DNA from: Candidatus Nomurabacteria bacterium
GTDB taxonomy: Bacteria > Patescibacteriota > Minisyncoccia > Phycocordibacterales > UBA918
NCBI GenBank assembly: GCA_020632015.1
Contig: JACKGI010000003.1
Location: 1,421-65,420 of the forward strand
Length of the DNA stretch: 64,000 nt
Reading direction: 5' to 3'
A model generated the notes under the pieces. The model was not told where the DNA came from, did not search any database, and was given only the letters and a program-made list of their open reading frames with translations. The translations under genes were made by a program, and so were the position numbers. How positions within the stretch are numbered: position 1 is the first letter of the stretch; every line of letters begins with the position of its first letter. This document shows positions 1 to 64,000 of the stretch, one piece after another.

Positions 1-288
1 TTATTACGATTCAAAATTATAAACAAGAAACATACGAAAATATACAGGCGCTTAGCATATTGCTAGAAAATAATGAGTTTACGAATATATTTTCTGTATG
101 CAGAGCATAAGACCCCCAAGGGAGAAATAGGCTGTAGCGAGCTGTAAAGGAATTCGCTTCTTGTATAAAATAACTCTAAGAGGGGTTTTCTCTTGCCTTT
201 TTATCTGCGAAGGCCTTTCCTTCGCAACAGTGACAAGTTGTAGAAGACTTGTATACACAACTTACCCCCCCGTGTTAGAATTTCGGTA

Positions 289-1095
289 ATGGAGGAACCA
301 GAGATAAATCCTGTCGAATATTCAAAATGGGCTTTTAAAATAATGGTCGGTTTTGTCGGGGTAATTTGCTTAATGGTTTTTACACCTTTGAGTGGCCACT
401 TGAGTAATCTTTTCGCTAATACGCCTGTTCCTAACACTACTTTGATTGCTACGCTACAGTCGTTTCAGTGTGGGCAAAGTACAGTACAAGACGCCGACGC
501 CAACACATACAACACCATCGCTATCGGTACTCAGTGCTGGATGGCCTCCAACCTCAACGTCGGTACCCGCATCAACATTGCCTCCAACCAAACCGACAAC
601 GCCGTCATCGAAAAGTGGTGCTACTCCGACACCGACGCCAACTGTGACACCACCAACAACCCCAACCAACCCGACGGAGGTCTCTATCAATGGGATGAAG
701 CTATGCAATACAGCACTACCGAAGGCGCGCAGGGTATTTGTCCTACCGGCTGGCATATCCCTACCCACGATGAATACACCACCATGGAGAGAGCTATCTG
801 TACCTCAGGAAGCTGTGCCACTGACTTCCCGTACGACACTACCACCACTGGCTACCGCGGCACCAACGAAGGTACCAAACTAAAACCCAACGGCTCCACC
901 GGCCTAGAATTCAACCTGGCCGGCCTCGGCAACTCTGGTTCCTTCTTCAATCGCGGTTCGTTCGGCTACTTCTGGTCATCTTCGGAGTCTGGCACCAAGG
1001 CTTGGTACCGGCTCGTGTCCTCTGGTTCAGCGCAGGTCTCCCGGCGCACGAACGTCCAGTCGTTCGGTTTTTCTGTGCGTTGCGTAGAGGACTAG
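289..1095 (+). CDS. DGR target protein: N-terminal membrane anchor plus Fibrobacter-succinogenes-major-paralogous/DUF1566-like (C-type-lectin-fold) domain with C-terminal variable region
   Basis: Hydrophobic segment FKIMVGFVGVICLMVFTPL. Motifs GTQCWMASNLN, YQW, CPTGWHIPT, FWSS and GFSVRCV. The last ~58 codons are the VR. Confidence 0.85.
   Translation: MEEPEINPVEYSKWAFKIMVGFVGVICLMVFTPLSGHLSNLFANTPVPNTTLIATLQSFQCGQSTVQDADANTYNTIAIGTQCWMASNLNVGTRINIASNQTDNAVIEKWCYSDTDANCDTTNNPNQPDGGLYQWDEAMQYSTTEGAQGICPTGWHIPTHDEYTTMERAICTSGSCATDFPYDTTTTGYRGTNEGTKLKPNGSTGLEFNLAGLGNSGSFFNRGSFGYFWSSSESGTKAWYRLVSSGSAQVSRRTNVQSFGFSVRCVED
917..1091 (+). repeat. DGR variable repeat (VR)
   Basis: Same length as the TR. 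Differs from it almost only where the TR has A (AAC codons in the TR become CTC, TTC, TAC, TCC, CGC etc.). Confidence 0.85.
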
Positions 1096-1163
1096 ACTCT
1101 TTGTCTCTTTGACTCTTATAAACTTTGATTAGTTACTATGTTTTTTAAATCATTAAAGTGTGT

Positions 1164-1514
1164 ATGACTACCGTCCAGAATTTACCAGTCTATACAGAAA
1201 GCTACGATCTTTTACTTGAATTTTTTCGCCACGCCAAGAACTTCACTAAGGAATATAAGTATACTCTCGGAGAGCAAGTTAAAAATGAAATTATCGCACT
1301 GGTGTTGGATGTATATCGAGCGAATTCTTCACAAGTGGACAGAGTAGGGAATATTCAGTCGGCACGGGAGCGGGTGGAAGTAGTTCGCTTGTTACTTAGA
1401 TTACTACGTGATCTACACCAGCTTTCGATTGAACATTTTGTAGCTTTGAATACTAGTATAGAGTCGGTCAGTCGTCAGTTATCTGGGTGGTTACGTAAGA
1501 GTCAGAGTGTATAA
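1164..1514 (+). CDS. avd: Avd-like accessory variability determinant (four-helix-bundle / 23S rRNA intervening-sequence protein family)
   Basis: Small helical basic protein (YKYTLGEQVKNE...RLLLRLLRDLHQLS) sitting between the target gene and the TR. ATG at 1164 is preferred over the upstream GTG at 1158. Confidence 0.7.
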   Translation: MTTVQNLPVYTESYDLLLEFFRHAKNFTKEYKYTLGEQVKNEIIALVLDVYRANSSQVDRVGNIQSARERVEVVRLLLRLLRDLHQLSIEHFVALNTSIESVSRQLSGWLRKSQSV

Positions 1515-1700
1515 TAAGAATGCTAGAGCTGTGTCTTGCTACGGCATGCACAGGAATGCAAGATGAATCCAGTCACCCTCTAATTTAGAAATCCAATCTT
1601 CTTAATTAGGAGGCGGTACAGTAGTGATACCCTTGCGTGAGGCACAATCTCCTAAAGAGCATGTCTTGCGTGAAAGATAAGTGGTGGCTATCCCAGTAGT

Positions 1701-1875
1701 TGGCCGGCAACGGCAACTCTGGTTCCTTCTTCAATCGCGGTACGAACGGCAACTTCTGGTCATCTTCGGAGTCTGGCACCAATGCTTGGAACCGGAACGT
1801 GAACTCTGGTTCAGCGCAGGTCAACCGGAACACGAACGACCAGTCGAACGGTTTATCTGTGCGTTGCGTAGAGGA
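1701..1875 (+). repeat. DGR template repeat (TR)
   Basis: Adenine-rich (many AAC) near-copy of the VR, located 50 nt upstream of the RT start. The apparent ORFs 1700-1918 and 1681-1935 are by-products of the TR. Confidence 0.85.
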
Positions 1876-1881
1876 TTTATC

Positions 1882-1912
1882 ACAAGGGGCGAGCCGAAGG
1901 CTCGCCCCTTGT
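1882..1912 (+). other. GC-rich stem-loop between TR and RT (about 13-14 bp stem, GAAG loop)
   Basis: acaaggggcgagcc-gaag-ggctcgccccttgt. Probably part of the DGR RNA spacer structure. Confidence 0.6.
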
Positions 1913-1925
1913 ATGTAACAACACT

Positions 1926-3098
1926 ATGCACATAAAAAATCCTCAATTATTAACTGATTTGTTTCAAGCATACGAAGACGCTAGAAGACACAAGCGGAAA
2001 ACAAAAGGAGTTTTAGAATTTTCACTTAATTACGAAGAAAGACTATTTCAACTCTATGAAGATTTGGTGTACCGTCGCTATAAAATCGCCCCATCGACTT
2101 GCTTTATTGTAACTAAGCCAGTATGGCGGGAGATATTTGCTGGCGATTTTCGTGACCGCATAGTGCATCATTTGTTGTTTAATTACTTAAACCCATTCTG
2201 TGAACGGCTGTTTATCAATGACAGTTATGCCTGCAGGAAAGGTAAAGGCACGAGTTATGGCATTAGCAGAGCTGACCACTTCATACGTTCGATGTCAGAA
2301 AATTACACCCGTGACTGCTGGGTACTCAAATTAGATATTAGTGGGTACTTTATGTCGATTAACCACTCAATCTTACAAGAAAAAGTGCTCAAAATTATAG
2401 AACGGTATGAAGAGGAAATTAAGTTTGACCAGTCACTTGTGCGGTGGCTACTTGAGAAAATAATTTTTCATAATCATGTCGAACAGTGTATTCGTAGAGG
2501 CGAGGTGAGTGATTGGTCTATATTACCACGGTCGAAAAGTCTTTTTTACGCTAAGTCAGGTTGTGGTTTGCCAATTGGCAATCTCACTTCTCAGCTCTTT
2601 GGGAATGTGTACTTGAATGATTTTGATCATTTTGCAATGAGGTTGGTGCCGTGTTTACGATATGGGCGGTATGTAGACGATATGTTGTTTGTTCATAAGG
2701 ACCGTGAGACTTTGCTTAGAATTGTAAGTTCAGTTCGGGAATTCTTATCAACTAGACTGTTACTTATATTACATCCGAACAAGGTACGACTTGGACGATA
2801 TGAACACGGGGTGGATTTTCTCGGGGCAAGATTATATTGTGGAAGAATACTTCCACAACAGCAGTTAGTAAGAAATCTAAGAGAAAATATTTGTCAATGG
2901 AACGAAAGTGCGGATACTTCTTCTCTAAGTAGAGAAGAAGTATCCGCACTTATTTCATCATTCAACTCTTCCTTGGGACACTTTGTTAATTTCCAGACAA
3001 GACAACTAAGAAAAGATTTATTAAGTATGAATAACGCTAGTTTGATGACATATATTAGGTCGGACAATAAATATAGGAAAGTGGTTATGGTGAGGTGA
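1926..3098 (+). CDS. DGR reverse transcriptase
   Basis: RT motifs: GKGTSYG, LKLDISGYF, IGNLTSQLFGNVYLNDFDHF (DGR-type motif 4), and the YVDD catalytic box. TGA stop. Confidence 0.9.
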   Translation: MHIKNPQLLTDLFQAYEDARRHKRKTKGVLEFSLNYEERLFQLYEDLVYRRYKIAPSTCFIVTKPVWREIFAGDFRDRIVHHLLFNYLNPFCERLFINDSYACRKGKGTSYGISRADHFIRSMSENYTRDCWVLKLDISGYFMSINHSILQEKVLKIIERYEEEIKFDQSLVRWLLEKIIFHNHVEQCIRRGEVSDWSILPRSKSLFYAKSGCGLPIGNLTSQLFGNVYLNDFDHFAMRLVPCLRYGRYVDDMLFVHKDRETLLRIVSSVREFLSTRLLLILHPNKVRLGRYEHGVDFLGARLYCGRILPQQQLVRNLRENICQWNESADTSSLSREEVSALISSFNSSLGHFVNFQTRQLRKDLLSMNNASLMTYIRSDNKYRKVVMVR

Positions 3099-3142
3099 AA
3101 TAGGTTGGCACTACGTGTTCGAGCGGTTTTTCTATAAAATTG

Positions 3143-3333
3143 TTGCAAAATAAGTAAATATAAGTATACTGACCCCAGCTTTAAAAGACCTATGTACGGA
3201 CTTGTTTCCGGACCAATGGGCACAAATCGCGTGTTTTTACGTTGAGCTTGTGCTTGCGTGATACACGCGATTTGTTGTATGGGTCTAACATTTTTATGTT
3301 ATTAAAGCGGATTATTAATTAGGTTCATACGAA
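3143..3333 (+). promoter_or_regulatory. Putative promoter (TTGCAA-N16-TATACT) and structured leader upstream of rplC
   Basis: -35 at 3143-3148 and -10 at 3165-3170. Perfect 13-bp inverted repeat acaaatcgcgtgt / acacgcgatttgt (3222-3275) lies in the leader. Confidence 0.4.
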
Positions 3334-3957
3334 ATGAAATTCATTCTAGGAACAAAGACGGGCATGACACAAGTCTTCGACGCTGAAGGTGTGTGTCGCG
3401 CAGCTACCGTTCTTAAAGTTTCACCTGCGAAAGTATCACAGGTAAAAACTTCTGAGAAAGATGGTTACGCAGCTGTACAGCTTGCTTCTGGTACACAGAA
3501 GGAACAACGTGTAGCTAAGGCTCAAAAAGGTCACTTCGGTGGCGCGGTTGCTCAATCAAGAGAATTTCGACCAAGAACTGGCGAAGAAACAAAAATCGAA
3601 GGTGCTGAAAAAGGTGCTTCTCATGATGTTTCTGTCTTCGAACCAGGCGATGACATCACTGTATCTGCTATCTCAAAAGGTAAGGGATTCCAAGGTGTTG
3701 TTAAGCGTCACGGCTTCAAAGGAGGTCGTCGAAGTCATGGTCAAAAGCACTCTGAGCGAGAGCCAGGGTCAATTGGAGCAACAGGGATTGGTCACGTACT
3801 TAAGGGCACTCGAATGGGTGGCCGAATGGGAAATGACAAAATCACAGTGAAGGGTCTAAAGGTTCTTCAGGTAAATGCAGCAGAAAACATTCTTGTTGTA
3901 TCAGGAGCTGTCCCAGGTCGAAAGGGCACATTAGTAGAGGTCTTCATGACTAACTAA
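3334..3957 (+). CDS. rplC: 50S ribosomal protein uL3
   Basis: Translation is typical of L3 (KGKGFQGVVKRHGF, GNDKITV). First gene of the cluster. Confidence 0.97.
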   Translation: MKFILGTKTGMTQVFDAEGVCRAATVLKVSPAKVSQVKTSEKDGYAAVQLASGTQKEQRVAKAQKGHFGGAVAQSREFRPRTGEETKIEGAEKGASHDVSVFEPGDDITVSAISKGKGFQGVVKRHGFKGGRRSHGQKHSEREPGSIGATGIGHVLKGTRMGGRMGNDKITVKGLKVLQVNAAENILVVSGAVPGRKGTLVEVFMTN

Positions 3958-3971
3958 GTAATCACTATAAT

Positions 3972-4652
3972 ATGAATGCAAAAGTATATTCTCGAGAAGG
4001 GAAAGAAACTGGTAGCGTAGAGCTTCCAGAAGCAGTGTTTGGTGTTGCTTGGAATGCAGACCTTGTGCACGAAGTAGTAGTTGGAATGCAAGCAAATGCT
4101 CGCAATAGTACAGCTCACACTAAAGACCGAAGTGAAGTGAGTGGTGGTGGTAAGAAGCCATGGCGACAAAAAGGAACCGGTCGAGCACGACATGGTTCGA
4201 ACCGTTCTCCAATTTGGACTGGTGGAGGTGTAACCTTCGGACCACGTTCAGAAAAGGACTATTCAGTAAAAATCAACAAGAAGGTAAAGGCTAAAGCTTT
4301 GGCTTCAGTACTTTCAAAGAAACTTACTGATAACGAAGTTTTGTTTGTTGACTCTCTAAAGATGGAAGAGCCAAAAACAAAAGAAGCAAAAGCTATTGTC
4401 GCAGCAATTGCCAAGGGAGCTGATCAAGCTTCTCTAGCAACAAAGCGTAAGAATGCAGCAGTTGTGATTCTTGCAGATAGAAGTCTAGCTACTGAAAAGA
4501 GTTTCCGAAACTTTGGAAATATCGAAGTAGTAATGGCGAAGGATATCAACCCAGTTGAACTCCTAACTTATAAGTATGTAGTAGTGGCGGACGCTCCAGC
4601 TTCTGTAGAAATTCTAGCTGGTCGTGTAGCGACAACTCCTAAGTCAAAATAG
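3972..4652 (+). CDS. rplD: 50S ribosomal protein uL4
   Basis: L4 hallmarks (GGGKKPWRQKGTGRAR) and conserved order. Confidence 0.97.
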   Translation: MNAKVYSREGKETGSVELPEAVFGVAWNADLVHEVVVGMQANARNSTAHTKDRSEVSGGGKKPWRQKGTGRARHGSNRSPIWTGGGVTFGPRSEKDYSVKINKKVKAKALASVLSKKLTDNEVLFVDSLKMEEPKTKEAKAIVAAIAKGADQASLATKRKNAAVVILADRSLATEKSFRNFGNIEVVMAKDINPVELLTYKYVVVADAPASVEILAGRVATTPKSK

Positions 4653-4653
4653 T

Positions 4654-5028
4654 ATGGCTCTCTTTGGAAAAAAGAAAGAAACCAAAACAAAGAGTGACAA
4701 GGACGTAGTGAAGGTTGACGTGTCAAAAGCACACGCAACAGACTTCGACCTTACAGCTGTAATCGTTGGACCACGACTGTCTGAAAAGACAGTTGGTCTT
4801 GGGGAAAGCAATAACGTCTACACTTTTTTAGTGCGACGTGATGCAACCAAGTATCAAGTTCGAGATGCAGTAAAATCACTCTACAATGTGACGCCGGTGA
4901 AAGTAAACATCGTCAACAAAAAGCCTGCCGAAAGAATGGTAGGAAGTCGAAATCGAACTAAGCACGTTCAAGGCGAAAAGAAGGCCTACGTGTATCTTAA
5001 AAAGGGTGACACCATTAATCTTGTCTAG
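4654..5028 (+). CDS. rplW: 50S ribosomal protein uL23
   Basis: Position between L4 and L2. L23-like core with an N-terminal basic extension. Confidence 0.9.
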   Translation: MALFGKKKETKTKSDKDVVKVDVSKAHATDFDLTAVIVGPRLSEKTVGLGESNNVYTFLVRRDATKYQVRDAVKSLYNVTPVKVNIVNKKPAERMVGSRNRTKHVQGEKKAYVYLKKGDTINLV

Positions 5029-5031
5029 TAT

Positions 5032-5910
5032 ATGAAAAAATACAAACCAACATCTGCTGGACGACGTGATGGTTCAGTAATCGAATATAAGAAGTTCCTA
5101 TCTAGCACTGCTAGTAAGCCACTAAAATCTCTTACTAAAGGTAAGCGAAGTACTGGTGGACGAAACAGTTCAGGTAGAATCACGACTCATTATCGTGGTG
5201 GTGGAAACAAGCGAACTTATCGTCTTATCGATTTCAAATATGATAAGAAAGAAGTTCCTGCTCGTGTAGAAACAGTTGAGTACGATCCAAACCGTTCAGG
5301 TTTTATCGCTCTTGTTTGTTATGCGGATGGGGAACGACGATATATTCTTGCTCCACAAAAGCTAAAAGTAGGCGACAAGATTATTGTCTCTGAAACAGCA
5401 AAGCCAAAGGTGGGTAACCGTTTACCACTTGCTTCAATTCCAGTAGGTACATTTGTGTACAACGTGGAAATCAATCCAGGAGCTGGTGCTAAGCTTGGAC
5501 GTTCTGCAGGAAACGCTATCGAAGTGGTAGCGCATGACAGCAAGCACGCTTCTCTAAAGATGCCGTCAACCGAAATCCGAAAAGTATTGAACTCTGCTTG
5601 GGCTTCAGTTGGAGTGGTTTCAAACGAAGAGCACAAACTTGTAAGTATTGGTAAGGCGGGACGGGCGCGACACATGGGACTTCGACCGAAGACTCGTGGA
5701 GCTGCAAAGAACGCTGTTGATCACCCACATGGAGGTGGTGAAGGACGTTCTCCTCGAGGACACCGACGTCAACGAACCAAACAAGGACGACCAACAGGAA
5801 AGGGTCAAAAGACTCGTTCACCAAAGAAATACTCAAACAAACTTATTGTTCAACGCCGAAAACTTGGAAAAGTCATGGGCGGACAACGACAAAGTATGTC
5901 AAAGAAGTAA
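5032..5910 (+). CDS. rplB: 50S ribosomal protein uL2
   Basis: L2 motifs (GGGNKRTYRLIDF, HPHGGGEGR). Confidence 0.97.
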   Translation: MKKYKPTSAGRRDGSVIEYKKFLSSTASKPLKSLTKGKRSTGGRNSSGRITTHYRGGGNKRTYRLIDFKYDKKEVPARVETVEYDPNRSGFIALVCYADGERRYILAPQKLKVGDKIIVSETAKPKVGNRLPLASIPVGTFVYNVEINPGAGAKLGRSAGNAIEVVAHDSKHASLKMPSTEIRKVLNSAWASVGVVSNEEHKLVSIGKAGRARHMGLRPKTRGAAKNAVDHPHGGGEGRSPRGHRRQRTKQGRPTGKGQKTRSPKKYSNKLIVQRRKLGKVMGGQRQSMSKK

Positions 5911-5928
5911 TTCAATCAGAAAAAGAAA

Positions 5929-5955
5929 AACACCTCGTATGGGGTGTTTTTCTTT
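5929..5955 (+). terminator. Rho-independent terminator after rplB
   Basis: Hairpin aacacctc-gtat-ggggtgtt followed by a T-run. Confidence 0.7.
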
Positions 5956-6397
5956 TGCTTGACTCAAGATAAACAATATCGTCTATGTAGAGAATTATTT
6001 AGTTATTAACTTATTTTACTTATCTTTTATCAAAGTTGTTGTTAGTCTATTAGGCCCACTTATTCCTGTCCCACACAATATCTGCATGAATGAAATTATT
6101 ATTGAACTTATCTATAGGATTATCACTATTATTACTTGTAACTTCAATTAAAATACTGGATGTCGTAATGGTTGAAGAAATGAGTAAATCAATCACCGAA
6201 GAAAAAACACAACAACTATGTGAAAGAAGTAGCAACACTGCATTGGTTGGTTCTCCCCGAAATAATAATGCTTTTGGCAGATTTTTATTTTGTGACAAAT
6301 AGACTAGGGGTAATTATGAAATTAATTGACCACGCAAAATATTAATTACTTATAAAAAAAGGAAGCCAAGGCTCCCTTTACTATAGATCACGTTTTG

Positions 6398-6727
6398 TCA
6401 GAGTTTTATTTTAAGCATTATAGCTCTGTACTTTTTGTAATCTGATTTTTTCATTGCAACCACAACCACATCTGGATCTATCCATACTTCATTCAGAGTT
6501 GAGGTTACTACTCCTGGAAGTCCTGGTCCAAATAGTTTGTGATAAGCAACGTGATCAGAATGACGAACAGAGGAGATATTTCTTTTTTCGTTGCCTCCCC
6601 CAGCACTTCTTGGTCTTCGATGGTGCCGTGTCCGTTTATCAGGAGAAACTACCTTCCTTAATGGTGTGGGTGGATTTTTATTAGCCTCTCTCTGCCTTGC
6701 TTTAGTTGACGATGAACTTCTAGCCAT
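6398..6727 (-). CDS. Hypothetical basic protein (109 aa)
   Basis: ORF only. Arg/Lys-rich disordered N-terminus. No family recognised. Confidence 0.4.
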   Translation of the reverse strand: MARSSSSTKARQREANKNPPTPLRKVVSPDKRTRHHRRPRSAGGGNEKRNISSVRHSDHVAYHKLFGPGLPGVVTSTLNEVWIDPDVVVVAMKKSDYKKYRAIMLKIKL

Positions 6728-6866
6728 TTAATACCCCCAGTATCGTAATGGTTGTACTATTTTAGTTATACAAAACAAATAATATTGAGTCAATGCTTAG
6801 TATGCCGATAGCATCGTTGGTTAAAATGGTACAATACTCACAACTAATCAATTAATTACATTTATT

Positions 6867-8315
6867 ATGAAAGTTTCAGGTTTTACTTCATCAATCCAGA
6901 TTGTTTTTGTGGCAGTCACACTTTTTCTACTGGCTTTGCCAGTAGTTTCTAATGCCCAGTCTACAAATGAATGTTCATTTGGTCAGACTCTAGATATTGG
7001 AGTTGTAGATGAGAGCGTAAGGTGTCTACAAGTATATCTAAATAATAACGGGTTCGTTTTGGCGACAGAAGGTCCAGGGTCGCCAGGGAATGAGACAAAC
7101 AAATTTGGTAGCTTAACAAAAGCTGCGGTTATTAAGTGGCAAGAAGACAAGGGAGTAAGTCCTACTAGTGGTGTGTTTGGACCAAAGTCACAAGCTGCCT
7201 ACCTACTTAGTTTAGTTGCTAGTCTGGAGTCTCAAAAACCAGTAGCTATCCTCCCTAATCCTACTCCGCAACCGATTGTTGCTGGAGCTTCTACAGATGC
7301 AGACAGCGAAGCTCAAGAGGGTGCAGAAAGAATCCTAGGTGCAACTATGGAGATGATCTTGGATACTTTTGATGAACTAGAAGACTTACGTGATGATGAT
7401 CCAGAAGAAGCTGAAGACATAGACGAAGATGTTCGTGATGTAATTGAGTCTCTATTTGATGCTTTACGAGCTTACTTTAGTGGTGACTACAAAAATGCAG
7501 AGGCAGATGCTGATGAAGTGTTAGATGATGCAACTAATGCTTTTGAGGACGCTGGTGGAGAATCAGAAGCTAGCGAAGCTGAAGACATCATTGAAGATGT
7601 CGAGGATTTGCTTGAGGATGTACAAGATATGTTCGAAGAGGCTGAAGACAAGGGAGATGATGTTGGTGACGCAGAAGATATGATTGAAGAAGCTGAGGAT
7701 CTTCTCGATGACGCCCGAGAAGCTTTTGAAAATCGAATTTATCGACAAGCTATCAGCGACGCACTTGATGCAGAAGAATTGCTTGAAGACGCTGAGGATG
7801 AAATCGATATTGTTACTCAAAAAGATGCTGAAGAAGCAGTTGACGATGCAATCGATGCATTTGAAGAAGCAGAGGATGAAGTTGACGAAGCAGAAGAGGA
7901 TGGTGACGAGGTAGAAGATTCGCAAGACCTTCTAGACGACGCAGAACGAGAAATCAAGAAAGCGGAAATTGCTCTAGACGATGAGGATTGGCAAGAAGCA
8001 ATGGAGCGCGCAAAGAAGGCCGAAGATTTGATTGAAGATGCTCTGGATGATATCGGTTCATCTTCAGATGATGATGAGGATGAGGCGGAAGAAGCACTTG
8101 AGGATGCATGGGATGAGTATAGAGACGCAAAAGATGAAATCGAAGAAGCGGACGATGATGGCGACGATATTGGTGATGCTGAGGATTATCTAGATGAAGC
8201 CAAAGACTTATTAAATGATGCGGAAGATGCCCTAGATGATGAAGACTGGGATGAAGTAATGGATTTGGTTGATGATGCACTAGATGCGATTGATGACGCA
8301 CTAGATGAACTCTAG
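6867..8315 (+). CDS. Secreted protein: signal peptide, peptidoglycan-binding (PG_binding_1-like) domain, ~350-aa hyper-acidic D/E helical repeat region
   Basis: Signal peptide ending VSNA/QS. PG-binding-like segment VRCLQVYLNNNGF...LTKAAVIKWQEDKG. Long Asp/Glu repeats (AEDLLDDAE, DEDWQEAMERAKKAEDLIEDALDD). Confidence 0.75.
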   Translation: MKVSGFTSSIQIVFVAVTLFLLALPVVSNAQSTNECSFGQTLDIGVVDESVRCLQVYLNNNGFVLATEGPGSPGNETNKFGSLTKAAVIKWQEDKGVSPTSGVFGPKSQAAYLLSLVASLESQKPVAILPNPTPQPIVAGASTDADSEAQEGAERILGATMEMILDTFDELEDLRDDDPEEAEDIDEDVRDVIESLFDALRAYFSGDYKNAEADADEVLDDATNAFEDAGGESEASEAEDIIEDVEDLLEDVQDMFEEAEDKGDDVGDAEDMIEEAEDLLDDAREAFENRIYRQAISDALDAEELLEDAEDEIDIVTQKDAEEAVDDAIDAFEEAEDEVDEAEEDGDEVEDSQDLLDDAEREIKKAEIALDDEDWQEAMERAKKAEDLIEDALDDIGSSSDDDEDEAEEALEDAWDEYRDAKDEIEEADDDGDDIGDAEDYLDEAKDLLNDAEDALDDEDWDEVMDLVDDALDAIDDALDEL

Positions 8316-8329
8316 AAAGTAGGTAAGTA

Positions 8330-8366
8330 AAAAAGCCGGCGCCCTCTGGGGCGCCGGCTTTTTTAT
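8330..8366. terminator. Bidirectional GC hairpin terminator
   Basis: aaaaagccggcgcc-ctctg-gggcgccggctttttt. Confidence 0.75.
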
Positions 8367-8680
8367 TCTCCGGGTTTTCTGTTTCTCTCCTTGAATTCAA
8401 ATTCGCGTAGTTTTTTGCTGGTTTTGAGTTGTGCTATCACAAAATCTGGTTTGTCTTTGGTGTGTACAGCAACTCGCTGGCTACTTTGCCCGCTTATAAG
8501 CAACTCAAAACCAGCCATTGTGTACGACACTGTAATGAATCTACCACCAGCACTTCTTTTGTTTGTACGAATTTCCCCTGGTGCTATCATCTTGATTCCA
8601 GAAATTTTCTCCAACTCACGCACCACCAAATCAGCCGTTTCTGTTAGGGTAGTGTGTTCTTTCCCTCGTGGCTTTGACAT
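8363..8680 (-). CDS. Hypothetical protein (105 aa)
   Basis: ORF only. No family recognised. Confidence 0.45.
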   Translation of the reverse strand: MSKPRGKEHTTLTETADLVVRELEKISGIKMIAPGEIRTNKRSAGGRFITVSYTMAGFELLISGQSSQRVAVHTKDKPDFVIAQLKTSKKLREFEFKERNRKPGE

Positions 8681-8710
8681 AGGAGTAGGGTAGCACGTAT
8701 TTTAAATATA

Positions 8711-8740
8711 AAAAAAGCCGGAAGCGCATGCGCTTCCGGA
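8711..8740 (-). terminator. Terminator of the 8756-9196 gene
   Basis: Palindrome ccggaagcgcatgcgcttccgg with a T-run on the minus strand. Confidence 0.65.
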
Positions 8741-8755
8741 TTAGTAGAGTGTTTT

Positions 8756-9196
8756 TTAACAACAACTTGACCATGAATCATCCGTAATTGGAGTTTCTTT
8801 AAAGGTTGTTAGTTGAGAGAATAGCTTCTCTGGTAAATGAACGTCATAGTACTCGTGAATAAACTGCACTTCTGTTTGGCCGTCATATCTTATCCCGTCT
8901 CTTTCTTTAGAGCTCAATTCGCTATGTACTATGGCGTGAGCAAGACATTGGGGAGACAAAGTGTGGTCTGGATATATCGAGTAAGCAGTAACACTTTTGT
9001 GATGGATGTAACTATCGCGCCCCACAGTGAGAATTCTCTTATGCAGACGGTCCATCATTTCACCTTCTGATAACACACCTTCACTCAGAAGCAGATTTAT
9101 TATTTTTGCTAGAGTATTGTTTGAACTAATAATCCTGTCCTCACTTATTGCTGTATTATCGATTGTTTCAAGAACAGCTTTTTTAAAAGAGTTCAT
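8756..9196 (-). CDS. Hypothetical protein (146 aa from the ATG at 9196)
   Basis: AAGGAG lies 7 nt upstream of the ATG at 9196. The longer ORF reaching 9238 is less likely. Confidence 0.5.
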   Translation of the reverse strand: MNSFKKAVLETIDNTAISEDRIISSNNTLAKIINLLLSEGVLSEGEMMDRLHKRILTVGRDSYIHHKSVTAYSIYPDHTLSPQCLAHAIVHSELSSKERDGIRYDGQTEVQFIHEYYDVHLPEKLFSQLTTFKETPITDDSWSSCC

Positions 9197-9264
9197 CTTT
9201 CTTCTCCTTGAGTAGGGTTTCTCATGTGAAACTAACAAAAACTTAAGAATAAAGCAAATTATTG

Positions 9265-9464
9265 TTGACTTTTATAGTGATTTCCAGTATTCTCATCCCT
9301 GTTCCAACCTCAGGTGTGTTGCGCTATCTAGCGATACACCAAGAAGTTAAAATTAAAGAAACGAAGTTGGGAGTTCCCCTTAAGGCCGGCCGTTACCTGT
9401 CTTTCAGGGGGAATCCCAATACCGCACCTGTTACGTGCGGGTTTAAACGTATTAATTAAATAAA
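9265..9464 (+). promoter_or_regulatory. Putative promoter (TTGACT-N17-TATTCT) and ~170-nt structured leader upstream of rpsS
   Basis: -35 at 9265-9270 and -10 at 9288-9293. Nested hairpins (ggtgt...acacc, ccaac...gttgg, ccgcac-ctgtta-cgtgcgg) lie before the rpsS start. Confidence 0.45.
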
Positions 9465-9788
9465 ATGTCACGATCACTCTATAAAGGACCTTACGTAGAC
9501 GAAAAGCTCCTCAAAAAGATCGCCGGAATAAAGCCCGGAGAGAGTGTAATCAAGACCTGGGCTCGAAACTCAGTAATCTCACCAGAAATGGTAGGTCACA
9601 AGTTTGGTGTTCATAACGGTCGCGATCACATCGAAGTCTTGGTAGCCGAAGAAATGGTAGGTCACAAGTTTGGAGAATTCTCTCCAACTAAGAAATTCCA
9701 TCGTCACGGAGGTAAGATGCAGAAGGAACTAGAACAGAAGAAGAAGGAAGCTGAAATCGCAGCTGCTAAAGCCGCTAAATCCTCATAA
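9465..9788 (+). CDS. rpsS: 30S ribosomal protein uS19
   Basis: S19 motifs ([26 protein letters not shown]) with a Lys/Ala-rich C-terminal tail. Confidence 0.96.
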
Positions 9789-9793
9789 GTAGT

Positions 9794-10120
9794 ATGAAAG
9801 CAATTCTAAAAAACTACCGCCAGTCACCACGTAAGGTTCGCCTTATTGCTGACTTAGTGCGAGGGAAAAAAGCTTCAGAGGCACTTACAAACCTTCAGTT
9901 TGTAGACAAGCGAGCATCAGGACCTTTTTCTAAGGTAATCAGTTCTGCTATTGCCAACGCCAAGGACCAAGGAAAGAATGTAGAAAACCTCTTTATTAAG
10001 AGCGTTCAAGTCAACAAGGCTTCTACAATCAAGCGATCTATGCCACGAGCTCGTGGTTCTGCGTCGCGTATTAACAAGCGTAACAGCCATATCTCAGTTG
10101 AGCTCGGCGAGAAAAAATAG
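9794..10120 (+). CDS. rplV: 50S ribosomal protein uL22
   Basis: L22-like (SPRKVRLIADLVRGK) and conserved order. Confidence 0.95.
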   Translation: MKAILKNYRQSPRKVRLIADLVRGKKASEALTNLQFVDKRASGPFSKVISSAIANAKDQGKNVENLFIKSVQVNKASTIKRSMPRARGSASRINKRNSHISVELGEKK

Positions 10121-10122
10121 AT

Positions 10123-10830
10123 ATGACACACGTAGCACATCCATATATCCAACGGATTGGAGTAAACCGAGACTGGAAGAGTCGATGGTTCACAACCAGT
10201 CCGGAGAAATTCCGCGAATACATTCGTGTTGATGCCGCTCTTCGAAAGATGCTAAACAAGCGTCTAAAGGGAATGTCTGTCGACGCGGTTGAGATCGAGA
10301 GAAGTCAAAAGGATATCAAAATCATAATCAAGACTGCTCGACCAGGACTTATCATTGGTCGAAGTGGGGAAGGTATCACAAAGCTTAAGAAGGAGATTGA
10401 CCTATTTTTGCGAAAGCAAAAAATGACTGACAAGCCAGAACTTAAGATTGATATTGAAGAAATCCGTTCACCAGAATCATCAGCTCGAATTGTTGGGCAA
10501 ATGATTGCTGAAGGACTAGAAAAAAGAATGACTTTCCGACGAGTAATGAAACAAACTGTCGAGAAAGTGATGGCAAATCGAGACGTTGAAGGAGTGCGTG
10601 TCATTCTTTCTGGACGTCTAGGAGGAGCTGACATGGCTCGAAAAGAAGAGCTAAAGAAAGGTCGAGTACCACTACAAACTCTTCGAGCAGACATTGACTT
10701 TGCTCGAGTTGAAGCCAACCTACCTTACGGTGTGATTGGTATCAAAGTTTGGATTTACCGAGGCGAAGTGTTTGCTGACCGAAAGGCTGGCCAGCAAGAC
10801 GTTGAGGCTCGTCCAACTCATAACCGATAA
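10123..10830 (+). CDS. rpsC: 30S ribosomal protein uS3
   Basis: KH-domain S3 motifs (GIIIGRSGEGI, GRLGGADMAR). Confidence 0.97.
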   Translation: MTHVAHPYIQRIGVNRDWKSRWFTTSPEKFREYIRVDAALRKMLNKRLKGMSVDAVEIERSQKDIKIIIKTARPGLIIGRSGEGITKLKKEIDLFLRKQKMTDKPELKIDIEEIRSPESSARIVGQMIAEGLEKRMTFRRVMKQTVEKVMANRDVEGVRVILSGRLGGADMARKEELKKGRVPLQTLRADIDFARVEANLPYGVIGIKVWIYRGEVFADRKAGQQDVEARPTHNR

Positions 10831-10838
10831 TTCTGCTT

Positions 10839-11273
10839 ATGTTATTTCCAAAGAAAGTAAAACACCGAAAGTGGCAGACTAATCGTATTAGCGAAGCGAG
10901 ACGAAATCGTCCAGACACTCGAGGTATCACTGTTTCATACGGTGAATACGGACTCAAAGCAACATCAGCTTCACGAGTTAAGTCAAATCAAATTGAAGCT
11001 GCCCGTCGAGTTATTTCTCGAACAATGGGTAAGACAGGAAGAATCTGGATTCGAATTTTCCCAGATCGACCAATTACTCAGAAAGCAGCCGAGGTACCGA
11101 TGGGTAAAGGTAAAGGAGATCCAGACCACTTCGTATTCGAAGTGCAACCAGGACGAATTATCTTTGAAGTTGACGGAGTACCAGAAGAAATTGCAAAAGA
11201 AGCCTTTCGAAAGGCTTGTGCAAAATTACCAGTTCAAGGAAAGCTCGTGCGTCGTGAAGACACACGTGTGTAA
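10839..11273 (+). CDS. rplP: 50S ribosomal protein uL16
   Basis: MLFPKKVKHRK..., KAAEVPMGKGKG. Confidence 0.97.
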   Translation: MLFPKKVKHRKWQTNRISEARRNRPDTRGITVSYGEYGLKATSASRVKSNQIEAARRVISRTMGKTGRIWIRIFPDRPITQKAAEVPMGKGKGDPDHFVFEVQPGRIIFEVDGVPEEIAKEAFRKACAKLPVQGKLVRREDTRV

Positions 11274-11284
11274 TCTCTAAGCCT

Positions 11285-11485
11285 ATGACAAAAATGCAAG
11301 ACATCAAAAAGAAGTCTGATGCAGAACTTACCGAAATGGTACAGACTGCTCGCAACACTGTACGGGAAGAGCGTTTCAAGGATAAGTTTGCTCGTAAGGC
11401 AAGCATAATCCGAAATGCCAAAACAGAGATTGCCCGTGCTCTCACCGAGCTCACTGCTCGCCGAAATAACGGAGATACAAAATAG
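11285..11485 (+). CDS. rpmC: 50S ribosomal protein uL29
   Basis: Size, position and helical L29-like sequence. Confidence 0.9.
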   Translation: MTKMQDIKKKSDAELTEMVQTARNTVREERFKDKFARKASIIRNAKTEIARALTELTARRNNGDTK

Positions 11486-11488
11486 CGT

Positions 11489-11743
11489 ATGACTACAGTA
11501 GAAAAAACATCAAATGGTCGCGTGCTCCGCGGAAAAGTAGTAGCTTCAAAAATGACTGATACTATTACTGTCGCTGTAGAGCGATACGTGAAGCATCCAA
11601 AGTACAAAAAGTACTTGCGACGTACGAAGAAATTCCTCGTACATGACAAAGGAAACACCGCCAAGGTTGGCGATACGGTCGACATTATTGAAGTACGCCC
11701 AATCTCAAAGCGAAAGTCTTTCGAGCTTGTAACCACAAAGTAA
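11489..11743 (+). CDS. rpsQ: 30S ribosomal protein uS17
   Basis: [29 protein letters not shown]. Confidence 0.95.
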
Positions 11744-11744
11744 T

Positions 11745-12116
11745 ATGATTCAGCCACAATCAGTCGTGAAAATAACCGACAACTCAGGAGGAAAAATTGG
11801 CCGAGTATTTAAGGTACTTGGTGGTTCAAAGAAGCGATATGCAGAGCTTGGAGAAATGGTTGTACTAGCTGTACAAACAGCAGAACCTAGAAAGCAAGTT
11901 AAGAAGAAGGACGTTGTATACGGAGTAGTTGTTCGACAACGAAAGCCATTCCGACGAAAGGACGGTTCTTATGTGAGCTTTGACGACAACGCAGTTGTGC
12001 TTGTCGACAAGGAAAAGCGAGAACCAAAAGCAAACCGTGTGTTTGGTCCGATTCCTCGAGAACTTGGAGAAGCTGGTTATCAGAAAATTGTTTCATTGGC
12101 TCCAGAAGTCGTGTAA
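11745..12116 (+). CDS. rplN: 50S ribosomal protein uL14
   Basis: MIQPQSVVKITDNSGGK.... Confidence 0.97.
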   Translation: MIQPQSVVKITDNSGGKIGRVFKVLGGSKKRYAELGEMVVLAVQTAEPRKQVKKKDVVYGVVVRQRKPFRRKDGSYVSFDDNAVVLVDKEKREPKANRVFGPIPRELGEAGYQKIVSLAPEVV

Positions 12117-12138
12117 TAACTAATTCAATAACAAGCGT

Positions 12139-12450
12139 ATGAAAATAAGAAAGGGAGACACTGTAAAAGTTATTGCTGGAAAGGATAAGGGAAAGACTGG
12201 AACAGTCCTACTTACCTTGACTGACACTGAGCAGGTCGTAATCGAAGGAGTGAATGAAGTAAAGCGACACCAAAAGAATCGTCGAACTCGTTCACAAGGA
12301 CAAATTATTGAAAAAAGCATGCCGATTCACGTTTCTAACGTGTCACTGATGGAGGGAAACAAAGCTGTTCGAGCTGGTTATATCTTCGAAGGTGAGGGAG
12401 ACAAGCGAAAGAAAGTTCGTGTTGCTCGACCAAGCGGTAAGAAAATATAA
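12139..12450 (+). CDS. rplX: 50S ribosomal protein uL24
   Basis: MKIRKGDTVKVIAGKDKGKTG (KOW motif). Confidence 0.95.
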   Translation: MKIRKGDTVKVIAGKDKGKTGTVLLTLTDTEQVVIEGVNEVKRHQKNRRTRSQGQIIEKSMPIHVSNVSLMEGNKAVRAGYIFEGEGDKRKKVRVARPSGKKI

Positions 12451-12462
12451 ATTCTTTAGAGT

Positions 12463-13002
12463 ATGGAAACTGTACAGACTCAGCTTGCTTCAGTGTTTGA
12501 AACTTTGAAAAAAGATTTCGGATACCAGAACGTAAACCAAGCACCAACTATTGAAAAAGTTGTTATCTCAGTCGGAACCGGACGAGTTGACGACAAAGCA
12601 AAGATTGCTCTTATCCAAGACAGACTTGCTAAGATTACTGGTCAAAAAGCTGCGCCACGAAAGGCAAAGCAATCAATTGCTTCATTTAAGCTTCGCGAGG
12701 GTGATGTAATTGGTTACCAAGTAACACTACGTGGACAACGAAAGATTGATTTTCTAAATAAATTAATTCACGTTGCTATCCCACAAACTCGAGACTTCCG
12801 TGGTCTACGCACAACATCTATAGATGAAATGGGTAACTACACTCTTGGTATCAAGGACAATACAATTTTCCCTGAAACTGCAGAAGAAGATATTCGAGAT
12901 GTGTTTGGTATGTCTATCACTTTAGTGACGACTGCTAAGACAAAAGAAGAATCAGAAGCACTTCTTCGACACATCGGCATGCCGTTGCAAAAAGCCGAGT
13001 AG
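12463..13002 (+). CDS. rplE: 50S ribosomal protein uL5
   Basis: L5-like (FKLREGDVIGYQVTLRG, RDFRGL). Confidence 0.96.
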   Translation: METVQTQLASVFETLKKDFGYQNVNQAPTIEKVVISVGTGRVDDKAKIALIQDRLAKITGQKAAPRKAKQSIASFKLREGDVIGYQVTLRGQRKIDFLNKLIHVAIPQTRDFRGLRTTSIDEMGNYTLGIKDNTIFPETAEEDIRDVFGMSITLVTTAKTKEESEALLRHIGMPLQKAE

Positions 13003-13189
13003 GTTTTTTAGAAAGCAAACTGCTTTGCTTTCGGCAAGGGCATGAGGCGGAGACATGTTTCTTTTTCTCTCCTAGAAAAAGAAACAGTCGAGCCCGGGGA
13101 GGAAGTTCTTATGAGCGTAAGCGAATTAGAAACTTGACCCTCCCGTTGATTAAAAAAGAAGAGGTAAAATAAGCTTCAAACAGAAGAGT

Positions 13190-13220
13190 AAAAACCGGCC
13201 CTGTATAGGCCGGTTTTTAC
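13190..13220 (+). terminator. Terminator downstream of rplE
   Basis: aaaaccggcc-ctgtata-ggccggttttt. Confidence 0.7.
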
Positions 13221-13231
13221 TATGATTTAAA

Positions 13232-13258
13232 TAAAAACCGAGAGCTAAGCGCTCTCGG
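13232..13258 (-). terminator. Terminator of the 13277-13771 gene
   Basis: ccgagagc-taagc-gctctcgg with a T-run on the minus strand. Confidence 0.65.
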
Positions 13259-13276
13259 CCAGTCTCGGTTATTGGT

Positions 13277-13771
13277 TTACCGAGATAATGTTTTCATCAT
13301 TGATCTGAGGGTTTGATAGTGTCTTGGGTTGGTCGCTTGCAGTTTGGCCAACCTTTCGGTCACCGCCTCAGTTTCCCTATCAGTCAGGAAGTCGATTGAT
13401 TCAATATGCGAAGGTAGTTTCCCTCCTGTGAACTTTATGCGTTCACCTCTTTCCTGCAAAAATGACATTCCCAGCAGTGGCCATCTCTTTAGGTCGATAT
13501 CTTCAATGAAATGGCCGATTAGAATAGGCTCTTTTGCCTTGCGGGATAGCCTATACTTCGAAACAAAGAAGAATAATCTTTTTCTGGTTCCTTTAAACGT
13601 GATTGCCAGGAAACCTTTGTTTACAAAGATGTTCGACATTCGGCGTGAAGTCTCGAGGTCGTAGTGACCAAACAAGTATTCATCCGCATCGATTTTCTTG
13701 GTGTTGTCACCCTTCAGCAAGGTCAGTATTCGCCGTGGGTCGCCCTTTGGGTGTCTGCTTGTAGCTTCCAT
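13277..13771 (-). CDS. Hypothetical protein (164 aa) inserted antisense inside the spc cluster
   Basis: ORF with its own terminator. No family recognised. Confidence 0.5.
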   Translation of the reverse strand: MEATSRHPKGDPRRILTLLKGDNTKKIDADEYLFGHYDLETSRRMSNIFVNKGFLAITFKGTRKRLFFFVSKYRLSRKAKEPILIGHFIEDIDLKRWPLLGMSFLQERGERIKFTGGKLPSHIESIDFLTDRETEAVTERLAKLQATNPRHYQTLRSMMKTLSR

Positions 13772-13871
13772 CTATTTCTCCCTGTAAATTGAGTCGATTG
13801 ACTCTAGAACTAAACCGATGAGAATATATCACGTGATTTGTTGATGTCAATGTGAGAAGGCTAAAATACTA

Positions 13872-14061
13872 TTGCTATTTAACGAAATTCTGGTATTCTT
13901 GCGGGCAAGACGAACAGGCGCCTACTTAGGGCAACCTGCCGTTGAACCCAGTGAAATACGAAAGCGAAGCTTTCGTCAGCGTAAGCACATTTCATCGGGG
14001 GATTTATCAAGAGGCACGTCACCATTTCTAGGTGATACGGTCTCATAAACAATAAAATACA
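13872..14061 (+). promoter_or_regulatory. Putative promoter (TTGCTA-N16-TATTCT) and ~160-nt structured leader upstream of rpsN
   Basis: -35 at 13872-13877 and -10 at 13894-13899. Hairpins include cgaaagc-gaa-gctttcg. Confidence 0.4.
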
Positions 14062-14247
14062 GTGGCTAGAAAAGCTTTAATTCTCCGTTCTGAACGGACA
14101 CCAAAGTTTAAGTCTCGTGTTGTCCGACGCTGCAAACTTTGCGGTCGTGGAAAAGGATATATGCGTGACTTTGCAACGTGCCGAATTTGCTTCCGCGAAC
14201 TCGCACATGAAGGACATATACCAGGCGTAAGAAAATCATCATGGTAG
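14062..14247 (+). CDS. rpsN: 30S ribosomal protein uS14, zinc-ribbon (type Z) form
   Basis: 61 aa with a GTG start and CKLCGR...CRICFR cysteine pairs. Confidence 0.95.
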
Positions 14248-14636
14248 GCGATACAATTGGCGATTTGATAATTCGTCTGAAGAACGCTGGCGCAATTGGT
14301 AAGGATTCAGTTTCTGTTCCTTATTCAAAGCTCCGAGAAGCAGTTCTCAACAAATTAGTTGATGCAGGATACATTTCTGCAGTTTCAACAAAAGGAAAGC
14401 AGGTACAAGAAAAAACCCTCGAAGTGACACTTAGTTATGAAAACGGTGAACACCGAATCAGCGGTGTGAAGCGTATTTCAAAGCCAGGTCGACGTCTCTA
14501 CACGAAGGTTGCTGATTTACACCCAGTTAAGTTTGGGAAGGGTCACCTTATTCTTTCAACTCCAGCCGGTATTTTGACTAATACTGAAGCTAAAGAGAAG
14601 AAAGTAGGAGGCGAACAACTTTTCATTATTTGGTAA
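14241..14636 (+). CDS. rpsH: 30S ribosomal protein uS8
   Basis: [13 protein letters not shown]... Overlaps rpsN by 7 nt. Confidence 0.96.
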
Positions 14637-14638
14637 GT

Positions 14639-15169
14639 ATGAGTCGACTAGGAAAAATTCCAGTAGCAATTCCCGGAGGAGTTACAGTAACTCTAGAGAA
14701 CGGACTACTGACGGTAAAAGGACCAAAGGCAACTTTAACTCGTGAATTCAAAAACGATGTTGAAGTAAAAATTGAAGGCGACACAGTAACTATGTCTCCA
14801 GGAGATACTCCAGAAGCTAAGGCTCTTTGGGGAACTTATGCAGCGCACTTACGTAACATGATTACTGGAGTGACTGAAGGTTTCACTAAAGTTCTTGAAA
14901 TCGAAGGAGTTGGTTACCGAGCTGAAGTAAAAGGAAAGGAAATCGTACTAAACGTAGGTTTCTCTCACCAAGTAATGCTTGAAATTCCAGAAGGTATTTC
15001 AGCAGAAGTGGTAAAGAACGTAATCACTCTTACTGGAGCTGATAAGGACGCTCTTGGACAGTTTGCTGCCAATGTGCGAAAGGTTAAGAAGCCTGAACCA
15101 TACAAAGGAAAGGGTATTCGATACCAAGGTGAATACATTATTCGTAAGCAAGGTAAGAAGGCTGTTTAG
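14639..15169 (+). CDS. rplF: 50S ribosomal protein uL6
   Basis: MSRLGKIPVAIPGGV... ATG at 14639 is preferred over the TTG at 14630. Confidence 0.95.
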   Translation: MSRLGKIPVAIPGGVTVTLENGLLTVKGPKATLTREFKNDVEVKIEGDTVTMSPGDTPEAKALWGTYAAHLRNMITGVTEGFTKVLEIEGVGYRAEVKGKEIVLNVGFSHQVMLEIPEGISAEVVKNVITLTGADKDALGQFAANVRKVKKPEPYKGKGIRYQGEYIIRKQGKKAV

Positions 15170-15186
15170 TCTTGTAATAATTCAAT

Positions 15187-15537
15187 ATGGAAAAATCACA
15201 ATACAAAACAGAAATGAGAACCAAACGACACAGTCGTTTGCGTCACAAGGTTTCTGGTACAGCCGAACGACCTCGTTTAGCGGTATTCCGAAGTAACACA
15301 TCTGTCTACGCACAGTTGATTGATGATGTTGCTGGTAAGACACTAGCTGCTGCTGATTCTCGAAAGGAGAAGAAAGGAACAGCTGTAGAAAAAGCAAAAA
15401 TCGTTGGAGCAGAGATTGCAAAGAAGGCAGGAGCAGCAAAAATTACTGAAGTGGTTTTCGACCGTGGAGGTTTCCGGTACCAAGGTATCGTAGCAGCTTT
15501 AGCTGATGCAGCTCGAGAAGGAGGTCTAAAATTCTAA
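15187..15537 (+). CDS. rplR: 50S ribosomal protein uL18
   Basis: [32 protein letters not shown]. Confidence 0.96.
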
Positions 15538-15547
15538 ATTAATTATT

Positions 15548-16201
15548 ATGTCAGAAACAAAACAGCAGGAAGCTACAACTGACGTTAAGTCAGATGCTGT
15601 AGTTGAAAAAACTACAGAAGCTGTGCCGACAACGGCACCAGCTACCGATGCACCAGCTGCGACAACAGGGGACCGAGGTCCACGTCGCCGCCGAGGTGGA
15701 AACGATAGAAGAGGCGGAGGACAAGGTGGTCGTCGACCACGTCGTGGAGGACGTCATGAACGAGTTCGACCAGAGTTCGATCAAAAGATTGTCAGTATCC
15801 GACGAGTTACTCGTGTGATGGCCGGAGGACGACGTTTCTCTTTCTCAGTTTCAATGGTTATTGGAGATAAAAAAGGTAAGGTAGGAGTAGGAGTCGGTAA
15901 AGCTGGCGATACTCAACTTGCTATCGAAAAGGCTGTACGAGACGCAAAGAAGAAAATGATTGTAGTACCAATGGATAAGGACGGACGTATTCCTCATGAT
16001 GTACACGTAAAGTATGCTTCAAGTGAGGTTATGATTATGCCAGCGCCAGGTCGTGGACTTGTAGCCGGATCATCAGTTCGAACTGTTCTAGAGTTAGCTG
16101 GAGTAAAGGACGTTACAGCAAAGCTATTCTCACGAAGTAAGAACAAACTTAACAACGCTCGCGCTGCTGTCGAAGCGCTTAAGCAACTTAAGAAAGGCTA
16201 G
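15548..16201 (+). CDS. rpsE: 30S ribosomal protein uS5 with ~70-aa Ala/Thr- and RGG-rich N-terminal extension
   Basis: S5 core (IVSIRRVTRVMAGGRRFSF, GVGVGKAGD) preceded by GDRGPRRRRGGNDRRGGGQGGRRPRRGG. Confidence 0.95.
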   Translation: MSETKQQEATTDVKSDAVVEKTTEAVPTTAPATDAPAATTGDRGPRRRRGGNDRRGGGQGGRRPRRGGRHERVRPEFDQKIVSIRRVTRVMAGGRRFSFSVSMVIGDKKGKVGVGVGKAGDTQLAIEKAVRDAKKKMIVVPMDKDGRIPHDVHVKYASSEVMIMPAPGRGLVAGSSVRTVLELAGVKDVTAKLFSRSKNKLNNARAAVEALKQLKKG

Positions 16202-16204
16202 TGT

Positions 16205-16654
16205 ATGCAACTTCATGAACTAAAACCAACAGCACCACGAAAGTCAGCCAAAAGAATTGGTCGCGGTGGAAAGCGTGGTAAGACCTCAGGAAAGGGGCAC
16301 AAGGGACAAAAGGCACGAACAGGTAACAGTACTCGTCCAGAAATGCGAGAGCTAATCAAGAAGCTTCCAAAGCTTCGTGGTCATGGTGTAAACCGAGCTC
16401 GAACAGTTAATTCAGAACGAGTTCTACCAGTTGTTGTAAATGTGTCTGCTCTAGAAACAGCTTTTGAAGCTGGGGCTACAGTATCACCAAAGACTCTAGT
16501 TGTTGCTGGAGTGATTTCAACTACTCGAAAACAAGCGCCAAAAGTTAAGATTCTAGGTAATGGAAGTCTAACTAAGAAACTAACGATAGAAGATTGTCAG
16601 GTCTCGCAGTCAGCGAAAGAAAAAGTAGAGAAAGCTGGCGGAAGCGTGAAATAA
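16205..16654 (+). CDS. rplO: 50S ribosomal protein uL15
   Basis: MQLHELKP...RIGRGGKRGKTSGKGHKGQKAR. Follows rpsE directly, with no L30 gene between them. Confidence 0.96.
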   Translation: MQLHELKPTAPRKSAKRIGRGGKRGKTSGKGHKGQKARTGNSTRPEMRELIKKLPKLRGHGVNRARTVNSERVLPVVVNVSALETAFEAGATVSPKTLVVAGVISTTRKQAPKVKILGNGSLTKKLTIEDCQVSQSAKEKVEKAGGSVK

Positions 16655-16671
16655 GCGGTAGCATTAAGCTT

Positions 16672-17943
16672 ATGCAAACATTCCTTCACAAACTTAAAGT
16701 AATCTTTACCGAACCAGCTATACGAAACCGAGTACTATTTGTACTAGGGGCGTTAGTAATCTTCCGAGCTTTGGCCTCAATTCCAATTCCAGGAGTTGAC
16801 CAAGTAGTACTGGAACAGTTCTTCTCAAACAACCAATTTCTAGGACTCCTAAACATCTTCTCTGGAGGTGGTTTGGCAAACCTTTCAATTGTAATGCTTG
16901 GTGTTGGGCCGTTTATTACAGCTTCAATTATCATGCAACTCTTGACTGTAATGACTCCAAAACTTAAGAGTCTTTACACTGAGGAAGGAGAAGCTGGACG
17001 AGCTAAGTTTACACAGTACAGTCGTATGCTTACTCTTCCATTGGCTATTCTTCAAGGTTTTGGTTTCCTAACTCTTCTACAGAGTCAGGGGGTAATCTCT
17101 GGACTAACTACATTTGATTTCGTGGTAAACGTTATCTTGGTTGTAGCCGGCTCAGTATTATTGATGTGGATTGGTGAACTGGTTACAGAATACGGTATTG
17201 GTAATGGTGTTTCTATCCTCATCTTTGCTGGAATCGTAGCCGGTCTTCCTGCCACAGCTAGTCAGCTTCTATTGAACTATGACCCTTCTCAACTACCTCT
17301 ATATGTTGGATTCGCTATCGTTGCGATTGGTATCATCTATGCAGTGGTGGTAATGACAGAAGCAGAACGACCAGTGCCTATTACTTACGCTAAGCAAAGT
17401 CGGGGTGGTTCGACTTATGGGTCTAGTCAGTCTTACTTGCCAATGCGTCTTAACCAAGCTGGTGTTATTCCAATCATCTTTGCGCTTTCAATTATTTTGT
17501 TCCCGCAAATGGTATTGAATATTCTTTCAGCCTTTGATTTGCCTTGGGTGGCACAAGCTAATGAAGTAGTGACTGGTTTCTTGAATAACCAGTGGGCATA
17601 TGGAGGTACATACTTCACCTTAGTATTCCTTTTCACTTTCTTCTATACAGCGGTGACTTTCGACCCAGATGCAGTGTCAAAGAACTTACAAAGAAGCGGA
17701 GGTTTTATCCCAGGGATTCGTCCAGGTGGTCACACCTCAGAATACCTAGGAAATCTAGTTACTCGTCTTACATTAGTAGGAGCTCTCTTCCTTGGTGTCG
17801 TAGCCGTTCTTCCAGTTGGTATGCAAATTGCTACTGGTGTAACAGCTTTGGCGATTGGAGGTACAGCCGTATTGATTGTGGTATCAGTGGTTCTCGATTT
17901 GATTCGACGACTCGATGCACAAGTCTCGATGCGAGAGTACTAA
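16672..17943 (+). CDS. secY: Preprotein translocase subunit SecY
   Basis: Multi-TM protein with SecY motifs (GGGLANLSIVMLGVGPFITASIIMQLL). ATG at 16672 chosen. Confidence 0.95.
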   Translation: MQTFLHKLKVIFTEPAIRNRVLFVLGALVIFRALASIPIPGVDQVVLEQFFSNNQFLGLLNIFSGGGLANLSIVMLGVGPFITASIIMQLLTVMTPKLKSLYTEEGEAGRAKFTQYSRMLTLPLAILQGFGFLTLLQSQGVISGLTTFDFVVNVILVVAGSVLLMWIGELVTEYGIGNGVSILIFAGIVAGLPATASQLLLNYDPSQLPLYVGFAIVAIGIIYAVVVMTEAERPVPITYAKQSRGGSTYGSSQSYLPMRLNQAGVIPIIFALSIILFPQMVLNILSAFDLPWVAQANEVVTGFLNNQWAYGGTYFTLVFLFTFFYTAVTFDPDAVSKNLQRSGGFIPGIRPGGHTSEYLGNLVTRLTLVGALFLGVVAVLPVGMQIATGVTALAIGGTAVLIVVSVVLDLIRRLDAQVSMREY

Positions 17944-18043
17944 TTTCCTGAAATCACTTCATCTGCGTCGTTAAGCTTCGGAAAATTTCCTCACTTATCT
18001 TGCATCTAAAGTAAAAGAAAAGACCCTTTCGGGTCTTTTCTTT

Positions 18044-18676
18044 TTAATATTGGTTCTTGTATGAATACCCCAAAGGAACCTCATTGTGTCTTGGTTCCCA
18101 AACTTCAGAGTCTAACCACTCTCGATAAGCATCAAATACTGCTATGGCTACAGACTGCGGATTTTGACGTGAGGTGTCGATTACAAAATCAAAGTTGTTT
18201 TTGTTGTAAGGATCTACCCCGTACATAGCTTTAAATCTCGACTGTTCATTTAGCATTCTCTCTTTAACTTGTCTTGAGACGTCACTTAGAGAAGAAGAGC
18301 TGGTACCAACAGCCTTACGCATACTGTTGCTAACAGTGTCTTTAAAGATTCGTGCAGTAGCAATTTCTAAATCTAAATCCAAATACACTTTAAAAGATTC
18401 TGGTATCCAGTAGAACCCAAGTCTTGAATCAACCACAATATCTTTCTTGTCACGAAGTGCACGGAGTTGTTCGTCTACTTTGTCATCCAAATCGTGGTCT
18501 GTCTCCGCCTTTTGGTTGTACTCCTCAAGTGTCATGTGGCTTTTAGCAAGAATCTGCCTAACCATATCTCCTGAGGAGTGTCGGGTATAGTTTAAGAGCT
18601 CAGCCACCTTGTCAGCCGTTGAGGATTTTCCGCTTCCTGGCTTTCCGGAAAGGGTAATTATGTGTTTCTTTTTCAT
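18044..18676 (-). CDS. Cytidylate-kinase-like / (d)NMP kinase family P-loop protein
   Basis: P-loop ITLSGKPGSGKSST. Size and layout fit a small nucleotide kinase. Substrate unknown. Confidence 0.6.
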   Translation of the reverse strand: MKKKHIITLSGKPGSGKSSTADKVAELLNYTRHSSGDMVRQILAKSHMTLEEYNQKAETDHDLDDKVDEQLRALRDKKDIVVDSRLGFYWIPESFKVYLDLDLEIATARIFKDTVSNSMRKAVGTSSSSLSDVSRQVKERMLNEQSRFKAMYGVDPYNKNNFDFVIDTSRQNPQSVAIAVFDAYREWLDSEVWEPRHNEVPLGYSYKNQY

Positions 18677-18737
18677 GCGGTATTTAGCATATCATATTGT
18701 TGCGTGACAGGTAAAAAGTTGCTACTCTCTGTTAGCA

Positions 18738-19334
18738 ATGAATACAGATTTGACTGAAATACGCGGACACGTTGTGGTCGTCATGGCCCCAATGGGAAGC
18801 GGAAAAGGCACAATCATTAAAAGTGCTTTAGAAGAGTACCCGACCGTCTACGAGACGGTTTCTTGCACTTCTAGAGCAGTGCGACCGGGAGAGGTAGATG
18901 GTGTTCAATACCATTTTCTTTCTTTGGAAGCTTTTGATAAGAAAATAGAAGATGGAGAGTTTCTAGAATGGGCAGAATTTGCTGGACATAAGTACGGCAC
19001 GCTAAAAAGCGAAATTCTCCCGAAGCTAGCAGAAAAGCAAGTTGTGATAGTTGAGATAGAGCTACAGGGAGTAGAACAGTTGTTAGAACTTCTTCCTAGA
19101 GAACATATGACAATCACTTACATCGAAGCTGGTGGCTGGGAGGTGCTTCGGGCGCGCGCCGAAGCGCGCGCCCCAATGGGCGAAGAAGAAATGTCGGCAA
19201 GACACGATAGATTTTTAATCGAACAAAAAGCCAAACCAATCGCTGACGTAGTTATCGATAATAGCAATGATTTAGAATCAGCTTATTCAGAATTTAAGAC
19301 TGTAATTGAAGACGCTTTCAAGAAATGTAAATAA
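18738..19334 (+). CDS. gmk: Guanylate kinase
   Basis: GSGKGTI, CTSRAVRPGEVDGVQYHFLS, EWAEFAGHKYGT. Confidence 0.9.
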   Translation: MNTDLTEIRGHVVVVMAPMGSGKGTIIKSALEEYPTVYETVSCTSRAVRPGEVDGVQYHFLSLEAFDKKIEDGEFLEWAEFAGHKYGTLKSEILPKLAEKQVVIVEIELQGVEQLLELLPREHMTITYIEAGGWEVLRARAEARAPMGEEEMSARHDRFLIEQKAKPIADVVIDNSNDLESAYSEFKTVIEDAFKKCK

Positions 19335-19339
19335 TAAAT

Positions 19340-19939
19340 ATGAAACCAACCACAGTTATTTTTATTGGTCCACAAGGAAGTGGAAAGGGAACACAAATTG
19401 AACTCCTGTATAAAGTTATTTCTGAACAGGACCCACTTCGAAGAATCGTAGATATCCAAACGGGTCGTCGTTTTAGAGCTTTGTCAGCTAAGCGAGAAAC
19501 TTTTGCTGAGAGAAAAATTGAACAAACTCTAGACACAGGAATGTTGCAACCAGATTTTTTGACACACATTCTTTGGGGTCAGGCCATGCTTGATCAGTTG
19601 GATCCAAATAGTCATTTGTTGATTGATGGTTTTCCTCGCACTGTGAATCAGGCTCAGGTTCTTGAAGACGCTTTAGATTTTTTTGAGAGAGAAGATTTGC
19701 ATATAATCAACCTTGATACACCAGAAGAAATTGTTCGTAAAAGAATGCAAGAGCGGGCTAGGGATGATGATACTGAAGATTCGATAGAAACTAGACTCCG
19801 ATGGTATCGAGAGGATACTTTGCCGGTTTTGGATTACTACCGCGTTCGACCTGATACGTTTGTACATGATTTAGATGGAACAGATTCGATTGAGGGGGTT
19901 CATTCTCAAATTCTGAAGGCATTAAAATTACAAGACTAA
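19340..19939 (+). CDS. adk: Adenylate kinase (short form)
   Basis: IGPQGSGKGTQ, LIDGFPRTVNQA. Confidence 0.92.
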   Translation: MKPTTVIFIGPQGSGKGTQIELLYKVISEQDPLRRIVDIQTGRRFRALSAKRETFAERKIEQTLDTGMLQPDFLTHILWGQAMLDQLDPNSHLLIDGFPRTVNQAQVLEDALDFFEREDLHIINLDTPEEIVRKRMQERARDDDTEDSIETRLRWYREDTLPVLDYYRVRPDTFVHDLDGTDSIEGVHSQILKALKLQD

Positions 19940-19953
19940 ATCATACGACTTTT

Positions 19954-20724
19954 ATGATTAACAAAAAAACACCAGAAGAAATTGAGGCTTTAGGAGAAGC
20001 TGGTCATATTTTGGCTAAGATACTTAAAGAGTTGGCCAAAGAGGCTGTGGCAGGAGCAACCACCTTAGATATCGATGACAGAGCAATGGAGCTGGTAGAG
20101 GAATATGATGTTGAGCCTATTTTGCTTGGATACCACCCAGGTTTTGCTGATAGGCCGTACCCAGCAGCAGTTTGTGTGTCGGTAAATAACTGTGTTCAGC
20201 ACGGAATACCTTCTTCTGATGTAGTTTTGCATGAAGGCGATGTGGTTAATATCGATATGTCGATTGCTTATCAAGGTATGGTAGTAGATTCTGGACTTAC
20301 TGTTGGAGTGGGAGAAATTGATGACGAAGCTCGGCGACTATTAGCTTGTACTCAGGAAGCGCTTGCTCATGGCATTAAGGCAGCTCAACCGGGGGGACAT
20401 ATTGGTGACATTAGTGAAGCAGTACAAAAGTTTGTTGAGTCACGTGGCTTCTCAGTGGTAGAGGTTCTCTGTGGGCACGGAGTTGGTTATGAAATTCACG
20501 AAGAGCCGAACATTCCAAACTTTGGAAAGGCTGGGACAGGTCCAAAGATAGAAGTTGGACACGTATATGCCATTGAGCCGATTGTGAATGTTGGTAAGCC
20601 AGACGTTTTCTTCGATGACGAAGGCGACGGTTATAGTGTCTATACTGCTGACGAGTCATGGAGTGCTCATTTTGAGCATACTGTGGCTATTACAGAGGAT
20701 GGTCCAATCATTCTGACTAAATAA
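19954..20724 (+). CDS. map: Methionine aminopeptidase type I
   Basis: Pita-bread motifs (VCVSVNNCVQHGIP, GDVVNIDM, CGHGVGYEIHEEP). Confidence 0.95.
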   Translation: MINKKTPEEIEALGEAGHILAKILKELAKEAVAGATTLDIDDRAMELVEEYDVEPILLGYHPGFADRPYPAAVCVSVNNCVQHGIPSSDVVLHEGDVVNIDMSIAYQGMVVDSGLTVGVGEIDDEARRLLACTQEALAHGIKAAQPGGHIGDISEAVQKFVESRGFSVVEVLCGHGVGYEIHEEPNIPNFGKAGTGPKIEVGHVYAIEPIVNVGKPDVFFDDEGDGYSVYTADESWSAHFEHTVAITEDGPIILTK

Positions 20725-20783
20725 TTAGACCTTTAGTTTTAACAGTCTTTTTGCTATACTGCTCCCACTTTAATTTTATATTT

Positions 20784-21389
20784 ATGACAAAACATCCAAA
20801 TCAAGAACGCTCACTAGTTCTACTTAAGACTGACGCGGTACAACGTAGTTTGGTCGGAGAAATTATCAAGCGGTTTGAACAAACTGGTTTAAAAATCAGC
20901 GCACTTAAAATGGTTGAAGCGACAGAAGAACAACTTCTGAGTCACTATCACAAGGACGACGCTTGGTACCAAAAGAAAGGAGAAGGAATTGTAGAGGATC
21001 TAAAATCACAAGGAAAAGAAATAGAGAAGGAAGCTATCGAGTACGGCAAAGATATAATTCGAACTGTAGTTAAGTACATGCAGGCTAGTCCGATTGTCGC
21101 TTTAGTATTTGAAGGGAACAAGGCTACTTCAGTAGTAACAAAGATTGTTGGTTCAACCGAACCTTCGACTTCAGACGTGGGAACAATAAGAGGAGACTAC
21201 ACATTAGACTCATTTAGCCACGCTACTTACGAGAACCGAGCGGTACGAAACTTGGTTCATCAATCAGAATCTCCAGAAGAAGCGGAGCGAGAAATTGCTA
21301 TCTGGTTCAAGGATGATGAAATCATGAAGTATACAACTGCTCAAGAGAGAATTCTTTACGATGTAAATCTAGACGGAACTCCTGAATAG
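20784..21389 (+). CDS. ndk: Nucleoside diphosphate kinase (long form with insertion)
   Basis: ERSLVLLKTDAVQRSLVGEIIKRFE, GTIRGDY, NLVHQSESPEEAEREI. ATG at 20784 chosen. Confidence 0.88.
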   Translation: MTKHPNQERSLVLLKTDAVQRSLVGEIIKRFEQTGLKISALKMVEATEEQLLSHYHKDDAWYQKKGEGIVEDLKSQGKEIEKEAIEYGKDIIRTVVKYMQASPIVALVFEGNKATSVVTKIVGSTEPSTSDVGTIRGDYTLDSFSHATYENRAVRNLVHQSESPEEAEREIAIWFKDDEIMKYTTAQERILYDVNLDGTPE

Positions 21390-21407
21390 TTTTAGGATTT
21401 GTTATTA

Positions 21408-21441
21408 GACGGCCGGGCCCTTTGGGCCCGGCCGTTTTTCT
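21408..21441 (+). terminator. Terminator after ndk
   Basis: gacggccgggccc-tttg-ggcccggccgttttt. Confidence 0.8.
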
Positions 21442-21457
21442 GATACCATAATAAGTG

Positions 21458-21636
21458 GAATCATATTACGTATGTTCCGATTACGTATTTTAAGGGCTGT
21501 CGGAAGTCGTGCCTTGTGCCGAAGACCATCACGGGTCATCGAATAGTCGAGTCAGATAAGACGCCCACCTGATTTTTAATCGGGGGCATACGTTTGTGAT
21601 TCCTTAGAAAAGACACCCCCTCCAGGGTGTTTTTTC
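21458..21636 (+). ncRNA. Candidate small structured RNA: ~145-nt long hairpin followed by an intrinsic terminator
   Basis: 5' arm ggaatca...acgtatgttccgatta pairs with 3' arm taatcggggcatacgt...tgattcc: 7 bp plus 16 bp, including two G-U pairs. Terminator acaccc-cctcca-gggtgtTTTTTT at 21613-21636. No ORF in the interval. Confidence 0.3.
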
Positions 21637-21810
21637 TTGCTTGAGTAAATACCCGAAGGGTATATTACGAAAGTACGCCAGTAATCTGCTCCTTTCCTAG
21701 AGCAGATTATCGGTGTAAGTCTAACGCTCATATAGATCCTTTCCTTGATTAAAATCTGAGTATGACCAACAACTACTTCCTCCTTTGTAGGATATTGATA
21801 TACTTAACTT

Positions 21811-22263
21811 ATGAAAAATCTTAGAAATTTCTTGCTGCCGTTTAGTTTTTTTATTGTAATGGAATTCCTTGCTTATGATTGGCTTTATCCGAAAATGGGT
21901 GAACACAGCACAGAAGATTTTATTTCTGCAACTATAATTATTTCTATTACATCAATAATAATATTAATTTTTCAACTAAACACAAAAGAAAGTCCTAGAA
22001 GAAAAAGACATACAGTAATCCAGTATGTAGTATCTGCCTTGGTTTTGATCCCTAATATGTGGGACACAGGGTCAATCGGTTTAGGTATATGGATGGCTTG
22101 GTTATTTCTTACTTTTATTCTTACTCCAATTAACATTTTATTCTATGATGAAGGGGTGTACTCTTCTATTTGGAGAAATGTGTTTAAAAAAGAAATACCG
22201 AAACCTCTTTTTTACGTTGTCTCAGCTGGATTAATCATTTACTTACTAAAAGAACTAATTTAA
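21811..22263 (+). CDS. Hypothetical integral membrane protein (150 aa)
   Basis: Four or more hydrophobic segments. No family recognised. Confidence 0.6.
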   Translation: MKNLRNFLLPFSFFIVMEFLAYDWLYPKMGEHSTEDFISATIIISITSIIILIFQLNTKESPRRKRHTVIQYVVSALVLIPNMWDTGSIGLGIWMAWLFLTFILTPINILFYDEGVYSSIWRNVFKKEIPKPLFYVVSAGLIIYLLKELI

Positions 22264-22305
22264 CGTCTTTAAACAAGATAGAGTCAAAACTGTATTCTAT
22301 ATAAT

Positions 22306-22677
22306 ATGCCCCACAAGCGAATAATCCTATTTTTGATACTTTCAGTCGCTTTCGCGACAACCCATTACTTTGCTGGACTAGCTTCATTGTATTGGTATTT
22401 CTGGTGGTTTGATATTTTGATGCATTTTTGGGGAGGTATTTTGATTGGGTTAGGAGTGCATGTTTTTGGTTCATTTAGTGTGATTAGTATAAGACCAAAT
22501 CTTCTTCAGTTATTAGTAACGATTGCAATGGTTACTCTTTCGTGGGAAATCTTTGAGCGCGTCTATGGCTTATACAATCCTGATGGATATATATTAGATA
22601 CTGTAATTGATATTTCGTTGGGCTTCAGCGGGGGATTACTCGCACATGCTATCCTGCGTAGATATACAATGAAATAA
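22306..22677 (+). CDS. Hypothetical integral membrane protein (123 aa)
   Basis: Hydrophobic, Trp-rich segments. Confidence 0.6.
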   Translation: MPHKRIILFLILSVAFATTHYFAGLASLYWYFWWFDILMHFWGGILIGLGVHVFGSFSVISIRPNLLQLLVTIAMVTLSWEIFERVYGLYNPDGYILDTVIDISLGFSGGLLAHAILRRYTMK

Positions 22678-22678
22678 T

Positions 22679-24040
22679 ATGAGTTCGACATTAGGTTTTT
22701 ATGGAGGGGTAGGTTCAGTGACGGGAGCAAATTTCATGCTTGATACAGGTAGGCTGGCTATCTTGGTAGATTGTGGTTTGGTACAAGGTGATAAATTCGC
22801 ACAAGAAATAAATGCCAAGGATTTTGCTTATGATCCTTCACATGTAGATGTGTTGTTTGTTACTCACGCGCACGCTGACCACATTGGACGTATACCAAAG
22901 CTGGTAAAAGATGGCTTTAGGGGCCTTATTTATTCGACCACTCCAACAAAAGACTTGGCAACGATAATGTTTGATGACGCTCTCCACATAATGGAGTATG
23001 AAGCCAAGCGAGATGATAGAAAGCCACTATTTAGTCAAAATGATATTGATTTAGCTTTGTCACTATGGAAGACGACTGGCTATCACGAAGAGATAAAGCT
23101 CGAAGATGACGTGACGGCTATTTTTACTGATGCTGGACATATTCTTGGTTCAGCAATGGTGCAACTGACGCGCGACGGCAAAAAAGTTGTGTTCACTGGC
23201 GATGTTGGGAATGTACCTCAGCCTCTTCTAGGTCGCCCTGAAGTGCCGGTTGGTTATGACTATATGGTAATGGAAAGTGTGTACGGAGATAGGGTGCACG
23301 AAGAAGTAGAGGAGAGAACAGCCATTCTCCAACACTACATTGAAGAGACAATTAGAAAGCAAGGAACTCTCATTATTCCAGCCTTTTCTCTTGAGAGAAC
23401 CCAAGGAATATTATTTGAAATAAATAATATGATTGAATCTGGTGCGGTGCCACCAATTAAAACTTATCTAGATTCACCGCTAGCGATTCGGGTAACCGAT
23501 GTCTATAGAAATTCAAATGAATATCTAAAACCAGAAGTCCAAGATCAGATAGAGGCAGGGGACGACATCTTTTCTTTCGAAGGTCTGTCATTTACAGAAA
23601 CAATGAAAGAGTCTAGTCAGATAGCCAAGTTTGGCGGACCAAAGATTATCATCGCTGGTTCTGGTATGAGTCATGGTGGAAGAATCCGTCAGCATGAAAA
23701 ACAATTTTTAGGCGATGCCAACACCACTCTTCTTTTGGTTGGTTATCAAACCGTTGGCAGTGTTGGGAGGTTGCTTCAAGATGGTGCCAAGCAAGTTTTT
23801 ATTGATAAAGTAGCAGTGAGGGTGAAGGCACAGGTAGCAACAATTCGCGGATTCTCAGGTCATGCTGACCGCAATCAGCTAATAGACTTGGTCTATGGAG
23901 GCTGTAAGGACGCTAAGCAGGTGTTTGTGACAATGGGGGAGGAAAAGGCTTCATTGTTCCTTACACAGCGTCTCAGAGACTATCTTGGAGTAAATGCAAT
24001 TGCACCAGAAGCTAACGCTGAAGTGGAAATAGATTTCTAG
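22679..24040 (+). CDS. MBL-fold metallo-hydrolase of the beta-CASP (RNase J / CPSF-like) type
   Basis: HAHADHIGRIP motif, later DAGH and GDVGN, C-terminal FSGHAD (beta-CASP motif C region). Confidence 0.8.
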   Translation: MSSTLGFYGGVGSVTGANFMLDTGRLAILVDCGLVQGDKFAQEINAKDFAYDPSHVDVLFVTHAHADHIGRIPKLVKDGFRGLIYSTTPTKDLATIMFDDALHIMEYEAKRDDRKPLFSQNDIDLALSLWKTTGYHEEIKLEDDVTAIFTDAGHILGSAMVQLTRDGKKVVFTGDVGNVPQPLLGRPEVPVGYDYMVMESVYGDRVHEEVEERTAILQHYIEETIRKQGTLIIPAFSLERTQGILFEINNMIESGAVPPIKTYLDSPLAIRVTDVYRNSNEYLKPEVQDQIEAGDDIFSFEGLSFTETMKESSQIAKFGGPKIIIAGSGMSHGGRIRQHEKQFLGDANTTLLLVGYQTVGSVGRLLQDGAKQVFIDKVAVRVKAQVATIRGFSGHADRNQLIDLVYGGCKDAKQVFVTMGEEKASLFLTQRLRDYLGVNAIAPEANAEVEIDF

Positions 24041-24044
24041 TTTT

Positions 24045-24857
24045 ATGGAAAAATTTGGTAGTTCAAATGAATCGTCTGAAGGATTAAGAGGTTATGCAAG
24101 ATCAGAAAGAATTACAATCAACGACAGTTCGGATTTGGAGTTATTAAAAGTTAAGCATACTTCCGAAACCCTTGAAAGCTATCGAAATGAGATAGAAGTT
24201 TTTGTGTCTGAAGCCAGTGTTCTGGTCAGTGAGATGGTGGTTCTACCAGAGGATATAGACGAAAATTCACAGGAGATAGAGAGGTTTTATAGTGAAATTA
24301 CTAAAATGGCTATGGAAAGTGGAATCCCAGTACATGTTGCTGACCCAGAAAGGAGATTTTCTCAAGCCCTCATAAATAGATGTGTTTCAATTGCTCCTGG
24401 GATAGCAGCTGTAGGTTCAGGTGGTTACTTGGCTCGGAAACTGTATAGTATTGCAGAAAATCTGCATAATACAAAAAACAACAAAAAGGATGAGCCGGTA
24501 ATGTCCCGTAGAAGTTTTTTAAAGATGGGTGCGGCAGCCGGAGTTACTGCCTTAGGCGGTGCTCATATGTTGGCGAGTTTGTTAGAGGAGATGCGTATAA
24601 GTAAAGAAAAAGGTGATTTATTAGAGTCCGTTTTATTAGACTCCTTAGATTACCGCAATGCACTAGTTGCTAAAAAAATTATTGAATTATCTGCATCGTA
24701 TCAAAAGGTATCATCGGTATACGGCGGAGCCCACGCGCCAGGAATTAGAAAGTATTTGTCAGACCCAGAAATGCTTGAAGAGAAACTTTTGACTTACTCT
24801 AAAACATTTGGGCTATTTAATGATGAAGAACCGATAGAGTATGATTTTGCTAAATAA
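24045..24857 (+). CDS. Hypothetical protein (270 aa) with internal twin-arginine-like hydrophobic segment
   Basis: ORF. MSRRSFLKMGAAAGVTALGGAH at about residues 152-173. Confidence 0.55.
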   Translation: MEKFGSSNESSEGLRGYARSERITINDSSDLELLKVKHTSETLESYRNEIEVFVSEASVLVSEMVVLPEDIDENSQEIERFYSEITKMAMESGIPVHVADPERRFSQALINRCVSIAPGIAAVGSGGYLARKLYSIAENLHNTKNNKKDEPVMSRRSFLKMGAAAGVTALGGAHMLASLLEEMRISKEKGDLLESVLLDSLDYRNALVAKKIIELSASYQKVSSVYGGAHAPGIRKYLSDPEMLEEKLLTYSKTFGLFNDEEPIEYDFAK

Positions 24858-24872
24858 AGTATAAGAAAAGAT

Positions 24873-25340
24873 ATGTACAACCATGAACCTGCAAATTACG
24901 AATGTCCACTATGTATAGTTTCGTCGGGCGGGGAAACTGAATACAATAAGCAGTCAGACATAGTATTTGAAAATGATGATGTTTTAGCCTTTGTTTCCCC
25001 TAAGTGGTGGGTGAACAACCCAGGTAACATTATGGTTATCCCTAAAGAACATGTTGAGAACATATATGATATTTCAGACGAGCTTTTAGCTAAAGTACAA
25101 GTTGTTGGTAAGAAAGTTGCTTTGGCTATGAAAGAGGTCTATAGATGTGACGCTACCTCCTTCCGTCAACATAATGAGCCGGTTGGTAATCAAGATGTTT
25201 GGCACTATCACCTACACGTTTTTCCAAGATGGGAAGGAGATGATTTATACATAAATCACAAAAATAAATCATTTGTTGAAGCTGAGAAGAGAGAGGTGTA
25301 CGCAAAAAAACTTAGGGTATATTTTAATAATAATAAATAA
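24873..25340 (+). CDS. HIT-family nucleotide hydrolase/transferase
   Basis: Histidine triad HYHLHVFPR. Confidence 0.85.
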   Translation: MYNHEPANYECPLCIVSSGGETEYNKQSDIVFENDDVLAFVSPKWWVNNPGNIMVIPKEHVENIYDISDELLAKVQVVGKKVALAMKEVYRCDATSFRQHNEPVGNQDVWHYHLHVFPRWEGDDLYINHKNKSFVEAEKREVYAKKLRVYFNNNK

Positions 25341-25372
25341 AACCGCTGGCCTTAGGGCCAGCGGTTTTTTGT
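25338..25372. terminator. Bidirectional terminator (HIT gene / rplT)
   Basis: aaaaccgctggcc-ttag-ggccagcggtttttt. Confidence 0.8.
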
Positions 25373-25385
25373 TGGAGTATGAAAC

Positions 25386-25733
25386 TTATTTTGAAGCCTC
25401 TGCAACAACTCGATCAAATGCTTCTGGATTTTCAACTGCTAGAGTAGCAAGAATCTTTCGGTCGATTTCGATATTCTTATCCTTTAGAGCCTTGATAAAC
25501 CGGCTGTACTTGATGCCATGTGACATAAGTGCTGCGTTGATTCGGACAGTCCAGAGACGACGGAAGTCGTTCTTCTTGTCTTTTCGGTGAGCAAAAGCGT
25601 AAGTCTGAGCGTGATAAATAGCTTCACGAGCTTGCTTCTTTTTTGTTGAGCGACCGAACCGATATCCTTTTACTTCAGCAAGAATATTTTTTCGACGCTT
25701 TTGGGCCATTAAGCCTCCTTTTACACGTGCCAT
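25386..25733 (-). CDS. rplT: 50S ribosomal protein bL20
   Basis: MARVKGGLMAQKRRKNIL... Confidence 0.96.
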   Translation of the reverse strand: MARVKGGLMAQKRRKNILAEVKGYRFGRSTKKKQAREAIYHAQTYAFAHRKDKKNDFRRLWTVRINAALMSHGIKYSRFIKALKDKNIEIDRKILATLAVENPEAFDRVVAEASK

Positions 25734-25756
25734 ATTAATTCGTTACAGATTGATAA

Positions 25757-25948
25757 TTAAGCGCCTGTCTTTGGAAGGAATCGACGTGTGATTCGCTTGC
25801 TCATAGTTAGAAGCTGAGTACGCTTTCGACGTAGTCGCTGCTGACCAGTTTGGCGGGCATTGAAGTGGTTTTGACCAGGTCGACGAGCAACTAACTTGCC
25901 GTTCTTGGTTACTTTAATGCGCTTAGTAAATGATTTATTTGTTTTCAT
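25757..25948 (-). CDS. rpmI: 50S ribosomal protein bL35
   Basis: MKTNKSFTKRIKVTKNGKLVARRPGQNH. Internal ATG at 25948 is preferred over the ORF start at 25978. Confidence 0.9.
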   Translation of the reverse strand: MKTNKSFTKRIKVTKNGKLVARRPGQNHFNARQTGQQRLRRKRTQLLTMSKRITRRFLPKTGA

Positions 25949-26095
25949 AGTAGATTTTTTTGATCGGGCTTGTGTCACAGGGAAATGACAAAGTGGGCAA
26001 AATATACAGTATTTAGGGTCAAAAGTCCAGTAAATTTAGAGATGATAAGGAATAAAAAGTACACCAGACTCAATCTGTGCTAGATTACTAACGAT

Positions 26096-26866
26096 ATGAA
26101 ACAATTTATTAAAGAAACTCTTGAACAAGCTGGAGACGAGATAATGAAGTTTTATGGCTCTAGAGAGGTGTTATATACAAAAGAAAATGTTTCAGATGTA
26201 GTTACCAAGGCTGATTTGGCTTCGAATCGCATCATTGTTGAAGCTATAAAAGAAAAATTTCCAGACCACGGAATTGTGTCTGAGGAGGATGAAGGTTATC
26301 AAATAACTGCAGACAACCTCTGGTACATAGACCCGTTAGACGGAACAAGAAATTTTTCAACTACAGTGCCACTTTTTGGAATCAATATCTCGATGGCCAA
26401 TAATGGGGTCGTAACTCATGCGGCAATTTACCAGCCGATAACTAAAGAGTTTGTTTATGCTGAGGTAGGGCAGGGAACTTTTCTGAATGGTGAGAAGGTA
26501 ACTTTTTCTAAAGTAGAGAAATGGGAAAATTCATACGGTCTTACACCAATTAGCCCATCTTTGGAAACAGATGCGGTTAAACAAAAAATTTATGAGTTAT
26601 CAAATAAAACTGCTTGGATGAACTCGTTGGCTAGTTCAGCAGTTGCTGGTGCCTTGGTGTCTACTGGTAGAAGAGATTGGTATTTTACTCCTAATAGCAA
26701 TACTTGGGATTTGGCAGCCAATTCCTTAATCGCGAAAGAAGCAGGGGCAGTTGTAACTAATCTCGCTGGAGAAGACTATAAGCCAGGGGACCAAGGTTTA
26801 GTTATTGCAAACGAAACTCTTCATCCAAAATTATTGGAAATCGTCAAAAACGGATACGGGGTATAA
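26096..26866 (+). CDS. Inositol monophosphatase family protein (SuhB/CysQ-like)
   Basis: WYIDPLDGTRNF and WDLAA motifs. Confidence 0.85.
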   Translation: MKQFIKETLEQAGDEIMKFYGSREVLYTKENVSDVVTKADLASNRIIVEAIKEKFPDHGIVSEEDEGYQITADNLWYIDPLDGTRNFSTTVPLFGINISMANNGVVTHAAIYQPITKEFVYAEVGQGTFLNGEKVTFSKVEKWENSYGLTPISPSLETDAVKQKIYELSNKTAWMNSLASSAVAGALVSTGRRDWYFTPNSNTWDLAANSLIAKEAGAVVTNLAGEDYKPGDQGLVIANETLHPKLLEIVKNGYGV

Positions 26867-26900
26867 AAACAGGCGGGACCTTCGGTCCCGCCTGTTTTTA
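26865..26900. terminator. Bidirectional terminator (IMPase / infC)
   Basis: aaaaacaggcgggacc-ttcg-gtcccgcctgttttt. Confidence 0.8.
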
Positions 26901-26904
26901 TATC

Positions 26905-27579
26905 TTAAATCATTCCTCCTTCAAGCAAGTCATCCAGCGACTTCTTTTTTGATTTAGTTTCCTTGGCTGGTGCTTCCTTCTTCTTGGTTACTTCCTTCTT
27001 TTCAGCTTCCAGAATCTTTGGTTTTTGAATTTTTGCTCCCGGCACTCTTTCTAAAGTAGTTGTAAAGCCTTTAGGGCTTTTCTTCATTGGATCAGCAATT
27101 TTATATTCGTAAGGGATGATTTTTAGGAATCTTTGTAGTCTTTCCTTGAGGAATCCGGCTTCCATGTATTTGTATCGTCCCCACAAAAACAAGTCCACTT
27201 TAACTCGGTGGCCTTCTTCCAACCACTCAGCGACTCGTTTCGCTTTTAGTTGCTGGTCGTGTTCGCCAGTTCCGATTTTTACCTGAACGCTTTTTGTTTC
27301 TGTGACATGTGCTTTTGCTTTTGCTTTGCTAGCTTTTCGTTTGGTATCGTATCGATATTGCCCGAAGTCCATTATTTTAGCTACTGGCGGTTTTGCTTTT
27401 GGAGAAATTTCAATCAAGTCAAGCTTAAATTTTTCAGCTTGTTTGAGAGCATCTGCAAGGGAGAGCGTACCAAGATTTTCTCCTTCAGGCCCAACAACTC
27501 TTAGTTCAGACGCACGAATCGCCTTGTTAATCTTTGTTCGAGTGTCTTTTCCTGAAAATCTTTGACGTGGTTTTTGCAA
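26905..27579 (-). CDS. infC: Translation initiation factor IF-3 with Lys-rich C-terminal tail
   Basis: INKAIRASELRVVGPEGENLG, PPVAKIMDFGQYRY. The ORF-track start codon is TTG (non-ATG). Confidence 0.92.
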   Translation of the reverse strand: MQKPRQRFSGKDTRTKINKAIRASELRVVGPEGENLGTLSLADALKQAEKFKLDLIEISPKAKPPVAKIMDFGQYRYDTKRKASKAKAKAHVTETKSVQVKIGTGEHDQQLKAKRVAEWLEEGHRVKVDLFLWGRYKYMEAGFLKERLQRFLKIIPYEYKIADPMKKSPKGFTTTLERVPGAKIQKPKILEAEKKEVTKKKEAPAKETKSKKKSLDDLLEGGMI

Positions 27580-27801
27580 ATTGAATGGGTTTATTTAATA
27601 AACTACGTGACCAACCTACTTATTTAATTTTGTGAAAGGGTAAATAAGTTAGCGACGTAACGTTGTATCAAAATGTACCACAAAACCCTTGTTTTGCAAT
27701 ACGTATTATTAAATCCCAGGCAAAGTCAGCTGTTTCGTTATTGACATAATCATATTTTCTGTCTACTACATATTTAAAGTAGGTGGTACAATCATGAGCA
27801 C

Positions 27802-28491
27802 ATGGAAAGTTCCTCAGAAGAAAAGAAGACACCTAGAAAATCAACCCGAACTCGTACTAGAGCAAGGCGAGGCTCTGTCAATGTGTCCGAAAAACCTGAG
27901 CGAAAGTCAGCACTTAAAAAACCGCTAGAGGTTGTAAAGCGAAAAGTTGCAGCCCCAAAACCAGAAGTGGTAACTCCTGATGGCGAGAGTATAAGAAAGG
28001 CACCAACTCCTTTTTCTTTTAATAGAAACCTGCTGTCTAAAAAAAGAAAGCGAACTATAGTCGCTAGTCTTGTTATGTTAGTTGGGGTAGGAGCATCAGC
28101 TGTAGTGGGCTTTACTGACAGCGGACAAATCGATGTGCAGAAAACTATTGAAGAAAGAAATGCTCGTATTCGCAAAAACAACCCAGATGAGCGAGATGTT
28201 CTAAATAGCACAGTCGAGGTTCCGGTCCAAAATACAAATAGCTCAGGTCAACCACCTAAGCCACTCAAAGGTCTGGGTATCGGTAGCGGAAATGCTCAAA
28301 CCCCTCCACCAGAGCCAGATGTTTCAACAAGCACAGCAAGCTCTACTGACCAAACCGCCACAAGTACAGAGGAAGTTATTGAAACTTCAGCTGATTCAGA
28401 AGTTGAAGATGTTGCTAGCGAAGAAACTAACGAATCAGAAACGACCCCAGAAGTACTAGAAGAAGAGACAAACGAAGCTCCGGCTACTTAG
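27802..28491 (+). CDS. Hypothetical single-pass membrane protein: Lys/Arg-rich N-terminus, one TM, Ser/Thr/Glu-rich C-terminus
   Basis: KKTPRKSTRTRTRARRGS...KKPLEVVKRKVAAPKPE, then TM IVASLVMLVGVGASAVVGF. Confidence 0.55.
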   Translation: MESSSEEKKTPRKSTRTRTRARRGSVNVSEKPERKSALKKPLEVVKRKVAAPKPEVVTPDGESIRKAPTPFSFNRNLLSKKRKRTIVASLVMLVGVGASAVVGFTDSGQIDVQKTIEERNARIRKNNPDERDVLNSTVEVPVQNTNSSGQPPKPLKGLGIGSGNAQTPPPEPDVSTSTASSTDQTATSTEEVIETSADSEVEDVASEETNESETTPEVLEEETNEAPAT

Positions 28492-28879
28492 TACACTTTT
28501 CGCACTTACAACCAAGAGGCTTAATCATATCATCGAAGTAGGTCTTGCCATAGTTATATGTAAGCTCTTCTCCAAGGGCGATTTTTCTTTTGGCGTAGAT
28601 AAATACCTGCTTTTCATCTTCGCTAAGTTCGGGGTAACAGTTTGGTTTACAGCTATGGTTTATGTACCGCGCTAGGTTGTCACGTCCCTTCCCGTCAATT
28701 GTCCAATCGTCATTAAGTTCAAATAGATACTTACCACCTCGACGATTTGCTTCTGCTTCTGAAATTATCTCGCCAGTATATTCAATAACCAGGTCACCTT
28801 TTTTGAAAGACGTATTTGCGAATAAGCCAAGACCAGCTGAGCTTTTTCTAACTTTTACTTTTTCCGTTGGTAAATTCAT
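28484..28879 (-). CDS. SET-domain protein-lysine methyltransferase
   Basis: NHSCKPNC, ELTYNYG, post-SET CKCEKC. Confidence 0.85.
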   Translation of the reverse strand: MNLPTEKVKVRKSSAGLGLFANTSFKKGDLVIEYTGEIISEAEANRRGGKYLFELNDDWTIDGKGRDNLARYINHSCKPNCYPELSEDEKQVFIYAKRKIALGEELTYNYGKTYFDDMIKPLGCKCEKCTK

Positions 28880-28956
28880 GCGCGCTAGTATATCAGATAT
28901 AGCGAGTACACAGTGGGGAAAAACTAATTTAGAAAAACCTGATAGAATAATATGTA

Positions 28957-31311
28957 ATGAGTGATGTTCTTAAGAAGTTCGTTAGAGCTGCGGATTATTT
29001 GTCAGCCGCCCAAATATATTTACAAGATAATGTTTTATTAACAGAGCCTTTAACTGCTGACCATATCAAGCCTCGCTTGCTAGGTCACTGGGGTACGTGC
29101 CCAGGGATTAATTTCACCTACGCACATCTCAATCGAGCAATTATTGCGCACGACGTCGAAATGATGTTCGTTCTTGGTCCAGGGCACGGTTTTCCTGCTG
29201 TTCAAGCAAACTTATTTCTTGAAGGAACACTTTCTAAATATTTTCCAAAAGTTACCCACAATACTCCGGGTATAGCACATATGGCTCGCCAGTTTAGCTG
29301 GCCTTATGGAAGCCCTAGTCACAGTAATCCCGAAGCGCCAGGCGTAATCCTAGAAGGGGGTGAGCTTGGTTACGCTCTTTCTACTTCTTACGGAGCAATT
29401 TTGGACAACCCAAATCTAGTTGTCGCTTGCTTGGTTGGTGATGGTGAGGCAGAAACTGGCCCAACAGCCACTGCTTGGCATCTTAACAAGCTTATCGATC
29501 CGGCTACGAACGGGGCGGTGCTACCAATACTTCATCTTAACGGGTACAAAATCTCTGGTCCAACTTTCTTCGGACGAATGAGTGATGACGAGTTACGTTC
29601 TCTTTTTTACGGTTACGGTTATGAACCTCATTTTGTAGATGCATACACAGAAGAAGATGTTCACGCCAAAATGATGGAGGTGATGGATACTGCTATCGAG
29701 GCAATTCGCTTTACCCAACACTGTGCACGAGAGGGAACTCTTCATGAGACCCCTCGTTTCCCGATGATTGTTCTTCGTACTCCAAAAGGTTGGAACAGTA
29801 TTGATTATATTGGTGACAAAAAGATTGAAGATAATCACTACTCTCACCAAGTTATTGCTGATGGCGCGAAGAAAGATCCAGCCCAGCTGGCTCAGCTAGA
29901 AGAATGGTTGCGCTCGTATAACTTCAACGAATTATTTGATGGAGAGAAATTTGATGATGACATCCAAAGTCTAATTCCACGTGAAGGTAGAAAAATGGGA
30001 GATACACCTCATGCTAGAGGAGGGGACCCAACCTACAAACCTCTCGAACTTCCGAACGTTGAAGATTACGATTTAGAAAATACCTGTAATCTAGATGATC
30101 CAATCTGCGGTACAGAAAGCGGAATGGAAAAGGTCGGCAAGTACTTGCGAGACGCAATGAAGGCAAACGAAGCCAACCGCAATCTCCGCTTAATGTCACC
30201 TGACGAGACTTACTCAAACAAGCTAGATGCGACTTTCGAAGTGACGAACCGTGCCTTCGTTTGGCCACACAAAGAATGGGACAGAAACTTAGCTTGGGAC
30301 GGAAGAGTTTTGGAAATGTTATCAGAACACAGTCTTCAAGGAATGTTACAAGGTTACGTACTTACAGGACGGCACGGAGTATTTGCTTCGTATGAAGCCT
30401 TTGTTCAAATTGTTGCCAGTATGGCAGACCAATATGCGAAGTTCCTCAAGATTGCTCGTGATGTAAAATGGCGAGGTGATTTCCCTTCATTCAATTACAT
30501 CTTAACTTCAGGTGCATGGCGCCAAGAACACAACGGCTTCTCTCACCAAAACCCAGGCTTCATTGACGGTATTTTACAAAGGCAGGGTTGCTACACTAAT
30601 GTGTATTTCCCAGCAGACGCCAATACCGCACTTGTGGCGTTCGATAGAATGATGGGCTCAAAGAAAGAAATCAATGTATTGGTTTGCTCAAAGCGACCTT
30701 TACCTGTTTGGCGAACTATTGATGAAGCTAAGAAAGATGTCATGGATGGAGTTTCGATTTGGGACTTTGCAAGTGATGTAGACCCACACATCGTTTTCAG
30801 TGCCGCAGGAGACTATCCAACTCTAGAGGCGCTTGCTGCAATGAGTTTGGTAAGAAAGCATGTTCCTTCAATGCGCATGCGTTTTGTAAACATCACATCT
30901 TTATCTGCTCTTGGAATTGGAAATTCTCAGTGTCGGGTACTTCGTCATGATTTCAAGTACTACTTCACAGAGGACAAACCTGTAATTATAAACTTCCACG
31001 GATACCCTCAAACAATAAAGCAAATCCTCTTTGATTACGCACAACATCCAGAACGATTTACAATTCATGGTTATGAGGAAAGTGGTTCTACTACAACACC
31101 GTTCGACATGATGGTTCGTAACCGAGTCGACCGATTCCATCTAGCTATGGATGCGTTTGCTCAAGCTGCAGAGCATGGTCTTATTACTCAAAAGGAAGCT
31201 CACGACCTGATTGCTGACTTCCAAGAAGAACTAGAAAAGAACAGAGAATATGCAATTGAACACGGGGAAGACAGGGAAGAGATTACTAACTGGGTATGGG
31301 AAAAACGTTAG
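28957..31311 (+). CDS. xfp: Xylulose-5-phosphate/fructose-6-phosphate phosphoketolase
   Basis: 784 aa with the typical N-terminus (YLSAAQIYLQDNVLL...RLLGHWGTCPG) and the ThDP motif GDGEAETG. Confidence 0.93.
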   Translation: MSDVLKKFVRAADYLSAAQIYLQDNVLLTEPLTADHIKPRLLGHWGTCPGINFTYAHLNRAIIAHDVEMMFVLGPGHGFPAVQANLFLEGTLSKYFPKVTHNTPGIAHMARQFSWPYGSPSHSNPEAPGVILEGGELGYALSTSYGAILDNPNLVVACLVGDGEAETGPTATAWHLNKLIDPATNGAVLPILHLNGYKISGPTFFGRMSDDELRSLFYGYGYEPHFVDAYTEEDVHAKMMEVMDTAIEAIRFTQHCAREGTLHETPRFPMIVLRTPKGWNSIDYIGDKKIEDNHYSHQVIADGAKKDPAQLAQLEEWLRSYNFNELFDGEKFDDDIQSLIPREGRKMGDTPHARGGDPTYKPLELPNVEDYDLENTCNLDDPICGTESGMEKVGKYLRDAMKANEANRNLRLMSPDETYSNKLDATFEVTNRAFVWPHKEWDRNLAWDGRVLEMLSEHSLQGMLQGYVLTGRHGVFASYEAFVQIVASMADQYAKFLKIARDVKWRGDFPSFNYILTSGAWRQEHNGFSHQNPGFIDGILQRQGCYTNVYFPADANTALVAFDRMMGSKKEINVLVCSKRPLPVWRTIDEAKKDVMDGVSIWDFASDVDPHIVFSAAGDYPTLEALAAMSLVRKHVPSMRMRFVNITSLSALGIGNSQCRVLRHDFKYYFTEDKPVIINFHGYPQTIKQILFDYAQHPERFTIHGYEESGSTTTPFDMMVRNRVDRFHLAMDAFAQAAEHGLITQKEAHDLIADFQEELEKNREYAIEHGEDREEITNWVWEKR

Positions 31312-32486
31312 TTGTAAATCCGGGTAGTTCTTCAAGAAAATACGCTCTTTATTGCGATGGTAAACAAGTCTTAGAAACTAGATTTGAAGATTTGAAATCA
31401 GGTTTTGAAATGTGTTCCCATTTAGCGGGTACACAGCAAGTTTGTGAATCAATTTCCGAAACTGATTTTTCGGACTCATTTGCAAAAGTGTATGACGATG
31501 TCGACAAGTATCTTTTTCGTGCTGGCTTAGGTAAGTTAGACTCCGTCGTCATAAGGGTGGTGGCGCCGGGGACTTACTTCCAAAAAAACTCTGTTATAGA
31601 CGAAAAGTATCTAAACAAATTAAAAGAGTGTGAGCTTGTTGCGCCACTTCATGTTCCGACTATTTTGCGAGAGATTCAAAGTGCCAAAAAACATATTAAA
31701 GACGTACAAATGATTGCTGCGTCTGACAGTGCTTTTCATAGCCAAATGCCAGTCTACGCAAGACAATATAGTATTAACTCAGAGGATTCTGAAGACTTCG
31801 ATATACATCGCTTTGGCTATCATGGTTTGTCAGTGGCTTCGGTAGTGCGAAGAATTCATTCAGTAATTGGTATCGATCCAGAGAGAATGATTGTCTGCCA
31901 TATTGGAAGTGGTACTAGTGTTACTGCAGTTAAGAACGGTAAAAGCGTTGAAACTTCTATGGGTTTTTCACCTACTTCTGGTTTGCCAATGAGTAGTAGA
32001 GCTGGCGACTTAGATGCTGCCGCACTTCTAGAGTTAATGCGTCTGAAGCACTGGCGACCTCGTGATGCTGAGGTTTATATAAATACAAATGGAGGATTAG
32101 CTGGGCTTTCTGGGGAATCAGATATTCGTAGATTGCTGGACCGAAGAGTGCAGAAGGACAAAAAAGCAGTTTTGGCTCTAGACAAGTTCTCTTACAGTAT
32201 TCAAAAAGAAATCGCTGCCCAAACAGTATCGCTTGGCGGTGTAGATGCGCTGGTGCTTACTGCAACAGCAGCGGTGCGAAGTAATGAACTACGTTCGCTT
32301 GTCATGTCTCGCTTGGGTCACTTAGGAATGCAAATAAGTGAAGATAGAAACAGTGCACTTGTCGGTAAAGACGGAGTAATAAGCGTACGAAATAGTCCGG
32401 TGAAAGTAGTGGTAATGAGAACAGACGAAATGGGGGAGATGGCTCAGGTTGCAACGCAATTCAGTCAAAAGCTGGGTAAAGGATAG
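31296..32486 (+). CDS. ackA: Acetate kinase
   Basis: LVVNPGSSSRKYALY, HRFGYHGLS, CHIGSGTSV. Overlaps xfp by 16 nt. Confidence 0.93.
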   Translation: MGKTLVVNPGSSSRKYALYCDGKQVLETRFEDLKSGFEMCSHLAGTQQVCESISETDFSDSFAKVYDDVDKYLFRAGLGKLDSVVIRVVAPGTYFQKNSVIDEKYLNKLKECELVAPLHVPTILREIQSAKKHIKDVQMIAASDSAFHSQMPVYARQYSINSEDSEDFDIHRFGYHGLSVASVVRRIHSVIGIDPERMIVCHIGSGTSVTAVKNGKSVETSMGFSPTSGLPMSSRAGDLDAAALLELMRLKHWRPRDAEVYINTNGGLAGLSGESDIRRLLDRRVQKDKKAVLALDKFSYSIQKEIAAQTVSLGGVDALVLTATAAVRSNELRSLVMSRLGHLGMQISEDRNSALVGKDGVISVRNSPVKVVVMRTDEMGEMAQVATQFSQKLGKG

Positions 32487-32528
32487 TTAGCTCTTATGAG
32501 CTTGGTACAATAAAGGAAGTTCTAAATT

Positions 32529-33857
32529 ATGAATTCTTGGTTCAGTCAAAACAAAAAACCACTCATCCAATCCCTTGGTGTTTTTTTGTTGATGTTTGGA
32601 GCAGTTATTCTGATAACTATTTACTACGACTTTTCTCAAATTGATGTCGGGGCGCTGTTGTTTCTAACTGCCTTCTTGTGTTGTGTCTTTGTGGCTAAGA
32701 ACACTTTCGATATGTCTCAAGCAAATGACATGTCTGAAGAATTAAAGAAAAGCGTAGCTGTTGATTTGGCGGTGTCATCAGATGAGCTTTATGTACAGCT
32801 GTACAAAAATAGTCCAGTACCTTATTTAATTATTGATTTTGAGGGACATGTTAAGTCTGCCAATATTGCGGCGGTTAGAATGTTGGGTGAGAAACAAACA
32901 TCAGTTAACGGTTTGAATATATTCAGTAGACTACGTTGTGACGAACTTGAGCATCTAGATTTCTTAGTAGAGAAATATCGTAGCGGTTTGGCTGTGAGCG
33001 ATGAAATGGTGCGGGTTGAGAAAGTTGGCCATGGAGACGCTTGGGCCTTGTTATCTCTTTTTGCCTTTACTGACTTTGCTGGTGAAAGAATCGGTCTTCT
33101 TACTCTGGTTGATATAACAAAGCAAAAGAAAGCAGAGGACGCCAAATCAGAATTCGTCTCTTTGGCTTCCCATCAACTTCGGACTCCGATTGCTGGCATG
33201 AAGTGGAGTGCTGAATTATTGCTTATGGACAATCCTAATTCTCTCAACGCTAGACAGCTCAAATATATTGACCGTTTACTCATAAGTATCAAACGCATGG
33301 CTGTCTTGGTGGATGATTTTCTTCGAGTCTCTCGCTTTGAATTGGGAACCTTCCAAGCCGAGTATAAAAAATTCAATTTAACTGAGTTGTTTAAGGATGT
33401 GATGGAGGAGCAGTCTTCAAGGGTACAACAAAAGAAGCTCACCGTGAAAACTTTCTTTGATGAATCGGTTAGTGAAATCGTTAGTGATCAAAACCTAGTT
33501 AGAATGATTGTGACAAATCTTTATTCAAATGCGGCCAAGTATACGCGTGAAGAGGGAACTATCCATCTTGGATTTGCTCGCAAGGATGACAACGTAGTTA
33601 TAACAGTAGCCGACAATGGTATGGGTATTCCAGTAGGGGATCAGGATGAAATTTTCTCTAAGTTGTTTAGGGCATCAAACGCAGTAAGAAATGTTCCAGA
33701 TGGAACAGGCTTAGGCTTATATATTTTAAGGGAAGCAGTGTCAGTCCTTCGTGGTAATGTAACTTTCACTACTACTGAAAACGTCGGTACAACCTTCGAG
33801 GTTGTTTTGCCACTTGAGGCTTCTGACCTTAAGGACGAAGCTAGTCCTGAAGTATAG
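32529..33857 (+). CDS. Sensor histidine kinase (2 TM, PAS-like, HisKA, HATPase_c)
   Basis: H-box FVSLASHQLRTPI. N/G boxes NAAKYT, DNGMGIP, GTGLGL. Confidence 0.9.
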   Translation: MNSWFSQNKKPLIQSLGVFLLMFGAVILITIYYDFSQIDVGALLFLTAFLCCVFVAKNTFDMSQANDMSEELKKSVAVDLAVSSDELYVQLYKNSPVPYLIIDFEGHVKSANIAAVRMLGEKQTSVNGLNIFSRLRCDELEHLDFLVEKYRSGLAVSDEMVRVEKVGHGDAWALLSLFAFTDFAGERIGLLTLVDITKQKKAEDAKSEFVSLASHQLRTPIAGMKWSAELLLMDNPNSLNARQLKYIDRLLISIKRMAVLVDDFLRVSRFELGTFQAEYKKFNLTELFKDVMEEQSSRVQQKKLTVKTFFDESVSEIVSDQNLVRMIVTNLYSNAAKYTREEGTIHLGFARKDDNVVITVADNGMGIPVGDQDEIFSKLFRASNAVRNVPDGTGLGLYILREAVSVLRGNVTFTTTENVGTTFEVVLPLEASDLKDEASPEV

Positions 33858-34236
33858 AATCGATTTTTTCCATCAAGTCCATCACACTCCATTCTGGCTT
33901 GAACAAAATGTATTCCTTGGGTAGGTCTATATTTTTTGAGATGTTACCAATTGATTCAGAAGCAGTAAGAATCATCACTTTTGCTTTGTTGCCCCAGTCT
34001 GACTCACGGATTCTTCGGTACACTTCATAGCCGTCTATGTCTGGTAGACGAATATCTAGTAATATCAGGTCTGGATGTCTGTCCAAGGCCAGCTCAACAC
34101 CTTCTCGACCGTTCGGAGCAAGGATGGGTTCGTAACCTTTTATGTTAAGCATATCAGCCAATGATTCAGCTAAGTATGGTGAATCTTCTACAACAAGAAC
34201 GCTTTTGGTTGGCATAGTATCTATAGTGTACCGCAT
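33841..34236 (-). CDS. Single-domain response regulator (receiver only)
   Basis: VLVVEDSPY...LILLDIRLPDIDG...ILTA. Convergent 17-nt overlap with the kinase gene. Confidence 0.88.
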   Translation of the reverse strand: MRYTIDTMPTKSVLVVEDSPYLAESLADMLNIKGYEPILAPNGREGVELALDRHPDLILLDIRLPDIDGYEVYRRIRESDWGNKAKVMILTASESIGNISKNIDLPKEYILFKPEWSVMDLMEKIDSILQD

Positions 34237-34344
34237 TTTCTCTCGTCTGTACTTTAAGGTTGGGGCTTATTGACATCTTCCAAGATTGGAAGTGGTTTTA
34301 TTTACATAGTAAGAAAACGTGAGACAATACGTCAAAACATATAT

Positions 34345-34962
34345 ATGAAAAGAATACTGATTTTTGTTGTGCTCACTTTGACGATACTCGTTGGTTTTAT
34401 GCTGTATACACAAGTAGTTAAGCCTACTCTGGATAATAGAACGGTGGCCACCGTTGTGCCTATGAAAATAGAAGCAACTGACTTAAAGTTTGAGTTCACT
34501 TATCCGAGCGGTGAATCAGCCTATACTCTAATTGAGCCTCCGGTTCCACCAGAGACTTCAGACGGGTTAGCAAAAATATACATAATGATGAAAAATGAAG
34601 ATTACCAAGCTTTTTCATCAGAGTCAGACTTAAAGGAGACGCCTCCAACAGTTACGGTGTTCGTACTTAAAGAAATAAAAGATCCAAATAACCTAGATGA
34701 AGATAGACAATCTCGGTTAATGAAATGGGCAGAAAGTAATCCGCAATATACTTCGTATTCACTAAGAAACAGCGAACCTGAAGAGGTCAGTATCGACGGA
34801 GTGAAAGCGTTGCACTACATATCTTCAGGAAACTACGAAAGTGAAGTCTACCTAGTCAGCAATAGGGGAAATATTTATGTGTTTGTTGGTCAGTACACGG
34901 AAGAGTCTGATGGTGGTTTGGTCATGCTAAAAGACCTGATTAACACAGTATCCTTCTACTAA
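34345..34962 (+). CDS. Hypothetical secreted/anchored protein
   Basis: ATG at 34345 gives MKRILIFVVLTLTILVGFMLY, a signal/anchor sequence. Confidence 0.55.
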   Translation: MKRILIFVVLTLTILVGFMLYTQVVKPTLDNRTVATVVPMKIEATDLKFEFTYPSGESAYTLIEPPVPPETSDGLAKIYIMMKNEDYQAFSSESDLKETPPTVTVFVLKEIKDPNNLDEDRQSRLMKWAESNPQYTSYSLRNSEPEEVSIDGVKALHYISSGNYESEVYLVSNRGNIYVFVGQYTEESDGGLVMLKDLINTVSFY

Positions 34963-35065
34963 AGAGGAAGGACATATATTGACAGAATACAAATATAATG
35001 TTATCGTTTGAAAACGTCTCGGGGACGTTAGTTCATTAAATAAAACTTACATAAGGAGTAGGCTC

Positions 35066-35446
35066 ATGGTCTATGACAGAGTGAGAACCCATCTTGGTTT
35101 CAAGTTTTTGGCTGCCTTGGCAGTATTGGTAGCAGTGGTCTTTGTACCGCTGAAGGAGCACTTCAGCCCGTCAGAGCTCGTGGTGGCAAACAAGCGTTCT
35201 GTTGCCGACGGGTTTAAATACATTGATGCGGGGAATGGTGCAGAGACTGTCATCATGGAAGCTATTCAAGGAGGGACAAGTTTCGATGGCGAACCTCGAA
35301 ACTCGTATCGAGTCCAGGAGGGGGATACATTTTATTCCGTCTCCCAAAAATTCGGGGTTAGCCCCGTGAAGTTGAAGACTCACAACAGACTCACAACCTA
35401 TAGTCTTAGTGTTGGCCAGGTGTTGTACATACCTGACGACAACTAG
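35066..35446 (+). CDS. LysM domain protein with N-terminal membrane anchor
   Basis: YRVQEGDTFYSVSQKFGVSPVKLKTHNRL...GQVLYIP. Confidence 0.85.
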   Translation: MVYDRVRTHLGFKFLAALAVLVAVVFVPLKEHFSPSELVVANKRSVADGFKYIDAGNGAETVIMEAIQGGTSFDGEPRNSYRVQEGDTFYSVSQKFGVSPVKLKTHNRLTTYSLSVGQVLYIPDDN

Positions 35447-35824
35447 ACTGCACTTCTTAGTCTTTACAGCCTCAAGCATTTACTTGCTTGGGGCTTTTCA
35501 TATATGAAAAAACCACCCTTGGGTAGGGTGGCGAAAGAGGGGTGAGGTCCCTAGCTGTAGAAGCTTCGGTCTTTTCTGGTTCTGAAGTCTTCCAGAGCAG
35601 CTAGAATACCTTGGACTGCAATGTAAAAAGTTACACTGACGACTTCACGTAGAACCGATTTGTTCTCTGAATCTTCAATCATATTCTGCCTACTTTTTAG
35701 TATTGTGGGTGAACGAATCTCAGGCACGATAGTGCAAGAGGATAGTATAAAAACATTAATAAGCAAACTAGTCAATAAAAAAATAGCTACTCCTGTGAGT
35801 AGCTATTTTCTATAGGACTGATGT

Positions 35825-36607
35825 CTACAAACCGAAACTCTTCAGTTGTGTAAGAAGCTTAATTAGCATGGTTAATTGCTCAATTTGCTTCAAAAGTTCA
35901 GCTCGTAGTTCATCTTCATCTTCATCTTCTGCTTCCGTTTCCTCTTCCTCCTCGTCTACTTCTTCAGTATTCTCCTCATCCTCACTCTCATCATTGTCTA
36001 GGTAATCTTCAATATCAATTTTAAGTTCCTTGAAAACATTTTCACCTAGTTCAATAGCGTTGTTTGCAGTGTTTTCGGCACTAGGATATTCATTATCATC
36101 AAACTCATCTTCTGCTTGGTCATACAAATCTTCAGCAGCGTCTAGTATTTCCTCGGCGTCATCGTAGTTCCGGTCGTCCCTATCTGTATCATCCAGAGCT
36201 TCGTCAGCAGCGTCAAGAATATCTCTAGCTAGCTCGATAGCAAACTTTGCGTCTGCTGACATTTCTTCATCTAGGTCGTCAATTGCTTCTTCGAGTATGT
36301 CGAAGGCTTCCTCAGCGATTTCTAAGGCGTCATCCCAGTCTTCGTCTGCATCTTGTTCTTCGGCATCCTCTAGTAAGTCCTCAGCATCTTCTAGTGCATC
36401 CTCGGCATAAGAGGTGAAGACATCTTCTTCTTTCGCTTCTTTTATTAGGTTGATTAAGTCAGAACGTAATTCCTTTACGTCACGAATCATGTCGTTTGCT
36501 TCGTTTTCAAATTCTTCACTCCCAGCAAAAACAGTTGGAGCAATAAACATTGTTAACATCAGTACGAGTGATGCCGAAAATAAATTAAAACTTAGTTTTT
36601 TTGTCAT
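35825..36607 (-). CDS. Secreted hyper-acidic helical repeat protein (paralogous to the acidic region of 6867-8315)
   Basis: Signal peptide ending TVFA/GS. Shares motifs with the other protein (AEDLLEDAE, DEDWDDALEIAEEAFDILEEAIDD). Confidence 0.7.
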   Translation of the reverse strand: MTKKLSFNLFSASLVLMLTMFIAPTVFAGSEEFENEANDMIRDVKELRSDLINLIKEAKEEDVFTSYAEDALEDAEDLLEDAEEQDADEDWDDALEIAEEAFDILEEAIDDLDEEMSADAKFAIELARDILDAADEALDDTDRDDRNYDDAEEILDAAEDLYDQAEDEFDDNEYPSAENTANNAIELGENVFKELKIDIEDYLDNDESEDEENTEEVDEEEEETEAEDEDEDELRAELLKQIEQLTMLIKLLTQLKSFGL

Positions 36608-36745
36608 ACAATCAATAATTATTTAATTTTGTTTTTTCATACTACATTATTTATCATATTTGAGTAGTAAGGATTCAACACAGAGAAGAATAATAAAAGC
36701 TTAGGCCGAAGTCTCAAGAGACTTCGGCCTATACGTTGTACCCAA

Positions 36746-37447
36746 TCATACTGGGTAAATAATCACCAGAGAGCTGTATATGGTAACGCCAATCGAAAGG
36801 ATGAAATGTCCTGACTCAGGCGCTTCCCAAAACTTTGGAATCCACTTGATCTCGTAGCGGTAAATGATTAGCTTGCCAATAAAGCAGGCAATTACAACCA
36901 GAAGCCAAAATCCAGTTGCACTAAACAAGCTTGCGCCAATTATTGGAAACCCGAAGGTTACCAATAAGAAGGCACTTACAGCTCCGAGCCAGAAGAATAT
37001 CCAAGCTCCTCTTTTCCAGTCCGATTCCTGCTCACGGCACTTGTATAAACCAATCAAGGTTAGACAAACGAAGAAAGCAGGGATTGCTAACGGTTTCTGG
37101 TAAAGAAACGGTAATGATGTCGATAGTACGTATGCACTTATCATTATTTGGTCGACGATTCGCAAAGCGCTGTTTGGTCGCCATGCGTGATACGCCGCAC
37201 TACTGAGGTACAAACCAACTGCTGTTGCGAAGTATATTGTTTGACCAGTGGTTTTTTGAGATAGTCCGAGATACATGAAACCGAGCAGAACCACATATGG
37301 TAGATGAAAAAATACCACAAATGGATGTCTGAACAGTAACTTCTCGGGGCGGGGGTTGTCCTCGTGATGAACGAGGAATTTGCTGAAGGGCACAGCTATC
37401 GATGTATTTCTTTGTGAAGAACTCATCGTCTTTCTCCTCTCTATCAT
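36746..37447 (-). CDS. Multi-pass membrane protein, possibly hemolysin-III/PAQR-like
   Basis: About seven hydrophobic segments. SAAYHAWRP...RIVDQIMISAY and ESGHFILSIG weakly resemble PAQR motifs. Confidence 0.4.
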   Translation of the reverse strand: MIERRKTMSSSQRNTSIAVPFSKFLVHHEDNPRPEKLLFRHPFVVFFHLPYVVLLGFMYLGLSQKTTGQTIYFATAVGLYLSSAAYHAWRPNSALRIVDQIMISAYVLSTSLPFLYQKPLAIPAFFVCLTLIGLYKCREQESDWKRGAWIFFWLGAVSAFLLVTFGFPIIGASLFSATGFWLLVVIACFIGKLIIYRYEIKWIPKFWEAPESGHFILSIGVTIYSSLVIIYPV

Positions 37448-37567
37448 CGCTGAGTGACAGCCACTCGACTACTAACTTAATAATGCTACATATTTTGAGT
37501 GCGTCAAACACCTTGTACACACATGATGTAATTAAAGCTTGCTGTTATAAAAACCTGTTGAGGTTAT

Positions 37568-38053
37568 ATGAGAAGAGAGTATTATTTAGATATGAAAAAA
37601 GAAACAGAAGCAAGAAGACCAAAAATTTTGATAATAGAAGACAACGATGCAAATCACTCACTTTTTCGTCAGTCTTTTGAAAATTTCGGTTTTGAAGTCG
37701 TAATTAGCGATACTGCTGAAGACGACTTCGTTGAGGCTGTTTGTGCACTTAAGCCAGATGTTATCTCTATGGATATTATGATTGGTAAAGCAAATATAGA
37801 AGTAGCAAGAGATGGACTGCAAGCACTGGAGTTACTAAAGAGCGATGACCGAACAAAAGACATTCCGGTTATCATGCTCACAAATTTCCATACCGAGGAC
37901 AAGGTCGAAAAGGCAAAGTCACTAGGAGCAGTAGATTACATAAATCTTCAGAGCCGCGTGATTACTCAAGTTCCAGAAATATATTTAAATTATTTGGCAA
38001 ATCCAGAGGTGTACATTCCAGTTCATCCTGCTTTTCAGGCGAAAGTTAAGTAA
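37568..38053 (+). CDS. Single-domain response regulator (receiver)
   Basis: KILIIEDND...DVISMDIMIG...VIMLTN. The start could instead be the ATG at 37592. Confidence 0.8.
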   Translation: MRREYYLDMKKETEARRPKILIIEDNDANHSLFRQSFENFGFEVVISDTAEDDFVEAVCALKPDVISMDIMIGKANIEVARDGLQALELLKSDDRTKDIPVIMLTNFHTEDKVEKAKSLGAVDYINLQSRVITQVPEIYLNYLANPEVYIPVHPAFQAKVK

Positions 38054-38076
38054 ATTAAAATTAAATCTATACGTAA

Positions 38077-38106
38077 CAAGGGGTCACTGTATAGTGACCC
38101 CTTTGT
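38077..38106. terminator. Bidirectional terminator
   Basis: caaggggtcact-gtat-agtgacccctttg. Confidence 0.7.
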
Positions 38107-38107
38107 G

Positions 38108-38539
38108 TTAATTGGAGGGAGGAACTTCTGGTTTTAATAGATGGACAGAACAAAGATCAATATCGTCACTCAGGATGACGTAGTTGTATTTTCCGTTTGT
38201 TGGTTGCGCTTGAATTCTACTCGCCAAGTCTTGATGTTTGTTTGTAAGGTACTGAAGAATACCCATTGGTACCAGATAAATAAAGTTACCAGCAAAGAAT
38301 ATCGCACTCTTCACATCTTCAATATCCATTTGTTCTACCAAAGTGCAAAACAAACTGTGCCATACTTTTGAACGACAAGGCATGTGCAAAAGAATCGCTT
38401 CTTGGTTGCTGAGTGATAGACTCTGGGAGACATACCACAAATATTGATTCATATTTATGGCTCCGTTTCTTAGATAAATTGTTCTTCCTTCTGCCCTCTG
38501 TCTCTCGCCTTGAACTAGCTGTTCATTCAGTTTATCCAT
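38108..38539 (-). CDS. Hypothetical protein (143 aa)
   Basis: ORF with AGAGGA about 7 nt upstream of the ATG. No family recognised. Confidence 0.5.
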   Translation of the reverse strand: MDKLNEQLVQGERQRAEGRTIYLRNGAINMNQYLWYVSQSLSLSNQEAILLHMPCRSKVWHSLFCTLVEQMDIEDVKSAIFFAGNFIYLVPMGILQYLTNKHQDLASRIQAQPTNGKYNYVILSDDIDLCSVHLLKPEVPPSN

Positions 38540-38644
38540 GGTGACGTCCTCTTGTTGTATTGAACCATCTAGTTAAAAGTTAGTACGGATAGCTTGATTT
38601 GTAAACACCCGCTCGCAGAGCGAACGGGTGTTTGAAAAAATATA

Positions 38645-38967
38645 TGTGGTCTTATCATAACGCTTGCTCGAACTACTTGGTCGCGAAGCGACTAACGCTG
38701 GCCGCGCGGAGCGCGTGGTGATGCGGTACTTCCGCGTACGCATTCGCGTTCGTGGTGATGCCTCACGCTCCTTACAGTAGCGGTACACCCTTTGGCTATA
38801 TTCTCCTTGCGTCAAATCTAGCGCAAAAGGTCTTGCGAAAGTCTCCCAGACTTTCTCACCTCCCACCGCCTCCGCTACCCGCTCCGGCGGTACGCTCTCC
38901 AGAACCTCCTTTGCAGTATTCCTTTTTCTTTTGGGCCCGGGAATAGTTTTTGAATATGGAAAAGGAG
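38645..38967 (-). repeat. 323-bp GC-rich repeat, left copy (X); perfect inverted copy at 44173-44495
   Basis: My base-by-base comparison found no mismatch between the copies. Identical spurious ORF translations appear in both copies. Confidence 0.95.
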
Positions 38968-39213
38968 TTCTGTCGGGCGCACTTCCACTATGTCGTGGAA
39001 GTAGGGAGGTGCTCCCGAATTCGGTGCCTCGTGACTTGTTTCCTCGCTAGTGGTTGTCCAGGCTAAAGGTGTGGCACCCTCGGCATCCGCCTCGGGCTAT
39101 TTACGTTAGTGCTTGCCCCACGCCCTCGCGCTGACGCGCTCGGGCTCCCGCCAGTGCATTCATTGGGTTTCACTACAGTATTAATATCGAGTTCCTAGAT
39201 TAAATATTACTTC
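38645..39213 (-). ncRNA. Candidate large structured noncoding RNA (~570 nt) directly downstream of the 977-aa gene; class unknown
   Basis: Visibly GC-rich compared with its flanks. 38968-39213 has no ORF of 60 aa or more in any frame. Many local hairpins (gaaagtc-tggga-gactttc, ttccac-gacata-gtggaa, accgcc...ggcggt, gtcgc-ttc-gcgac). A hairpin at about 38600-38632 follows on the minus strand. Confidence 0.3.
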
Positions 39214-42147
39214 TTAATAATTATTTGGAAGATTGTATGGTTTAATATCTTTTATATCAATAAATCCATTATCTATTCTTTCATCAGTTTTGTTGCGCTG
39301 CCAAGACATGTTTGATTCAAAAACTAGTTTCAAGTCCTCGGGTGTAATGTTTTTCTTTATAAAGTTTTCTATCTCGGGGTCGCTCATGTCCGATGGGTTA
39401 AATGACTCAATATTTTCCAACATACCAATTTCCATCAACACCTTAGTATCAGTTGCTAGTCTACTCAAAGTAGTATTATCTTGCTCTAGCCCTTCGACCC
39501 TAAGTAGAACCGGATTGCTGTCTGCGTATGTAGACCAGTACTTTTCAAAAGTACTAATTATTTCATCACCATCTTCTTCAGACACGTTTTTGTATCCAGC
39601 TTTTAAATATTCCTCTTTACGATTAGTGATTGACTGAACTTTTCTGAGCACATTTCTTTTCGCTTTTTCGTAATCTCTTTCTGAAAAAGCACCGTCTGTC
39701 ATAACATTTAACCACTCAGGGCTACCTTTAGCATAATTAACAGCACCGCCTGAACTCTCACAGCTACCCGTTAAGAACAGCTTATTTGATGAATTAATGT
39801 CATACCAGCCGATAAATTCATTTTTAGGAACATTATTTCGTTCCAGTATGTCCGACAATCTATCAAGATCTGCTTCAAATCCTCGCTCACTACTTTTTGC
39901 CCTGCCACTTTCTAGTATTTCTCTTAAAGCCACACTGTTGGTGCCGTGATACATAACGCCCATTTGTTTATCGTACAGTGACAGACAAACATCTAGGGCA
40001 CTTTCAATGTTTGAATCAAAATCAACAGAAAGATTTTTACTTTCTAGATTAATCATGGAATCAAAAAGTAATTTTCTCTCTTCATTAAAAATTTTGTGAT
40101 CTGGCAATGAAGCTAATTCATTGAAATCTACGCCACGTAACTCGTCCATCATTAGGGTCAAACTATCTAAGGAATCGTCACATTGCATAAGTAATGAAGA
40201 TGCGAAACCCAGTAATATTTCACGCGCTTTTTTATCTTCATAAGATTCAAAAAACGCATTAAATTTTTCTCCTTGTAGAAAAGAAGAGACTTTCATTTGT
40301 TCAAAATTACTATCTTTTTTCATAAGACTGCTTTTGGTCTTTGAATTTTTAACACTTCTTCTTTCTCTCCATTTGTCAAAGTTTCCATCCATATATGCCC
40401 ACAAAGCAGTTTTATCAGTTAGTGTTTCCTTTGGAAAACCAACCAGCTCGAGTGCGCCAGGATACTGCTGTTCGTATACTTGATTTATTTTAAAAATATC
40501 ATTTTGATTCCGGACTCTAATCCAAGGCAAAACTTCACTTTCGATTTTTAGTAAAGACCTCTCGCCATTCTTGGTCTCTATTGTTTCTATTGAGCCTACT
40601 ATAAAACCACGATCGATTTTATCCTGCCAATCTGCCACCTCTTCGCTGTCAGCAGTAGTTTTTTCGTAAGGGTACTCTGTTCTGAAAATTTCTGCGGGCA
40701 TTTTTTCTAACCCACTGGCTTTTATACCAGCAACACGATGTGTCCCGTCAAAAACCGAATAAATTGGACCTGCTGGACCTTCATAACTAGCTAATTTAAT
40801 CCTCTCATTTGTTCCATCTTCCGTGTGAAAAATTCTCTCAATCCCAGTTTCATCTTCTGGATTGTTCACTTGCTGTACTATTTCGCTGATTCGTCCACCA
40901 CGCTCGTCATACTCATGTGCCCATCCATTTTCATAATTATCAGCGTTTGGTCTACCGACAATTTTATCTGTTTCTACAAATTCAAAAATGCTTTGTTCTG
41001 CACGAGAGGGTTCAACATCATAGAGGGTTTTAGTGTCTATAATTGGTTCACCCTTTAATCTTTCGTAATCTGGCTCCTTATTGATTTTTCCTTCGCCCAT
41101 CTGCTCTCGGATCGTTTTTATCGTTTCCACTTTCGTTATTTCTGTTGGAGATTCGATACCACCCTCTGTTTCTACTATTGGTTTCGATTTAGCTGTTCCT
41201 ACTTCAGCAGGTGTCATTCGATCGTAGTAGGCACTTTTTTGAGGAAACCTGTCTCTAAATAATTTTTCTGCAGTTTCTGAAGGATCATATTTTATATTTC
41301 TTTTAAATTCACGATCGTCATCGCTGCTATACGTATCAGCCTCCTTCAAACAGGCGGCATAATCAGGATCCTCCTTTAGCGACTTAGGGAGCTCCTCTTC
41401 AGAAACTCCCGCAGCTACAACCGCATCAATTTCTGATTGAACAGATTCACGATTTTGGGCTAAGACATCAATCCCTTCTTTTTCTTTCATCAGAGTTTCG
41501 TAACGATCTGATACACCACTCATTTCCACTAATACGTCACGTCTGTGTAACTTAAGACGATCTGAATCGGGGTCGCCAGACTCGATAGATGTGTTCAGAT
41601 CGTCTAACTCAGCTTGAAGTTTTTCTGTAGCTCGATGATTACGTTCTATACGCTCATTGAAATCTGCTTCTTGCTTATCAAACGATGAAAGCTGGTTGCG
41701 TAATTCTGCAGTCCGCTGGTCTATTACTTGGTCAGCAACGAATCCTTTGACAACCTCGTCTTCTTGTTCGGGTGATTCAGCACCAGAGTTGATGAGATCA
41801 ATATCAAGTCGACTACTGGATATACTATGTTCAGCTCTACTAATCCTGTTTTGAATTTCTGGTAAATGAAACTCGAAGTGAGAAGGCTCGGTTGTATTGT
41901 TATTTCTCCACCTTTCCAGATCTGCTAAGGCGGTATCTCGACCAATTTCGGTTAAACGGATTCCTTCTTCAAGAGCCTCGACCCGTTCCTGAGGCGTGTC
42001 CTCAATAGGGTAGCTTTCTACTTCTACGCTTTCTGGAGCACTAAGAGATTCATCTGGTTGCTCGGACATCTCAGACTCCCCACTTGTTTCAGTGGGAGGT
42101 GTTGCGGAAGGATTCTCAAAACTCTCTTTCATACTCATATGATACAC
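39214..42147 (-). CDS. Large (977 aa) multidomain protein: acidic coiled-coil N-terminus, central ParB/sulfiredoxin-like motif, C-terminal region with a possible ADP-ribosyltransferase/Tpt1-like motif
   Basis: ParB-type signature SVFDGTHRVAGIKASGLEKMPAEI (aa ~464-487). C-terminal MYHGTNSVALREILESG (aa ~732-748) resembles the HG[ST]...IL..G start of PARP/Tpt1-type folds. GTG start at 42147, or ATG at 42138 or 42132. Confidence 0.6.
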   Translation of the reverse strand: MYHMSMKESFENPSATPPTETSGESEMSEQPDESLSAPESVEVESYPIEDTPQERVEALEEGIRLTEIGRDTALADLERWRNNNTTEPSHFEFHLPEIQNRISRAEHSISSSRLDIDLINSGAESPEQEDEVVKGFVADQVIDQRTAELRNQLSSFDKQEADFNERIERNHRATEKLQAELDDLNTSIESGDPDSDRLKLHRRDVLVEMSGVSDRYETLMKEKEGIDVLAQNRESVQSEIDAVVAAGVSEEELPKSLKEDPDYAACLKEADTYSSDDDREFKRNIKYDPSETAEKLFRDRFPQKSAYYDRMTPAEVGTAKSKPIVETEGGIESPTEITKVETIKTIREQMGEGKINKEPDYERLKGEPIIDTKTLYDVEPSRAEQSIFEFVETDKIVGRPNADNYENGWAHEYDERGGRISEIVQQVNNPEDETGIERIFHTEDGTNERIKLASYEGPAGPIYSVFDGTHRVAGIKASGLEKMPAEIFRTEYPYEKTTADSEEVADWQDKIDRGFIVGSIETIETKNGERSLLKIESEVLPWIRVRNQNDIFKINQVYEQQYPGALELVGFPKETLTDKTALWAYMDGNFDKWRERRSVKNSKTKSSLMKKDSNFEQMKVSSFLQGEKFNAFFESYEDKKAREILLGFASSLLMQCDDSLDSLTLMMDELRGVDFNELASLPDHKIFNEERKLLFDSMINLESKNLSVDFDSNIESALDVCLSLYDKQMGVMYHGTNSVALREILESGRAKSSERGFEADLDRLSDILERNNVPKNEFIGWYDINSSNKLFLTGSCESSGGAVNYAKGSPEWLNVMTDGAFSERDYEKAKRNVLRKVQSITNRKEEYLKAGYKNVSEEDGDEIISTFEKYWSTYADSNPVLLRVEGLEQDNTTLSRLATDTKVLMEIGMLENIESFNPSDMSDPEIENFIKKNITPEDLKLVFESNMSWQRNKTDERIDNGFIDIKDIKPYNLPNNY

Positions 42148-42179
42148 TTAATTAAACCTTTTTATAAATAAATATTTTT

Positions 42180-42512
42180 ATGCAAAATCAAGATTTTCAA
42201 GATTTTTTGTTTAAGCTGTATGACTTCACAGACCGCTTAGCAGACGAAGCTCAGTTCGACCCGTCTCAGGAGAGTGTTCGAATCCTAACGTTAATTTTCA
42301 TAGAGCAATACTTTGACAGTATTGGTCGGGGTGAAATTAGCCAAGCAGCAAGAGAAAGTGGTGCTGATGCACAGCAATCACTTTCAGAAGCTCATAAGAG
42401 AATTGATGAACTGCGAGGTCAGATAAACTCACTCGTCTCTAAAATTGAAGATATTGAACCTATGGAAAGGTACGCCAGAGAGATAGTGGCTCAGTGGCTT
42501 AAAAAGAACTAA
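42180..42512 (+). CDS. Hypothetical small helical protein (110 aa)
   Basis: ORF divergent from the 977-aa gene. Only 4 nt separate it from the next ORF. Confidence 0.55.
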   Translation: MQNQDFQDFLFKLYDFTDRLADEAQFDPSQESVRILTLIFIEQYFDSIGRGEISQAARESGADAQQSLSEAHKRIDELRGQINSLVSKIEDIEPMERYAREIVAQWLKKN

Positions 42513-42516
42513 TCAT

Positions 42517-43311
42517 ATGGCTAATGATGATAGTGATCTAGAATTTGAATTGATAAGTTTTGTCGACCTGGTTAAACATACCCTTCTAGATATGTTTGAG
42601 TTTAGTGCTCACTCATTTGAAAGCATCCAAGGTCCATATTATTGGAATGGTCTCGGAATGGACTTTATGACCTCAATGCCAACCGAGAAAGTTTTGAAAC
42701 ATGCCGAGCAAGAAGGTGCCAAAAAGGTATATCTTGCTCACACTCATCCCTTGTCGAATGATGATGTATGCAAGTTTCTAAATATAAAAGTTGATCCCCG
42801 TGAGGAAATGGCGTTTGGCTATAAAGCACTACCTTTAGGGAACAAACCTTCATCAGGTGATATCTCATTTCTCAGTCAATTTCAGAAAGACTTTGAAGAT
42901 GCTGGTATTGAAGTGTCTGGTGTAGTGTTTTCTGCCACAGGATTATGGGAATTTAGTATAGTTGACATCCTCAACTTTAACTCCGATAAGTTTGTGGGAG
43001 CGTATGACGTCGTCTTTCCGATTGAAGACAGTGAGGACTTTTTTGATGAACTTTCAGCTAGAAGCGCTTTCCCGAGCTATTTTATGGAACTGCAGAAGCC
43101 AAAAATTAGGGACAATTCATACCAAACACAGCTTGATGGGAAACGAGACATCTCTCCTGTTGATTATAATGAGAACATCGAGTCAATTGTAAAATTTTTT
43201 GGCGATAACGGTATTAGGCTTAAATTTTACCTGTATTCAGACTTTAATATCAATCCACAACAAGTCATGGCTGATACTATTGATCAGTGGTCGGGTCAGT
43301 TCACAACTTAG
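42517..43311 (+). CDS. Hypothetical protein with possible JAB/MPN (JAMM) metallopeptidase motif
   Basis: AEQEG...LAHTHP...(32 aa)...PSSGDISFL resembles E / HxH / SxxD, but the HxH-to-S spacing is unusually long. Confidence 0.4.
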   Translation: MANDDSDLEFELISFVDLVKHTLLDMFEFSAHSFESIQGPYYWNGLGMDFMTSMPTEKVLKHAEQEGAKKVYLAHTHPLSNDDVCKFLNIKVDPREEMAFGYKALPLGNKPSSGDISFLSQFQKDFEDAGIEVSGVVFSATGLWEFSIVDILNFNSDKFVGAYDVVFPIEDSEDFFDELSARSAFPSYFMELQKPKIRDNSYQTQLDGKRDISPVDYNENIESIVKFFGDNGIRLKFYLYSDFNINPQQVMADTIDQWSGQFTT

Positions 43312-43877
43312 AAAACAAGTTCCACAATTTTATCAGCTGTCACATAGACAATGTTAGTATTGTTGTATTTCTGCACCAGACTGTCTTTTGTTGGGTATGT
43401 ATGACCGTGAAAAAAGTATTTTGGCTGCTTCTGGTCCAAATAATTTCGTAAGGCAATTAAGCCTGTGTGGGCAGGGTCATCTTCATCATTGATACCTGCA
43501 GGTGGTGAATGTGCAATAAACACATCAACATATGGAAAGTCTTTCATAAGCTCAACAGCTTCTTCTTGTGTGTACATTTTTGCAAATTGATCATTCTTGT
43601 ACTTGTGTGATCCATCAAAACCACCGAAGGTTATACCGCCAACTTCTATTGTATTCAAGTGCATATCTGCGATACCTAATTGCTCCATATAGCCTGGTGT
43701 GCAGTGATTACCATAAACACCAATCTTTGGAATGTTCGTAATTAATTCAAGTTCCGCGATCTGGGTATATTCAAGGTCACCAAGTGTAATAACTAAATCA
43801 ATATTCTCATCCAGAACTTGATCTTTAATCGAACTTTTAGGTGGGCGATCTGCTATTACTAGTACTTTTAGATCCAT
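43308..43877 (-). CDS. Calcineurin-like metallophosphoesterase (YfcE/MJ0936-like)
   Basis: VLVIADRP, ITLGDL, VYGNHC, IAHSPP, FHGHTY. ATG at 43877, directly after the HTH stop. Confidence 0.8.
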   Translation of the reverse strand: MDLKVLVIADRPPKSSIKDQVLDENIDLVITLGDLEYTQIAELELITNIPKIGVYGNHCTPGYMEQLGIADMHLNTIEVGGITFGGFDGSHKYKNDQFAKMYTQEEAVELMKDFPYVDVFIAHSPPAGINDEDDPAHTGLIALRNYLDQKQPKYFFHGHTYPTKDSLVQKYNNTNIVYVTADKIVELVF

Positions 43878-43881
43878 GATA

Positions 43882-44103
43882 CTAATCGACGAAGTAGTCG
43901 AGTTTTCTTTTGAATAATTTTGCAATTGCTGAGAGTTCGATAACGTCAATTCGTCGTTCGCCTCGTTCGATCTTTGAAATGTATGATTGAGGTTTGCCAA
44001 GCTTCTCAGCAGCTTCAGTTTGCGTCAAACCGGCCGCTTCGCGGGCTTCGCAAAGTTTCTTGATGACTGTTTTGTATTCACTGCTGTGAATTGACTTTGG
44101 CAT
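43882..44103 (-). CDS. XRE-family helix-turn-helix transcriptional regulator
   Basis: LTQTEAAEKLGKPQSYISKIERGERRIDVIEL. Confidence 0.88.
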   Translation of the reverse strand: MPKSIHSSEYKTVIKKLCEAREAAGLTQTEAAEKLGKPQSYISKIERGERRIDVIELSAIAKLFKRKLDYFVD

Positions 44104-44116
44104 ACGACTTAAATGT

Positions 44117-44150
44117 ATAACCCATTGTAGGATAACCCAAAATAGGTTAT
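44117..44150. promoter_or_regulatory. Putative operator of the XRE regulator: three ATAACC half-sites
   Basis: ATAACCCA at 44117-44124 and 44132-44139, with inverted GGTTAT at 44145-44150, immediately upstream of the HTH gene. Confidence 0.4.
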
Positions 44151-44172
44151 TCTTTTATTATCCTCCAGAACA

Positions 44173-44495
44173 CTCCTTTTCCATATTCAAAAACTATTCC
44201 CGGGCCCAAAAGAAAAAGGAATACTGCAAAGGAGGTTCTGGAGAGCGTACCGCCGGAGCGGGTAGCGGAGGCGGTGGGAGGTGAGAAAGTCTGGGAGACT
44301 TTCGCAAGACCTTTTGCGCTAGATTTGACGCAAGGAGAATATAGCCAAAGGGTGTACCGCTACTGTAAGGAGCGTGAGGCATCACCACGAACGCGAATGC
44401 GTACGCGGAAGTACCGCATCACCACGCGCTCCGCGCGGCCAGCGTTAGTCGCTTCGCGACCAAGTAGTTCGAGCAAGCGTTATGATAAGACCACA
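44173..44495 (+). repeat. 323-bp GC-rich repeat, right copy (X'), inverted relative to 38645-38967
   Basis: No mismatch found by eye. The 3' end (gataagaccaca) abuts the 139-bp repeat Y. Confidence 0.95.
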
Positions 44496-44629
44496 AATTG
44501 AAACATTACTCATTCCACGACCCCTATCCGCAAAGCGGATAGGGGTTTGTGTGTGCATGAAATCGGTTTTTGTATTGTACGCAAAGACCAATTCCGAGAG
44601 GACGGGCACGCCGAAGCGCGCGGATTTGT
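44491..44629 (+). repeat. 139-bp inverted repeat, left copy (Y)
   Basis: Its reverse complement matches 46047-46185 with no mismatch by my comparison. Contains the hairpin cccctatccg-caaa-gcggatagggg followed by TTTGTGTG. Confidence 0.95.
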
Positions 44630-44656
44630 TCTTGTTTTAAGTATCTTCAATGCATT

Positions 44657-46201
44657 ATGTCCAAACCAAAATATTTTCTATATGCTCGCAAGAGCACCGA
44701 GGATGATGACAAGCAGGTGATGAGTATCGAAGCTCAGTTGTTTGAGCTTCGTGAGTTTGCTCGCAAAGAAAATCTTGAAATCCTAGTGGAGTTTCAAGAG
44801 TCAAAAAGCGCAAAGACACCAGGGCGACCTGTATTCAATGACATGATGCGGGCTATCGAGGAGCAAGAAGAAATCGGCATATTGGCGTGGCATCCGGACA
44901 GACTTGCTCGCAACTCGATAGATGGTGGTCGCATCATTTACCTTGTCGATCAGGGGAAGTTAGTGTCTATGCGCTTTCCGACTTTTTGGTTTGAACCTAC
45001 CCCGCAGGGGCTCTTTATGTTGCAAGTGGCGTTTGGCCAGTCGAAATATTACTCGGATAATCTCCAAGAGAATATTCGTCGGGGGATGCGCCAAAAACTC
45101 CGCCGTGGAGAGTGGTTGTGTAAAGCGCCGCTCGGGTACACAAACAATCCCAAGACCAGAAATATTGAGCCAGTTGGTTTTCAAGCGCGGGTGATAAAGT
45201 TAGCATTTGAAAAATACGCGAAGGGCGGAACTGGTCTTGAGGCATTGGCGGAGTTTATGGCGCATCATGGTATGACGACTCAGGAAGGAACGCCACTTGG
45301 CAAAGCTACCGTGAAGCGAATGCTTTCGAATCGGGCATATATCGGACTTACGAAACATAAGGGCGAATGGTTTCCCGGTAGCTTTGCACCAATTATTTCC
45401 TCGAAATTATTTGAAGACGTGCAACGAGCACTCAAAGTGCGCGAGAAGCCGCGGAAGCGCAAGGTACGACATGATTTTCCTTTTGCTGGACTTTTTCAGT
45501 GTGCGGAGTGTGGCGGCATGTTTACTGCTCAGTGGGCAACAGGGAAGACAGGGCAGCGGTATAGATACTATCGTTGCACTAAGAAAAAGGGAGTCTGTAC
45601 GCAAAAGTACTTGCGTGAGGAGGAACTTCTCGCGCAGATAAAAGATCGTCTTCAAAAAATTTCGCTTTGCGATAATGTGCTTGAGGAGTTGGAGCGTCAG
45701 CTCACAGAGATTGAAAAAGCAGAACATCAATCATCGCAAAGCGACCTCCAAAATCTTTCTGAAAGTATCAAAGCGGGTGAAGCGCGCTTGAATAAGTTGG
45801 TCGAGTCGTATCTCGATGGTGATATTCCAAAGGAGCTGTATGTACAGAAGAAAGACGAGATACTCCGCGCAAACACCGCTTTGCATGAAGAAATGAAAGA
45901 TTTTAAACGTCGAGGAAATACTTGGGTCGAACCCCTGCGCGAATGGATTTCAGATACTAAACAAGCCAATTTTTTAACAAACACAGAGGATCTTCAAGAT
46001 ATTCGTGTGTTTGTTGAAAAAATTGGAACGAACCCTTCGGTTCGTGACAAATCCGCGCGCTTCGGCGTGCCCGTCCTCTCGGAATTGGTCTTTGCGTACA
46101 ATACAAAAACCGATTTCATGCACACACAAACCCCTATCCGCTTTGCGGATAGGGGTCGTGGAATGAGTAATGTTTCAATTTGTGGAGATGGGGGGAGTTG
46201 A
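44657..46201 (+). CDS. Large serine recombinase (integrase)
   Basis: N-terminal resolvase domain (KYFLYARKSTEDDDKQVMSIEAQ), recombinase domain, zinc ribbon CAECGG...YYRC, coiled coil. The last ~52 codons read through repeat Y', and the TGA stop lies inside the ssrA T-arm. Confidence 0.9.
   Translation: MSKPKYFLYARKSTEDDDKQVMSIEAQLFELREFARKENLEILVEFQESKSAKTPGRPVFNDMMRAIEEQEEIGILAWHPDRLARNSIDGGRIIYLVDQGKLVSMRFPTFWFEPTPQGLFMLQVAFGQSKYYSDNLQENIRRGMRQKLRRGEWLCKAPLGYTNNPKTRNIEPVGFQARVIKLAFEKYAKGGTGLEALAEFMAHHGMTTQEGTPLGKATVKRMLSNRAYIGLTKHKGEWFPGSFAPIISSKLFEDVQRALKVREKPRKRKVRHDFPFAGLFQCAECGGMFTAQWATGKTGQRYRYYRCTKKKGVCTQKYLREEELLAQIKDRLQKISLCDNVLEELERQLTEIEKAEHQSSQSDLQNLSESIKAGEARLNKLVESYLDGDIPKELYVQKKDEILRANTALHEEMKDFKRRGNTWVEPLREWISDTKQANFLTNTEDLQDIRVFVEKIGTNPSVRDKSARFGVPVLSELVFAYNTKTDFMHTQTPIRFADRGRGMSNVSICGDGGS
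46047..46185 (-). repeat. 139-bp inverted repeat, right copy (Y'), which is the region immediately downstream of ssrA including its terminator hairpin
   Basis: Reverse complement of 44491-44629. Shares CCA with the 3' end of ssrA. Confidence 0.95.
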
Positions 46202-46576
46202 ACCCCCGTCCGAATCAGGGTGCGAATATGAGTCTACAGTGCGTAGTACATTCTTTGGTTTAAAGTAGCTAACTAGAGAATGAACAAAACACTAACTACT
46301 CGAGTTGTTACAATCTTGAAAACCTAAGACAACGACAAAGGTTTCCACAGTCTCGTAGCTATTCTACAAGTGTCAGCGTATGAGACGTTTACTGAACTTG
46401 CATCGCATCGGCGAGCGTAAGATTACGCTACAGCGGGTGCGAATCCGAACGCGTTAGCGTAAGGACTTGGTACTGCTTTGTTTGCATGTACAAGACGGAA
46501 CCTTTTAACGAATTGATTACCAGTTTTCGACACTGCACACATCCGACACGACTAACCGTCGATGCCTAGCATCCCC
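46183..46576 (-). ncRNA. ssrA: tmRNA (SsrA)
   Basis: 5' GGGGAUGCUAGGCAUCGACGG. 3' GGACGGGGGUUCAACUCCCCCCAUCUCCA. The acceptor pairs GGGGAUG/CAUCUCC with G3-U. Predicted tag reading frame 46485-46423 gives ANKAVPSPYANAFGFAPAVA*. smpB lies nearby. Confidence 0.9.
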
Positions 46577-46623
46577 AGAGTGGTTGTGGACGGGAATTTT
46601 TTCGGAGAAAAATTCCCGTCTTA

Positions 46624-46652
46624 ATCATAAGCACTCTGGGAATGGTGTACAA
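46624..46652 (-). promoter_or_regulatory. Putative ssrA promoter (TTGTAC-N17-TATGAT)
   Basis: On the minus strand: -35 at 46652-46647 and -10 at 46629-46624. A leader hairpin gacgggaattttt...aaaaattcccgtc precedes the mature 5' end. Confidence 0.45.
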
Positions 46653-46696
46653 AATATTTAGTTACAGAAAGGTGGTGGGGAGGTGACTCCCCTAGA

Positions 46697-46858
46697 CTAC
46701 CAGCCGGTCCACGGCTCGTCATCGACAGAGCCTTGTGACTTGTTGGCGTCTCGGACAAGACGTTCCCAGTCCTTGTCAATTATTCTGTCGTTATTCTTGA
46801 CAGACGGTTCGTCTTTTTGTTTTTTTGAAGTTTTTTCATTCTTTTGAACTTTTTCCAT
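46697..46858 (-). CDS. Hypothetical small charged protein (53 aa)
   Basis: AAGGAG lies 5 nt upstream of the ATG at 46858. No family recognised. Confidence 0.4.
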   Translation of the reverse strand: MEKVQKNEKTSKKQKDEPSVKNNDRIIDKDWERLVRDANKSQGSVDDEPWTGW

Positions 46859-46921
46859 GTGCACTCCTTGTGCCTGTGATGTGATTCGGGACAATTCCCG
46901 TACTACCTTTCTGTAACTAAA

Positions 46922-47368
46922 TTATTGAGATTTCAAGGTTCGATCGATATCGCGTTTTGTGTCGCGAGCTTTCAGAGTTTCGCGTTTATCAAACTTCTTT
47001 TTACCTCGAGCTAAGGCAAATTCAAGCTTTATTTTCCGGCCAGCATTATACAACTTAATTGGTACTGCTGTCAAACCAGCTTTCTCAGTTTGTTGCTCTA
47101 TATGAGCAAGTTCTTTTTTAGATAAGAGTAGTTTACGAGTTCTTTCAGGGTCATAATTCTTAGGAGTATTGGCTGGTTGATAGGGTGAAATACTGGTCCC
47201 TACCAAGAACGCCTCTCCACCTCGAATAATAACGTGAGCCCCTTCCAGCTTGCCTTTGCCTGCTCTGATTGATTTGGCCTCAAAACCTTGTAGCACCAAA
47301 CCCGCTTCGAATGTCTCGAGGATTTCAAAGTTGAAGTGAGCTTTACGATTTTGTATATACGCTTTCAT
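46922..47368 (-). CDS. smpB: SsrA-binding protein SmpB
   Basis: IQNRKAHFNFEILETFEAGLVLQGFEAKSIR...GRKIKLEFALARGKK. Confidence 0.95.
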   Translation of the reverse strand: MKAYIQNRKAHFNFEILETFEAGLVLQGFEAKSIRAGKGKLEGAHVIIRGGEAFLVGTSISPYQPANTPKNYDPERTRKLLLSKKELAHIEQQTEKAGLTAVPIKLYNAGRKIKLEFALARGKKKFDKRETLKARDTKRDIDRTLKSQ

Positions 47369-47412
47369 GTAAGTATTGTACTCTAGCAATGATACAATAA
47401 TGATTCAAGACA

Positions 47413-48327
47413 ATGATTTTTGAAGGAGAACATTCTGTCATACAGGCAATCAAAGAAAAAAAGAATCTCATGGATTCTGGAGAGCCACATGAACACCTGC
47501 GGATTTTATGTATTCAAGGCGGTGGTCTTATGCGTGGCGTGTATGGTGTGGGAGCAGCTCTAGCTCTAGAAGAAATGGGGCACACTAATACTTTTACTTC
47601 TTTGGTGGGTATTTCGTCAGGCGCGCCCATTGTCGCGCATTTTGCTGCAGGCACAACTGCTGAGGGGTTGTCGCTATTGATGGAAGACTGCTGTGATCCT
47701 GAGTTTGTTAATCCTTGGCGTTTTTGGAATCAAGTTAATTCAAAGCACTTTATTGATGTGGTCAGGAGTCATCCGAGGAAAAAAATTGATATCAATAAAG
47801 TATTTGCGAATCCTGCCCAAGTATATTTCGGTGCGGCAGAATACAAGACAGCTTTGCCTAGGTTGTTGTTCCCAAGAAATGAAGATCATTTTTTCAAATG
47901 TATGCATGCTTCGATAAATATGCAAAACGTGTCCCCTTACAAAATCATCATTGATGGTATTCACTATGCTGATGGGGGATTTTCTAATCCGCATGTAATT
48001 TCTGAAGCGATACGAACCCTTAACCCGACCCATGTTTTAATTATTGCTAATAACGATCGTGACTTCACGCCAATTTCAAAAGTAGAAAGACTGCTAAACA
48101 GAACAATTTTTAGATTAAGATTAAACGGTATCATGGCTCAAGCTATAAATACTAGAAGAGAGGCGCGTGACCAAGCAATTACTGAGGCTATGGAAAGTGA
48201 AGTTAAAACCGCTGTTGTTTGGGGTGATGGCTCTATAAGTGGCATGGAAAAGAACGCCAGAAAAATTGAATCAGCAGTAGAAGCTTCTCGCATGTGGTGG
48301 CATGGACTTTTTGCGCTAGAAAAATAG
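47413..48327 (+). CDS. Patatin-like phospholipase
   Basis: GGGLMRG oxyanion motif, GISSGA (GxSxG), YADGG (DGG). Confidence 0.85.
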   Translation: MIFEGEHSVIQAIKEKKNLMDSGEPHEHLRILCIQGGGLMRGVYGVGAALALEEMGHTNTFTSLVGISSGAPIVAHFAAGTTAEGLSLLMEDCCDPEFVNPWRFWNQVNSKHFIDVVRSHPRKKIDINKVFANPAQVYFGAAEYKTALPRLLFPRNEDHFFKCMHASINMQNVSPYKIIIDGIHYADGGFSNPHVISEAIRTLNPTHVLIIANNDRDFTPISKVERLLNRTIFRLRLNGIMAQAINTRREARDQAITEAMESEVKTAVVWGDGSISGMEKNARKIESAVEASRMWWHGLFALEK

Positions 48328-48371
48328 CAAATCATGGCGTTTCGGGCCGTTTTCTGTATAATAGCCCACAT

Positions 48372-50471
48372 ATGAATAAGCCTGAAAATACTGAAAAAAC
48401 AAAGGGTGAAGTGCCTGAAAATTCTAGTAACTCACCCGAAATGCCAGAAGTTAAAACAGATTCTAATAAAAAAGAATCACCTTCACCGATTCCTAAAGCC
48501 GACAATACAAAAAAGATTGGTGGCAATTTGCGACAAGCAGGTAAAAAGATGCCTATTGGTCCCGGAAACTTCTGGAACAATATGCTTTCTACCTTGCTGT
48601 TACTAATCTTTGTTACTGCGGTATTCTCATATATAACCGAAAATAAAGTTGTTCCAGAAGAGTTGACTATTACCGATGTGGTTGGTCAGGTGAAGGCCGG
48701 TGAGGTTGATACTATTATCGTTCGTGGCGCTTCGCTAGAAGTTAGCTACAAGGATGAAACCAAGAATCCTGGTGAAGCCAAGAGGGAAGTTGATGCTTCA
48801 GTTACTGAATCGCTAACTAACCTTGGTGTTACTGCCGAAGAGTTGGCCGGTATCACAATCGACGTTCAGCGTGAGACAGGTTTCTTGTTTTGGTTTGGTC
48901 AATTCGCTCCATTTTTGTTTCCGTTAATCTTGCTTGGAGTAATAATCTGGTTCTTCACTCGTTCAGTTAAAGGCGCTGGTATGCAGGCTATGAGCTTTGG
49001 CAATTCTAAAGCTAGGATGATTGATCCAAACGATGCAAATCAGAAGGTTACATTTAAAGACGTGGCAGGTGCTAAAGAAGCTAAACAAGAACTAGAAGAA
49101 ATTGTTGATTTCCTAAAGAACCCCAAGAAGTTTTTGGACATTGGTGCAGAAATTCCTAAGGGTGTAATGATGATGGGTTCTCCGGGTACAGGAAAGACAC
49201 TGCTTGCTCGAGCGGTCGCAGGGGAGGCTGGAGTACCTTTTTACTCAATCTCAGGTTCTGAGTTTGTGGAAATGTTTGTTGGAGTTGGTGCGTCTCGAGT
49301 GCGTGATTTGTTCAATATGGCCAAGAAGTCTGCACCATCTATTATCTTTGTGGACGAGATTGATGCTGTAGGACGGGTTCGAGGAACAGGAGTTGGGGGA
49401 GGAAATGATGAGCGAGAGCAAACCCTTAACCAAATTCTAGTAGAGATGGATGGATTCGAGCCAAATGCAAAAGTTATTGTAATGGCTGCTACCAACCGAC
49501 CTGATGTGCTTGATCCTGCTCTTCTTCGACCAGGGCGATTCGACCGCCGAGTTACTATTGATTTGCCAGACCGAAAAGATAGAGAAGAGATACTTAAGGT
49601 CCATGCACGAAAGAAGCCTCTGCAAGAAGATGTAAATCTAGAAATTATTGCACAAAGAACACCTGGTTTTTCTGGAGCAGATTTATATTCACTTATGAAT
49701 GAGGGAGCGATTCTAGCTGCACGTGAAAAGCGAAAGAAGGTAGGTCAATTTGATTTGATTCGCTCAATTGAAAAGGTGATGCTTGGTCCTGAGAGAAAGA
49801 GTCATGTGCTTTCAAAACATGAAAAGTTGGTAACAGCATACCACGAAGTGGGTCACGCTTTGGTTGCGTCGGTATTGCCATATGCTGATCCTGTTCAAAA
49901 AATCTCTATCATTTCACGAGGAAGAGCTGCTGGATACACAATGAAACTTCCAGATTATGACCGTCGTAGTCATACAAGAAAAGAATTTTACGATGATATC
50001 GCTATGACACTAGGAGGTTATGTAACTGAGCAGATGATTTTTGGAGACCTTTCAACAGGACCTTCCAATGATCTACAGGTAGTGTCTAGCTTGGCTAGAG
50101 ATATGGTGACAAAGTATGGAATGAGTGAAAAACTAGGACCAGTTGCATTTGAGAACTCGAGTGATTCATCACAGATTAAAAAGTATTCACCTCAAGTTGC
50201 AAAGGATATCGATGACGAAGTGTCTCGAATTATCGACGAAGGTATGGAAAGAGCGAGAGAAATATTAATTCGACACAAAAGTGCTTTAGAAGCTATCTCT
50301 AAGAAACTCATGGAAGTAGAAACCCTAGAAAGAGATGAGTACGAAGCATTGCTGAAACAACATGGTGTTGAAATTAAAGACGCTTACGAAGAAATGTACA
50401 AAGAAGACGAAAAAGTTGGTGATCCAACTAGAGGTTTGGAAATAAAACCGGAAGAGCATCGGCCTCGTTAG
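48372..50471 (+). CDS. ftsH: ATP-dependent zinc metalloprotease FtsH
   Basis: Walker [12 protein letters not shown] region, HEVGHAL zinc motif. ATG at 48372 chosen. Confidence 0.96.
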
Positions 50472-50473
50472 AT

Positions 50474-50524
50474 GAGGAGAATAAAAAGGCGCGGTCGTGA
50501 GACCGCGCCTTTTTATTCTCCTCG
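50474..50524. terminator. Long bidirectional terminator palindrome
   Basis: gaggagaataaaaaggcgcggtc-gtga-gaccgcgcctttttattctcctc. Confidence 0.8.
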
Positions 50525-51217
50525 GCCAAATCTCCCAAGGTATTCAATATTTGTCACTAAACCATCTTCCATGTGAATGATTCGGTTGCATCCCATGGCG
50601 TATTCTCGTTCGTGAGTAACCATCACCACAGTCTGGCCATGGTTTTTATTTAGAGAGGTAATCAGGTCTACAACTTGAGTACCAGAAACAGTATCAAGGT
50701 TCGCTGTCGGCTCGTCGGCAAAGAGAATTTTTGGCTTGCCTGCGATTGCTCTTGCTATAGCAACTCTTTGTTGCTCTCCACCAGATAATTCACTAGGTAA
50801 GTTTGGATATTTCCCAACCATACCAACTTCATCAATTGATTTTTTTGCTTGGAGTTTTGCTTCTTCCCAAGGCATGCCTTTCATCAAAAGGGGAATCATG
50901 ACATTTTCTTCGGCACTTAGGTCTGGTACAAGAGCGTAATCTTGAAATACGTAACCTAGAGTATTTAATCTAAACTCCGTTTTTTCACGTTCATTTAAAT
51001 CTACTACTTCAGTACCATCTATCTCTACGGTTCCTTCTGTTGGTTCATCAAGAACAGAAAGCTGATACATCAGAGTGGATTTACCAGCGCCAGACTTACC
51101 CATGATTGCCACAAACTCACCTTCTTCTATAGAGATATCAATACCTTTTAGGACATGCGTAATAAGCTTATCTTTTCCAAACTTTCTATGAATATTTTTC
51201 GCTACAATTATTGACAT
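50513..51217 (-). CDS. ABC transporter ATP-binding protein (MacB/LolD/FtsE-like)
   Basis: GKSGAGKST, LSGGEQQRVAIARA, LFADEPT. Confidence 0.92.
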   Translation of the reverse strand: MSIIVAKNIHRKFGKDKLITHVLKGIDISIEEGEFVAIMGKSGAGKSTLMYQLSVLDEPTEGTVEIDGTEVVDLNEREKTEFRLNTLGYVFQDYALVPDLSAEENVMIPLLMKGMPWEEAKLQAKKSIDEVGMVGKYPNLPSELSGGEQQRVAIARAIAGKPKILFADEPTANLDTVSGTQVVDLITSLNKNHGQTVVMVTHEREYAMGCNRIIHMEDGLVTNIEYLGRFGRGE

Positions 51218-51220
51218 AAA

Positions 51221-52468
51221 TTATTTCCTACCAAGGATTGAGTTAAGGGTGTTTTGTTTGACGATAATCCAAGCAGGAATGAATCCTGCAATTAAAGTAA
51301 TGATGAAGAGTACGACAAATTTAATGAATGTACTGTATGGGTCGGCCACCATGATCCCGTCACTAAAAGGGAAGCTAATTGGATTTCGGTCAAAGTAACC
51401 GATTAAGAAACCGTAAGTTACTAAAGCTCCAAGTAGGGAACCAGTCACTGCATAGAAAGCTGCTTGAATGACGTAAGCTACTTCAATAACGTGTCTGTCG
51501 ATTCCGATTCCTTTCAAAATACCAATGTGTCTTTTTCTAGAGAGAGCATTAATGAAAATAATAATGAAAATAGTTATGGAAGCTACTATAATACCAATAG
51601 AGCCAATGAAGGTGCCAAGTAAGTCGAAAGTGTTTTTAATGTCAGTCAAAAACTTTGGTACGTTCTCTTCGTAAGTTCTAATTTTTGCGAAATCATCCAA
51701 CCCGCTGTTTATTAGCGCCTCTTTTATCTCGGCGTTTCTGTCTGGGTCAACTACTCGGACTACTATTTGGTCGGCATTTCTATCTAGTCGATTAAAGAGT
51801 CTCCGAAACTCTCTCTCTGGAATAAAGGTGGTGAAGTTTACCTCATCAACTTTTGATTCAACTATACCTTTAACTTCAAACTCTTTGGAAATATTTCCAA
51901 CACTCAATCTAACGATTGAGCCCGGCTTAACATTTTCGACGGTATCAAATACGTCACCAAAGTTTTCTGCATATTCGGCTAAGAAATAAACACCAATCAA
52001 CATTTTTCCTTCGTCATCTGGAGACAAGTATTCACCATCAACTACTAGTTCAGATAGATGGGTCATCTCATCTTCCATGATTGGGTCTATTCCGGTAACT
52101 GTAACTGCAGCCGTATCTCTTTCTCCTGTTAAGTCACGACGCTCTTTGTAATTGGCTTCTAGTGTTCCGCCCCCGTCATATCGAACGGAGTAGGCAGTTA
52201 TTTCCGGAAACGATTCTAGTTCTCTTATGAATGTCTGAGTATCTAGTATCCTGTCTTCATCGTCTTTGGCTGAAATAATTATGTCACCAGTTGCGTATTC
52301 TCGTACAGCTACTTCTGCACCAGCAATTAAACCTACCAAAATTCCAGATACAGCTATTAGGTTTAAGAAGGTCAGCATCATCACGAAAATAATTAATGAG
52401 GTAGTCCAAAAATTAGCTCGCTGTATTTGGCGAAATCCCAGTAAGAGTCCGATGCGAAGCGCTCTCAT
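51221..52468 (-). CDS. ABC transporter permease (FtsX/MacB-type)
   Basis: N-terminal TM, large extracytoplasmic domain, three C-terminal TMs. Adjacent to the ATPase gene. Confidence 0.85.
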   Translation of the reverse strand: MRALRIGLLLGFRQIQRANFWTTSLIIFVMMLTFLNLIAVSGILVGLIAGAEVAVREYATGDIIISAKDDEDRILDTQTFIRELESFPEITAYSVRYDGGGTLEANYKERRDLTGERDTAAVTVTGIDPIMEDEMTHLSELVVDGEYLSPDDEGKMLIGVYFLAEYAENFGDVFDTVENVKPGSIVRLSVGNISKEFEVKGIVESKVDEVNFTTFIPEREFRRLFNRLDRNADQIVVRVVDPDRNAEIKEALINSGLDDFAKIRTYEENVPKFLTDIKNTFDLLGTFIGSIGIIVASITIFIIIFINALSRKRHIGILKGIGIDRHVIEVAYVIQAAFYAVTGSLLGALVTYGFLIGYFDRNPISFPFSDGIMVADPYSTFIKFVVLFIITLIAGFIPAWIIVKQNTLNSILGRK

Positions 52469-52475
52469 AAATTAC

Positions 52476-53981
52476 TCAAGGGGCAACTATAGTGTCGCCT
52501 TCATCTAGACCAGTTATGGAAACAAAACCATCATTTCCGCTTAGGATTACTTCAACTGTACTTGAGGCACTTATCCCATTTTTTTGAACGATAACCTCGT
52601 AGCCGGATTCAGTTTTGGTTAAAAATCTTTTCGGGATTCTAAGGCCATTAGCCTCTTCGCTAATTATTATTTCTATGTCAGCGTTTAGACCGCTACGAAT
52701 CCAGGCTGGTATCTCGTCTAATTGAATTATTGCTTCGTAGTACGCAACGCCGTCGATTTCTGTAGCCTTAAGTGAAATAAAACTGATTTTGCCTGTAAGT
52801 ATTTCTCCGTTCTTTGCGTCAAATAGCATTTCAACCTTTTGTCCGACCAGAAGTTTGCCGATGTCTATTTCTGGTATTCGTGCAGTTACTTCAAATTCGT
52901 CGCTTGCCAACAAGGTAGCTACTGGAGCAGTTGTTACAGTTTCGCCCGGAAGTATGTCTATCTCAGTGATCACACCAGCAAATGGCGCGGTCAGAGAACG
53001 GTCAGCAATTGTGGAATCAATTCGCGCTATTCTAGCCTTTGCTTGTGCAATTGATGCGTTTGCTCGAGCAACGGCTTCGCTTCTGGCTGGTGCGTTTTGG
53101 TTTGTGACATCAGCTTTGGCCAACGAAAGAGCTTTCTCGGCTAGTGAGATAGCGCTTGCAGATTGGCTAACAGCAAGTAAGTAGGCATTTCTGTTAGCGG
53201 TGTATTGAGAAGATTTCATGTTTGGAATGTCCACTCTCCAATTGCTGTTTGAATAATTTGATGACTGACTGAATTGGATTCTAAGCCCGCAATTACCCAG
53301 CGCACTTGGCTGGTCTGTAGAAATGGTGTAAGTGCCGTTTTCTAGTCCAGTCAATCTAAATGAATAACCAGACTCTGCTTTTGAACTGAATACTTCAATG
53401 TTGTATACACCTTCTGTGCCACAGGTATATGTTCCAGAGATAAGTGGTGGTACAGCATCATCGTTTGGATCTACAGAGTAGGCGGTTAAGTCTGTCGACA
53501 GAAGTGAGCGGTAGGCATTTTCTACTTTTTGCGCCTCAGTGTCCTTGGTAGTTTGTAGAGCCTCTTCCTTACTTAGGACTGTCTTGGCAGAGACGTCGCG
53601 AGCAGATAGAGTAGGTCCTTCTAGTAGTTCATCTCTATCAGCGATTGCTCTAGCTAATGAAGCTAGAGCGTCTTGTCTGTCAGCGTAAAGAGCTCTTGAA
53701 TCGAGAGTAATAAGTGGGTCTCCAGCATTTACTTCGTCACCTATTTTTACATGAACTGTTTCTACGATACCACTCACGGGAAAGGCGAGTTCGGCAGTTT
53801 GTTCTGCCTTAGCAATTCCTGAAACTGAGACAAGTTCTCTAACCGGACCTGATTCAACCTGTGTGGTGACCAAGACCTCTTTGTTTCTACTGCCAACGCC
53901 GTGAGCCATCAAAATAACGATGACGATTACTACTACAGCAATACCAATAAATGAAGAACGACTATGAAAAAGCTTAACCAT
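52476..53981 (-). CDS. Periplasmic adaptor / HlyD-family membrane fusion protein
   Basis: N-terminal anchor, lipoyl-like GDEVNAGDPLITLD, coiled coil, beta-barrel region. Shares an operon with the ABC genes. Confidence 0.8.
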   Translation of the reverse strand: MVKLFHSRSSFIGIAVVVIVIVILMAHGVGSRNKEVLVTTQVESGPVRELVSVSGIAKAEQTAELAFPVSGIVETVHVKIGDEVNAGDPLITLDSRALYADRQDALASLARAIADRDELLEGPTLSARDVSAKTVLSKEEALQTTKDTEAQKVENAYRSLLSTDLTAYSVDPNDDAVPPLISGTYTCGTEGVYNIEVFSSKAESGYSFRLTGLENGTYTISTDQPSALGNCGLRIQFSQSSNYSNSNWRVDIPNMKSSQYTANRNAYLLAVSQSASAISLAEKALSLAKADVTNQNAPARSEAVARANASIAQAKARIARIDSTIADRSLTAPFAGVITEIDILPGETVTTAPVATLLASDEFEVTARIPEIDIGKLLVGQKVEMLFDAKNGEILTGKISFISLKATEIDGVAYYEAIIQLDEIPAWIRSGLNADIEIIISEEANGLRIPKRFLTKTESGYEVIVQKNGISASSTVEVILSGNDGFVSITGLDEGDTIVAP

Positions 53982-54138
53982 GATGGATTAATTATAGCAG
54001 AATGCTAGACGTTTCTTTGCGAAGTTTTAGGTTCTAGGTGCCGGCGCTCTATTTAGTAGTGAGGTGATATGAAAGTTACTCTCTGAGTCTCCGTACACAG
54101 TTCAAGAAATATTTGCTTACAAACTGAGTTTAATTTTG

Positions 54139-54168
54139 TCCATCCACTAGGACTCGAACCTAGGACTA
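54139..54168 (-). pseudogene. 3' fragment of a tRNA (variable loop, T-arm, acceptor 3' strand UGGAUGG, discriminator A)
   Basis: uaguc-CUAGG-UUCGAGU-CCUAG-UGGAUGG-A. The acceptor strand is perfectly complementary to the 5' fragment at 54353-54390. Confidence 0.6.
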
Positions 54169-54197
54169 TTAGCTATATGGAAATGAAGTTTCCTGTG

Positions 54198-54270
54198 TCC
54201 GCCCGCCAGGACTCGAACCTGGGACCACGAAGGTATAAGCTTCGCGCTCTACCAACTGAGCTACAGGCGG
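54198..54270 (-). tRNA. tRNA-Ile(UAU)
   Basis: Manual cloverleaf: acceptor CCGCCUG/CGGGCGG, D arm GCUC-AGUUGGUA-GAGC, anticodon arm CGAAG-CUUAUAC-CUUCG, variable UGGUC, T arm CCAGG-UUCGAGU-CCUGG. CCA is not encoded. Confidence 0.8.
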
Positions 54271-54352
54271 ACACATCAAACTTCAACCCACACAATGCTT
54301 CGCTTCGGAAAACAAATACTCACTTCGCTCGTGCTTGTTTCCTCAGCTAACA

Positions 54353-54390
54353 TTGTAAGCTTCGCGCTCTACCAACTGAGCTATGGATGG
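54353..54390 (-). pseudogene. 5' fragment of a tRNA (acceptor CCAUCCA, D arm, anticodon-stem 5' strand, loop CUUACAA with anticodon UAC, Val-like)
   Basis: Positions 8-35 are identical (28 nt) to the tRNA-Ile gene. No matching CUUCG 3' stem strand follows. Confidence 0.6.
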
Positions 54391-54836
54391 TTGGTGCTCA
54401 ACACTATAACGCAGAGTCACAAATGGAACAATGTTGACTCCTTTACAAATAGTCATGTTTTGGTAATACTATATAAAGGGTTACTCCTAATGTGCCCTGT
54501 TTCACACCACTCGGGAGCAATTCCCGGCGGGGGCAGTCTACATGACAGGCTGCCCCCTTTTATTTTGTAGATACTTGATATCCAAGATTTTTCATATACA
54601 ATCGAAATAGGCGCACTATTCGGTGTGCTGGATTAGAAGGAGTATACGTTTATGATATATGCCATCAAACCCTTCCCATCCACCAAGTTTCTTAAAGGAG
54701 GTGATTGCCTCTAGAAGGCTATCTTAAGGTGCTGTTGAAAGTCTCATACTGTGGGACTCATGAAATATCACCAAACGAGGCTCACCCCCTCAAACATTAT
54801 TTGACCGCAGAGTTTCTATCGCCTGCGGTTTTTTAT

Positions 54837-57014
54837 TTATTCCATATGTAGAACTTCGCCTATACGAGCGACCCTTTCTGCAATAAGAGGGAAGTCCTTT
54901 GATAATTCGGGATGAGTTTCTACAAGATGTCTTGCTTCATTACGAGCTGCTTCAACTAACTTTAGGTTACGGATAGCTTCCATCCCTAAGTCCGAAAGAC
55001 CAGATTGTTTGCCTCCGTAGAGTTCTCCGCCACCACGAAACTGTAAGTCGTGTTCTGCTAGTTCAAAACCATTTTTGGCGGTGGCTAGTGCTTTGAGACG
55101 GTCGCGAGTTTTGTCGCTCTTGCTGTCAGTTACAGCAAAGCAGTACGGCTGATGAGTTCCTCTAATAACTCTTCCTCGAAGTTGATGGAGTTGAGCAAGT
55201 CCAAATCTTTCAGCTCCTTCTATAATAATGTTGGTAGCGTTTGGAACATTTACTCCCACTTCTACAACTGAAGTGGCACAAAGTATGTCAATTTTATGGG
55301 CATTGAATTCATTCATTATTTTGTCCTTTTCCGCGGGAGTCATTTTTCCGTGTAGAACTCCGATGTTCCACTCTTGGAATACATCTTTCTTTAGACGTTT
55401 AGCTTCAGCTATGACGCTCTTCATATTGAGTGCCGTTTGTTTGTCTGGATCTGGTTCTTCGATGCGGGGGCAAATGACGTAAGCTTGTCGGCCGGCCTCA
55501 AGCTCGGAGCGGACATGGTCATACATTTCTTTACTTTGTCCCGGACCAACAATAGTCGTCTTAACCGCTTTTCGGCCGGCCGGCATCTCCTCCAACAAAG
55601 TAATGTCTAAATCACCATAAATAGTAAGAGCAAGAGTACGGGGGATAGGAGTGGCGGTCATAGAAAGTAAGTGTGGCAGTCGAGAGTCTTTCTTGGCTAG
55701 TTTTTTTCTTTGGTTTGTTCCGAAGCGATGTTGCTCGTCGATAATCACGTAAGCTAAATGTTTGAACTCCACACTCTTATATATGAGAGAATGAGTTCCG
55801 ATTACAATCGGTATCTCTCCATTGGCAATCCATTTGGTTAGTTGAGCTTTAGAAATCTTTGTTGGTTTAGTTGGGTCTGACTTACTTGGGAATTTCATGC
55901 AACCACTTCCAGTAATAAGACCAATCTGAATCGGTAGGTGTTGAAAATATTCAATGAAGCTTTCGAAGTGTTGTTTGGCGAGGATTTCAGTCGGAGCCAT
56001 GTAGGCAACTTGCAGGTTTCCGTACTCAATTTTTTTGTCCATCCCTTCGGGTGGACGTGAAGTAGCTACAGCGTAGGCGGTGGTAGCTGCGACAGCAGTC
56101 TTACCGCTTCCTACATCACCTTCAAGTAGTCTGGACATGGCGTGGTTATCGACAAAGTTTTTGGTAATCGCCTCGATGGATTTGTTTTGAGATTTGGTAA
56201 GTTTAAATTCAAATCTATCAGTAAACTCCTTTATATGTTGAGGTGAGGTTCGGATGGTGTAAGTTTGTGCTGCACTTACCGCTGCTCGTTCTTGGGCTTT
56301 TTGTACTTGTATGTAAAACACTTCCTCAAAGGCGAATCGTTTTCGTGCACTTTCAGCATCCTTGGCTTTTTTGGGAGAGTGAATCCAGACCAAAGCCGTT
56401 TTTAGTTCCGGCAAATTATATTTTTTTAGGATTTCTACTGGAATCGGATCAATCAAGGTCTCCAATATTTTTTTCTCAAAACATTTGAGAACAGTGTGGT
56501 AAATCCACTTACTGGTGATTCCTTTGGTTTCTCGATAGACAGGGTAGAGAGTGTCGTCGCCAGAACCAGTGTCTTTAAAAATAGAATCATGACGATCGAT
56601 AGGAAGTGAATCGAGTGGCTCAACCTCTGGGTTAGAAAGGTAAAGTTTGCCTTCACTACCCGATACTTTTCCGGCTAGTTTTACGTACATGCCATCCGTA
56701 TACATTTTGGCGATGTACGGTTGGTTGAACCACATGATTTTCATCTTGGCGGAGCCGTCTTCCACGTAACCTTCAGCTATTGGTTTCTTGCTTTTCCAAG
56801 CCTTGCGAGTTTTGAGTCCGGACAGCTGTCCGTAGACAACGGTGTCTTGATTTTTCTCTAGACTACCGACTGATTGAACATCAGAAATATCTTCATAGCG
56901 TGCAGGCAAATGATAAAGTAGGTCTGAGACAGTTTCTATATTCAGACGTAACAAAGCCTTCTTATGGGCAGTATCAATACGGAAATGGTCGGCCAGACTG
57001 TCTGATAGTTTCAT
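54837..57014 (-). CDS. recG: ATP-dependent DNA helicase RecG
   Basis: Wedge-domain N-terminus, helicase motifs GDVGSGKT, DEQHRFG, TATPIPRT, QLHQLRGRV. Confidence 0.95.
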   Translation of the reverse strand: MKLSDSLADHFRIDTAHKKALLRLNIETVSDLLYHLPARYEDISDVQSVGSLEKNQDTVVYGQLSGLKTRKAWKSKKPIAEGYVEDGSAKMKIMWFNQPYIAKMYTDGMYVKLAGKVSGSEGKLYLSNPEVEPLDSLPIDRHDSIFKDTGSGDDTLYPVYRETKGITSKWIYHTVLKCFEKKILETLIDPIPVEILKKYNLPELKTALVWIHSPKKAKDAESARKRFAFEEVFYIQVQKAQERAAVSAAQTYTIRTSPQHIKEFTDRFEFKLTKSQNKSIEAITKNFVDNHAMSRLLEGDVGSGKTAVAATTAYAVATSRPPEGMDKKIEYGNLQVAYMAPTEILAKQHFESFIEYFQHLPIQIGLITGSGCMKFPSKSDPTKPTKISKAQLTKWIANGEIPIVIGTHSLIYKSVEFKHLAYVIIDEQHRFGTNQRKKLAKKDSRLPHLLSMTATPIPRTLALTIYGDLDITLLEEMPAGRKAVKTTIVGPGQSKEMYDHVRSELEAGRQAYVICPRIEEPDPDKQTALNMKSVIAEAKRLKKDVFQEWNIGVLHGKMTPAEKDKIMNEFNAHKIDILCATSVVEVGVNVPNATNIIIEGAERFGLAQLHQLRGRVIRGTHQPYCFAVTDSKSDKTRDRLKALATAKNGFELAEHDLQFRGGGELYGGKQSGLSDLGMEAIRNLKLVEAARNEARHLVETHPELSKDFPLIAERVARIGEVLHME

Positions 57015-57111
57015 AAGAGTATTGTACCAAGTTCATAATAAATTTGCCGGTCTAGGCAAGAGGCGTATACTAGTAGTTACTTTTATATTTTTAATGTAAC
57101 AACCATTATCC

Positions 57112-58272
57112 ATGCCAGCAAAGAAACCCGACTATAACAAGCTTGCCCTTGCGCTTCATAAAAAACTTAAGGGAAAACTCTCTATAGAAAGTAAGGGAAA
57201 GTTAAAAACCAAGACTGACTGGAGTACGATGTATACTCCGGGGGTTGGGGCAGTGTCTAGTCATCTGGCTAAGCATCCAAAACAAGCACGTGAATACACC
57301 ATGAAAAGAAACACTGTAGCTGTGGTCAGCGATGGTTCGGCTGTGCTTGGTCTTGGTGATATCGGTGCAATTGCTTCTCTCCCTGTGATGGAAGGAAAGG
57401 CAGCTATTTTTAAAGAGATGGCAGACGTAGATGCTGTTCCGATTGTACTAGATACCAAAGAGCCTGAAGAGATAATCAGGATTGTAAAAGCTATCGCACC
57501 CGGCTTTGGGGGAATTAATCTAGAAGATATTTCTGCACCAAAGTGTTTTGAGATTGAAGAAAGATTAAAGGCGGAGCTAGATATTCCAGTCATGCACGAT
57601 GACCAACATGGTACAGCGATTGTGGTTTTGGCCGGCCTTATCAATGCGTCAAAGGTTGTTCAAAAAAAGATGACCAGCATGAAGGTGGTGGTAGTTGGAG
57701 CTGGAGCGGCCGGCCGAGCTGTCGCGCTTCTGCTTCATCTGGCTGGGGTGCAAGAAATAATCGTGGTTGATTCTAAGGGTGCTATCTATGAAGGTCGGCC
57801 GGGTCTTGAAGGGTACAAACGGAAGTTGGCTGAAATTACCAACCCAACAAACCTAGTTGGAGATGTACTTACAGCTTGTGAAGGAGCAGACGTGATTGTC
57901 GGAGTTTCTGGTCCGGGAACAATTGCTCCTGCTCATATAGAGAGAATGTCTCACCAGCCAATTGTATTTGCTTTGGCTAATCCGATTCCAGAAATAATGC
58001 CAGAAGACGCAAAGAGGGCTGGAGCGTATGTTGTAGCTACAGGACGTTCAGATTTTCCAAACCAAATAAACAATGCCTTAGCTTTCCCGGGAATTTTCCG
58101 TGGAGCATTGGATAAAGGAGTGCGGATGATTACTGATGAGATGAAACTAGAGGCCGCCAAGAAGATTGCTGGTTTGATAAAAAAACCAACTCCTGATAGC
58201 ATCATTCCTCCGGTCATGACTCCTGGTCTAGTGAAAGCTGTAGCTAGTGCAATAAAGTTACCTAAGAAGTAA
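57112..58272 (+). CDS. NAD(P)-dependent malic enzyme (short form)
   Basis: VVSDGSAVLGLGDIG, FGGINLEDI, HDDQHGTA, GAGAAG. Confidence 0.92.
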   Translation: MPAKKPDYNKLALALHKKLKGKLSIESKGKLKTKTDWSTMYTPGVGAVSSHLAKHPKQAREYTMKRNTVAVVSDGSAVLGLGDIGAIASLPVMEGKAAIFKEMADVDAVPIVLDTKEPEEIIRIVKAIAPGFGGINLEDISAPKCFEIEERLKAELDIPVMHDDQHGTAIVVLAGLINASKVVQKKMTSMKVVVVGAGAAGRAVALLLHLAGVQEIIVVDSKGAIYEGRPGLEGYKRKLAEITNPTNLVGDVLTACEGADVIVGVSGPGTIAPAHIERMSHQPIVFALANPIPEIMPEDAKRAGAYVVATGRSDFPNQINNALAFPGIFRGALDKGVRMITDEMKLEAAKKIAGLIKKPTPDSIIPPVMTPGLVKAVASAIKLPKK

Positions 58273-58327
58273 TTGAAATGATTATATTTTTTATAGAAGT
58301 GTTTTATTAGTTTAAAGTATCGCTTGA

Positions 58328-59143
58328 ATGGATTGGTTTATTACTCAAGGACCTGTTACACAAGCCCTATTAGCAGGTTTATTTACATGGGGAGTTACCG
58401 CGCTTGGTGCGGCAACGGTATTTTTCTTTAAAGAAATAAATAAAAAAATATTAAATGGCATGTTGGCTTTTGCGGCTGGCGTGATGATTGCTGCAAGTTT
58501 TTGGTCTTTACTTTCTCCAGCTATAGATATGTCAGAAGGGGGAGTGTTTCCAGTTTGGGTTCCTCCGTTAATTGGTTTCTTGTTAGGTGCTGGGACACTT
58601 TGGGTTATGGATAAAGTAATTCCTCACTTACACCTTGGTTTTCCTGTGGCAGAAGCAGAAGGTCCGAAGACTTCATGGCACAGAAGTGTTTTATTAGTAT
58701 CAGCGATTACACTTCATAATATCCCCGAAGGGTTAGCAGTAGGAGTTGCTTTTGGTGCGGCATACGCAGGACTTGAAAGTGCTTCAATGGCTGGAGCTGT
58801 TGCGTTAGCAGTAGGAATTGGTATCCAAAATTTTCCAGAAGGAGCTGCAGTATCAGTACCTCTTCGTCGAGAGGGATTTACTCGCTGGAAATCCTTTGTC
58901 TATGGACAATTCTCAGGGATGGTAGAGCCTTTTGCGGCTGTAGCAGGTGCTGCATTGGTGGTTGTGTTTACTCCAATCCTTCCATACGCTCTTGCTTTTG
59001 CTGCGGGGGCAATGCTTTTTGTGGTAGTAGAAGAATTAATTCCTGAGGCGCAACGTGGCGGTCCAGGTATGACAGACTTTGCTACTATGGGTGCAATACT
59101 TGGTTTTGCAATCATGATGACTTTAGACGTAGCTTTAGGATAG
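58328..59143 (+). CDS. ZIP-family metal (zinc) transporter
   Basis: Eight hydrophobic segments. [10 protein letters not shown] and QNFPEG motifs. Confidence 0.88.
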
Positions 59144-59154
59144 AGTGGATAGAA

Positions 59155-59186
59155 AAAGCCGGCCCCTTCGGGGCCGGCTTTTTCTT
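59155..59186 (+). terminator. Terminator after the ZIP gene
   Basis: aaaaagccggcccc-ttcg-gggccggcttttt. Confidence 0.8.
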
Positions 59187-59247
59187 TTGCCTTCTCATCT
59201 TTTATGCTATTCTAGCCAGCACAGAAGTGACCAAATAGAATAATACG

Positions 59248-59265
59248 GGAGAGTTGGCTGAGTGG
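59248..59265 (+). repeat. Duplicated 5' end (18 nt) of tRNA-Ser, 137 nt upstream of the intact gene
   Basis: ggagagttggctgagtgg is identical to 59385-59402. Followed by a perfect 13-bp hairpin gatgaaaagtgaa/ttcacttttcatc. Confidence 0.85.
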
Positions 59266-59384
59266 ATGAAAAGTGAAATTGATTCACTTTTCATCTGGTC
59301 CGCGAACAAGTGAGCGGAATTGCCGATATTTATGAGGCAATAGGTGGACGAAATTTTCGACCACTACCTTAATTAAATAATTAC

Positions 59385-59472
59385 GGAGAGTTGGCTGAGT
59401 GGTCGAAAGCGCTTCACTGCTAACGAAGTAAGCCTGATAAAGGCTTCAAGGGTTCGAATCCCTTACTCTCCG
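59385..59472 (+). tRNA. tRNA-Ser(GCU)
   Basis: Class II tRNA: acceptor GGAGAGU/ACUCUCC, anticodon loop CUGCUAA, long variable arm AAGCCUGAUAAAGGCUUC, T arm AAGGG-UUCGAAU-CCCUU, discriminator G. Confidence 0.88.
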
Positions 59473-59562
59473 CATCATCGAGCTAGCACGAGGAACTATC
59501 GTTTTAGCTCAAAGAAGCACCCGCTTGGGTGCTTCTTTGTTATAGCGTATTATTGACATTCT

Positions 59563-60357
59563 ATGTTTAAATCAATCGTAGTTGCTATTTTTTTAGTCGG
59601 AGCTGTCGGAGCTTTTGTATTTTTTACAAATACTCAAAAATCACCAGACTATCACCTAGATGTTAGTAAGGATTCTTCTACACCAGAACAAGTATTTTCA
59701 CTTGAGTTGAATGTTGGGGCACAAACTATAGACGACAGTGTTACAATTACCCGCGCGTATCTAACTGAATCAGGCTTTATTGTGCTTAGAGAGGTTATTG
59801 AAAGTAAGTTGGGACAGATCGTTGAAATCAGTCAGTATCTAAAAGCTGGTGAACATGCTGATATAAAAATACCAGTTGGAGATTTTTACGATGGTACAAA
59901 TGAACTTATAGCAGTCATCTATAAAGATGTCGGGGACGACGAAGTATTTAATGATCTTGACACTCCCATAGTGGATGCGAAAGGTTCAGTTATGGCTCGG
60001 TATGTTAAGACTGGTGAAGTAGTACCTGCATCACTTTTGCAAGCCAACACTAATTCACAGCTCGGTCACATGATGGGTAATATGAAAATGGAGACAGTTC
60101 GGTACACCAACGATGGTTTTGTGCCAACACAACTAGATATTCAGGTTGGAACAATGGTTCAATTTGTAAATGAAAGTGATACTGACATGTGGGTGGCATC
60201 AAATGTTCACCCAGCGCACGACATCCTGCCTACTTTTGACCAGTTTGGTACAACAGAGAAAGGTGGAGTTTATACGTATGTTTTTGATAAAGCTGGGGAT
60301 TGGAAGTATCACGACCATATCAACGCAGCGTTTGAGGGAGTTATTAGTGTTCAATAG
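59563..60357 (+). CDS. Secreted protein with C-terminal cupredoxin-like domain
   Basis: N-terminal anchor. The C-terminal ~90 aa (VGTMVQFVNESDTDMWV...HPAHD...WKYHDH) weakly resemble a cupredoxin/EfeO-like fold. Confidence 0.5.
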   Translation: MFKSIVVAIFLVGAVGAFVFFTNTQKSPDYHLDVSKDSSTPEQVFSLELNVGAQTIDDSVTITRAYLTESGFIVLREVIESKLGQIVEISQYLKAGEHADIKIPVGDFYDGTNELIAVIYKDVGDDEVFNDLDTPIVDAKGSVMARYVKTGEVVPASLLQANTNSQLGHMMGNMKMETVRYTNDGFVPTQLDIQVGTMVQFVNESDTDMWVASNVHPAHDILPTFDQFGTTEKGGVYTYVFDKAGDWKYHDHINAAFEGVISVQ

Positions 60358-60397
60358 TTATTTCTAAAGTAGAAATGATTAGAGAGCTATTTTTACC

Positions 60398-60859
60398 ATG
60401 AATCCCGAAATTATAATTTTCTTAGCAACGAAACTACACGTGATAATCGTGGTCACTGTTTTGGTATATATCTTGTTTTTACACAAAGAAAAACGAAATC
60501 AAACACTACTTCTTGCATTATTAACGCTACCCATAGCGTTTATTTTTGGGAAGGTCGCTAGCTTATTTATAGATAATCCACGACCCTTTGTTGTTGAGGG
60601 TATCACTACGTTGATTCAACATATTGCTGATAATGGATTTCCATCAGACCATACACTGCTGGCCGCTACGGTTGCTTGTATAGTGTTTGTATACAACAAA
60701 CCTCTGGGTGCAATTCTTCTGGGTCTAAGCATCTTGGTGGGTGTGTCACGAGTATTGGCTGGGGTGCATCATTATATTGATGTTTCCGGTAGCGTATTAA
60801 TTGCTGTCTTTGCAACTTATCTAGCGACGGTTGTTATACAGCGTCAACGACTTTTTTAA
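60398..60859 (+). CDS. PAP2-family phosphatase (undecaprenyl-diphosphatase BcrC-like)
   Basis: NPRP, PSDH and SRVLAGVHHYIDV motifs in a membrane protein. Confidence 0.85.
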   Translation: MNPEIIIFLATKLHVIIVVTVLVYILFLHKEKRNQTLLLALLTLPIAFIFGKVASLFIDNPRPFVVEGITTLIQHIADNGFPSDHTLLAATVACIVFVYNKPLGAILLGLSILVGVSRVLAGVHHYIDVSGSVLIAVFATYLATVVIQRQRLF

Positions 60860-61217
60860 GCCTCGTCTCCACTTCTTCTGCGATATCCGCGATGGCATCA
60901 TTTTCAACTGCGCTCATGGCAGCACTCGGAAGCATTGCCGAGACATGAACGTCATCCCCAGTTTGATAGACAATTACATTGCATGGCAACAGAAGACCTA
61001 TTTCTTTTTCTGCTTCTAGTGCTTTGTGAGCAAAGGTTGGATTGCAGGCACCGAGAATAGTGTAATTCTCATAGTTGAGATCAAGCTTCTTCCTCATGGT
61101 GGCTTTGACGTCGATAGTTGTAAGTACGCCGAACCCCTCTGTAGCCAATGCTTCAGTTACTTTTATAATCGCTTCTTCAAACGGAGGGCTAACAATTTTT
61201 GAATATCCGTATTTCAT
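60834..61217 (-). CDS. DUF302-domain protein
   Basis: FEEAIIKVTEALATEGFGVLTTIDV...ILGACNP...LLPCNVIVY. Confidence 0.75.
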   Translation of the reverse strand: MKYGYSKIVSPPFEEAIIKVTEALATEGFGVLTTIDVKATMRKKLDLNYENYTILGACNPTFAHKALEAEKEIGLLLPCNVIVYQTGDDVHVSAMLPSAAMSAVENDAIADIAEEVETRLKKVVDAV

Positions 61218-61218
61218 A

Positions 61219-61476
61219 CTAATTTATCTCTCTCGTTACGAACCAGTTGTACACGAGTGCAAAGGCGTACAAAATCACAAAACTGATTATTGCTGCCTCT
61301 ACCATCCCACCCAGGATTCCACCAAATGAAGGAGAGAAGAACATGTGCCACTCTCTCATCATCATTCCAGCTCCAGTGTATAGACCTAAGTTCATGAGTA
61401 CCCCGAGAAGCAACATACATGCTGCGGATACGATTGCCCCTGCGTATCCAAGAGCGAGTGCATTAAGTGTTTTCAT
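61219..61476 (-). CDS. Small membrane protein (85 aa), Met/Gly-rich
   Basis: Two or three hydrophobic segments. Adjacent to the DUF302 gene and the copper module. Confidence 0.55.
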   Translation of the reverse strand: MKTLNALALGYAGAIVSAACMLLLGVLMNLGLYTGAGMMMREWHMFFSPSFGGILGGMVEAAIISFVILYAFALVYNWFVTREIN

Positions 61477-61509
61477 ATAAAATATTTTGTTGGATTAGTA
61501 AAAGTGGTA

Positions 61510-61538
61510 TTGACCTAAATACCCCCTAGGGGTATTAT
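61510..61538 (+). promoter_or_regulatory. Promoter (TTGACC-N17-TATTAT) overlapped by a CsoR-type operator palindrome
   Basis: ATACCCC-cta-GGGGTAT (61519-61535) sits between the -35 and -10 elements. Confidence 0.6.
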
Positions 61539-61546
61539 ACCAGCAT

Positions 61547-61816
61547 ATGAAAAAAGAAGTCAAGAAACGTGTCACCCATCGTCTCAAGATTATTGAGGGA
61601 CAGGTACGAGGTCTAAATAAAATGATTGATGAGGAGGCATATTGTCTTGATATCATCACGCAATCATCAGCTATACGTCATGCCCTTGGTTCAATTGAGG
61701 ACTTGATGCTTGAGAATCACCTGACTACTCACGTGAAGGAACAGATGCAAAGTGGTGAGGATAAGAAGGCGGCTGAAGAAATCCTAGCAATTTATAAGCT
61801 CGCTAAGAAAAAATAA
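61547..61816 (+). CDS. csoR: CsoR/RcnR-family metal-sensing transcriptional repressor
   Basis: RLKIIEGQVRGLNKMIDEEAYCLDIITQSSAIRHAL. Confidence 0.88.
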   Translation: MKKEVKKRVTHRLKIIEGQVRGLNKMIDEEAYCLDIITQSSAIRHALGSIEDLMLENHLTTHVKEQMQSGEDKKAAEEILAIYKLAKKK

Positions 61817-61817
61817 T

Positions 61818-63854
61818 ATGCATACACATTCAAACAATAATCATAGCGACCACCATGCTCACAAGCATCACAACCATAGTGAGCACGGTAGTCACGGCAT
61901 GGGTCATGGTTCGGCAGAAGTGTTCCTTCGACGTTTTTGGATTGTCACCTTTTTACTTATTCCACTCGTTGTTACCAACGAAGCTGTAGCAGGTTTCTTT
62001 GGAATACCAACCTTCGAGCTTGGAAAATGGATATCCTTTGCAATCGCAACGGTTGTCTTTGGCTTTTCACTTATCTTCTTCCAACACGCTCTTCATGAGA
62101 TAAAAGCTCGTAAGTACGGCATGATGACGTTAGTCTCCCTTGCCGTCGGAGCAGGATATCTATTCTCGGTAGCGTCTACGTTCATTCCGTCATTACATGC
62201 TGAGTTCTACCTTGAAATCTCAACCTTGATTTGGGTGCTTCTTTTTGGTCACTATCTTGAAGCACGCTCAGGAGCAGCTGCGGGAAATGCTTTGCAAGAA
62301 GTTGCTAAGCTTTTACCAAAGCAAGCGCACAAACTAGTTAACGGTGTAGAAGAAGATGTTGATGTCACTGAATTAAAAGAAGACGACCAAGTACTTGTAA
62401 AGCCAGGCGAGAAAATTCCAGCTGATGGGGTTATCCTTTCCGGTTCAGCTAATGTTGATGAGGCACTTATCAGTGGTGAATCAAAACCGATTCATAAAAG
62501 CGAAGGAGATGAAGTGGTGGCAGGCAGTATTTGTCTTGATGGTTCTTTGACTCTGAAACTATCTCGTGTCGGTGAGCACTCCACCATCGGTCAGATTCAA
62601 AAATTGATTGCAGAAGCGCAACAGACAAAGCCAAACTCACAGCGTATTGCTGACAAAGCAGCGGGCATTCTTACTTTTGTTGCAGGAATCACAGCTCTTC
62701 TCACTATTCTTGTGTGGTCACTGCTACTTGGTGAAACATTTACCTTCTCAATTACGCTCGCAATAACAGTCTTAGTCATTGCGTGTCCACATGCCCTTGG
62801 CTTGGCGATTCCAACAGTCACCACCATTACCACCTCGCTTGCAGTTAAGAACGGGTTCTTTATCAAGAACCTCGCTAAGATAGAAGTCATTCGAAAAGCT
62901 GACTATGTCGTGTTTGATAAAACAGGAACCTTGACCTCCGGCGTATTTGGAGTAACTGATGTAACAACCGTTGGGGACTTTACCAAGGACCAGGTTCTTA
63001 AAGTTGCTGGCTCGCTTGAACAACATTCTTCTCATATTATTGGGCAGTCGATTGTGGCACACGCAAAAAAAGAAAGAATCAGACTCGAAAATATATCAGA
63101 GTTCAAGAACGTAGCTGGTAAAGGGATTAAAGCGGTACTTGATGGTGTAACGTACACCGTTGGAAACAAGGCAATTATGCAAGAAGTAGGTATTACCACT
63201 ACAGATTCAGAAAAAGCATACGGTGAACTCACATCTAAAGGAAAAACCACTATCTTTGTGGCTAACGAAACGAAGGTAATTGGACTTATTAGTCTCTCAG
63301 ACACAATAAAAGAAGAATCATTTAATGCACTCAAGAAACTGCACGACATGGGCGTAAAGGTAGCGATGCTTACCGGCGATAATAAAGCGGTCGCACAATC
63401 AGTGGCAGAAGAACTCAACATCGATACCTACTTCGCTGAGGTGTTACCTGAAGATAAATACACGCACATTAAATCTCTGCAAAAAGATGGGAGTGTGGTG
63501 CTGATGGTTGGTGACGGCGTCAATGATGCGCCAGCACTTACTCAAGCAGACGCTGGGATTGCAATTGGTGCAGGTACCGATGTGGCGGTTGAAGCTGGAG
63601 ATGTGGTTCTTACAAAAAGCAATCCAGAAGATATAGTAAAGCTCATAAAGCTCTCAAAAAAAGTCTACTCTAAAATGATTCAAAATCTCGTCTGGGCACT
63701 CGGATACAACATTGTGGCTATTCCAGCCGCAGCTGGAGCGTTCGCCTATTGGGGATTCTTCCTACGGCCTGAAATCGGTGCTTTTGTGATGAGTTTGTCG
63801 ACCGTTATTGTGGTTGCAAATGCTATGTTACTTAAACGCATAGACTTAAGTTAA
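61818..63854 (+). CDS. copB: Copper-translocating P1B-type ATPase with His-rich N-terminus (CopB-like)
   Basis: HSDHHAHKHHNHSEHGSHGMGHG, TM CPH motif (ACPHALGLA), DKTGTLT, GDGVNDAP. Confidence 0.92.
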   Translation: MHTHSNNNHSDHHAHKHHNHSEHGSHGMGHGSAEVFLRRFWIVTFLLIPLVVTNEAVAGFFGIPTFELGKWISFAIATVVFGFSLIFFQHALHEIKARKYGMMTLVSLAVGAGYLFSVASTFIPSLHAEFYLEISTLIWVLLFGHYLEARSGAAAGNALQEVAKLLPKQAHKLVNGVEEDVDVTELKEDDQVLVKPGEKIPADGVILSGSANVDEALISGESKPIHKSEGDEVVAGSICLDGSLTLKLSRVGEHSTIGQIQKLIAEAQQTKPNSQRIADKAAGILTFVAGITALLTILVWSLLLGETFTFSITLAITVLVIACPHALGLAIPTVTTITTSLAVKNGFFIKNLAKIEVIRKADYVVFDKTGTLTSGVFGVTDVTTVGDFTKDQVLKVAGSLEQHSSHIIGQSIVAHAKKERIRLENISEFKNVAGKGIKAVLDGVTYTVGNKAIMQEVGITTTDSEKAYGELTSKGKTTIFVANETKVIGLISLSDTIKEESFNALKKLHDMGVKVAMLTGDNKAVAQSVAEELNIDTYFAEVLPEDKYTHIKSLQKDGSVVLMVGDGVNDAPALTQADAGIAIGAGTDVAVEAGDVVLTKSNPEDIVKLIKLSKKVYSKMIQNLVWALGYNIVAIPAAAGAFAYWGFFLRPEIGAFVMSLSTVIVVANAMLLKRIDLS

Positions 63855-63884
63855 ATTGAAGAATAGTATACAATTACATCAAAT

Positions 63885-64000
63885 ATGACACGGAGACTTA
63901 GTACATTAGTATTTACGTTACTCTTCCTCGGAGCTATGTTCGGTGGTCTTTTCCATATGACCATGGGTATGGATATGACCGGAAACATGACCGGGTGTCC
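63885..64000 (+). CDS. Partial ORF (5' end only), Met-rich small membrane/secreted protein
   Basis: ATG at 63885 gives MTRRLSTLVFTLLFLGAMFGGLFHMTMGMDMTGNMTGC.... Truncated by the window end. Confidence 0.3.
   Translation, partial: MTRRLSTLVFTLLFLGAMFGGLFHMTMGMDMTGNMTGC

Follow-up and report, generated by a model that had tools for sequence, protein, structure and literature searches.

The SCC elements (SCCmec, with CcrAB or CcrC) are small, nonconjugative, nonphage cassettes with variable cargo. They enter the conserved housekeeping gene rlmH (orfX) at its very 3' end without inactivating it and form tandem arrays by successive insertion. The element family described here resembles them in each of these respects, and CcrB, CcrC, and CcrA, along with XisF, are among the best curated matches of its recombinase. 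However, these NCBIfam matches are far under their cutoffs (CcrB, 109.6 bits versus 900; CcrC, 66 versus 900; CcrA, 65 versus 700), the hosts are Patescibacteria, and the targets are tRNA and tmRNA gene ends (65 loci) rather than the rlmH end. SCC elements also have short terminal repeats and no internal inverted attachment copy, which the Patescibacteria family does have. The phage serine integrases (SPbeta SprA, A118, Bxb1, and phiC31) share with our recombinase the architecture of a Resolvase domain, a first DNA-binding domain (DBD1, Recombinase), and a zinc-ribbon DBD2. They likewise leave attL and attR sites with an identical core of a few nucleotides. In large serine integrases the DBD2 motif lies 4 to 5 bp nearer the center in attB than in attP (PMC11722253); in our family a motif lies nearer the center of attB in the left half-sites only. 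Unlike these integrases, the family is not found in phages, no recombination directionality factor (RDF) was recognized, the right half of attB is apparently arbitrary, an intact attP is kept in the integrated state, and the enzymes are dedicated to t(m)RNA genes. The use of t(m)RNA genes by serine integrases has been considered rare or unreported and in need of proof (survey PMC7192596).

Islands of tyrosine integrases (Islander/TIGER type) use the same class of targets, preserve the target, place the integrase gene beside the RNA gene at one end of the island, and likewise carry accessory or defense cargo. In contrast, the only recombinase of the island studied here is of the serine type, without Phage_integrase. 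The crossover in tyrosine-integrase islands lies in the anticodon or T loop, whereas in this family it is placed in the last 3 nt of the RNA gene. Furthermore, tyrosine-integrase islands repeat the displaced 3' fragment directly, but in this family the direct repeat is only 3 to 8 nt (TGTGG in our case) and the long repeats are inverted.

We analyzed a 64-kb stretch of Candidatus Nomurabacteria DNA (the window) and interpret positions 38645 to 46185 as an integrated mobile element of about 7.5 kb belonging to a large Patescibacteria family. We put the probability of this reading at roughly 0.7; it was drawn from sequence comparison. The putative integration target is the tmRNA gene ssrA (46182 to 46576). 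ARAGORN and Rfam (RF00023, 105 bits) agree that it lies on the minus strand with the mature 3' end (discriminator A) at 46183, as an earlier sequence-only reading had proposed, and its sequence is intact up to the discriminator base. On the far side of the element, a flank hairpin (38603 to 38633, minus strand) was read directly from the sequence as CCACA-TATATTTTTTC-AAACACCCGTTCGCTCTGCGAGCGGGTGTTT. It is predicted to have been the native terminator of ssrA before the insertion and to be the right half of attB.

Self-BLAST revealed two perfect inverted pairs, X (38645 to 38968) with X' (44172 to 44495), 324 nt long, and Y (44491 to 44629) with Y' (46047 to 46185), 139 nt long. The initial repeat search had stretched the first pair to 38642 to 38968 and 44172 to 44498. 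No further copies of X or Y were found in the 64-kb window, and perfect repeats of these lengths cannot have arisen by chance. X' and Y overlap at 44491 to 44495 in CCACA, an inverted copy of a 5-nt core common to three junctions. These are S1 (TGTGG, 38645 to 38649), between the flank and X; S2 (CCACA, 44491 to 44495), between X' and Y in the intergenic region separating an XRE regulator gene from the recombinase gene; and S3 (TGTGG, 46181 to 46185), between Y' and ssrA. Read in one orientation, with S1 and S3 taken on the minus strand, they are Xend-CCACA-flank, Xend-CCACA-Yend, and ssrA-CCACA-Yend. We identify them as a putative attR, an intact, inverted internal attP, and a putative attL, respectively. 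The X and Y pairs are accordingly read as the two arms of a single attP-like region, of which one copy is intact, with X' as its left arm and Y as its right arm, and the other is split, with X as the inverted copy of the left arm at the flank and Y' at ssrA. Two perfect inverted pairs would be visible because the whole attP region is also kept, intact and inverted, inside the element.

These results bear out the island boundaries first proposed for this locus (38645 and about 46185) and the length of its 139-nt repeat; the other repeat, given as 323 nt, is 324 nt. The two pairs had been called different, which does not hold, as both are arms of one attP-like region. It had also been stated that the ssrA 3' end is not directly repeated. 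A long direct repeat is indeed absent, but the short TGTGG occurs at both 38645 to 38649 and 46181 to 46185.

The flank|X junction was identical in 7 independent assemblies from seven samples. The last ~40 nt of X' contain conserved GTTCG...GCAAAGG motifs, and Y contains a hairpin (44520 to 44546). Y' supplies ssrA with a new 3' trailer and hairpin. At the internal site, attP-type motif spacing was detected in the left arm only. A clean palindrome at this site was considered and rejected, as the palindrome scan gave no clear symmetry axis.

The large serine recombinase gene (44657 to 46201, plus strand; open reading frame from 44570) encodes 514 amino acids from its ATG, with Pfam matches to Resolvase (E = 5e-24, residues 7 to 153), Recombinase (E = 2e-13), and Zn_ribbon_recom (E = 2e-12). 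R11, S13, R82, and R85 were invariant in an alignment of 21 recombinase sequences, and more than 6,700 homologues were found. The closest solved structure is that of the SPbeta integrase (E = 3e-19), aligned over residues 9 to 421; the inserted coiled coil gave only a weak KIF21A-like match at residues 321 to 409 and no structural model. Y' encodes the recombinase from residue 464 on, and the last 20 nt of the recombinase gene overlap ssrA. The recombinase had been described as ending within ssrA, and the stop codon is genuinely inside the ssrA 3' end. However, the conserved protein ends near residue 480, and the tail that reaches ssrA is not conserved. A hairpin (ACGAACC-NNNN-GGTTCGT, 46028 to 46045) lies in the recombinase coding region directly before Y' and is terminator-like on the minus strand. 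Its stem, including synonymous positions, is the same in seven relatives, while the loop varies.

The predicted XRE repressor of the sequence-only reading was confirmed by Pfam (HTH_3, E = 4e-18). This gene (43882 to 44103, minus strand) is divergent from the recombinase gene and is present at the same place and on the same strand in about 30 loci, among those with upstream sequence; it is a backbone gene of the element family. Xin (38969 to 39213, plus strand), just inside the flank-proximal X arm, is a GC-rich (55%), structured noncoding module with compensatory base pairs. It was detected with nhmmer at the same position and strand in four other loci (L002, L009, L067, and L078), and a second sequence type occupies this position in at least 15 more. 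Xin belongs to the element backbone. Rfam had no match in X, Y, or Xin, and promoter and terminator scans were uninformative. The backbone, which consists of the XRE and recombinase genes only, has no replication gene. A small protein or RDF encoded in X' was excluded, as the interior of X' is not conserved between elements.

The layout recurs in about 80 Patescibacteria loci at the 3' ends of tRNA and tmRNA genes and is not a one-off. The Y pair brackets the recombinase gene in 81 of 89 loci, and a convergent tRNA or tmRNA gene abuts Y' in 65 of them (Glu, 26; Ser, 19; Arg, 5; Ala, 5; Leu, 2; Gly, 2; Lys, 1; tmRNA, 5), with an overlap of 4 nt between the RNA gene and Y' in 51. The X pair is present in 30 of the 89 loci. 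Species-representative genomes contain at least 559 loci, with several copies per 0.6- to 1-Mb genome. These relatives support the original suggestion of an accessory island that abuts the 3' end of ssrA and is moved by a large serine recombinase. In them, the recombinase gene and the repeats again lie at t(m)RNA genes and the cargo is unrelated, which is not what would be seen if the region were core genome.

The recurrence also bears on the possibility that assembly or amplification chimeras produced the inverted duplications, for example, in a sample where excised forms coexisted with integrated ones. In favor of an artifact, the source of the window is a metagenome-assembled genome, fold-back chimeras typically show perfect inverted repeats, and the X and Y repeats interrupt other assemblies of this organism. 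However, unrelated projects yielded about 80 loci with the same layout, among them closed genomes and an assembly called long-read (CP129473.1, CP060229.1, and OY970382.1; sequencing method of these records unchecked). The joints lie exactly at the conserved core at the RNA gene end, and in several loci the arms differ by 1 to 2%, which excludes a collapsed repeat. An artifact is therefore refuted for the architecture and retains almost no credence, although the orientation of the two segments in this window still depends on the assembler.

Evidence of mobility came from comparison with relatives. X, Y, and the recombinase module are 91 to 97% identical between the window and its closest relative, L009, whereas smpB and ftsH are only 69 to 71% identical and the cargo is unrelated. 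In another locus (L099), 5.66 kb is 99.9% identical to the cargo segment and X arms of the window but is joined via CCAC to a different flank. Because the identity of the module exceeds that of the flanks and a near-identical copy occupies a second site, the element appears to be mobile, and transfer across species is evident at the level of sequence comparison. The empty site itself was not recovered. The seven assemblies obtained from a flank-gene lookup were all occupied, an exact 27-mer joining the ssrA end to the flank had no match in the JGI metagenomes, and Logan unitigs from five runs branched only between S1 and S2 and not toward an empty site, so that none of these sources contained an ssrA|flank junction. 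A 26-mer of the Y' end and core retrieved only one decayed remnant (L101) from JGI, and exact lookup of the SmpB product of the window gave no record. No circular junction was found. In two other CPR bacteria (L021 and L068), the unoccupied ssrA genes lack Y.

The family does not behave as a phage. A search of viral contigs (IMG/VR) gave just one distant match, 37% identical, and because the family is otherwise missing from viral contigs, the prophage reading was dropped. The earlier judgment that the locus fits neither a standard ssrA island, a prophage, nor an insertion sequence (IS) stands, given the serine enzyme, the near absence from viral contigs, and the lack of a long direct repeat.

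The three-site pattern was present in all 21 loci with three alignable junctions. These junctions overlap in identity by 3 to 8 nt, and the part common to all is the last 2 nt of the acceptor stem and the discriminator. In the left half-sites, the distance of GTTCG from the core is 24 nt for Xend but 18 nt for the tRNA T-loop, a 6-nt shift; the right half-sites have no matching motif shift, and the right half of attB shows no conserved sequence and appears to be arbitrary. We propose that the CcrB/SprA-like recombinase joins attP (Xend-core-Yend) to the very 3' end of tRNA or tmRNA genes, with attB consisting of the T-arm/acceptor end, the core, and any trailer. The crossover would fall inside the last two acceptor-stem bases and the discriminator, and because it is limited to these bases the RNA gene would remain unaltered. 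The predicted products in the window are attL (ssrA|Y', core at 46181 to 46185) and attR (flank|X, core at 38645 to 38649), with the attP region, comprising 324 nt of X-side and 139 nt of Y-side sequence, retained intact and inverted at 44172 to 44629. The universal tRNA T-arm and a coevolving core of 2 to 3 nt appear to be read by these enzymes, suggesting a naturally retargetable family with landing sites in every genome. In tandem arrays, a newcomer element takes the Xend|flank site of the resident as its attB.

Two elements lying side by side, an IS-like Y-recombinase-Y' unit and a nonautonomous X-cargo-X' unit mobilized in trans, would give each unit its own terminal inverted repeats. The units alternate in arrays, and many metagenome contigs of 1.6 to 2.0 kb hold the recombinase unit only. 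However, these short contigs reflect assembler breaks, as they end at the repeat boundaries, and neither unit was seen alone between a tRNA gene and a flank. Across 52 unique sites, Y ends nearly always adjoin a conserved Xend, and the only Y ends without Xend are deletion remnants (L083, L038, and L047). The ends of the two units are also unlike each other, although independent substrates of one enzyme would need like ends. We consider such a pair of elements highly improbable.

For the single integrated element, excision by attL × attR recombination would yield a circle of 7.5 kb in which two inverted attP regions separate a 1.4-kb recombinase segment from a 5.2-kb cargo segment; this circle is inferred and was not observed. 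The attP copy normally used is inferred to be the one between the recombinase 3' end and Xin. This choice would spare the XRE-attP-recombinase control region and leave the recombinase gene convergent with the RNA gene. A symmetric circle predicts equal orientations, contrary to the single isomer seen in about 95% of loci, so that selection or accessory sequences must be assumed. The exceptions are L016, in which the tRNA gene is codirectional with the recombinase gene; L070, with Xin beside X'; L099, in which the XRE-proximal arm is joined to the flank; and perhaps L076.

The predicted circle resembles the yeast-type arrangement of the 2-micron plasmid (FLP/FRT, 599-bp inverted repeats), with two unique segments, a site in each repeat, the recombinase gene in one segment, and arms that are kept identical. 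However, FLP is a tyrosine recombinase and the plasmid replicates and flips freely between two isomers, whereas the element has no replication gene, is predominantly one isomer, and is found integrated, its circle being unobserved. Tn4451 and Tn5397 (TnpX/TndX) also have a large serine recombinase at one end and joined ends that form the donor site, and they excise and reinsert as a nonreplicating circle, as is predicted here. They differ in using a GA dinucleotide with loosely related targets and in having no long inverted repeats, no internal joint, and no RNA-gene targeting. In MiMIC, a man-made cassette for exchange (RMCE) with phiC31, a segment likewise lies between two inverted attP sites; that arrangement permits cassette exchange but not excision, and exchange has not been demonstrated for the element.

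Rare alternative orientations (L016, L070, and L099) and two segments bracketed by inverted repeats, with the recombinase core at their outer ends, are also what programmed inversion would give. The recombinase would then flip the cargo (X/X') and its own gene (Y/Y') to switch expression, in parallel with Gin, Hin, Cin, the P1 C segment (0.6-kb repeats), and shufflons. This explanation is very unlikely. Both orientations are common in invertible systems, but here the recombinase and RNA genes converge in about 65 loci, with one or two exceptions, and XRE is beside X' in about 30 loci. After inversion, either segment would still be surrounded by the same sequence for at least 139 or 324 nt on each side, so that nothing obvious would be switched. 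The enzyme is a large serine recombinase of 514 amino acids and not a small serine invertase such as Gin, Hin, or Cin (~190 amino acids with a C-terminal helix-turn-helix; shufflons use a tyrosine enzyme). The hybrid sites, horizontal transfer, and tandem arrays all favor integration. A flip-flop switch was rejected because the arms coevolve and the orientation is nearly fixed.

The window and L009 differ at 8 positions in Y and about 13 in X, and each difference is present in both arms of each element. We infer that the arms are kept identical by copying between copies (concerted evolution) rather than by selection on the sequence. The arms are perfect in most elements, and arm identity across elements ranges continuously from 100% to 77%. 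In L012, L032, and L088, the recombinase gene is intact and the arms are only 77 to 90% identical; therefore, retention of the gene does not strictly depend on arm identity. Gene conversion started by core cleavage found no support, as there was no mismatch gradient away from the core.

Arms that are mostly perfect while their sequence is free to vary between elements could also result from a folded single strand, in which X pairs with X' and Y pairs with Y', the stems stack into a duplex attP, and the cargo and recombinase genes form loops. The strand could be taken up by natural transformation, a documented DNA uptake route in Patescibacteria, or could derive from the lagging-strand template. 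Pairing or copying would renew arm identity at each transfer, and the lack of a mismatch gradient and the 100 to 77% range would fit arms that are identical at insertion and decay later. A linearized single-strand circle would, by our reasoning, give exactly the observed insert. Xin, which is structured, noncoding, and fixed in orientation beside one arm, is a possible site for priming the second strand. The repeat also continues imperfectly beyond Y, where a 17-nt motif ahead of the ATG matches codons 430 to 436 in reverse complement. We nevertheless regard the folded strand as improbable, if worth keeping in mind. Serine recombinases act on duplex sites, cutting both strands, and we know of no single-strand substrate for them, which counts against this model. 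The substrates to which it is likened, the CTX-phi attP and integron attC, are paired within one strand but are used by tyrosine recombinases; the geometry of the element would allow folding, but its enzyme is of the serine type. The backbone has no rolling-circle Rep or other single-strand DNA function, a double-strand cut in the stem would leave hairpin-capped chromosome ends in need of resolution, and the fixed isomer is not explained by this model alone. There is no direct evidence of a single-stranded form.

That the inverted attachment duplicate is an adaptation to single-strand entry by transformation, with the X/X' and Y/Y' fold rebuilding a duplex attP, is correspondingly doubtful. 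Under this reading, the fold might restore a recombinase promoter in hairpin form as well, the repressor gene would be on the wrong strand and silent, and Xin would prime second-strand synthesis. If true, the family would offer the first case of a serine-recombinase element whose donor site is a folded strand and the first of an integrative element built for transformation. The purpose of the attP duplication is unresolved.

Integration of a duplex element by its own large serine recombinase remains our preferred reading. The elements make up a very abundant mobile family in Patescibacteria, a group for which, to our knowledge, hardly any integrative elements have been described. Searches of the full-text literature returned no description of the element family or of a natural internal inverted attP, and the family is apparently undescribed so far. 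It was probably overlooked because the repeats break short-read assemblies into pieces of ~1.7 kb. The family also represents a whole clade of large serine recombinases devoted to tRNA and tmRNA gene ends. An intact inverted attP within an integrated element, with the same arms as the element ends, poses a mechanistic question and has no natural counterpart described in the papers that our searches returned. Integrases that read the T-arm and have an often-retargeted core could serve Patescibacteria genetics and tRNA-gene insertion elsewhere.

The cargo of the window consists of four genes, three of them without known function. They encode proteins of 977 amino acids (39214 to 42147, minus strand), 110 amino acids (42180 to 42512, plus strand), and 264 amino acids (42517 to 43311, plus strand), for which Pfam, NCBIfam, and PADLOC gave nothing; ParB-like and JAB-like motifs considered for the cargo proteins had no supporting profile. 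The 977-amino-acid protein belongs to an orphan family with only 14 homologues, restricted to a few CPR genomes. The fourth gene (43308 to 43877, minus strand; 189 amino acids as called in L099 and L100) encodes a calcineurin-like metallophosphoesterase that matches the PADLOC candidate defense family PDC-S10. Across the family, the cargo is variable and mostly for antiphage defense, including restriction-modification, Shedu, OLD/Abi-like ATPase, reverse transcriptase, and unknown cassettes. With defense-type cargo, the elements are therefore a route to new defense genes in CPR bacteria.

The tmRNA gene ssrA lies at 46182-46576 on the minus strand (ARAGORN; Rfam match, 105 bits), and a repeat finder placed two inverted repeat pairs beside it, at 38642-38968/44172-44498 and 44491-44629/46047-46185. 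Self-BLAST gave perfect arms of 324 nt (X and X', around the cargo) and 139 nt (Y and Y', around the recombinase gene), with no further copies of either repeat in the 64-kb window. The recombinase ORF (44570-46201), whose start is likely the ATG at 44657, carries the Pfam domains Resolvase, Recombinase, and Zn_ribbon_recom, and its product is a genuine large serine recombinase. An XRE-type HTH protein is encoded by the ORF at 43882-44103 on the minus strand. The sequence-only reading had reported ssrA, the repeats, the recombinase, and the XRE gene, and ARAGORN, Rfam, self-BLAST, and Pfam confirmed them to within one base. A 5-nt core was present as TGTGG at 38645-38649 between the flank and X (S1), as CCACA at 44491-44495 at the X'/Y overlap (S2), and as TGTGG at 46181-46185 between Y' and ssrA (S3). 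Read in a single orientation, the junctions are Xend-CCACA-flank, Xend-CCACA-Yend, and ssrA-CCACA-Yend, where Xend and Yend are the core-proximal ends of X and Y. The missing fourth combination, ssrA-CCACA-flank, would put the tmRNA 3' end directly before a hairpin at 38603-38633, which on sequence grounds looks like the original ssrA terminator. The three junctions together show the pattern of site-specific integration, with Xend-Yend as the donor and ssrA-flank as the target, and integration would yield two hybrid sites at the element ends. The 324-nt and 139-nt repeats are the arms of the donor site, each present once internally and once terminally. The two repeat pairs initially described as different are therefore real, but they are not different in nature, as both are arms of one donor site. 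Two nested elements are a rival reading of this layout, in which the X pair surrounds the cargo and the Y pair surrounds the recombinase gene. We conclude with good confidence that the island is the integrated form of an element whose large-serine-recombinase family targets t(m)RNA gene ends, and we assigned S1, S2, and S3 as attR, internal attP, and attL, respectively. The unusual feature is that the donor site persists, intact and inverted, in the middle of the element.

More than 6,700 homologues of the recombinase were found at E < 1e-20. The best 120 were 60 to 97% identical, and those with a named source were nearly all from Patescibacteria. Looking up genomic contexts and scanning species-representative genomes yielded 88 loci (89 with the window), which were scored by a script using tblastn, reverse-strand self-BLAST, and ARAGORN. 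A Y pair brackets the recombinase gene in 81 of the 89 loci, with a median arm of 131 nt and the arms 1,400 to 1,508 nt apart, and codon 463 marks the inner edge of Y' in 26 of the approximately 50 loci with a long, well-matched pair. The X pair, with X' abutting Y, was present in every locus with enough upstream sequence; its arms are 154 to 324 nt long (up to 434 nt in L037, a tandem array) and enclose 1.1 to 8.9 kb. The same layout was found in a sister recombinase clade that is only about 40% identical (loci L035, L037, L061, and L079). The layout is a family trait and not an accident. Many homologues lie on contigs of 1.6 to 2.0 kb because contigs start at repeat boundaries, and we suggest that these breaks are the reason that the family went unnoticed. 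An assembly artefact as the origin of the layout is ruled out, since the loci include closed chromosomes (CP129473.1, CP060229.1, and OY970382.1) and the arms in some loci differ by 1 to 2%.

In 65 loci, Y' runs at its outer edge into the 3' end of an RNA gene that is convergent with the recombinase gene, with an overlap of 4 nt in 51 of them. The targets are tRNA-Glu (26 loci), tRNA-Ser (19), tRNA-Arg (5), tRNA-Ala (5), tRNA-Leu (2), tRNA-Gly (2), tRNA-Lys (1), and tmRNA (5). Where all three junctions were alignable (21 loci), the three-way identity spans 3 to 8 nt, and its common part (TCA, CCG, CCA, or GCA) corresponds to the last two acceptor-stem bases and the discriminator, indicating that the RNA gene is left unchanged. 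Integration swaps the trailer of the RNA gene for Yend, which starts with a conserved A..GAAACTTC followed by a hairpin. On its flank side, the target shows no conservation. A consensus built from 52 distinct internal sites reads ttgttcgAAAtagGTTCGcGCAAAGG.TA..ATttcA-cCaCA-aAttGAAACTTCc, with the core in the middle. The core is separated from GTTCG by 24 nt in Xend, and by 18 nt in the case of the tRNA T-loop. The outer (DBD2) motif of large serine integrases lies 4 to 5 bp nearer the centre in attB than in attP (PMC11722253), and the GTTCG spacing read by this rule suggests P-type and B-type behaviour for the left halves, a pattern that the right halves do not share. In a rough neighbor-joining tree of 60 recombinases, the enzymes clustered largely by target, and the tmRNA, Ala, Arg, and Glu specificities each arose more than once, indicating that retargeting among t(m)RNA genes is frequent. 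A previous survey treated the use of t(m)RNA genes by serine integrases as previously unreported and unproven, at 14 of 297 elements (PMC7192596). For the whole serine recombinase clade studied here, such use is the rule.

The arms within an element are usually identical. Among 73 Y pairs, 40 were perfect, 13 were 98 to 99.9% identical, 15 were 90 to 98% identical, and 5 were lower, and 14 of 28 X pairs were perfect. The interior of X' is not conserved from element to element. The window differs from its closest relative, L009, by 8 changes in Y and about 13 in X, all of them present in both arms of each element, which indicates that the arms evolve in concert. No gradient of arm mismatches away from the core was detected. 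A role of the element as an inversion switch, flipping freely between two orientations, was considered. The orientation exceptions were L016, L070, L099, and perhaps L076. However, the recombinase and RNA genes converge in about 65 loci and the XRE gene adjoins X' in about 30, and this near-fixed orientation speaks against a free flip-flop. We favor, with moderate confidence, a circular free form carrying two inverted attP regions, one copy of which is preferentially used. A fully symmetric two-site circle would not give a fixed orientation without selection or extra signals. Only the site copy that forms the ends is flanked by two conserved features, a hairpin before Y' and a non-coding module (Xin) just inside the flank-proximal X arm, and these are candidates for orientation signals. 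As for the role of the duplicate, one option, inferred by analogy with Tn3 res, is that the XRE-site-recombinase control region would remain intact and autoregulated in both states. Other options are that hairpins insulate both sides of each segment, that the duplicate serves cassette exchange, or that a single-stranded form folds into a duplex attP.

The hairpin before Y' (ACGAACC-NNNN-GGTTCGT, 46028-46045) lies within the recombinase coding region. Its stem is unchanged in seven relatives, including at synonymous positions, and its loop is variable. Read on the minus strand, it has the look of a terminator that would stop read-through from ssrA, and its 3' arm is similar to the GGTTCG motif present in both Xend and the tRNA T-loop. 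Xin is located at 38969-39213 on the plus strand of the window, with counterparts in L002 (3996-4155), L009 (3603-3751), L067 (4597-4751), L078 (77-192), and, on the minus strand, L070 (529-697). It is conserved, GC rich, and structured, with a constant strand and compensatory base changes in its first hairpin, and it had no match in Rfam. It may act as a noncoding RNA, as an accessory site in recombination, or as a priming site. Elsewhere in the family, its position is taken by a second non-coding module of about 300 nt (L003, 4192-4500; L035, 7793-8068; L028, 1938-2250; L058, 4746-5052; L054, 420-705; L013, 6718-6993; and about 10 more loci), in which the hairpin CATAGGC-CGCTCGCATTCGCTCGCG-GCCTG shows compensatory changes. 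A 17-nt stretch lies in the gap that separates Y from the start codon of the recombinase gene (44630-44656 in the window); its consensus in the family, CTTGTTTCGTATCTAAAA, is reverse complementary to the sequence encoding W-I-L-D-T-K-Q at codons 430 to 436 (approximately 45944-45964). The inverted repeat thus extends in imperfect form past an insertion of about 87 nt, and transcription that begins ahead of Y could give an mRNA able to fold into a long panhandle. Outside the island, a 21-nt inverted repeat (46656-46676/46902-46922, 95% complementary) brackets the 225-nt ssrA-smpB spacer.

Of solved structures, that of the SPbeta integrase is nearest to the recombinase, which among curated families comes closest to CcrB, XisF, CcrC, and CcrA but scores far below the cutoff of each. 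SCC cassettes are most alike in lifestyle, sharing insertion at the 3' end of a housekeeping gene, arrays, and variable cargo. In contrast to every system found, the element retains an inverted intact attP made of the same arms as its ends. No description of the element family was found in the literature searched, which did not cover all journals, so that a prior description cannot be excluded. The cargo of the relatives is mostly defence related, comprising MamI, DpnII, type I, and Eco57I-like restriction-modification, Shedu SduA, AAA_15/AAA_21 ATPases, ThiF with DUF6791, a reverse transcriptase, and an SF1 helicase, and some elements carry metabolic or surface genes instead. The window cargo includes a metallophosphoesterase matching the PADLOC candidate PDC-S10; for three other cargo proteins no recognizable family was found. 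One cargo protein has a 100% identical counterpart in NCBI, recorded under Candidatus Kaiserbacteria.

L009, whose recombinase is 95% identical, is likewise inserted at ssrA. Its X, Y, and recombinase sequences are 91 to 97% identical to those of the window, whereas smpB and ftsH are 69 to 71% identical and the cargo is unrelated, indicating recent transfer between species. In the JGI contig L099 (3300010350, Ga0116244_10009265, 1-4622), 5.66 kb is 99.9% identical to window positions 38850-44505, and the XRE-proximal X arm is joined via CCAC to another flank (a terminator hairpin and a Memo/PGA_cap gene). This places the cargo segment with its X arms at a second site, in the opposite orientation relative to the flank. 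The other end is absent, as the contig stops within the repeat. Y is absent from the unoccupied ssrA genes of two other genomes. The sequence-only reading had proposed looking for an empty site in close relatives; for the window's host, none was found in JGI metagenomes or in the Logan unitigs of five runs, and excision is inferred. In the tandem array L035, the new element took the Xend-flank site of the resident element as its target, and in L079 adjacent tRNA genes are each occupied.

Several further arrangements were observed. The three-element tandem array L037 has spacers at 4702-4881 and 8277-8453, two nearly identical units of about 180 nt that each consist of a flank-like stretch and a degenerate tRNA-Ser 3' part and that, from their sequence alone, resemble target sites that were duplicated. 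L096 (1-151, set against window 38645-38795) is the same host species with the same flank from another sample; its X arm has several substitutions and lacks a 95-nt stretch corresponding to window 38762-38856, indicating that element variants coexist or replace one another at this site. The closed genome L002 has a tRNA-Arg gene (4582-4654) inside the cargo region, and its flank past the X arm (S1 flank, approximately 3690-3742) resembles the Y end of another element, which suggests possible nested or composite insertions. Elsewhere in the window, the genome encodes a tRNA-Ile with a UAU anticodon (54197-54270), which is uncommon in bacteria. The region downstream of this gene (54120-54200, minus strand) contains a Yend-like CAGGAAACTTC, followed by a 29-nt copy of a tRNA T-arm/acceptor end (approximately 54137-54165) and then by GGACA-AAATTAAACT, a sequence similar to the tRNA-Lys-type junction of L019. 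Earlier insertions of elements of this family probably left these features as scars.

What the first reader, a model, noticed from the sequence alone, without database searches (positions are those of the whole stretch)
38645..39213. ~570-nt GC-rich noncoding tract downstream of the 977-aa gene (candidate large structured RNA), with its 3' 323 nt duplicated in inverted orientation at 44173-44495
- **Composition.** In an AT-rich, gene-dense genome this block is conspicuously GC-rich.
- **No coding support.** 38968-39213 has no ORF of 60 aa or more in any frame. The ORFs within X are overlapping Arg/Pro/Ser-rich composition artefacts on both strands.
- **Local structure.** Read on the minus strand it begins right after the stop of the 977-aa gene. 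It contains many short perfect hairpins: ttccac-gacata-gtggaa, accgcc...ggcggt, gaaagtc-tggga-gactttc and gtcgc-ttc-gcgac.
- **Internal repeats.** GCATCACCACG occurs twice and AGCGTTA twice.
- **3' end.** It ends at ...GACCACA just before a hairpin (38600-38632).
- **Second copy.** The partial copy X' lies on the opposite strand, next to the HTH promoter/operator, and is followed by the borrowed ssrA terminator. Both copies are therefore oriented as if each were a transcribed RNA with a terminator.
- **Classes I could not match.** RNase P RNA, tmRNA, group II intron domains V/VI, or rRNA.
- **Possibility.** Large ornate RNAs such as the ROOL, GOLLD and OLE classes are known to occur in mobile elements, so a new or divergent member is possible.
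Basis: partly seen in the sequence, partly recalled or inferred. Interest (0 to 1): 0.75.

Follow-up and report, generated by a model that had tools for sequence, protein, structure and literature searches.

The report
Integrase attachment arm beside tmRNA gene
The GC-rich tract is the non-coding right end of a ~7.5-kb mobile element that a large serine integrase inserted at the 3' end of the tmRNA gene of a CPR (Patescibacteria) bacterium; its last ~30 bases are the integrase docking site, most of it is a long inverted repeat, and the rest is the gutted remnant of a conserved, possibly RNA-forming module that related elements keep intact.

Summary
The tract is 54-55% GC in a 42% GC genome and has no coding signal. 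Its outer 324 nt (X, 38645-38968) has a perfect inverted copy (X', 44172-44495).

The window comes from a Kaiserbacteria/Nomurabacteria MAG. X ends at the crossover core of a large-serine-recombinase element inserted at the ssrA 3' end. In 80 related Patescibacteria loci:
- the recombinase gene abuts a convergent tRNA/tmRNA 3' end in 65;
- it is flanked by a 115-150-nt inverted repeat (Y/Y') in 75;
- where contigs allow, the variable cargo is flanked by X/X'.

The last 4-7 nt of X track the 3' end of the target tRNA. A GTTCG box lies 28 nt from the junction in X and 22 nt in the tRNA T-loop. The outer 125 nt of X conserves sequence boxes but no fold, and its hairpins are strand-symmetric.

The inner 245 nt is an internally deleted relative of a 400-480-nt GC-rich non-coding module. 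That module is intact in 11 related elements and has a covarying 30-bp closing helix and tandem G·A motifs. It matches no Rfam family.

The "borrowed ssrA terminator" is element sequence. The hairpin at 38603-38633 is probably the displaced native terminator.

The parts
38603..38633 (-). Hairpin Z just outside the element (B' side of attR). It is most simply the native ssrA terminator displaced by the insertion.
   Evidence: Its role is inferred from the junction logic. Flanks after X in other loci are also terminator-like hairpins.
38645..38673 (-). P half-site plus crossover core of the integrase attachment site: GTTCGAGC...GATAAGACCACA.
   Evidence: In 45 loci the last 4-7 nt of X match the 3' end of the target tRNA/tmRNA. 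The GTTCG box is 28 nt from the junction in X and 22 nt in the tRNA T-loop.
38645..38968 (-). X: the attR-side arm of the long inverted repeat that flanks the cargo.
   Evidence: It has a perfect inverted copy at 44172-44495. Homologous X arms occur in more than 40 related loci.
38703..38761 (-). Conserved sequence boxes inside X: GCATCACCACG twice, GAATGCGTACGC, and CGCGCTCCGCGCG.
   Evidence: The boxes are conserved across the family, but only 0-3 conserved base pairs are predicted.
38904..38968 (-). Long imperfect palindrome at the inner boundary of X.
   Evidence: Equivalent ~90-nt palindromes occur in relatives in both orientations, with a C-rich or a G-rich loop. They give miRNA-precursor-like hits on both strands.
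38969..39213 (-). Remnant of the conserved non-coding module. It keeps the 5' hairpin CCCGAGCGCG-TCA-GCGCGAGGG (39123-39144), GGGGCAAGCAC... (39097-39119), the hairpin CCCGAGGC-GGAT-GCCGAGGG (39077-39096) and CTTCCAC...GTGGAAG (38982-39001). The ~390-nt core is missing.
   Evidence: nhmmer and blastn find the full module just inside the distal X copy in L032, L088, L092, L090, L065, L086, L100, L076, L093, L094 and L068. The window matches only profile positions 381-419 of 424.
39214..44103 (.). Cargo unit: 977-aa (-), 110-aa (+), 264-aa (+), 230-aa metallophosphoesterase (-) and XRE-type HTH (-).
   Evidence: ORFs and Pfam results are. The same unit occurs in the opposite orientation relative to its flanks in L001 and L003, and in another genomic context in L002.
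44172..44495 (+). X': the second, inverted copy of X, joined to Y to give an intact attP-like junction.
44491..44629 (+). Y: inverted copy of the recombinase 3' end (P' arm), including the hairpin at 44520-44546.
   Evidence: Y-type repeats flank the recombinase in 75 of 80 related loci.
44657..46201 (+). Large serine recombinase (514 aa). Its ORF crosses the attL junction and stops 21 nt inside ssrA.
   Evidence: Pfam finds Resolvase, Recombinase and Zn_ribbon_recom domains. The exact protein is named 'recombinase family protein' in NCBI.
46047..46185 (-). Y': the P' arm at attL. It encodes the recombinase C-terminus on the plus strand and supplies the hairpin now following ssrA.
46180..46576 (-). 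tmRNA gene (ssrA), the integration target. Its 3' end reads ...CATCTCCACA|AATTG.
   Evidence: Rfam scores it 105 bits, full length. ARAGORN also calls it.

Best explanation
**What the tract is.** It is the attR-side non-coding terminus of an integrative element of about 7.5 kb (38645-46180). A large serine recombinase (44657-46201) inserted the element at the extreme 3' end of ssrA.

**Junctions.** Reading from the tmRNA on the minus strand:
- attL: ssrA...CTCCACA|AATTGAAAC (Y')
- attR: X...GACCACA|TATATTTTT (Z)
- internal: X'...GACCACA|AATTGAAAC (Y), on the opposite strand

The internal junction is exactly what joining the two element ends would give. It is therefore an intact attP-like site in inverted orientation.

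**Architecture.** The element is built as [X-cargo-X'][Y-recombinase-Y']. As a circle it would carry two inverted ~460-bp X·Y repeats. They separate a recombinase arc from a cargo arc.

**Outer end of X.** The last ~30 bp of X are the integrase P half-site. It carries a GTTCG box that imitates the tRNA/tmRNA T-loop box but sits 6 bp further from the crossover. It also carries a 4-7-nt core matched to the target's 3' end.

**Rest of X.** It holds conserved sequence boxes and strand-symmetric palindromes. I infer these act at the DNA level, as accessory or regulatory sites and as substrate for repeat homogenisation and flipping.

**Inner 245 nt.** This is an internally deleted copy of a 400-480-nt structured non-coding module. 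In about half of the related elements with a sequenced far end, that module sits between the cargo and X.

**Shown versus inferred.** Shown are the repeats, the junction sequences, the family-wide architecture, the co-variation of the X end with the target, and the deletion. Inferred are the actual recombination chemistry, the role of the boxes, and whether the module acts as RNA.
For: - **Repeats and junctions in the window:**
- **Recombinase domains:**
- **Family:** 80 Patescibacteria loci have recombinases 55-95% identical.
- **Target genes:** a convergent tRNA/tmRNA abuts the recombinase 3' end in 65 of 80 loci. Three more have the recombinase unit flipped.
- **Y/Y' repeat:** present in 75 of 80 loci, at 74-100% identity. 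The diverged arms rule out an assembly artefact.
- **X/X' repeat:** about 20 long loci have it around variable cargo.
- **attL versus internal attP in 45 loci:** the last 4 nt are identical at 3.91 of 4 positions, against 2.88 for shuffled pairings (maximum 3.24 in 2000 shuffles).
- **Box offset:** the GTTCG box is 28 nt from the junction in X (38 of 41) and 22 nt in the tRNA (40 of 44).
- **Mobility:** the same cargo with X' is joined to a different flank in L002.
- **Cargo orientation:** both orientations relative to the flanks are seen. The window and L007-L009 have one; L001 and L003 have the other.
- **X lacks a conserved fold:** 0 pairs in 30 sequences and 3 invariant pairs in 21 sequences.
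- **Strand symmetry of X:** outward versus inward MFE is lower in 24 of 49, Wilcoxon p=0.82.
- **Module remnant:**
Against: - No empty attB site and no circular junction distinct from the internal X'|Y junction was recovered. Every contig carrying the neighbouring 143-aa gene breaks inside X. Mobility therefore rests on comparative evidence only.
- Known serine integrases need only ~50 bp of attP. Nothing here explains why 320+ nt of X, or the duplication of the whole X·Y region, are kept.
- The dyad symmetry of the proposed attP is weak (TCA-N5-TGA, by eye).
- X could still be transcribed. Each copy is followed by a hairpin, and X'-Y lies upstream of and co-directional with the recombinase gene.
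- The two cargo orientations could be assembler choices across a 327-bp perfect repeat.
Confidence: 0.72

Rival explanations
1. The tract, and its full-length relatives (module plus X, 650-900 nt), is a gene for a new large structured RNA carried by these elements. It would be transcribed outward, from the cargo toward the junction. Its overlap with the attachment arm would be secondary.
For: - The module in 11 loci has a consensus of 46 pairs. Cells paired are 93.4% against 89.4% shuffled (0 of 500 shuffles reach it). Ten pairs change on both sides against 3.8 expected (0 of 500). Slid controls give 40-50% paired.
- Conserved non-Watson-Crick features sit inside helices. There is a U·G plus tandem G·A/A·G in AUGAGCGCC/GGCGCGAGU in 10 of 10 sequences, and recurring CCGAG...CGAGG hairpins. 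There is also a GNRA-capped hairpin, GCGAAAGC.
- The outward strand folds better: -57.5 kcal/mol with 46 pairs, against -47.6 kcal/mol with 36 pairs.
- There is no codon periodicity, and 1-2-nt indels are common.
- An abrupt GC-rich block of 650-850 nt abuts AT-rich cargo.
- Apart from the recombinase, X and Y, it is the only component shared by elements with unrelated cargo.
Against: - The window's copy lacks the whole core domain.
- The module is absent from about half of the X-bearing elements.
- The 23+7-bp closing helix is nearly perfect. In a family that visibly maintains DNA inverted repeats, its covariation could be DNA-level.
- Within that helix, G·U and A·C cells are balanced, about 3 versus 4.
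- X itself has no conserved fold and is strand-symmetric.
- Palindromes in X occur in both orientations.
- No promoter or terminator was found by consensus scans.
- No transcript data are available.
Confidence: 0.2
2. X/X' and Y/Y' are the substrates of a site-specific inversion system run by the adjacent recombinase. This would resemble the P1 C segment with Cin, or the 2-micron plasmid with Flp. It would flip the cargo or the recombinase gene as a switch, and the tract would matter mainly as the repeat carrying the inversion site.
For: - The recombinase gene lies next to a cargo flanked by long perfect inverted repeats, with att-like junctions at their outer ends.
- Both cargo orientations are found among near-identical loci. 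L100 has the opposite orientation to the other module-bearing loci.
- The recombinase unit occurs in the opposite orientation in L040, L064 and L101.
- Perfect identity of the arms implies ongoing exchange.
Against: - From general knowledge, large serine integrases recombine attP with attB, not two like sites. The window's junctions are of three different types (attL, attP-like, attR).
- Homologous recombination between 327-bp repeats, or assembler ambiguity, would give the same isomers.
- The recombinase orientation is strongly skewed, 65 to 3.
- The repeat arms have decayed to 74-90% identity in some loci.
Confidence: 0.2
3. The inverted duplications are assembly artefacts, such as fold-back chimeras or a mix of integrated and excised forms. 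The tract would then be ordinary intergenic DNA.
For: The source is a metagenome-assembled genome. Many short contigs break inside X.
Against: The same architecture appears in 75 of 80 independent MAG loci from different assemblers. Arm identities range from 74 to 100%, so the arms are separate physical copies. Unique junctions at the inner ends of both Y copies are present in independent assemblies.
Confidence: 0.02
4. The tract is a decayed protein-coding gene or a fragment of rRNA or another known RNA.
For: High GC content and spurious ORFs on both strands.
Against: - No Pfam family reaches its cut-off for the ORFs.
- No Rfam match appears even at E<=10.
- No blastn match was found in the phage or plasmid collections.
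- Homologues show no codon periodicity, and their indels are often not multiples of three.
Confidence: 0.02

Closest known systems
Large serine recombinase (serine integrase) integration systems, such as phiC31, Bxb1, A118/LI and SCCmec CcrAB
   Same: - The recombinase has Resolvase, Recombinase and zinc-ribbon domains.
- Identity between the partner sites is only a few bases at the crossover.
- The P-type half-site carries its outer motif about half a turn further from the centre than the B-type half-site: 28 versus 22 nt. The general rule is from memory of the LI integrase-attP work.
   Different: - The target is the extreme 3' end of tRNA/tmRNA genes.
- The integrase ORF runs across the junction into the tRNA.
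- The whole ~460-bp attP region is present twice in inverted orientation.
- The conserved region beside the crossover is far longer than a ~50-bp attP.
Genomic islands in tRNA/tmRNA genes (Williams; Islander database) and tycheposons of Prochlorococcus
   Same: These are site-specific insertions at the 3' end of tRNA/tmRNA genes, carry variable cargo and occur in streamlined genomes. Islander is PMC4383910. [quoted passage not shown]
   Different: - Those islands mostly use tyrosine integrases and restore a displaced 3' part of the tRNA through a direct repeat.
- Here the shared core is only 4-7 nt.
- The repeats here are inverted and internal.
- The host group is Patescibacteria.
P1 C segment with Cin, Mu G segment with Gin, and the yeast 2-micron plasmid with Flp
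   Same: A recombinase gene sits next to, or between, long inverted repeats that carry the recombination site. Two orientation isomers exist. The comparison itself is from memory.
   Different: - Those systems use small serine invertases with an enhancer, or a tyrosine recombinase, acting on two identical sites.
- Here the enzyme is a large serine recombinase.
- The sites here are of attL, attP and attR types, and inversion by the enzyme is not shown.
Large ornate RNAs of mobile elements (ROOL, GOLLD)
   Same: They are large GC-rich non-coding regions in mobile DNA found next to tRNA genes. The module has long-range pairing with covariation.
   Different: No match to either Rfam model, or to any other, was found. 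Adjacency to the tRNA is explained by the integration site. The window copy is truncated. RNA status is unproven.

Membership tests
Large serine recombinase attP/attB integration module | Recombinase with an N-terminal resolvase catalytic domain, a recombinase domain and a zinc beta-ribbon domain | tested here: met
   Pfam hits: PF00239 at 6e-24, PF07508 at 2e-13, PF13408 at 2e-12.
Large serine recombinase attP/attB integration module | Element junctions share only a short core with the target. attL, attR and the joined-ends sequence are related by simple arm exchange. | tested here: met
   The window junctions share only CCACA. The same arm-exchange logic holds in 45 loci.
Large serine recombinase attP/attB integration module | P-type and B-type half-sites carry a related motif at different distances from the crossover, about 5 bp | tested here: met
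   GTTCGNG lies 28 nt from the junction in X (38 of 41). GTTCGA lies 22 nt from it in the tRNA (40 of 44). That the box is the zinc-ribbon-domain motif is inference.
Large serine recombinase attP/attB integration module | Imperfect dyad symmetry of each att site about a central dinucleotide | tested here: inconclusive
   Only a weak TCA-N5-TGA symmetry is seen by eye in X|Y. The B' flanks are not conserved.
Large serine recombinase attP/attB integration module | Demonstrated integration and excision: an empty attB site, a circular attP, or in vitro recombination | tested here: inconclusive
   No empty site was recovered. A circular junction cannot be told apart from the internal X'|Y junction. 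The same cargo at a different flank in L002 supports mobility. Biochemistry is not testable here.
Known large or structured RNA families (ROOL, GOLLD, OLE, raiA, RNase P, tmRNA, group I/II introns, rRNA) | Match to the family covariance model | tested here: not met
   cmscan on the window at gathering threshold finds only the tmRNA and two tRNAs. At E<=10 the tract and two full-length relatives give only chance-level hits.
Structured non-coding RNA (generic) | Conserved secondary structure supported by compensatory changes | tested here: inconclusive
   The inner module meets it, but DNA-level repeat maintenance could mimic it. The outer 125-150 nt of X does not meet it. The window copy lacks the core.
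Structured non-coding RNA (generic) | Strand specificity: G·U pairs and a better fold on one strand | tested here: inconclusive
   The module favours the outward strand, -57.5 against -47.6 kcal/mol, with a conserved U·G. X shows no asymmetry: 24 of 49, p=0.82.
Structured non-coding RNA (generic) | Transcription with defined ends | not testable with these tools
   No transcript data are available. Consensus promoter and terminator scans were uninformative.
Serine invertase switches (Hin/Gin/Cin type) | Small (~190 aa) invertase with an enhancer, acting on two identical ~26-bp sites in inverted repeat | tested here: not met
   The enzyme is a 514-aa large serine recombinase. The junctions are of three different types.

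The most novel reading that the evidence does not exclude
Patescibacteria carry a widespread, undescribed family of cargo-swapping integrative elements, and two features may be functional innovations.

1. **Doubled attachment region.** The whole attP region is duplicated in inverted orientation, so the excised circle would be a 2-micron-like flip-flop. Alternatively, a single-stranded copy could fold to rebuild a duplex attP, as CTX-phi does.
2. **A new large RNA.** A 400-900-nt GC-rich structured RNA (the module, possibly continuing through X across the crossover point) may control or take part in recombination or maintenance of the element.

The window would hold a naturally truncated version of that RNA.
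Probability: 0.25. Interest if true: 0.8.

Novelty: new variant of a known kind. Interest (0 to 1): 0.6.

Why it matters
- **Reassignment.** An apparent ornate RNA becomes the end of a mobile element. This also defines the boundaries of an island in a CPR genome, at 38645 and 46180.
- **A family for experiments.** The analysis exposes a family with at least 80 loci in GTDB species representatives. Its serine integrases read the universal T-loop/acceptor end of tRNA and tmRNA genes. The natural attP/attB pairs, with cores that co-vary with the target, are ready material for integrase specificity studies and tool building.
- **Unexplained architecture.** Known serine-integrase biology does not account for the conserved double inverted repeat. 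The GC-rich structured module is the only conserved non-protein part among elements with unrelated cargo. Either could reveal how mobile DNA is maintained or moved in bacteria that lack obvious conjugation and phage machinery.

Tried and rejected
- **Rfam** at gathering and permissive thresholds on the window tract and two relatives found nothing.
- **blastn** of the tract against the phage and plasmid collections found no match.
- **Partner RNA of the 977-aa protein** was rejected. Homologues at ~60% identity (L011-L014, L016-L018) have no such tract, and only the recombinase-linked L015 has one.
- **Coding or degraded gene** was rejected.
- **Conserved fold of the X outer region** was not found in 30 or in 21 sequences.
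- **Metagenome pattern scan.** Ten of the 13 hits were chance matches in high-GC DNA. Only L023, L027 and L031 were real.
- **Viral contig scans** with two patterns from the conserved module found nothing.
- **Empty-site search** through contigs carrying the neighbouring 143-aa gene failed, because all of them break inside X.
- **Literature searches** found no description of this architecture.
- **A first strand-symmetry script** timed out. It was rerun with mononucleotide shuffles.
- **Assembly artefact** was rejected because the repeat arms have diverged in many loci.
Full report
**1. The observation.**

The tract 38645-39213 is 54-55% GC. The window is 42% GC and the adjacent 977-aa gene is 39%. 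No ORF of 50 aa or more lies in 38969-39213, and the ORFs inside the repeat have no Pfam family above cut-off.

The outer part X has a perfect inverted copy X'. The tool reports arms 38642-38968 and 44172-44498, and identity actually ends at ...GACCACA (38645 / 44495).

A second perfect inverted pair went unnoticed. It is Y (44491-44629) and Y' (46047-46185). Y' is the last ~46 codons of a 514-aa ORF with Resolvase, Recombinase and Zn-ribbon domains. It ends exactly at the 3' end of a full-length tmRNA gene at 46180-46576 on the minus strand.

Single-sequence folding is better than shuffles on both strands, with z -6.3 and -6.9. Rfam gives nothing on the tract even at E<=10.

**2. Source and near-identical copies.**

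Exact protein look-ups place the window in a Candidatus Kaiserbacteria/Nomurabacteria MAG on a 134.6-kb contig. Contigs from other metagenomes carry the same cargo at 99% identity or more.

- In the window and in L007-L009 the order is 143aa-Z-X-tract-977...HTH-X'-Y-recombinase-Y'-ssrA.
- In L001 and L003 the cargo between X and X' is inverted relative to the flanks. There the 974-aa gene, the tract, X, Y and the recombinase are co-directional, and the HTH side faces Z and the 143-aa gene.
- In L002 the same cargo and X' are joined to a third flank (GACCACC|AAAACTGAAGC..., then a terminator and unrelated genes).
- Most short contigs break inside X.

**3. The tract is not a partner of the 977-aa gene.**

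Homologues of that protein at ~60% identity in other Kaiserbacteria (L011-L014, L016-L018) have no such tract and no inverted repeats. The one exception is L015. It sits next to a serine recombinase, and its cargo is flanked by ~250-nt imperfect inverted repeats (93-96% identity) that share a 60-nt core with X.

**4. The recombinase family.**

A scan of GTDB species representatives with the recombinase returned 80 Patescibacteria loci at 55-95% identity.

- In 65 loci the recombinase 3' end abuts or overlaps a convergent tRNA or tmRNA 3' end. The full tally (which also counts the three flipped loci) is Glu 47, Arg 8, Ser 3, Lys 2 and tmRNA 2, and one each of Val, Leu, Ala, Pro, Ile and a UUA-anticodon tRNA.
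- In 3 loci the recombinase unit lies the other way round, downstream of the tRNA.
- In 75 of 80 loci the recombinase is flanked by a Y/Y'-type inverted repeat of 115-150 nt at 74-100% identity.
- In about 20 loci with enough flank there is also an X/X' pair of 140-450 nt. X' abuts Y, and X lies 1.5-9 kb away across the cargo.

The cargo is unrelated between elements. Examples are PLD, GDPD, an FAD oxidase, PLP enzymes and a LexA-methylase fusion. The diverged repeat arms show these are real separate copies, not assembly fold-backs.

**5. X ends in the attachment site.**

For 45 loci I compared the tRNA|Y' junction with the internal X'|Y junction. Downstream of the junction the two are identical, because that is Y.

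Upstream, the last 4-7 nt of X follow the 3' end of the target gene:

| Target | End of X |
|---|---|
| tRNA-Glu | ..TCAC |
| tRNA-Arg | ..GCAC |
| tRNA-Ser | ..CCGC |
| tRNA-Lys | ..GGAC |
| tmRNA, tRNA-Ala | ..CCAC |

The last four bases are identical at 3.91 of 4 positions, against 2.88 for shuffled pairings.

X carries a GTTCG(N)GCAAAGG box 28 nt from the junction in 38 of 41 cases. The T-loop GGTTCGA box of the tRNA lies 22 nt from it in 40 of 44 cases. A related motif about half a helical turn further out in attP than in attB is what is described for serine integrases. That rule is from my memory of the LI integrase-attP work, so it is a lead and not a test.

In the window the three junctions read:
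- ssrA...CTCCACA|AATTGAAAC (attL)
- X...GACCACA|TATATTTT (attR)
- X'...GACCACA|AATTGAAAC (internal)

The internal junction is exactly the joined-ends, attP-like sequence, in inverted orientation.

The hairpin after X (38603-38633) is therefore most simply the native ssrA terminator displaced to attR. The hairpin now following ssrA belongs to Y'. Both points are inference, but flanks after X in other loci are also terminator-like.

**6. What the rest of X is.**

X is GC-rich in all loci, at 0.48-0.62 against 0.36-0.53 for the loci as a whole.

Its outer ~125 nt conserves primary-sequence boxes: CACCACG, GAGCGTA or GAATGCGTACGC, CGCGC...GCGCG and CTCGAAA. RNAalifold finds 0 conserved pairs in 30 sequences and 3 invariant pairs in the 21 most similar ones.

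Its inner part is a ~90-nt imperfect palindrome. The arms change in a compensatory way, but the loop is C-rich in some loci and G-rich in others. The palindrome has therefore flipped at the DNA level.

Across 49 X copies both strands fold equally well. The outward strand has the lower MFE in 24 of 49, Wilcoxon p=0.82, and mean z is -3.1 and -2.6.

I conclude that X is a DNA-level feature: a half-site, conserved boxes and palindromes. It is not a conserved RNA fold. Transcription of X is not excluded.

**7. The inner 245 nt.**

It is not unique to the window. Sequences homologous to it lie immediately inside the far (attR-side) X copy, in the same orientation, in L032, L088, L092, L090, L065, L086, L100, L076, L093, L094 and L068. 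In those loci an abrupt 650-850-nt block of 50-70% GC abuts AT-rich cargo.

The shared part is a 400-480-nt module with highly conserved blocks. It shows no codon periodicity and has many 1-2-nt indels.

RNAalifold predicts 46 pairs, and the pair counts support them:
- 93.4% of cells are paired, against 89.4% in shuffles (0 of 500 shuffles reach it);
- 10 pairs change on both sides, against 3.8 expected (0 of 500);
- slid controls give 40-50% paired.

The main feature is a 23+7-bp long-range helix closing about 370 nt. It carries independent compensatory changes. It also has a conserved U·G plus tandem G·A/A·G interruption. CCGAG...CGAGG hairpins recur, and there is a GNRA-capped hairpin. The outward strand folds better than its complement, at -57.5 against -47.6 kcal/mol.

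These are RNA-like traits. However, a near-perfect 30-bp pairing, in a family that demonstrably maintains DNA inverted repeats, is not proof of an RNA. No Rfam family matches, and two pattern scans of viral contigs found nothing.

The window's copy keeps the 5' hairpin and the 3' end of the module but has lost the ~390-nt core, including both arms of the closing helix. About half of the X-bearing elements have no module at all.

**8. How it most likely works.**

Shown: the element spans 38645-46180 and is organised as [X-cargo-X'][Y-recombinase-Y'] next to ssrA.

Inferred:
- The recombinase joined an X|Y attP to the ssrA-end|Z attB.
- The element supplies a new hairpin after ssrA.
- The second, inverted X·Y copy stays intact next to the recombinase gene.
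- The perfect identity of the arms and the two cargo orientations indicate ongoing exchange between the arms. This could be homologous recombination with gene conversion, which might also explain the raised GC, or enzyme-mediated inversion.

Why the attachment region is duplicated is unexplained. The nearest parallels I know are the P1 C segment with Cin, the 2-micron plasmid with Flp, and the folded attP of CTX-phi. All three are from memory and none is a membership claim.

**9. Known or new.**

Full-text searches found tRNA/tmRNA islands with tyrosine integrases. They also found tycheposons, a few of which carry a large serine recombinase. They found no description of this Patescibacteria family, its double inverted repeat or the module.

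I rate the finding as a new variant of a known kind, namely a serine-integrase integrative element. A possible new structured RNA is attached to it, and the window holds only a truncated version of that.

Noticed in passing
window 46180-46201: The recombinase ORF reads across the attL junction and uses a stop codon 21 nt inside the tmRNA gene. Its last ~7 codons are antisense to the tmRNA acceptor/T-arm. At the internal X'|Y-type junction the same frame would run about 10 codons further, into X. In relatives the ORF likewise runs into the tRNA.
   Followed up: partly
window 54197-54270: tRNA-Ile with anticodon UAU, which is uncommon in bacteria. The same tRNA lies near the tmRNA in L032 and L058 and is itself an integration target in L104.
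   Followed up: no
window 39214-42147: The 977-aa cargo protein has no Pfam, NCBIfam or PADLOC match. By eye it has an acidic, coiled N-terminal third and a ParB-like 'FDGTHRVAG' motif. Its homologues in other Kaiserbacteria are 600-820 aa and align to only part of it (25-66% of the query). The neighbouring 230-aa metallophosphoesterase weakly hits the candidate defence family PDC-S10.
   Followed up: partly
window 38714-38761 (and X of L085, L088, L062 and others): The conserved boxes inside X read (A/G)TCACCACG and GCCACCACG. They look like tRNA 3' ends with CCA and sit about 70 and 105 nt from the real junction. They could be fossil cores or accessory sites. This is unexplained.
   Followed up: no
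L015, L048, L056, L062 versus L023, L027, L037, L081, L103 (inner part of X): The ~90-nt palindrome at the inner edge of X has its ~20-nt loop in opposite orientations in different elements (GGAGGGGTCTGGGGAGGAG versus CTCCTCCCCAGACCCCTCC). This implies hairpin-mediated inversions during evolution.
   Followed up: partly
L056 258-2753 and L064 9400-9780: Here the partner of X' lies beyond the recombinase and beyond a tRNA-Glu/tRNA-Ser pair, facing the tRNA-Ser 3' end at ~120 nt. This is a different arrangement, perhaps two elements at adjacent tRNAs or a rearranged one.
   Followed up: no
L091 1832-1905: The integration target is called by ARAGORN as a tRNA with anticodon UUA ('tRNA-Stop'). Its 3' end (..GGCGGAC) matches that of tRNA-Lys targets. 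It could be a suppressor-like tRNA or a mis-called tRNA-Lys.
   Followed up: no
L088 4072-4093 with 3727-3749; also L076, L090, L086, L092, L094, L100: The two arms of the module's closing helix were found independently by nhmmer as an inverted partial copy about 330 nt apart. The window's deletion removes exactly the region bounded by these arms, as expected for hairpin-mediated deletion.
   Followed up: yes

What the first reader, a model, noticed from the sequence alone, without database searches (positions are those of the whole stretch)
44491..46185. Large serine recombinase gene bracketed by perfect 139-bp inverted repeats that duplicate the ssrA downstream/terminator region
- **Identity.** 44491-44629 is the exact reverse complement of 46047-46185 by my base-by-base comparison.
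- **What the right copy is.** It is the sequence immediately downstream of ssrA on the minus strand, including the hairpin cccctatccg-caaa-gcggatagggg+TTTG that looks like the tmRNA terminator.
- **What the left copy does.** It follows the 3' end of repeat X' on the plus strand in the same way.
- **Shared junction.** Both junctions share CCACA: tmRNA ...CAUCUCCACA|AAUUG and X' ...GAUAAGACCACA|AAUUG. The other X copy continues ...GACCACA|UAUAUU.
- **Three junction types.** Read as half-sites P/P' (element) and B/B' (bacterial), the window holds an X-type site (P|P'), an ssrA-type site (B|B') and a hybrid (P|B'). No reciprocal hybrid is present.
- **Effect on the ORF.** The recombinase ORF reads about 52 codons into the right repeat and stops antisense inside the tmRNA T-arm.
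- **Possible explanations.**
  - An invertible recombinase cassette.
  - A foldback-type element with very long terminal inverted repeats that inserted between two convergent RNA genes and supplies both with terminators.
  - A recent template-switch duplication.
  - An assembly or MDA artefact.
Basis: seen in the sequence. Interest (0 to 1): 0.8.

Follow-up and report, generated by a model that had tools for sequence, protein, structure and literature searches.

The report
tRNA-targeting serine-integrase element with duplicated attP
The perfect inverted repeat around the recombinase gene is real and marks a mobile element inserted at the end of the tmRNA gene; this element family is widespread in Patescibacteria, recognises tRNA-type genes, and always keeps a second, inverted copy of its own attachment site, for reasons still unknown.

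Summary
The 139-nt perfect inverted repeat (44491-44629 / 46047-46185) is confirmed. It recurs in independent assemblies of the same species.

It is not a one-off. Of 80 homologous recombinase loci from Patescibacteria genomes, 74 have the same repeat. In 59 of them a tRNA or tmRNA gene lies on the opposite strand; in 56 its 3' end overlaps the outer end of the right arm by 3-8 nt.

A second repeat, X (38645-38968 / 44172-44495), abuts Y at a shared CCACA. About 20 loci have an equivalent pair.

I read 38645-46185 as one integrated large-serine-recombinase element:
- attL is tmRNA|Y'.
- attR is X|left flank.
- X'|Y is an intact attP kept inside the element in inverted orientation.

The X end carries a GTTCG motif that mimics the tRNA T-loop. 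It sits 6 bp further from the junction than the T-loop does (41 of 43 loci), close to the 5-bp attP/attB offset described for serine integrases.

The two arms evolve in concert: identical within a locus, 5-20% different between loci.

The element is 92-97% identical between two hosts that are only about 70% identical, so it moves horizontally.

Artefact and recent-duplication readings are rejected. Why the element keeps the inverted attP copy is unresolved.

The parts
38603..38633 (.). Hairpin in the host flank just outside the element. It belongs to the presumed native sequence downstream of tmRNA (the B' side of attB).
   Evidence: Sequence. In contig L092 the tmRNA of a related strain is followed directly by CCACA-TATATTTTTTCAAACACCCG, which is this flank.
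38645..38968 (-). Distal X arm. Its outer end (38645-38649, TGTGG on the + strand) is the attR junction X|host flank.
   Evidence: 324-nt perfect inverted repeat with 44172-44495. Junction table.
38969..39213 (.). GC-rich non-coding block of the element next to the distal X.
   Evidence: Partly conserved at 92-93% in L003, where the host is only about 70% identical. No Rfam match.
39214..42147 (-). Cargo gene, 977 aa, function unknown. It contains a ParB-like DGTHR motif that I saw by eye.
   Evidence: ORF list. No hit in Pfam, NCBIfam or PADLOC.
42180..43311 (+). Two cargo genes (110 aa and 264 aa), function unknown.
43308..44000 (-). Cargo gene: calcineurin-like metallophosphoesterase.
   Evidence: Pfam Metallophos, E=1.9e-5. 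Weak PADLOC PDC-S10 hit.
43882..44103 (-). Small XRE-family HTH regulator, transcribed divergently from X'-Y-recombinase. It is a conserved core gene of the element family.
   Evidence: Pfam HTH_3, E=4e-18. Homologues sit at the same position and strand in at least 12 other loci.
44129..44153 (.). Operator-like palindrome AGGATAACC-N7-GGTTATTCT between the HTH gene and X'.
   Evidence: flagged there as a stem-loop. Calling it an operator is my inference.
44172..44495 (+). Internal X' arm, the P arm of the internal attP. It includes the T-loop-like motif GTTCG at 44467-44471, 20 nt before the junction.
44491..44629 (+). Left Y arm, the P' arm of the internal attP. CCACA core at 44491-44495. Hairpin ACCCCTATCCGC-AAA-GCGGATAGGGGT followed by TTTG at 44520-44550. 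The inner 45 nt are the reverse complement of recombinase codons 464-478.
44657..46201 (+). Large serine recombinase gene (514 aa). The last 51-52 codons lie in Y'. The stop codon is antisense to the tmRNA T-loop.
   Evidence: Pfam Resolvase, Recombinase and Zn_ribbon_recom. Matches the SPbeta integrase structure 9dxh at E=3e-19. 6781 homologues at E<1e-20.
46047..46185 (-). Right Y' arm, the P' half of attL. On the minus strand it follows tmRNA and supplies the hairpin at 46130-46156. The inner boundary falls at codon 464, as in most homologous loci.
46182..46576 (-). tmRNA (ssrA) gene, the integration target (B arm of attB/attL). T-loop GUUCA lies at 46199-46203 (antisense), 14 nt before the repeat.

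Best explanation
**What it is.** Window 38645-46185 (7.5 kb) is one integrated mobile element of a large Patescibacteria family. It is built around a large serine recombinase (LSR) and a small XRE-type regulator.

**How it inserted.** The LSR joined an element site, attP (= X-end|Y-start), to a host site, attB (= the 3' end of tmRNA|its native downstream sequence). The crossover lay inside the shared CCACA.

**What that left behind.**
- attL is tmRNA|Y' (at 46185).
- attR is X|host flank (at 38645).
- The native downstream region of tmRNA now lies 7.5 kb away, and Y supplies a new hairpin behind tmRNA.

**How the target is recognised.** Recognition rests on the T-loop/acceptor end common to tRNAs and tmRNA. 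The X end carries a T-loop mimic, (G)GTTCG(C/A)GCAAAGG, placed 6 bp further from the crossover than the real T-loop. This resembles the attP/attB offset described for serine integrases.

**The unusual feature.** The element holds a second complete copy of the attP region (X'|Y, 458 bp) in inverted orientation between the regulator gene and the recombinase gene. The circular form would therefore carry two inverted attP-bearing repeats, with the same geometry as the yeast 2-micron plasmid. Integration through one copy splits it into the terminal X and Y'.

**How the copies stay identical.** The arms are kept identical by ongoing gene conversion. Conversion may be started by recombinase cuts at the core, because identity is strictest near the core.

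**Shown versus inferred.**
- Shown: the architecture, its conservation across the family, target adjacency, the motif offset, concerted evolution and horizontal transfer.
- Inferred: the circular intermediate, the crossover position, the conversion mechanism and the purpose of the second attP. Candidate purposes are a self-regulatory binding site, an alternative integration site, or a site for inversion.
For: **Family-wide architecture.**
- 74 of 80 homologous loci have the Y-type repeat around the LSR gene. 63 are at least 100 nt long and 30 are perfect.
- In 59 loci a tRNA or tmRNA lies on the opposite strand. The types are Ser, Glu, Arg, Ala, Leu, Gly, Lys and tmRNA. In 56 loci its 3' end overlaps the right arm by 3-8 nt.
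- The set includes complete chromosomes CP060229.1 and OY970382.1.

**Second repeat.** In about 20 of some 33 loci with enough upstream sequence, an X-type repeat (150-270 nt, mostly 98-100% identical) abuts Y, overlapping it by 3-13 nt.

**Three junctions per locus.** T|y, x|y and x|flank share a 3-9 nt core. The flank after the distal x differs between hosts and is often a hairpin followed by a T-run (L048, L052, L061, L069).

**Motif offset.** GTTC(G/A) lies 20 nt from the junction in the x arm and 14 nt in the tRNA arm. The difference is 6 in 41 of 43 loci. Published work places the zinc-ribbon-domain motif 5 bp closer to the centre in attB than in attP (PMC3783163).

**The protein.** It is a full LSR with a coiled-coil region.

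**Horizontal transfer.** Window and L003 share x, y and LSR at 92-97% identity, while the host genes SmpB and FtsH are about 70% identical. Both copies sit at tmRNA, with unrelated distal flanks and different cargo.

**Low diversity inside the element.** Only 2 SNPs separate window and L001 across 38520-46843, against 0.5-0.7% in the flanks.

**Concerted evolution.**
- Arms are 100% identical within the window, L003, L043, L051, L031, L040, L045 and L052. Between loci they differ by 5-19 positions, and each difference is present in both arms.
- The inner boundary of the repeat is conserved at codon 464 or about 472.
- In nearly identical arms, 21 of 27 mismatches lie in the inner 30%.

**Empty-site evidence.** Contig L092, from a related strain, reads tmRNA...CCACA|TATATTTTTTCAAACACCCG. 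This matches the predicted empty attB for 25 nt.

**Conserved regulator.** A small XRE gene sits at a fixed position next to the internal x.
Against: - **No clean empty site.** No full-length empty attB was recovered. Two metagenome scans found nothing. L092 turns back at the flank hairpin into X after 25 nt, which is unexplained and possibly chimeric.
- **No circular form.** A circle cannot be told apart from the internal X'|Y junction.
- **Orientation is not random.** If both attP copies were used equally, the LSR gene should face away from the tRNA in about half the loci. It does so in only three contigs (L010, L070, L097), all ending before the far arm.
- **No excision factor.** No recombination directionality factor was identified.
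- **Offset differs from the model system.** It is 6 bp here and 5 bp in that system. The Y-side arm shows no matching motif.
- **Some arms have diverged.** Several loci with apparently intact LSR genes have arms only 77-90% identical (L026, L006, L082). Homogenisation is therefore not universal.
- **Missing distal X.** About a third of loci with 7 kb of upstream sequence show no distal X.
Confidence: 0.78

Rival explanations
1. Self-inverting switch. The recombinase flips its own gene between the two Y arms, and the cargo between the two X arms. The purpose would be to change what is transcribed across tmRNA, X or the flanks, as in Hin/Gin/Cin-type invertible segments.
For: - The geometry fits: two segments, each bounded by perfect inverted repeats that meet at a recombination core.
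- The cargo segment has the opposite orientation in L001 and L101 compared with the window.
- The recombinase segment is flipped in L097, L010 and L070.
Against: - The orientation of both segments is nearly fixed across the family. The LSR converges on the tRNA in all but two family loci. The XRE gene sits next to the internal X in at least 12 loci, and L003 agrees with the window.
- Every flipped contig ends before reaching the far arm, or crosses a repeat longer than k. These could be wrong turns in the assembly graph.
- The protein is an integrase-type LSR, not a small invertase.
- Inversion would leave every junction sequence unchanged for 139-324 nt, so its effect on the flanks would be small.
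- Inversion alone does not explain horizontal transfer or the tRNA-end junctions.
Confidence: 0.12
2. Two separate repeat-bounded modules. Y-LSR-Y' would be an autonomous 1.7-kb unit that moves by double-site (cassette-exchange-like) recombination between two converging T-loop-type ends (a tRNA and X). X-cargo-X' would be a second, non-autonomous unit.
For: - Many LSR loci show no distal X within 7 kb.
- L029 has Y-LSR-Y' flanked on the right by an arm of another repeat, not a tRNA.
- L010 and L070 have a tRNA on the left of Y.
- L092 has tmRNA and X converging on a 51-nt palindrome where Y-LSR-Y' sits in the window.
- Many database contigs are only 1.6-2 kb, about the length of the LSR gene.
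Against: - The last 40 nt or so of X and the XRE gene accompany the LSR even where no distal X is seen. X therefore belongs with the LSR.
- Short contigs are expected from assembly breaks at repeats.
- No locus was seen with Y-LSR-Y' between two intact tRNA genes.
- The Y and X arms decay together in old copies (L026: 77% and 80%).
Confidence: 0.1
3. One-off rearrangement, either a recent template-switch inverted duplication or an assembly/MDA chimera.
For: - Both repeats are 100% identical.
- The junction shows 5-nt microhomology.
Against: - The same architecture occurs in independent assemblies of the species.
- It also occurs in 74 of 80 homologous loci from many assemblers, including complete chromosomes.
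- The inner boundary is conserved.
- The arms co-vary between loci.
Confidence: 0.01

Closest known systems
Large serine integrases of temperate phages and integrative elements (phiC31, Bxb1, A118/LI, SPbeta)
   Same: - Same domain set: catalytic, recombinase and zinc-ribbon domains with a coiled-coil.
- Hybrid attL/attR sites share a short core.
- The recognition motif sits further from the centre in attP than in attB (6 bp here; 5 bp in PMC3783163).
   Different: - The target is the extreme 3' end of tRNA and tmRNA genes of many types, read through a T-loop mimic.
- The element is tiny (3-9 kb) and has no phage genes. No relative was found in IMG/VR.
- It keeps a second, inverted, concertedly evolving attP copy, so the integrase gene is bracketed by long inverted repeats.
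- No directionality factor was recognised.
Yeast 2-micron plasmid (FLP/FRT) and other circles with two inverted repeats that carry the recombination site
   Same: - Two unique segments are separated by a pair of long, identical inverted repeats, each holding the recombinase target.
- The recombinase gene lies in one unique segment.
   Different: - FLP is a tyrosine recombinase.
- The 2-micron plasmid replicates and does not integrate.
- No replication genes were recognised among this element's genes.
- No circle or flipping has been shown here. Both segments have a nearly fixed orientation in the integrated state.
Tycheposons and classical tRNA/tmRNA-linked genomic islands (Islander-type)
   Same: Small cargo-carrying integrative elements sitting at the 3' side of tRNA or tmRNA genes, with variable cargo (bioRxiv 10.1101/2020.12.28.424599; PMC4383910 abstract).
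   Different: - Those elements mostly use tyrosine integrases: 910 of 937 tycheposons and related cryptic elements in that study.
- According to the Islander abstract, such islands carry sequence that restores the split target gene, and the displaced fragment marks the far end of the island.
- Here only 3-9 nt are shared, the repeats are inverted, and the integrase is a serine enzyme.
Invertible segments with long inverted repeats next to a serine invertase (for example the phage P1 C segment with Cin; from my own knowledge)
   Same: A serine recombinase, with long inverted repeats whose ends carry the crossover sites.
   Different: - The invertases are small enzymes with a C-terminal HTH, and their gene lies outside the segment.
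- The function there is switching of tail-fibre genes.
- Here the gene is inside the repeat pair, and the orientation is essentially fixed.

Membership tests
Large serine recombinase (integrase-type) | N-terminal resolvase catalytic domain plus recombinase domain plus zinc-ribbon domain | tested here: met
   Pfam PF00239 (5e-24), PF07508 (2e-13) and PF13408 (2e-12), all above their cut-offs. Matches the SPbeta integrase chains 9dxh/9dxd at E=3e-19 over residues 9-421.
Large serine recombinase (integrase-type) | Coiled-coil insertion in the zinc-ribbon domain, which controls directionality | tested here: inconclusive
   Residues about 340-420 are heptad-like. They give a weak coiled-coil family hit (PF23203, residues 321-409) and align with SPbeta integrase through residue 421. 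No structure was predicted.
LSR-mediated integrated element (attL/attR around the element) | Two hybrid junctions in direct orientation sharing a short core, with element sequence inside and host sequence outside | tested here: met
   tmRNA|Y' and X|flank share CCACA, and both lie on the minus strand. The same holds in 19 other loci. Y and X are conserved across hosts, while the outer flanks are not.
LSR-mediated integrated element (attL/attR around the element) | The attP and attB half-sites carry the same recognition motif, displaced by about half a helical turn | tested here: met
   GTTC(G/A) lies 20 nt from the junction in X arms and 14 nt in tRNA arms. The difference is 6 in 41 of 43 loci. 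Published value: 5 bp. This was shown for the left arms only.
LSR-mediated integrated element (attL/attR around the element) | An unoccupied attB exists in relatives | tested here: inconclusive
   L092 shows tmRNA-CCACA joined to the predicted flank for 25 nt, then folds back at a hairpin. Two metagenome scans gave 0 hits.
LSR-mediated integrated element (attL/attR around the element) | Mobility: the same element occurs in unrelated host backgrounds | tested here: met
   Window versus L003: the element is 92-97% identical and the host genes about 70%.
LSR-mediated integrated element (attL/attR around the element) | A recombination directionality factor for excision | not testable with these tools
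   These factors have no common signature. The only conserved partner gene found is a 65-73-aa XRE regulator.
Serine DNA invertase switch (Hin/Gin/Cin type) | A small recombinase with a C-terminal HTH, encoded beside the invertible segment | tested here: not met
   The protein is 514 aa with LSR architecture, and its gene lies inside the repeat pair.
Serine DNA invertase switch (Hin/Gin/Cin type) | Both orientations of the segment coexist in populations | tested here: inconclusive
   The cargo is flipped in L001 and L101. The LSR segment is flipped in L097, L010 and L070. All are compatible with assembly ambiguity, and the family-wide orientation is nearly fixed.
Insertion sequence or transposon with terminal inverted repeats | Direct target-site duplication flanking the inverted ends, and a DDE-type or other transposase | tested here: not met
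   The shared CCACA is itself inverted and forms part of the arms. There is no direct duplication. The only enzyme is an LSR.
Classical tRNA/tmRNA genomic island (tyrosine integrase) | A tyrosine integrase and a direct repeat of the 3' part of the tRNA gene at the far end | tested here: not met
   There is no tyrosine recombinase among the element's ORFs. Only 5 nt are shared with tmRNA at the far end.
Known structured RNA family (for repeat X) | A match to an Rfam model, or a conserved covarying fold | tested here: not met
   No Rfam match at E<10 in 38000-47000 apart from tmRNA. RNAalifold on 16 X sequences finds one 4-bp hairpin and no compensatory pairs.

The most novel reading that the evidence does not exclude
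A previously undescribed class of serine-integrase elements, abundant across Patescibacteria. The attachment site would mimic a tRNA T-loop/acceptor end, so that any tRNA or tmRNA gene can serve as a target. The obligatory second, inverted attP would make the element a 2-micron-like two-repeat circle. Recombinase cuts at the cores would drive gene conversion that keeps the repeats identical. The spare attP would allow reactions ordinary integrases cannot do without a helper protein, such as exchange or inversion between tRNA loci or capture of new cargo.
Probability: 0.3. Interest if true: 0.85.

Novelty: new variant of a known kind. Interest (0 to 1): 0.68.

Why it matters
**Reach.** The recombinase search returned 6781 homologues at E<1e-20, and the best 120 are all at least 60% identical. 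The element is therefore probably a major, so far undescribed route of gene exchange in Patescibacteria. My five literature searches found no description of it.

**Effect on assemblies.** Roughly 30 of the 80 contigs end within about 300 nt upstream of the recombinase gene, in or near the left arm. The element thus explains a recurrent source of breaks in metagenome assemblies of these genomes.

**Mechanism and engineering.** It offers a natural case of a serine integrase whose target is defined by a universal RNA-gene feature, with many natural attB variants. This is relevant to integrase engineering.

**An open question made testable.** The conserved, co-evolving inverted copy of attP inside an integrated element is not part of the textbook serine-integrase cycle. 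The question is what an integrase does with an intact attP left in the chromosome.

Tried and rejected
**Searches that found nothing.**
- Rfam at gathering and at E<10 gave no family for X or Y.
- RNAalifold on X found no conserved fold beyond a 4-bp hairpin. I therefore dropped the idea that X is an RNA gene such as RNase P or a tmRNA-like RNA.
- Two metagenome scans for the empty site gave 0 hits.
- IMG/VR holds no relative of the recombinase, so a prophage reading is dropped.
- Sigma-70 promoter and terminator scans were no better than shuffles.
- PADLOC and NCBIfam leave the cargo function unknown.

**Look-ups that did not help.**
- Exact-protein look-ups of the flanking genes returned contigs that mostly break inside X or Y. 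Only L092 reaches the host flank.

**Ideas rejected.**
- X as a coding region: the alignment is full of indels.
- Simple random use of both attP copies: rejected as the full story because of the orientation bias.
- The end of Logan contig L109 at 38632 first looked like independent support for the L092 junction. It is equally explained by foldback chimeras at the flank hairpin.

**Literature.** Five searches found no description of this family.
Full report
**1. Observation**

The repeat is exactly as described. Arms 44491-44629 and 46047-46185 are 139 nt long and 100% complementary, with 1417 nt between them.

The tmRNA gene lies on the minus strand at 46182-46576 (ARAGORN; Rfam 105 bits). It ends ...CAUCUCCACAA, so the right arm begins inside the last five bases of the gene.

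The only long ORF between the arms runs from ATG 44657 to the stop at 46199-46201. It encodes a 514-aa large serine recombinase (LSR) with Resolvase, Recombinase and Zn_ribbon_recom domains. It aligns with the SPbeta integrase structure at E=3e-19. The last 51-52 codons lie in the right arm, and the stop codon is the antisense of the tmRNA T-loop.

Its right arm overlaps the left Y arm by exactly CCACA.

**2. Not an artefact and not a one-off**

An exact-protein look-up found two other assemblies of the same species with both Y arms at 100% (L001 and L002). L002 is a k=141 contig that reads from the recombinase gene through the whole right arm into tmRNA.

The recombinase has 6781 homologues at E<1e-20, and the best 120 are at least 60% identical. 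All named ones come from Patescibacteria. Many sit on contigs of only 1.6-2 kb.

In the protein alignment, conservation runs to ...KIGTNPxVRDKSARFG. After that a variable tail usually ends in 'CDPTGNRTP'-like residues, which is a tRNA T-arm read backwards. Some predicted N-terminal extensions are the reverse-complement translation of DKSARFG. Both features predicted that the repeat is a family trait.

Eighty loci fetched from species-representative genomes confirmed this:
- 74 have an inverted repeat around the gene. 63 are at least 100 nt long, 30 are perfect and 47 are at least 97% identical.
- Five of the six without a repeat are cut by a contig end.
- In 59 loci a tRNA (Ser 21, Glu 20, Arg 5, Ala 5, Leu 2, Gly 2, Lys 1) or tmRNA (3) lies on the opposite strand. 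In 56 its 3' end overlaps the right arm by 3-8 nt.
- The set includes complete chromosomes (CP060229.1, OY970382.1).

**3. The second repeat and the three junctions**

In about 20 of some 33 loci with enough upstream sequence, an X-type repeat (150-270 nt, mostly 98-100% identical) ends 3-13 nt inside the left Y arm. Its partner lies 1.1-6 kb further left.

Each such locus has three junctions that share a short core (CCACA, CCGCA, TCACA or GCACA). The core corresponds to the last acceptor-stem bases, the discriminator and CA:
- tRNA|y
- x|y
- x|flank

The y start (core-AAnnGAAAC) and the x end (..GGTTCGCGCAAAGG-N14-core) are conserved whatever the tRNA. The flank after the distal x differs in every host. 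It is often a hairpin followed by a T-run (L048, L052, L061, L069).

Hence x and y are element DNA. The tRNA and the distal flank were once neighbours. The assignment is:
- attB = tRNA|flank
- attP = x|y
- attL = tRNA|y
- attR = x|flank

In the window the element spans 38645-46185.

**4. Site recognition**

GTTC(G/A) lies 20 nt from the junction in the x arm and 14 nt in the tRNA/tmRNA arm, where it is the T-loop. The difference is exactly 6 in 41 of 43 loci and 5 in the other two.

For serine integrases, the zinc-ribbon-domain motif is known to sit 5 bp nearer the centre in attB than in attP (PMC3783163). The x end therefore behaves as an attP-type arm that mimics the tRNA T-loop. This explains how one family uses at least eight kinds of tRNA-type genes. 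I found no matching motif on the y side.

**5. Mobility**

L003 carries the element at the tmRNA of another species. There x, y and the LSR are 92-97% identical to the window, while SmpB and FtsH are about 70% identical. Most of the cargo differs and the distal flank is unrelated.

Between the window and L001 there are 2 SNPs in 38520-46843, against 0.5-0.7% divergence outside.

Contig L092, from a related strain with a variant tmRNA, reads ...CATCTCCACA|TATATTTTTTCAAACACCCG. This is the predicted empty attB for 25 nt. It then turns at the flank hairpin and runs back into X. I cannot explain this. A chimera between empty-site and occupied-site DNA at the hairpin is the simplest reading. Two metagenome scans for the empty site found nothing.

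**6. The internal attP and concerted evolution**

What sets the family apart is that x|y is present intact inside the integrated element. It lies in inverted orientation between a conserved small XRE regulator gene (43882-44103 here; same place and strand in at least 12 other loci) and the recombinase gene.

The inner boundary of the Y repeat falls at codon 464 (or about 472) of the recombinase in nearly all loci. The repeat is therefore ancient.

Yet the arms are identical within loci while differing by 5-19 positions between related loci, and every difference is present in both arms:
- window/L003: 8 differences
- L043/L051: 10
- L031/L040: 5 substitutions and 2 gaps
- L045/L052: 19

This is concerted evolution, and it excludes a recent duplication.

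In arms that differ at only 1-3 positions, 21 of 27 mismatches lie in the inner 30%. Identity is thus strictest next to the core. That would fit conversion tracts starting at recombinase-made breaks, but this is inference.

Old copies show both repeats decaying together (L026: Y 77%, X 80%).

**7. Mechanism proposed**

A circular form of the element would have two unique segments, the recombinase segment and the regulator-plus-cargo segment. These would be separated by two inverted copies of a 300-460-bp repeat, each carrying attP. Integration through one copy splits it into the terminal x and y. This reproduces the two abutting inverted repeats.

Y places a hairpin followed by TTTG behind tmRNA. 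In the left copy the same hairpin sits between X' and the recombinase gene.

**8. What does not fit**

- If both attP copies were equivalent, the recombinase gene should face either way. It converges on the tRNA in all but L010 and L070 in the family, plus L097 in this species, and all three contigs stop before the far arm.
- The cargo is inverted in L001 and L101 relative to the window. The family-wide position of the XRE gene, and L003, agree with the window orientation. X (324 nt) is longer than the assembly k.
- Inversion is therefore possible but unproven, and the role of the spare attP is open.
- No relative occurs in IMG/VR.
- The cargo has no assignable function.
- X has no Rfam match and no robust fold.

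**9. Novelty**

Five literature searches found no description of this family.

The nearest concepts are:
- serine-integrase prophages (same chemistry)
- tycheposons and tRNA-linked islands (same kind of target, but mostly tyrosine enzymes; classical islands also leave direct tRNA-fragment repeats)
- the 2-micron plasmid (same repeat geometry)

I rate it a new variant of a known kind.

Noticed in passing
window 54120-54270 (minus strand): tRNA-Ile(TAT) is followed by CACA-G-GAAACTTC, the family's Y-start motif. 28 nt later comes a displaced tRNA 3' fragment (TCCTAGGTTCGAGTCCTAGTGGATGGA), itself followed by CA-AAATTAAAC. This looks like two stacked attL-like scars of the same element family, with no recombinase gene left.
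   Followed up: partly
window 59247-59271 and 59385-59473: A 5' fragment of a tRNA-Ser-like gene (GGGAGAGTTGGCTGAGTGGATGAAA) lies 137 nt upstream of the real tRNA-Ser. The upstream AT-rich box is also duplicated.
   Followed up: no
L092:5466-5575 (ERZ27309150 k141_252448): The tmRNA of a variant strain is followed by a 51-nt perfect palindrome (TATATTTTTTC-hairpin-GAAAAAATATA) and then by inverted X. The left half equals the predicted empty attB. The rest is unexplained, and could be a chimera or a real rearrangement.
   Followed up: partly
L031 (JBAXFJ010000001.1) and L029 (CAZCNN010000010.1): L031 holds three recombinase copies with nested repeats and a 191-nt direct repeat carrying a degenerate tRNA 3' fragment. 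This suggests stacked elements. In L029 the sequence right of Y' is not a tRNA but one arm of a further 235-nt inverted repeat.
   Followed up: no
window 38387-38519: Seven SNPs between the window and L001 cluster within about 130 nt of the 143-aa gene just outside the element, next to an 8.3-kb stretch with only 2 SNPs. This may mark the edge of a recombination tract.
   Followed up: no
window 44630-44637 and 45959-45966; L006:6974-6991 and 8292-8309: In many loci an extra 17-24-nt inverted match lies just inside the left arm and about 81 nt inside the right arm, within the recombinase coding region. The repeat may once have reached further into the gene, with the left copy later losing 81 nt.
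   Followed up: no
window 917-1091 and 1701-1875: A 175-nt direct repeat at 89% identity, 784 nt apart.
   Followed up: no
L098:1930-2018 (ERZ28656482): The same variant tmRNA as in L092 is followed after CCACA by an unrelated AT-rich sequence (GAATATAGAAATACATAG...). It weakly resembles a Y start and may belong to a different element at the same site.
   Followed up: no
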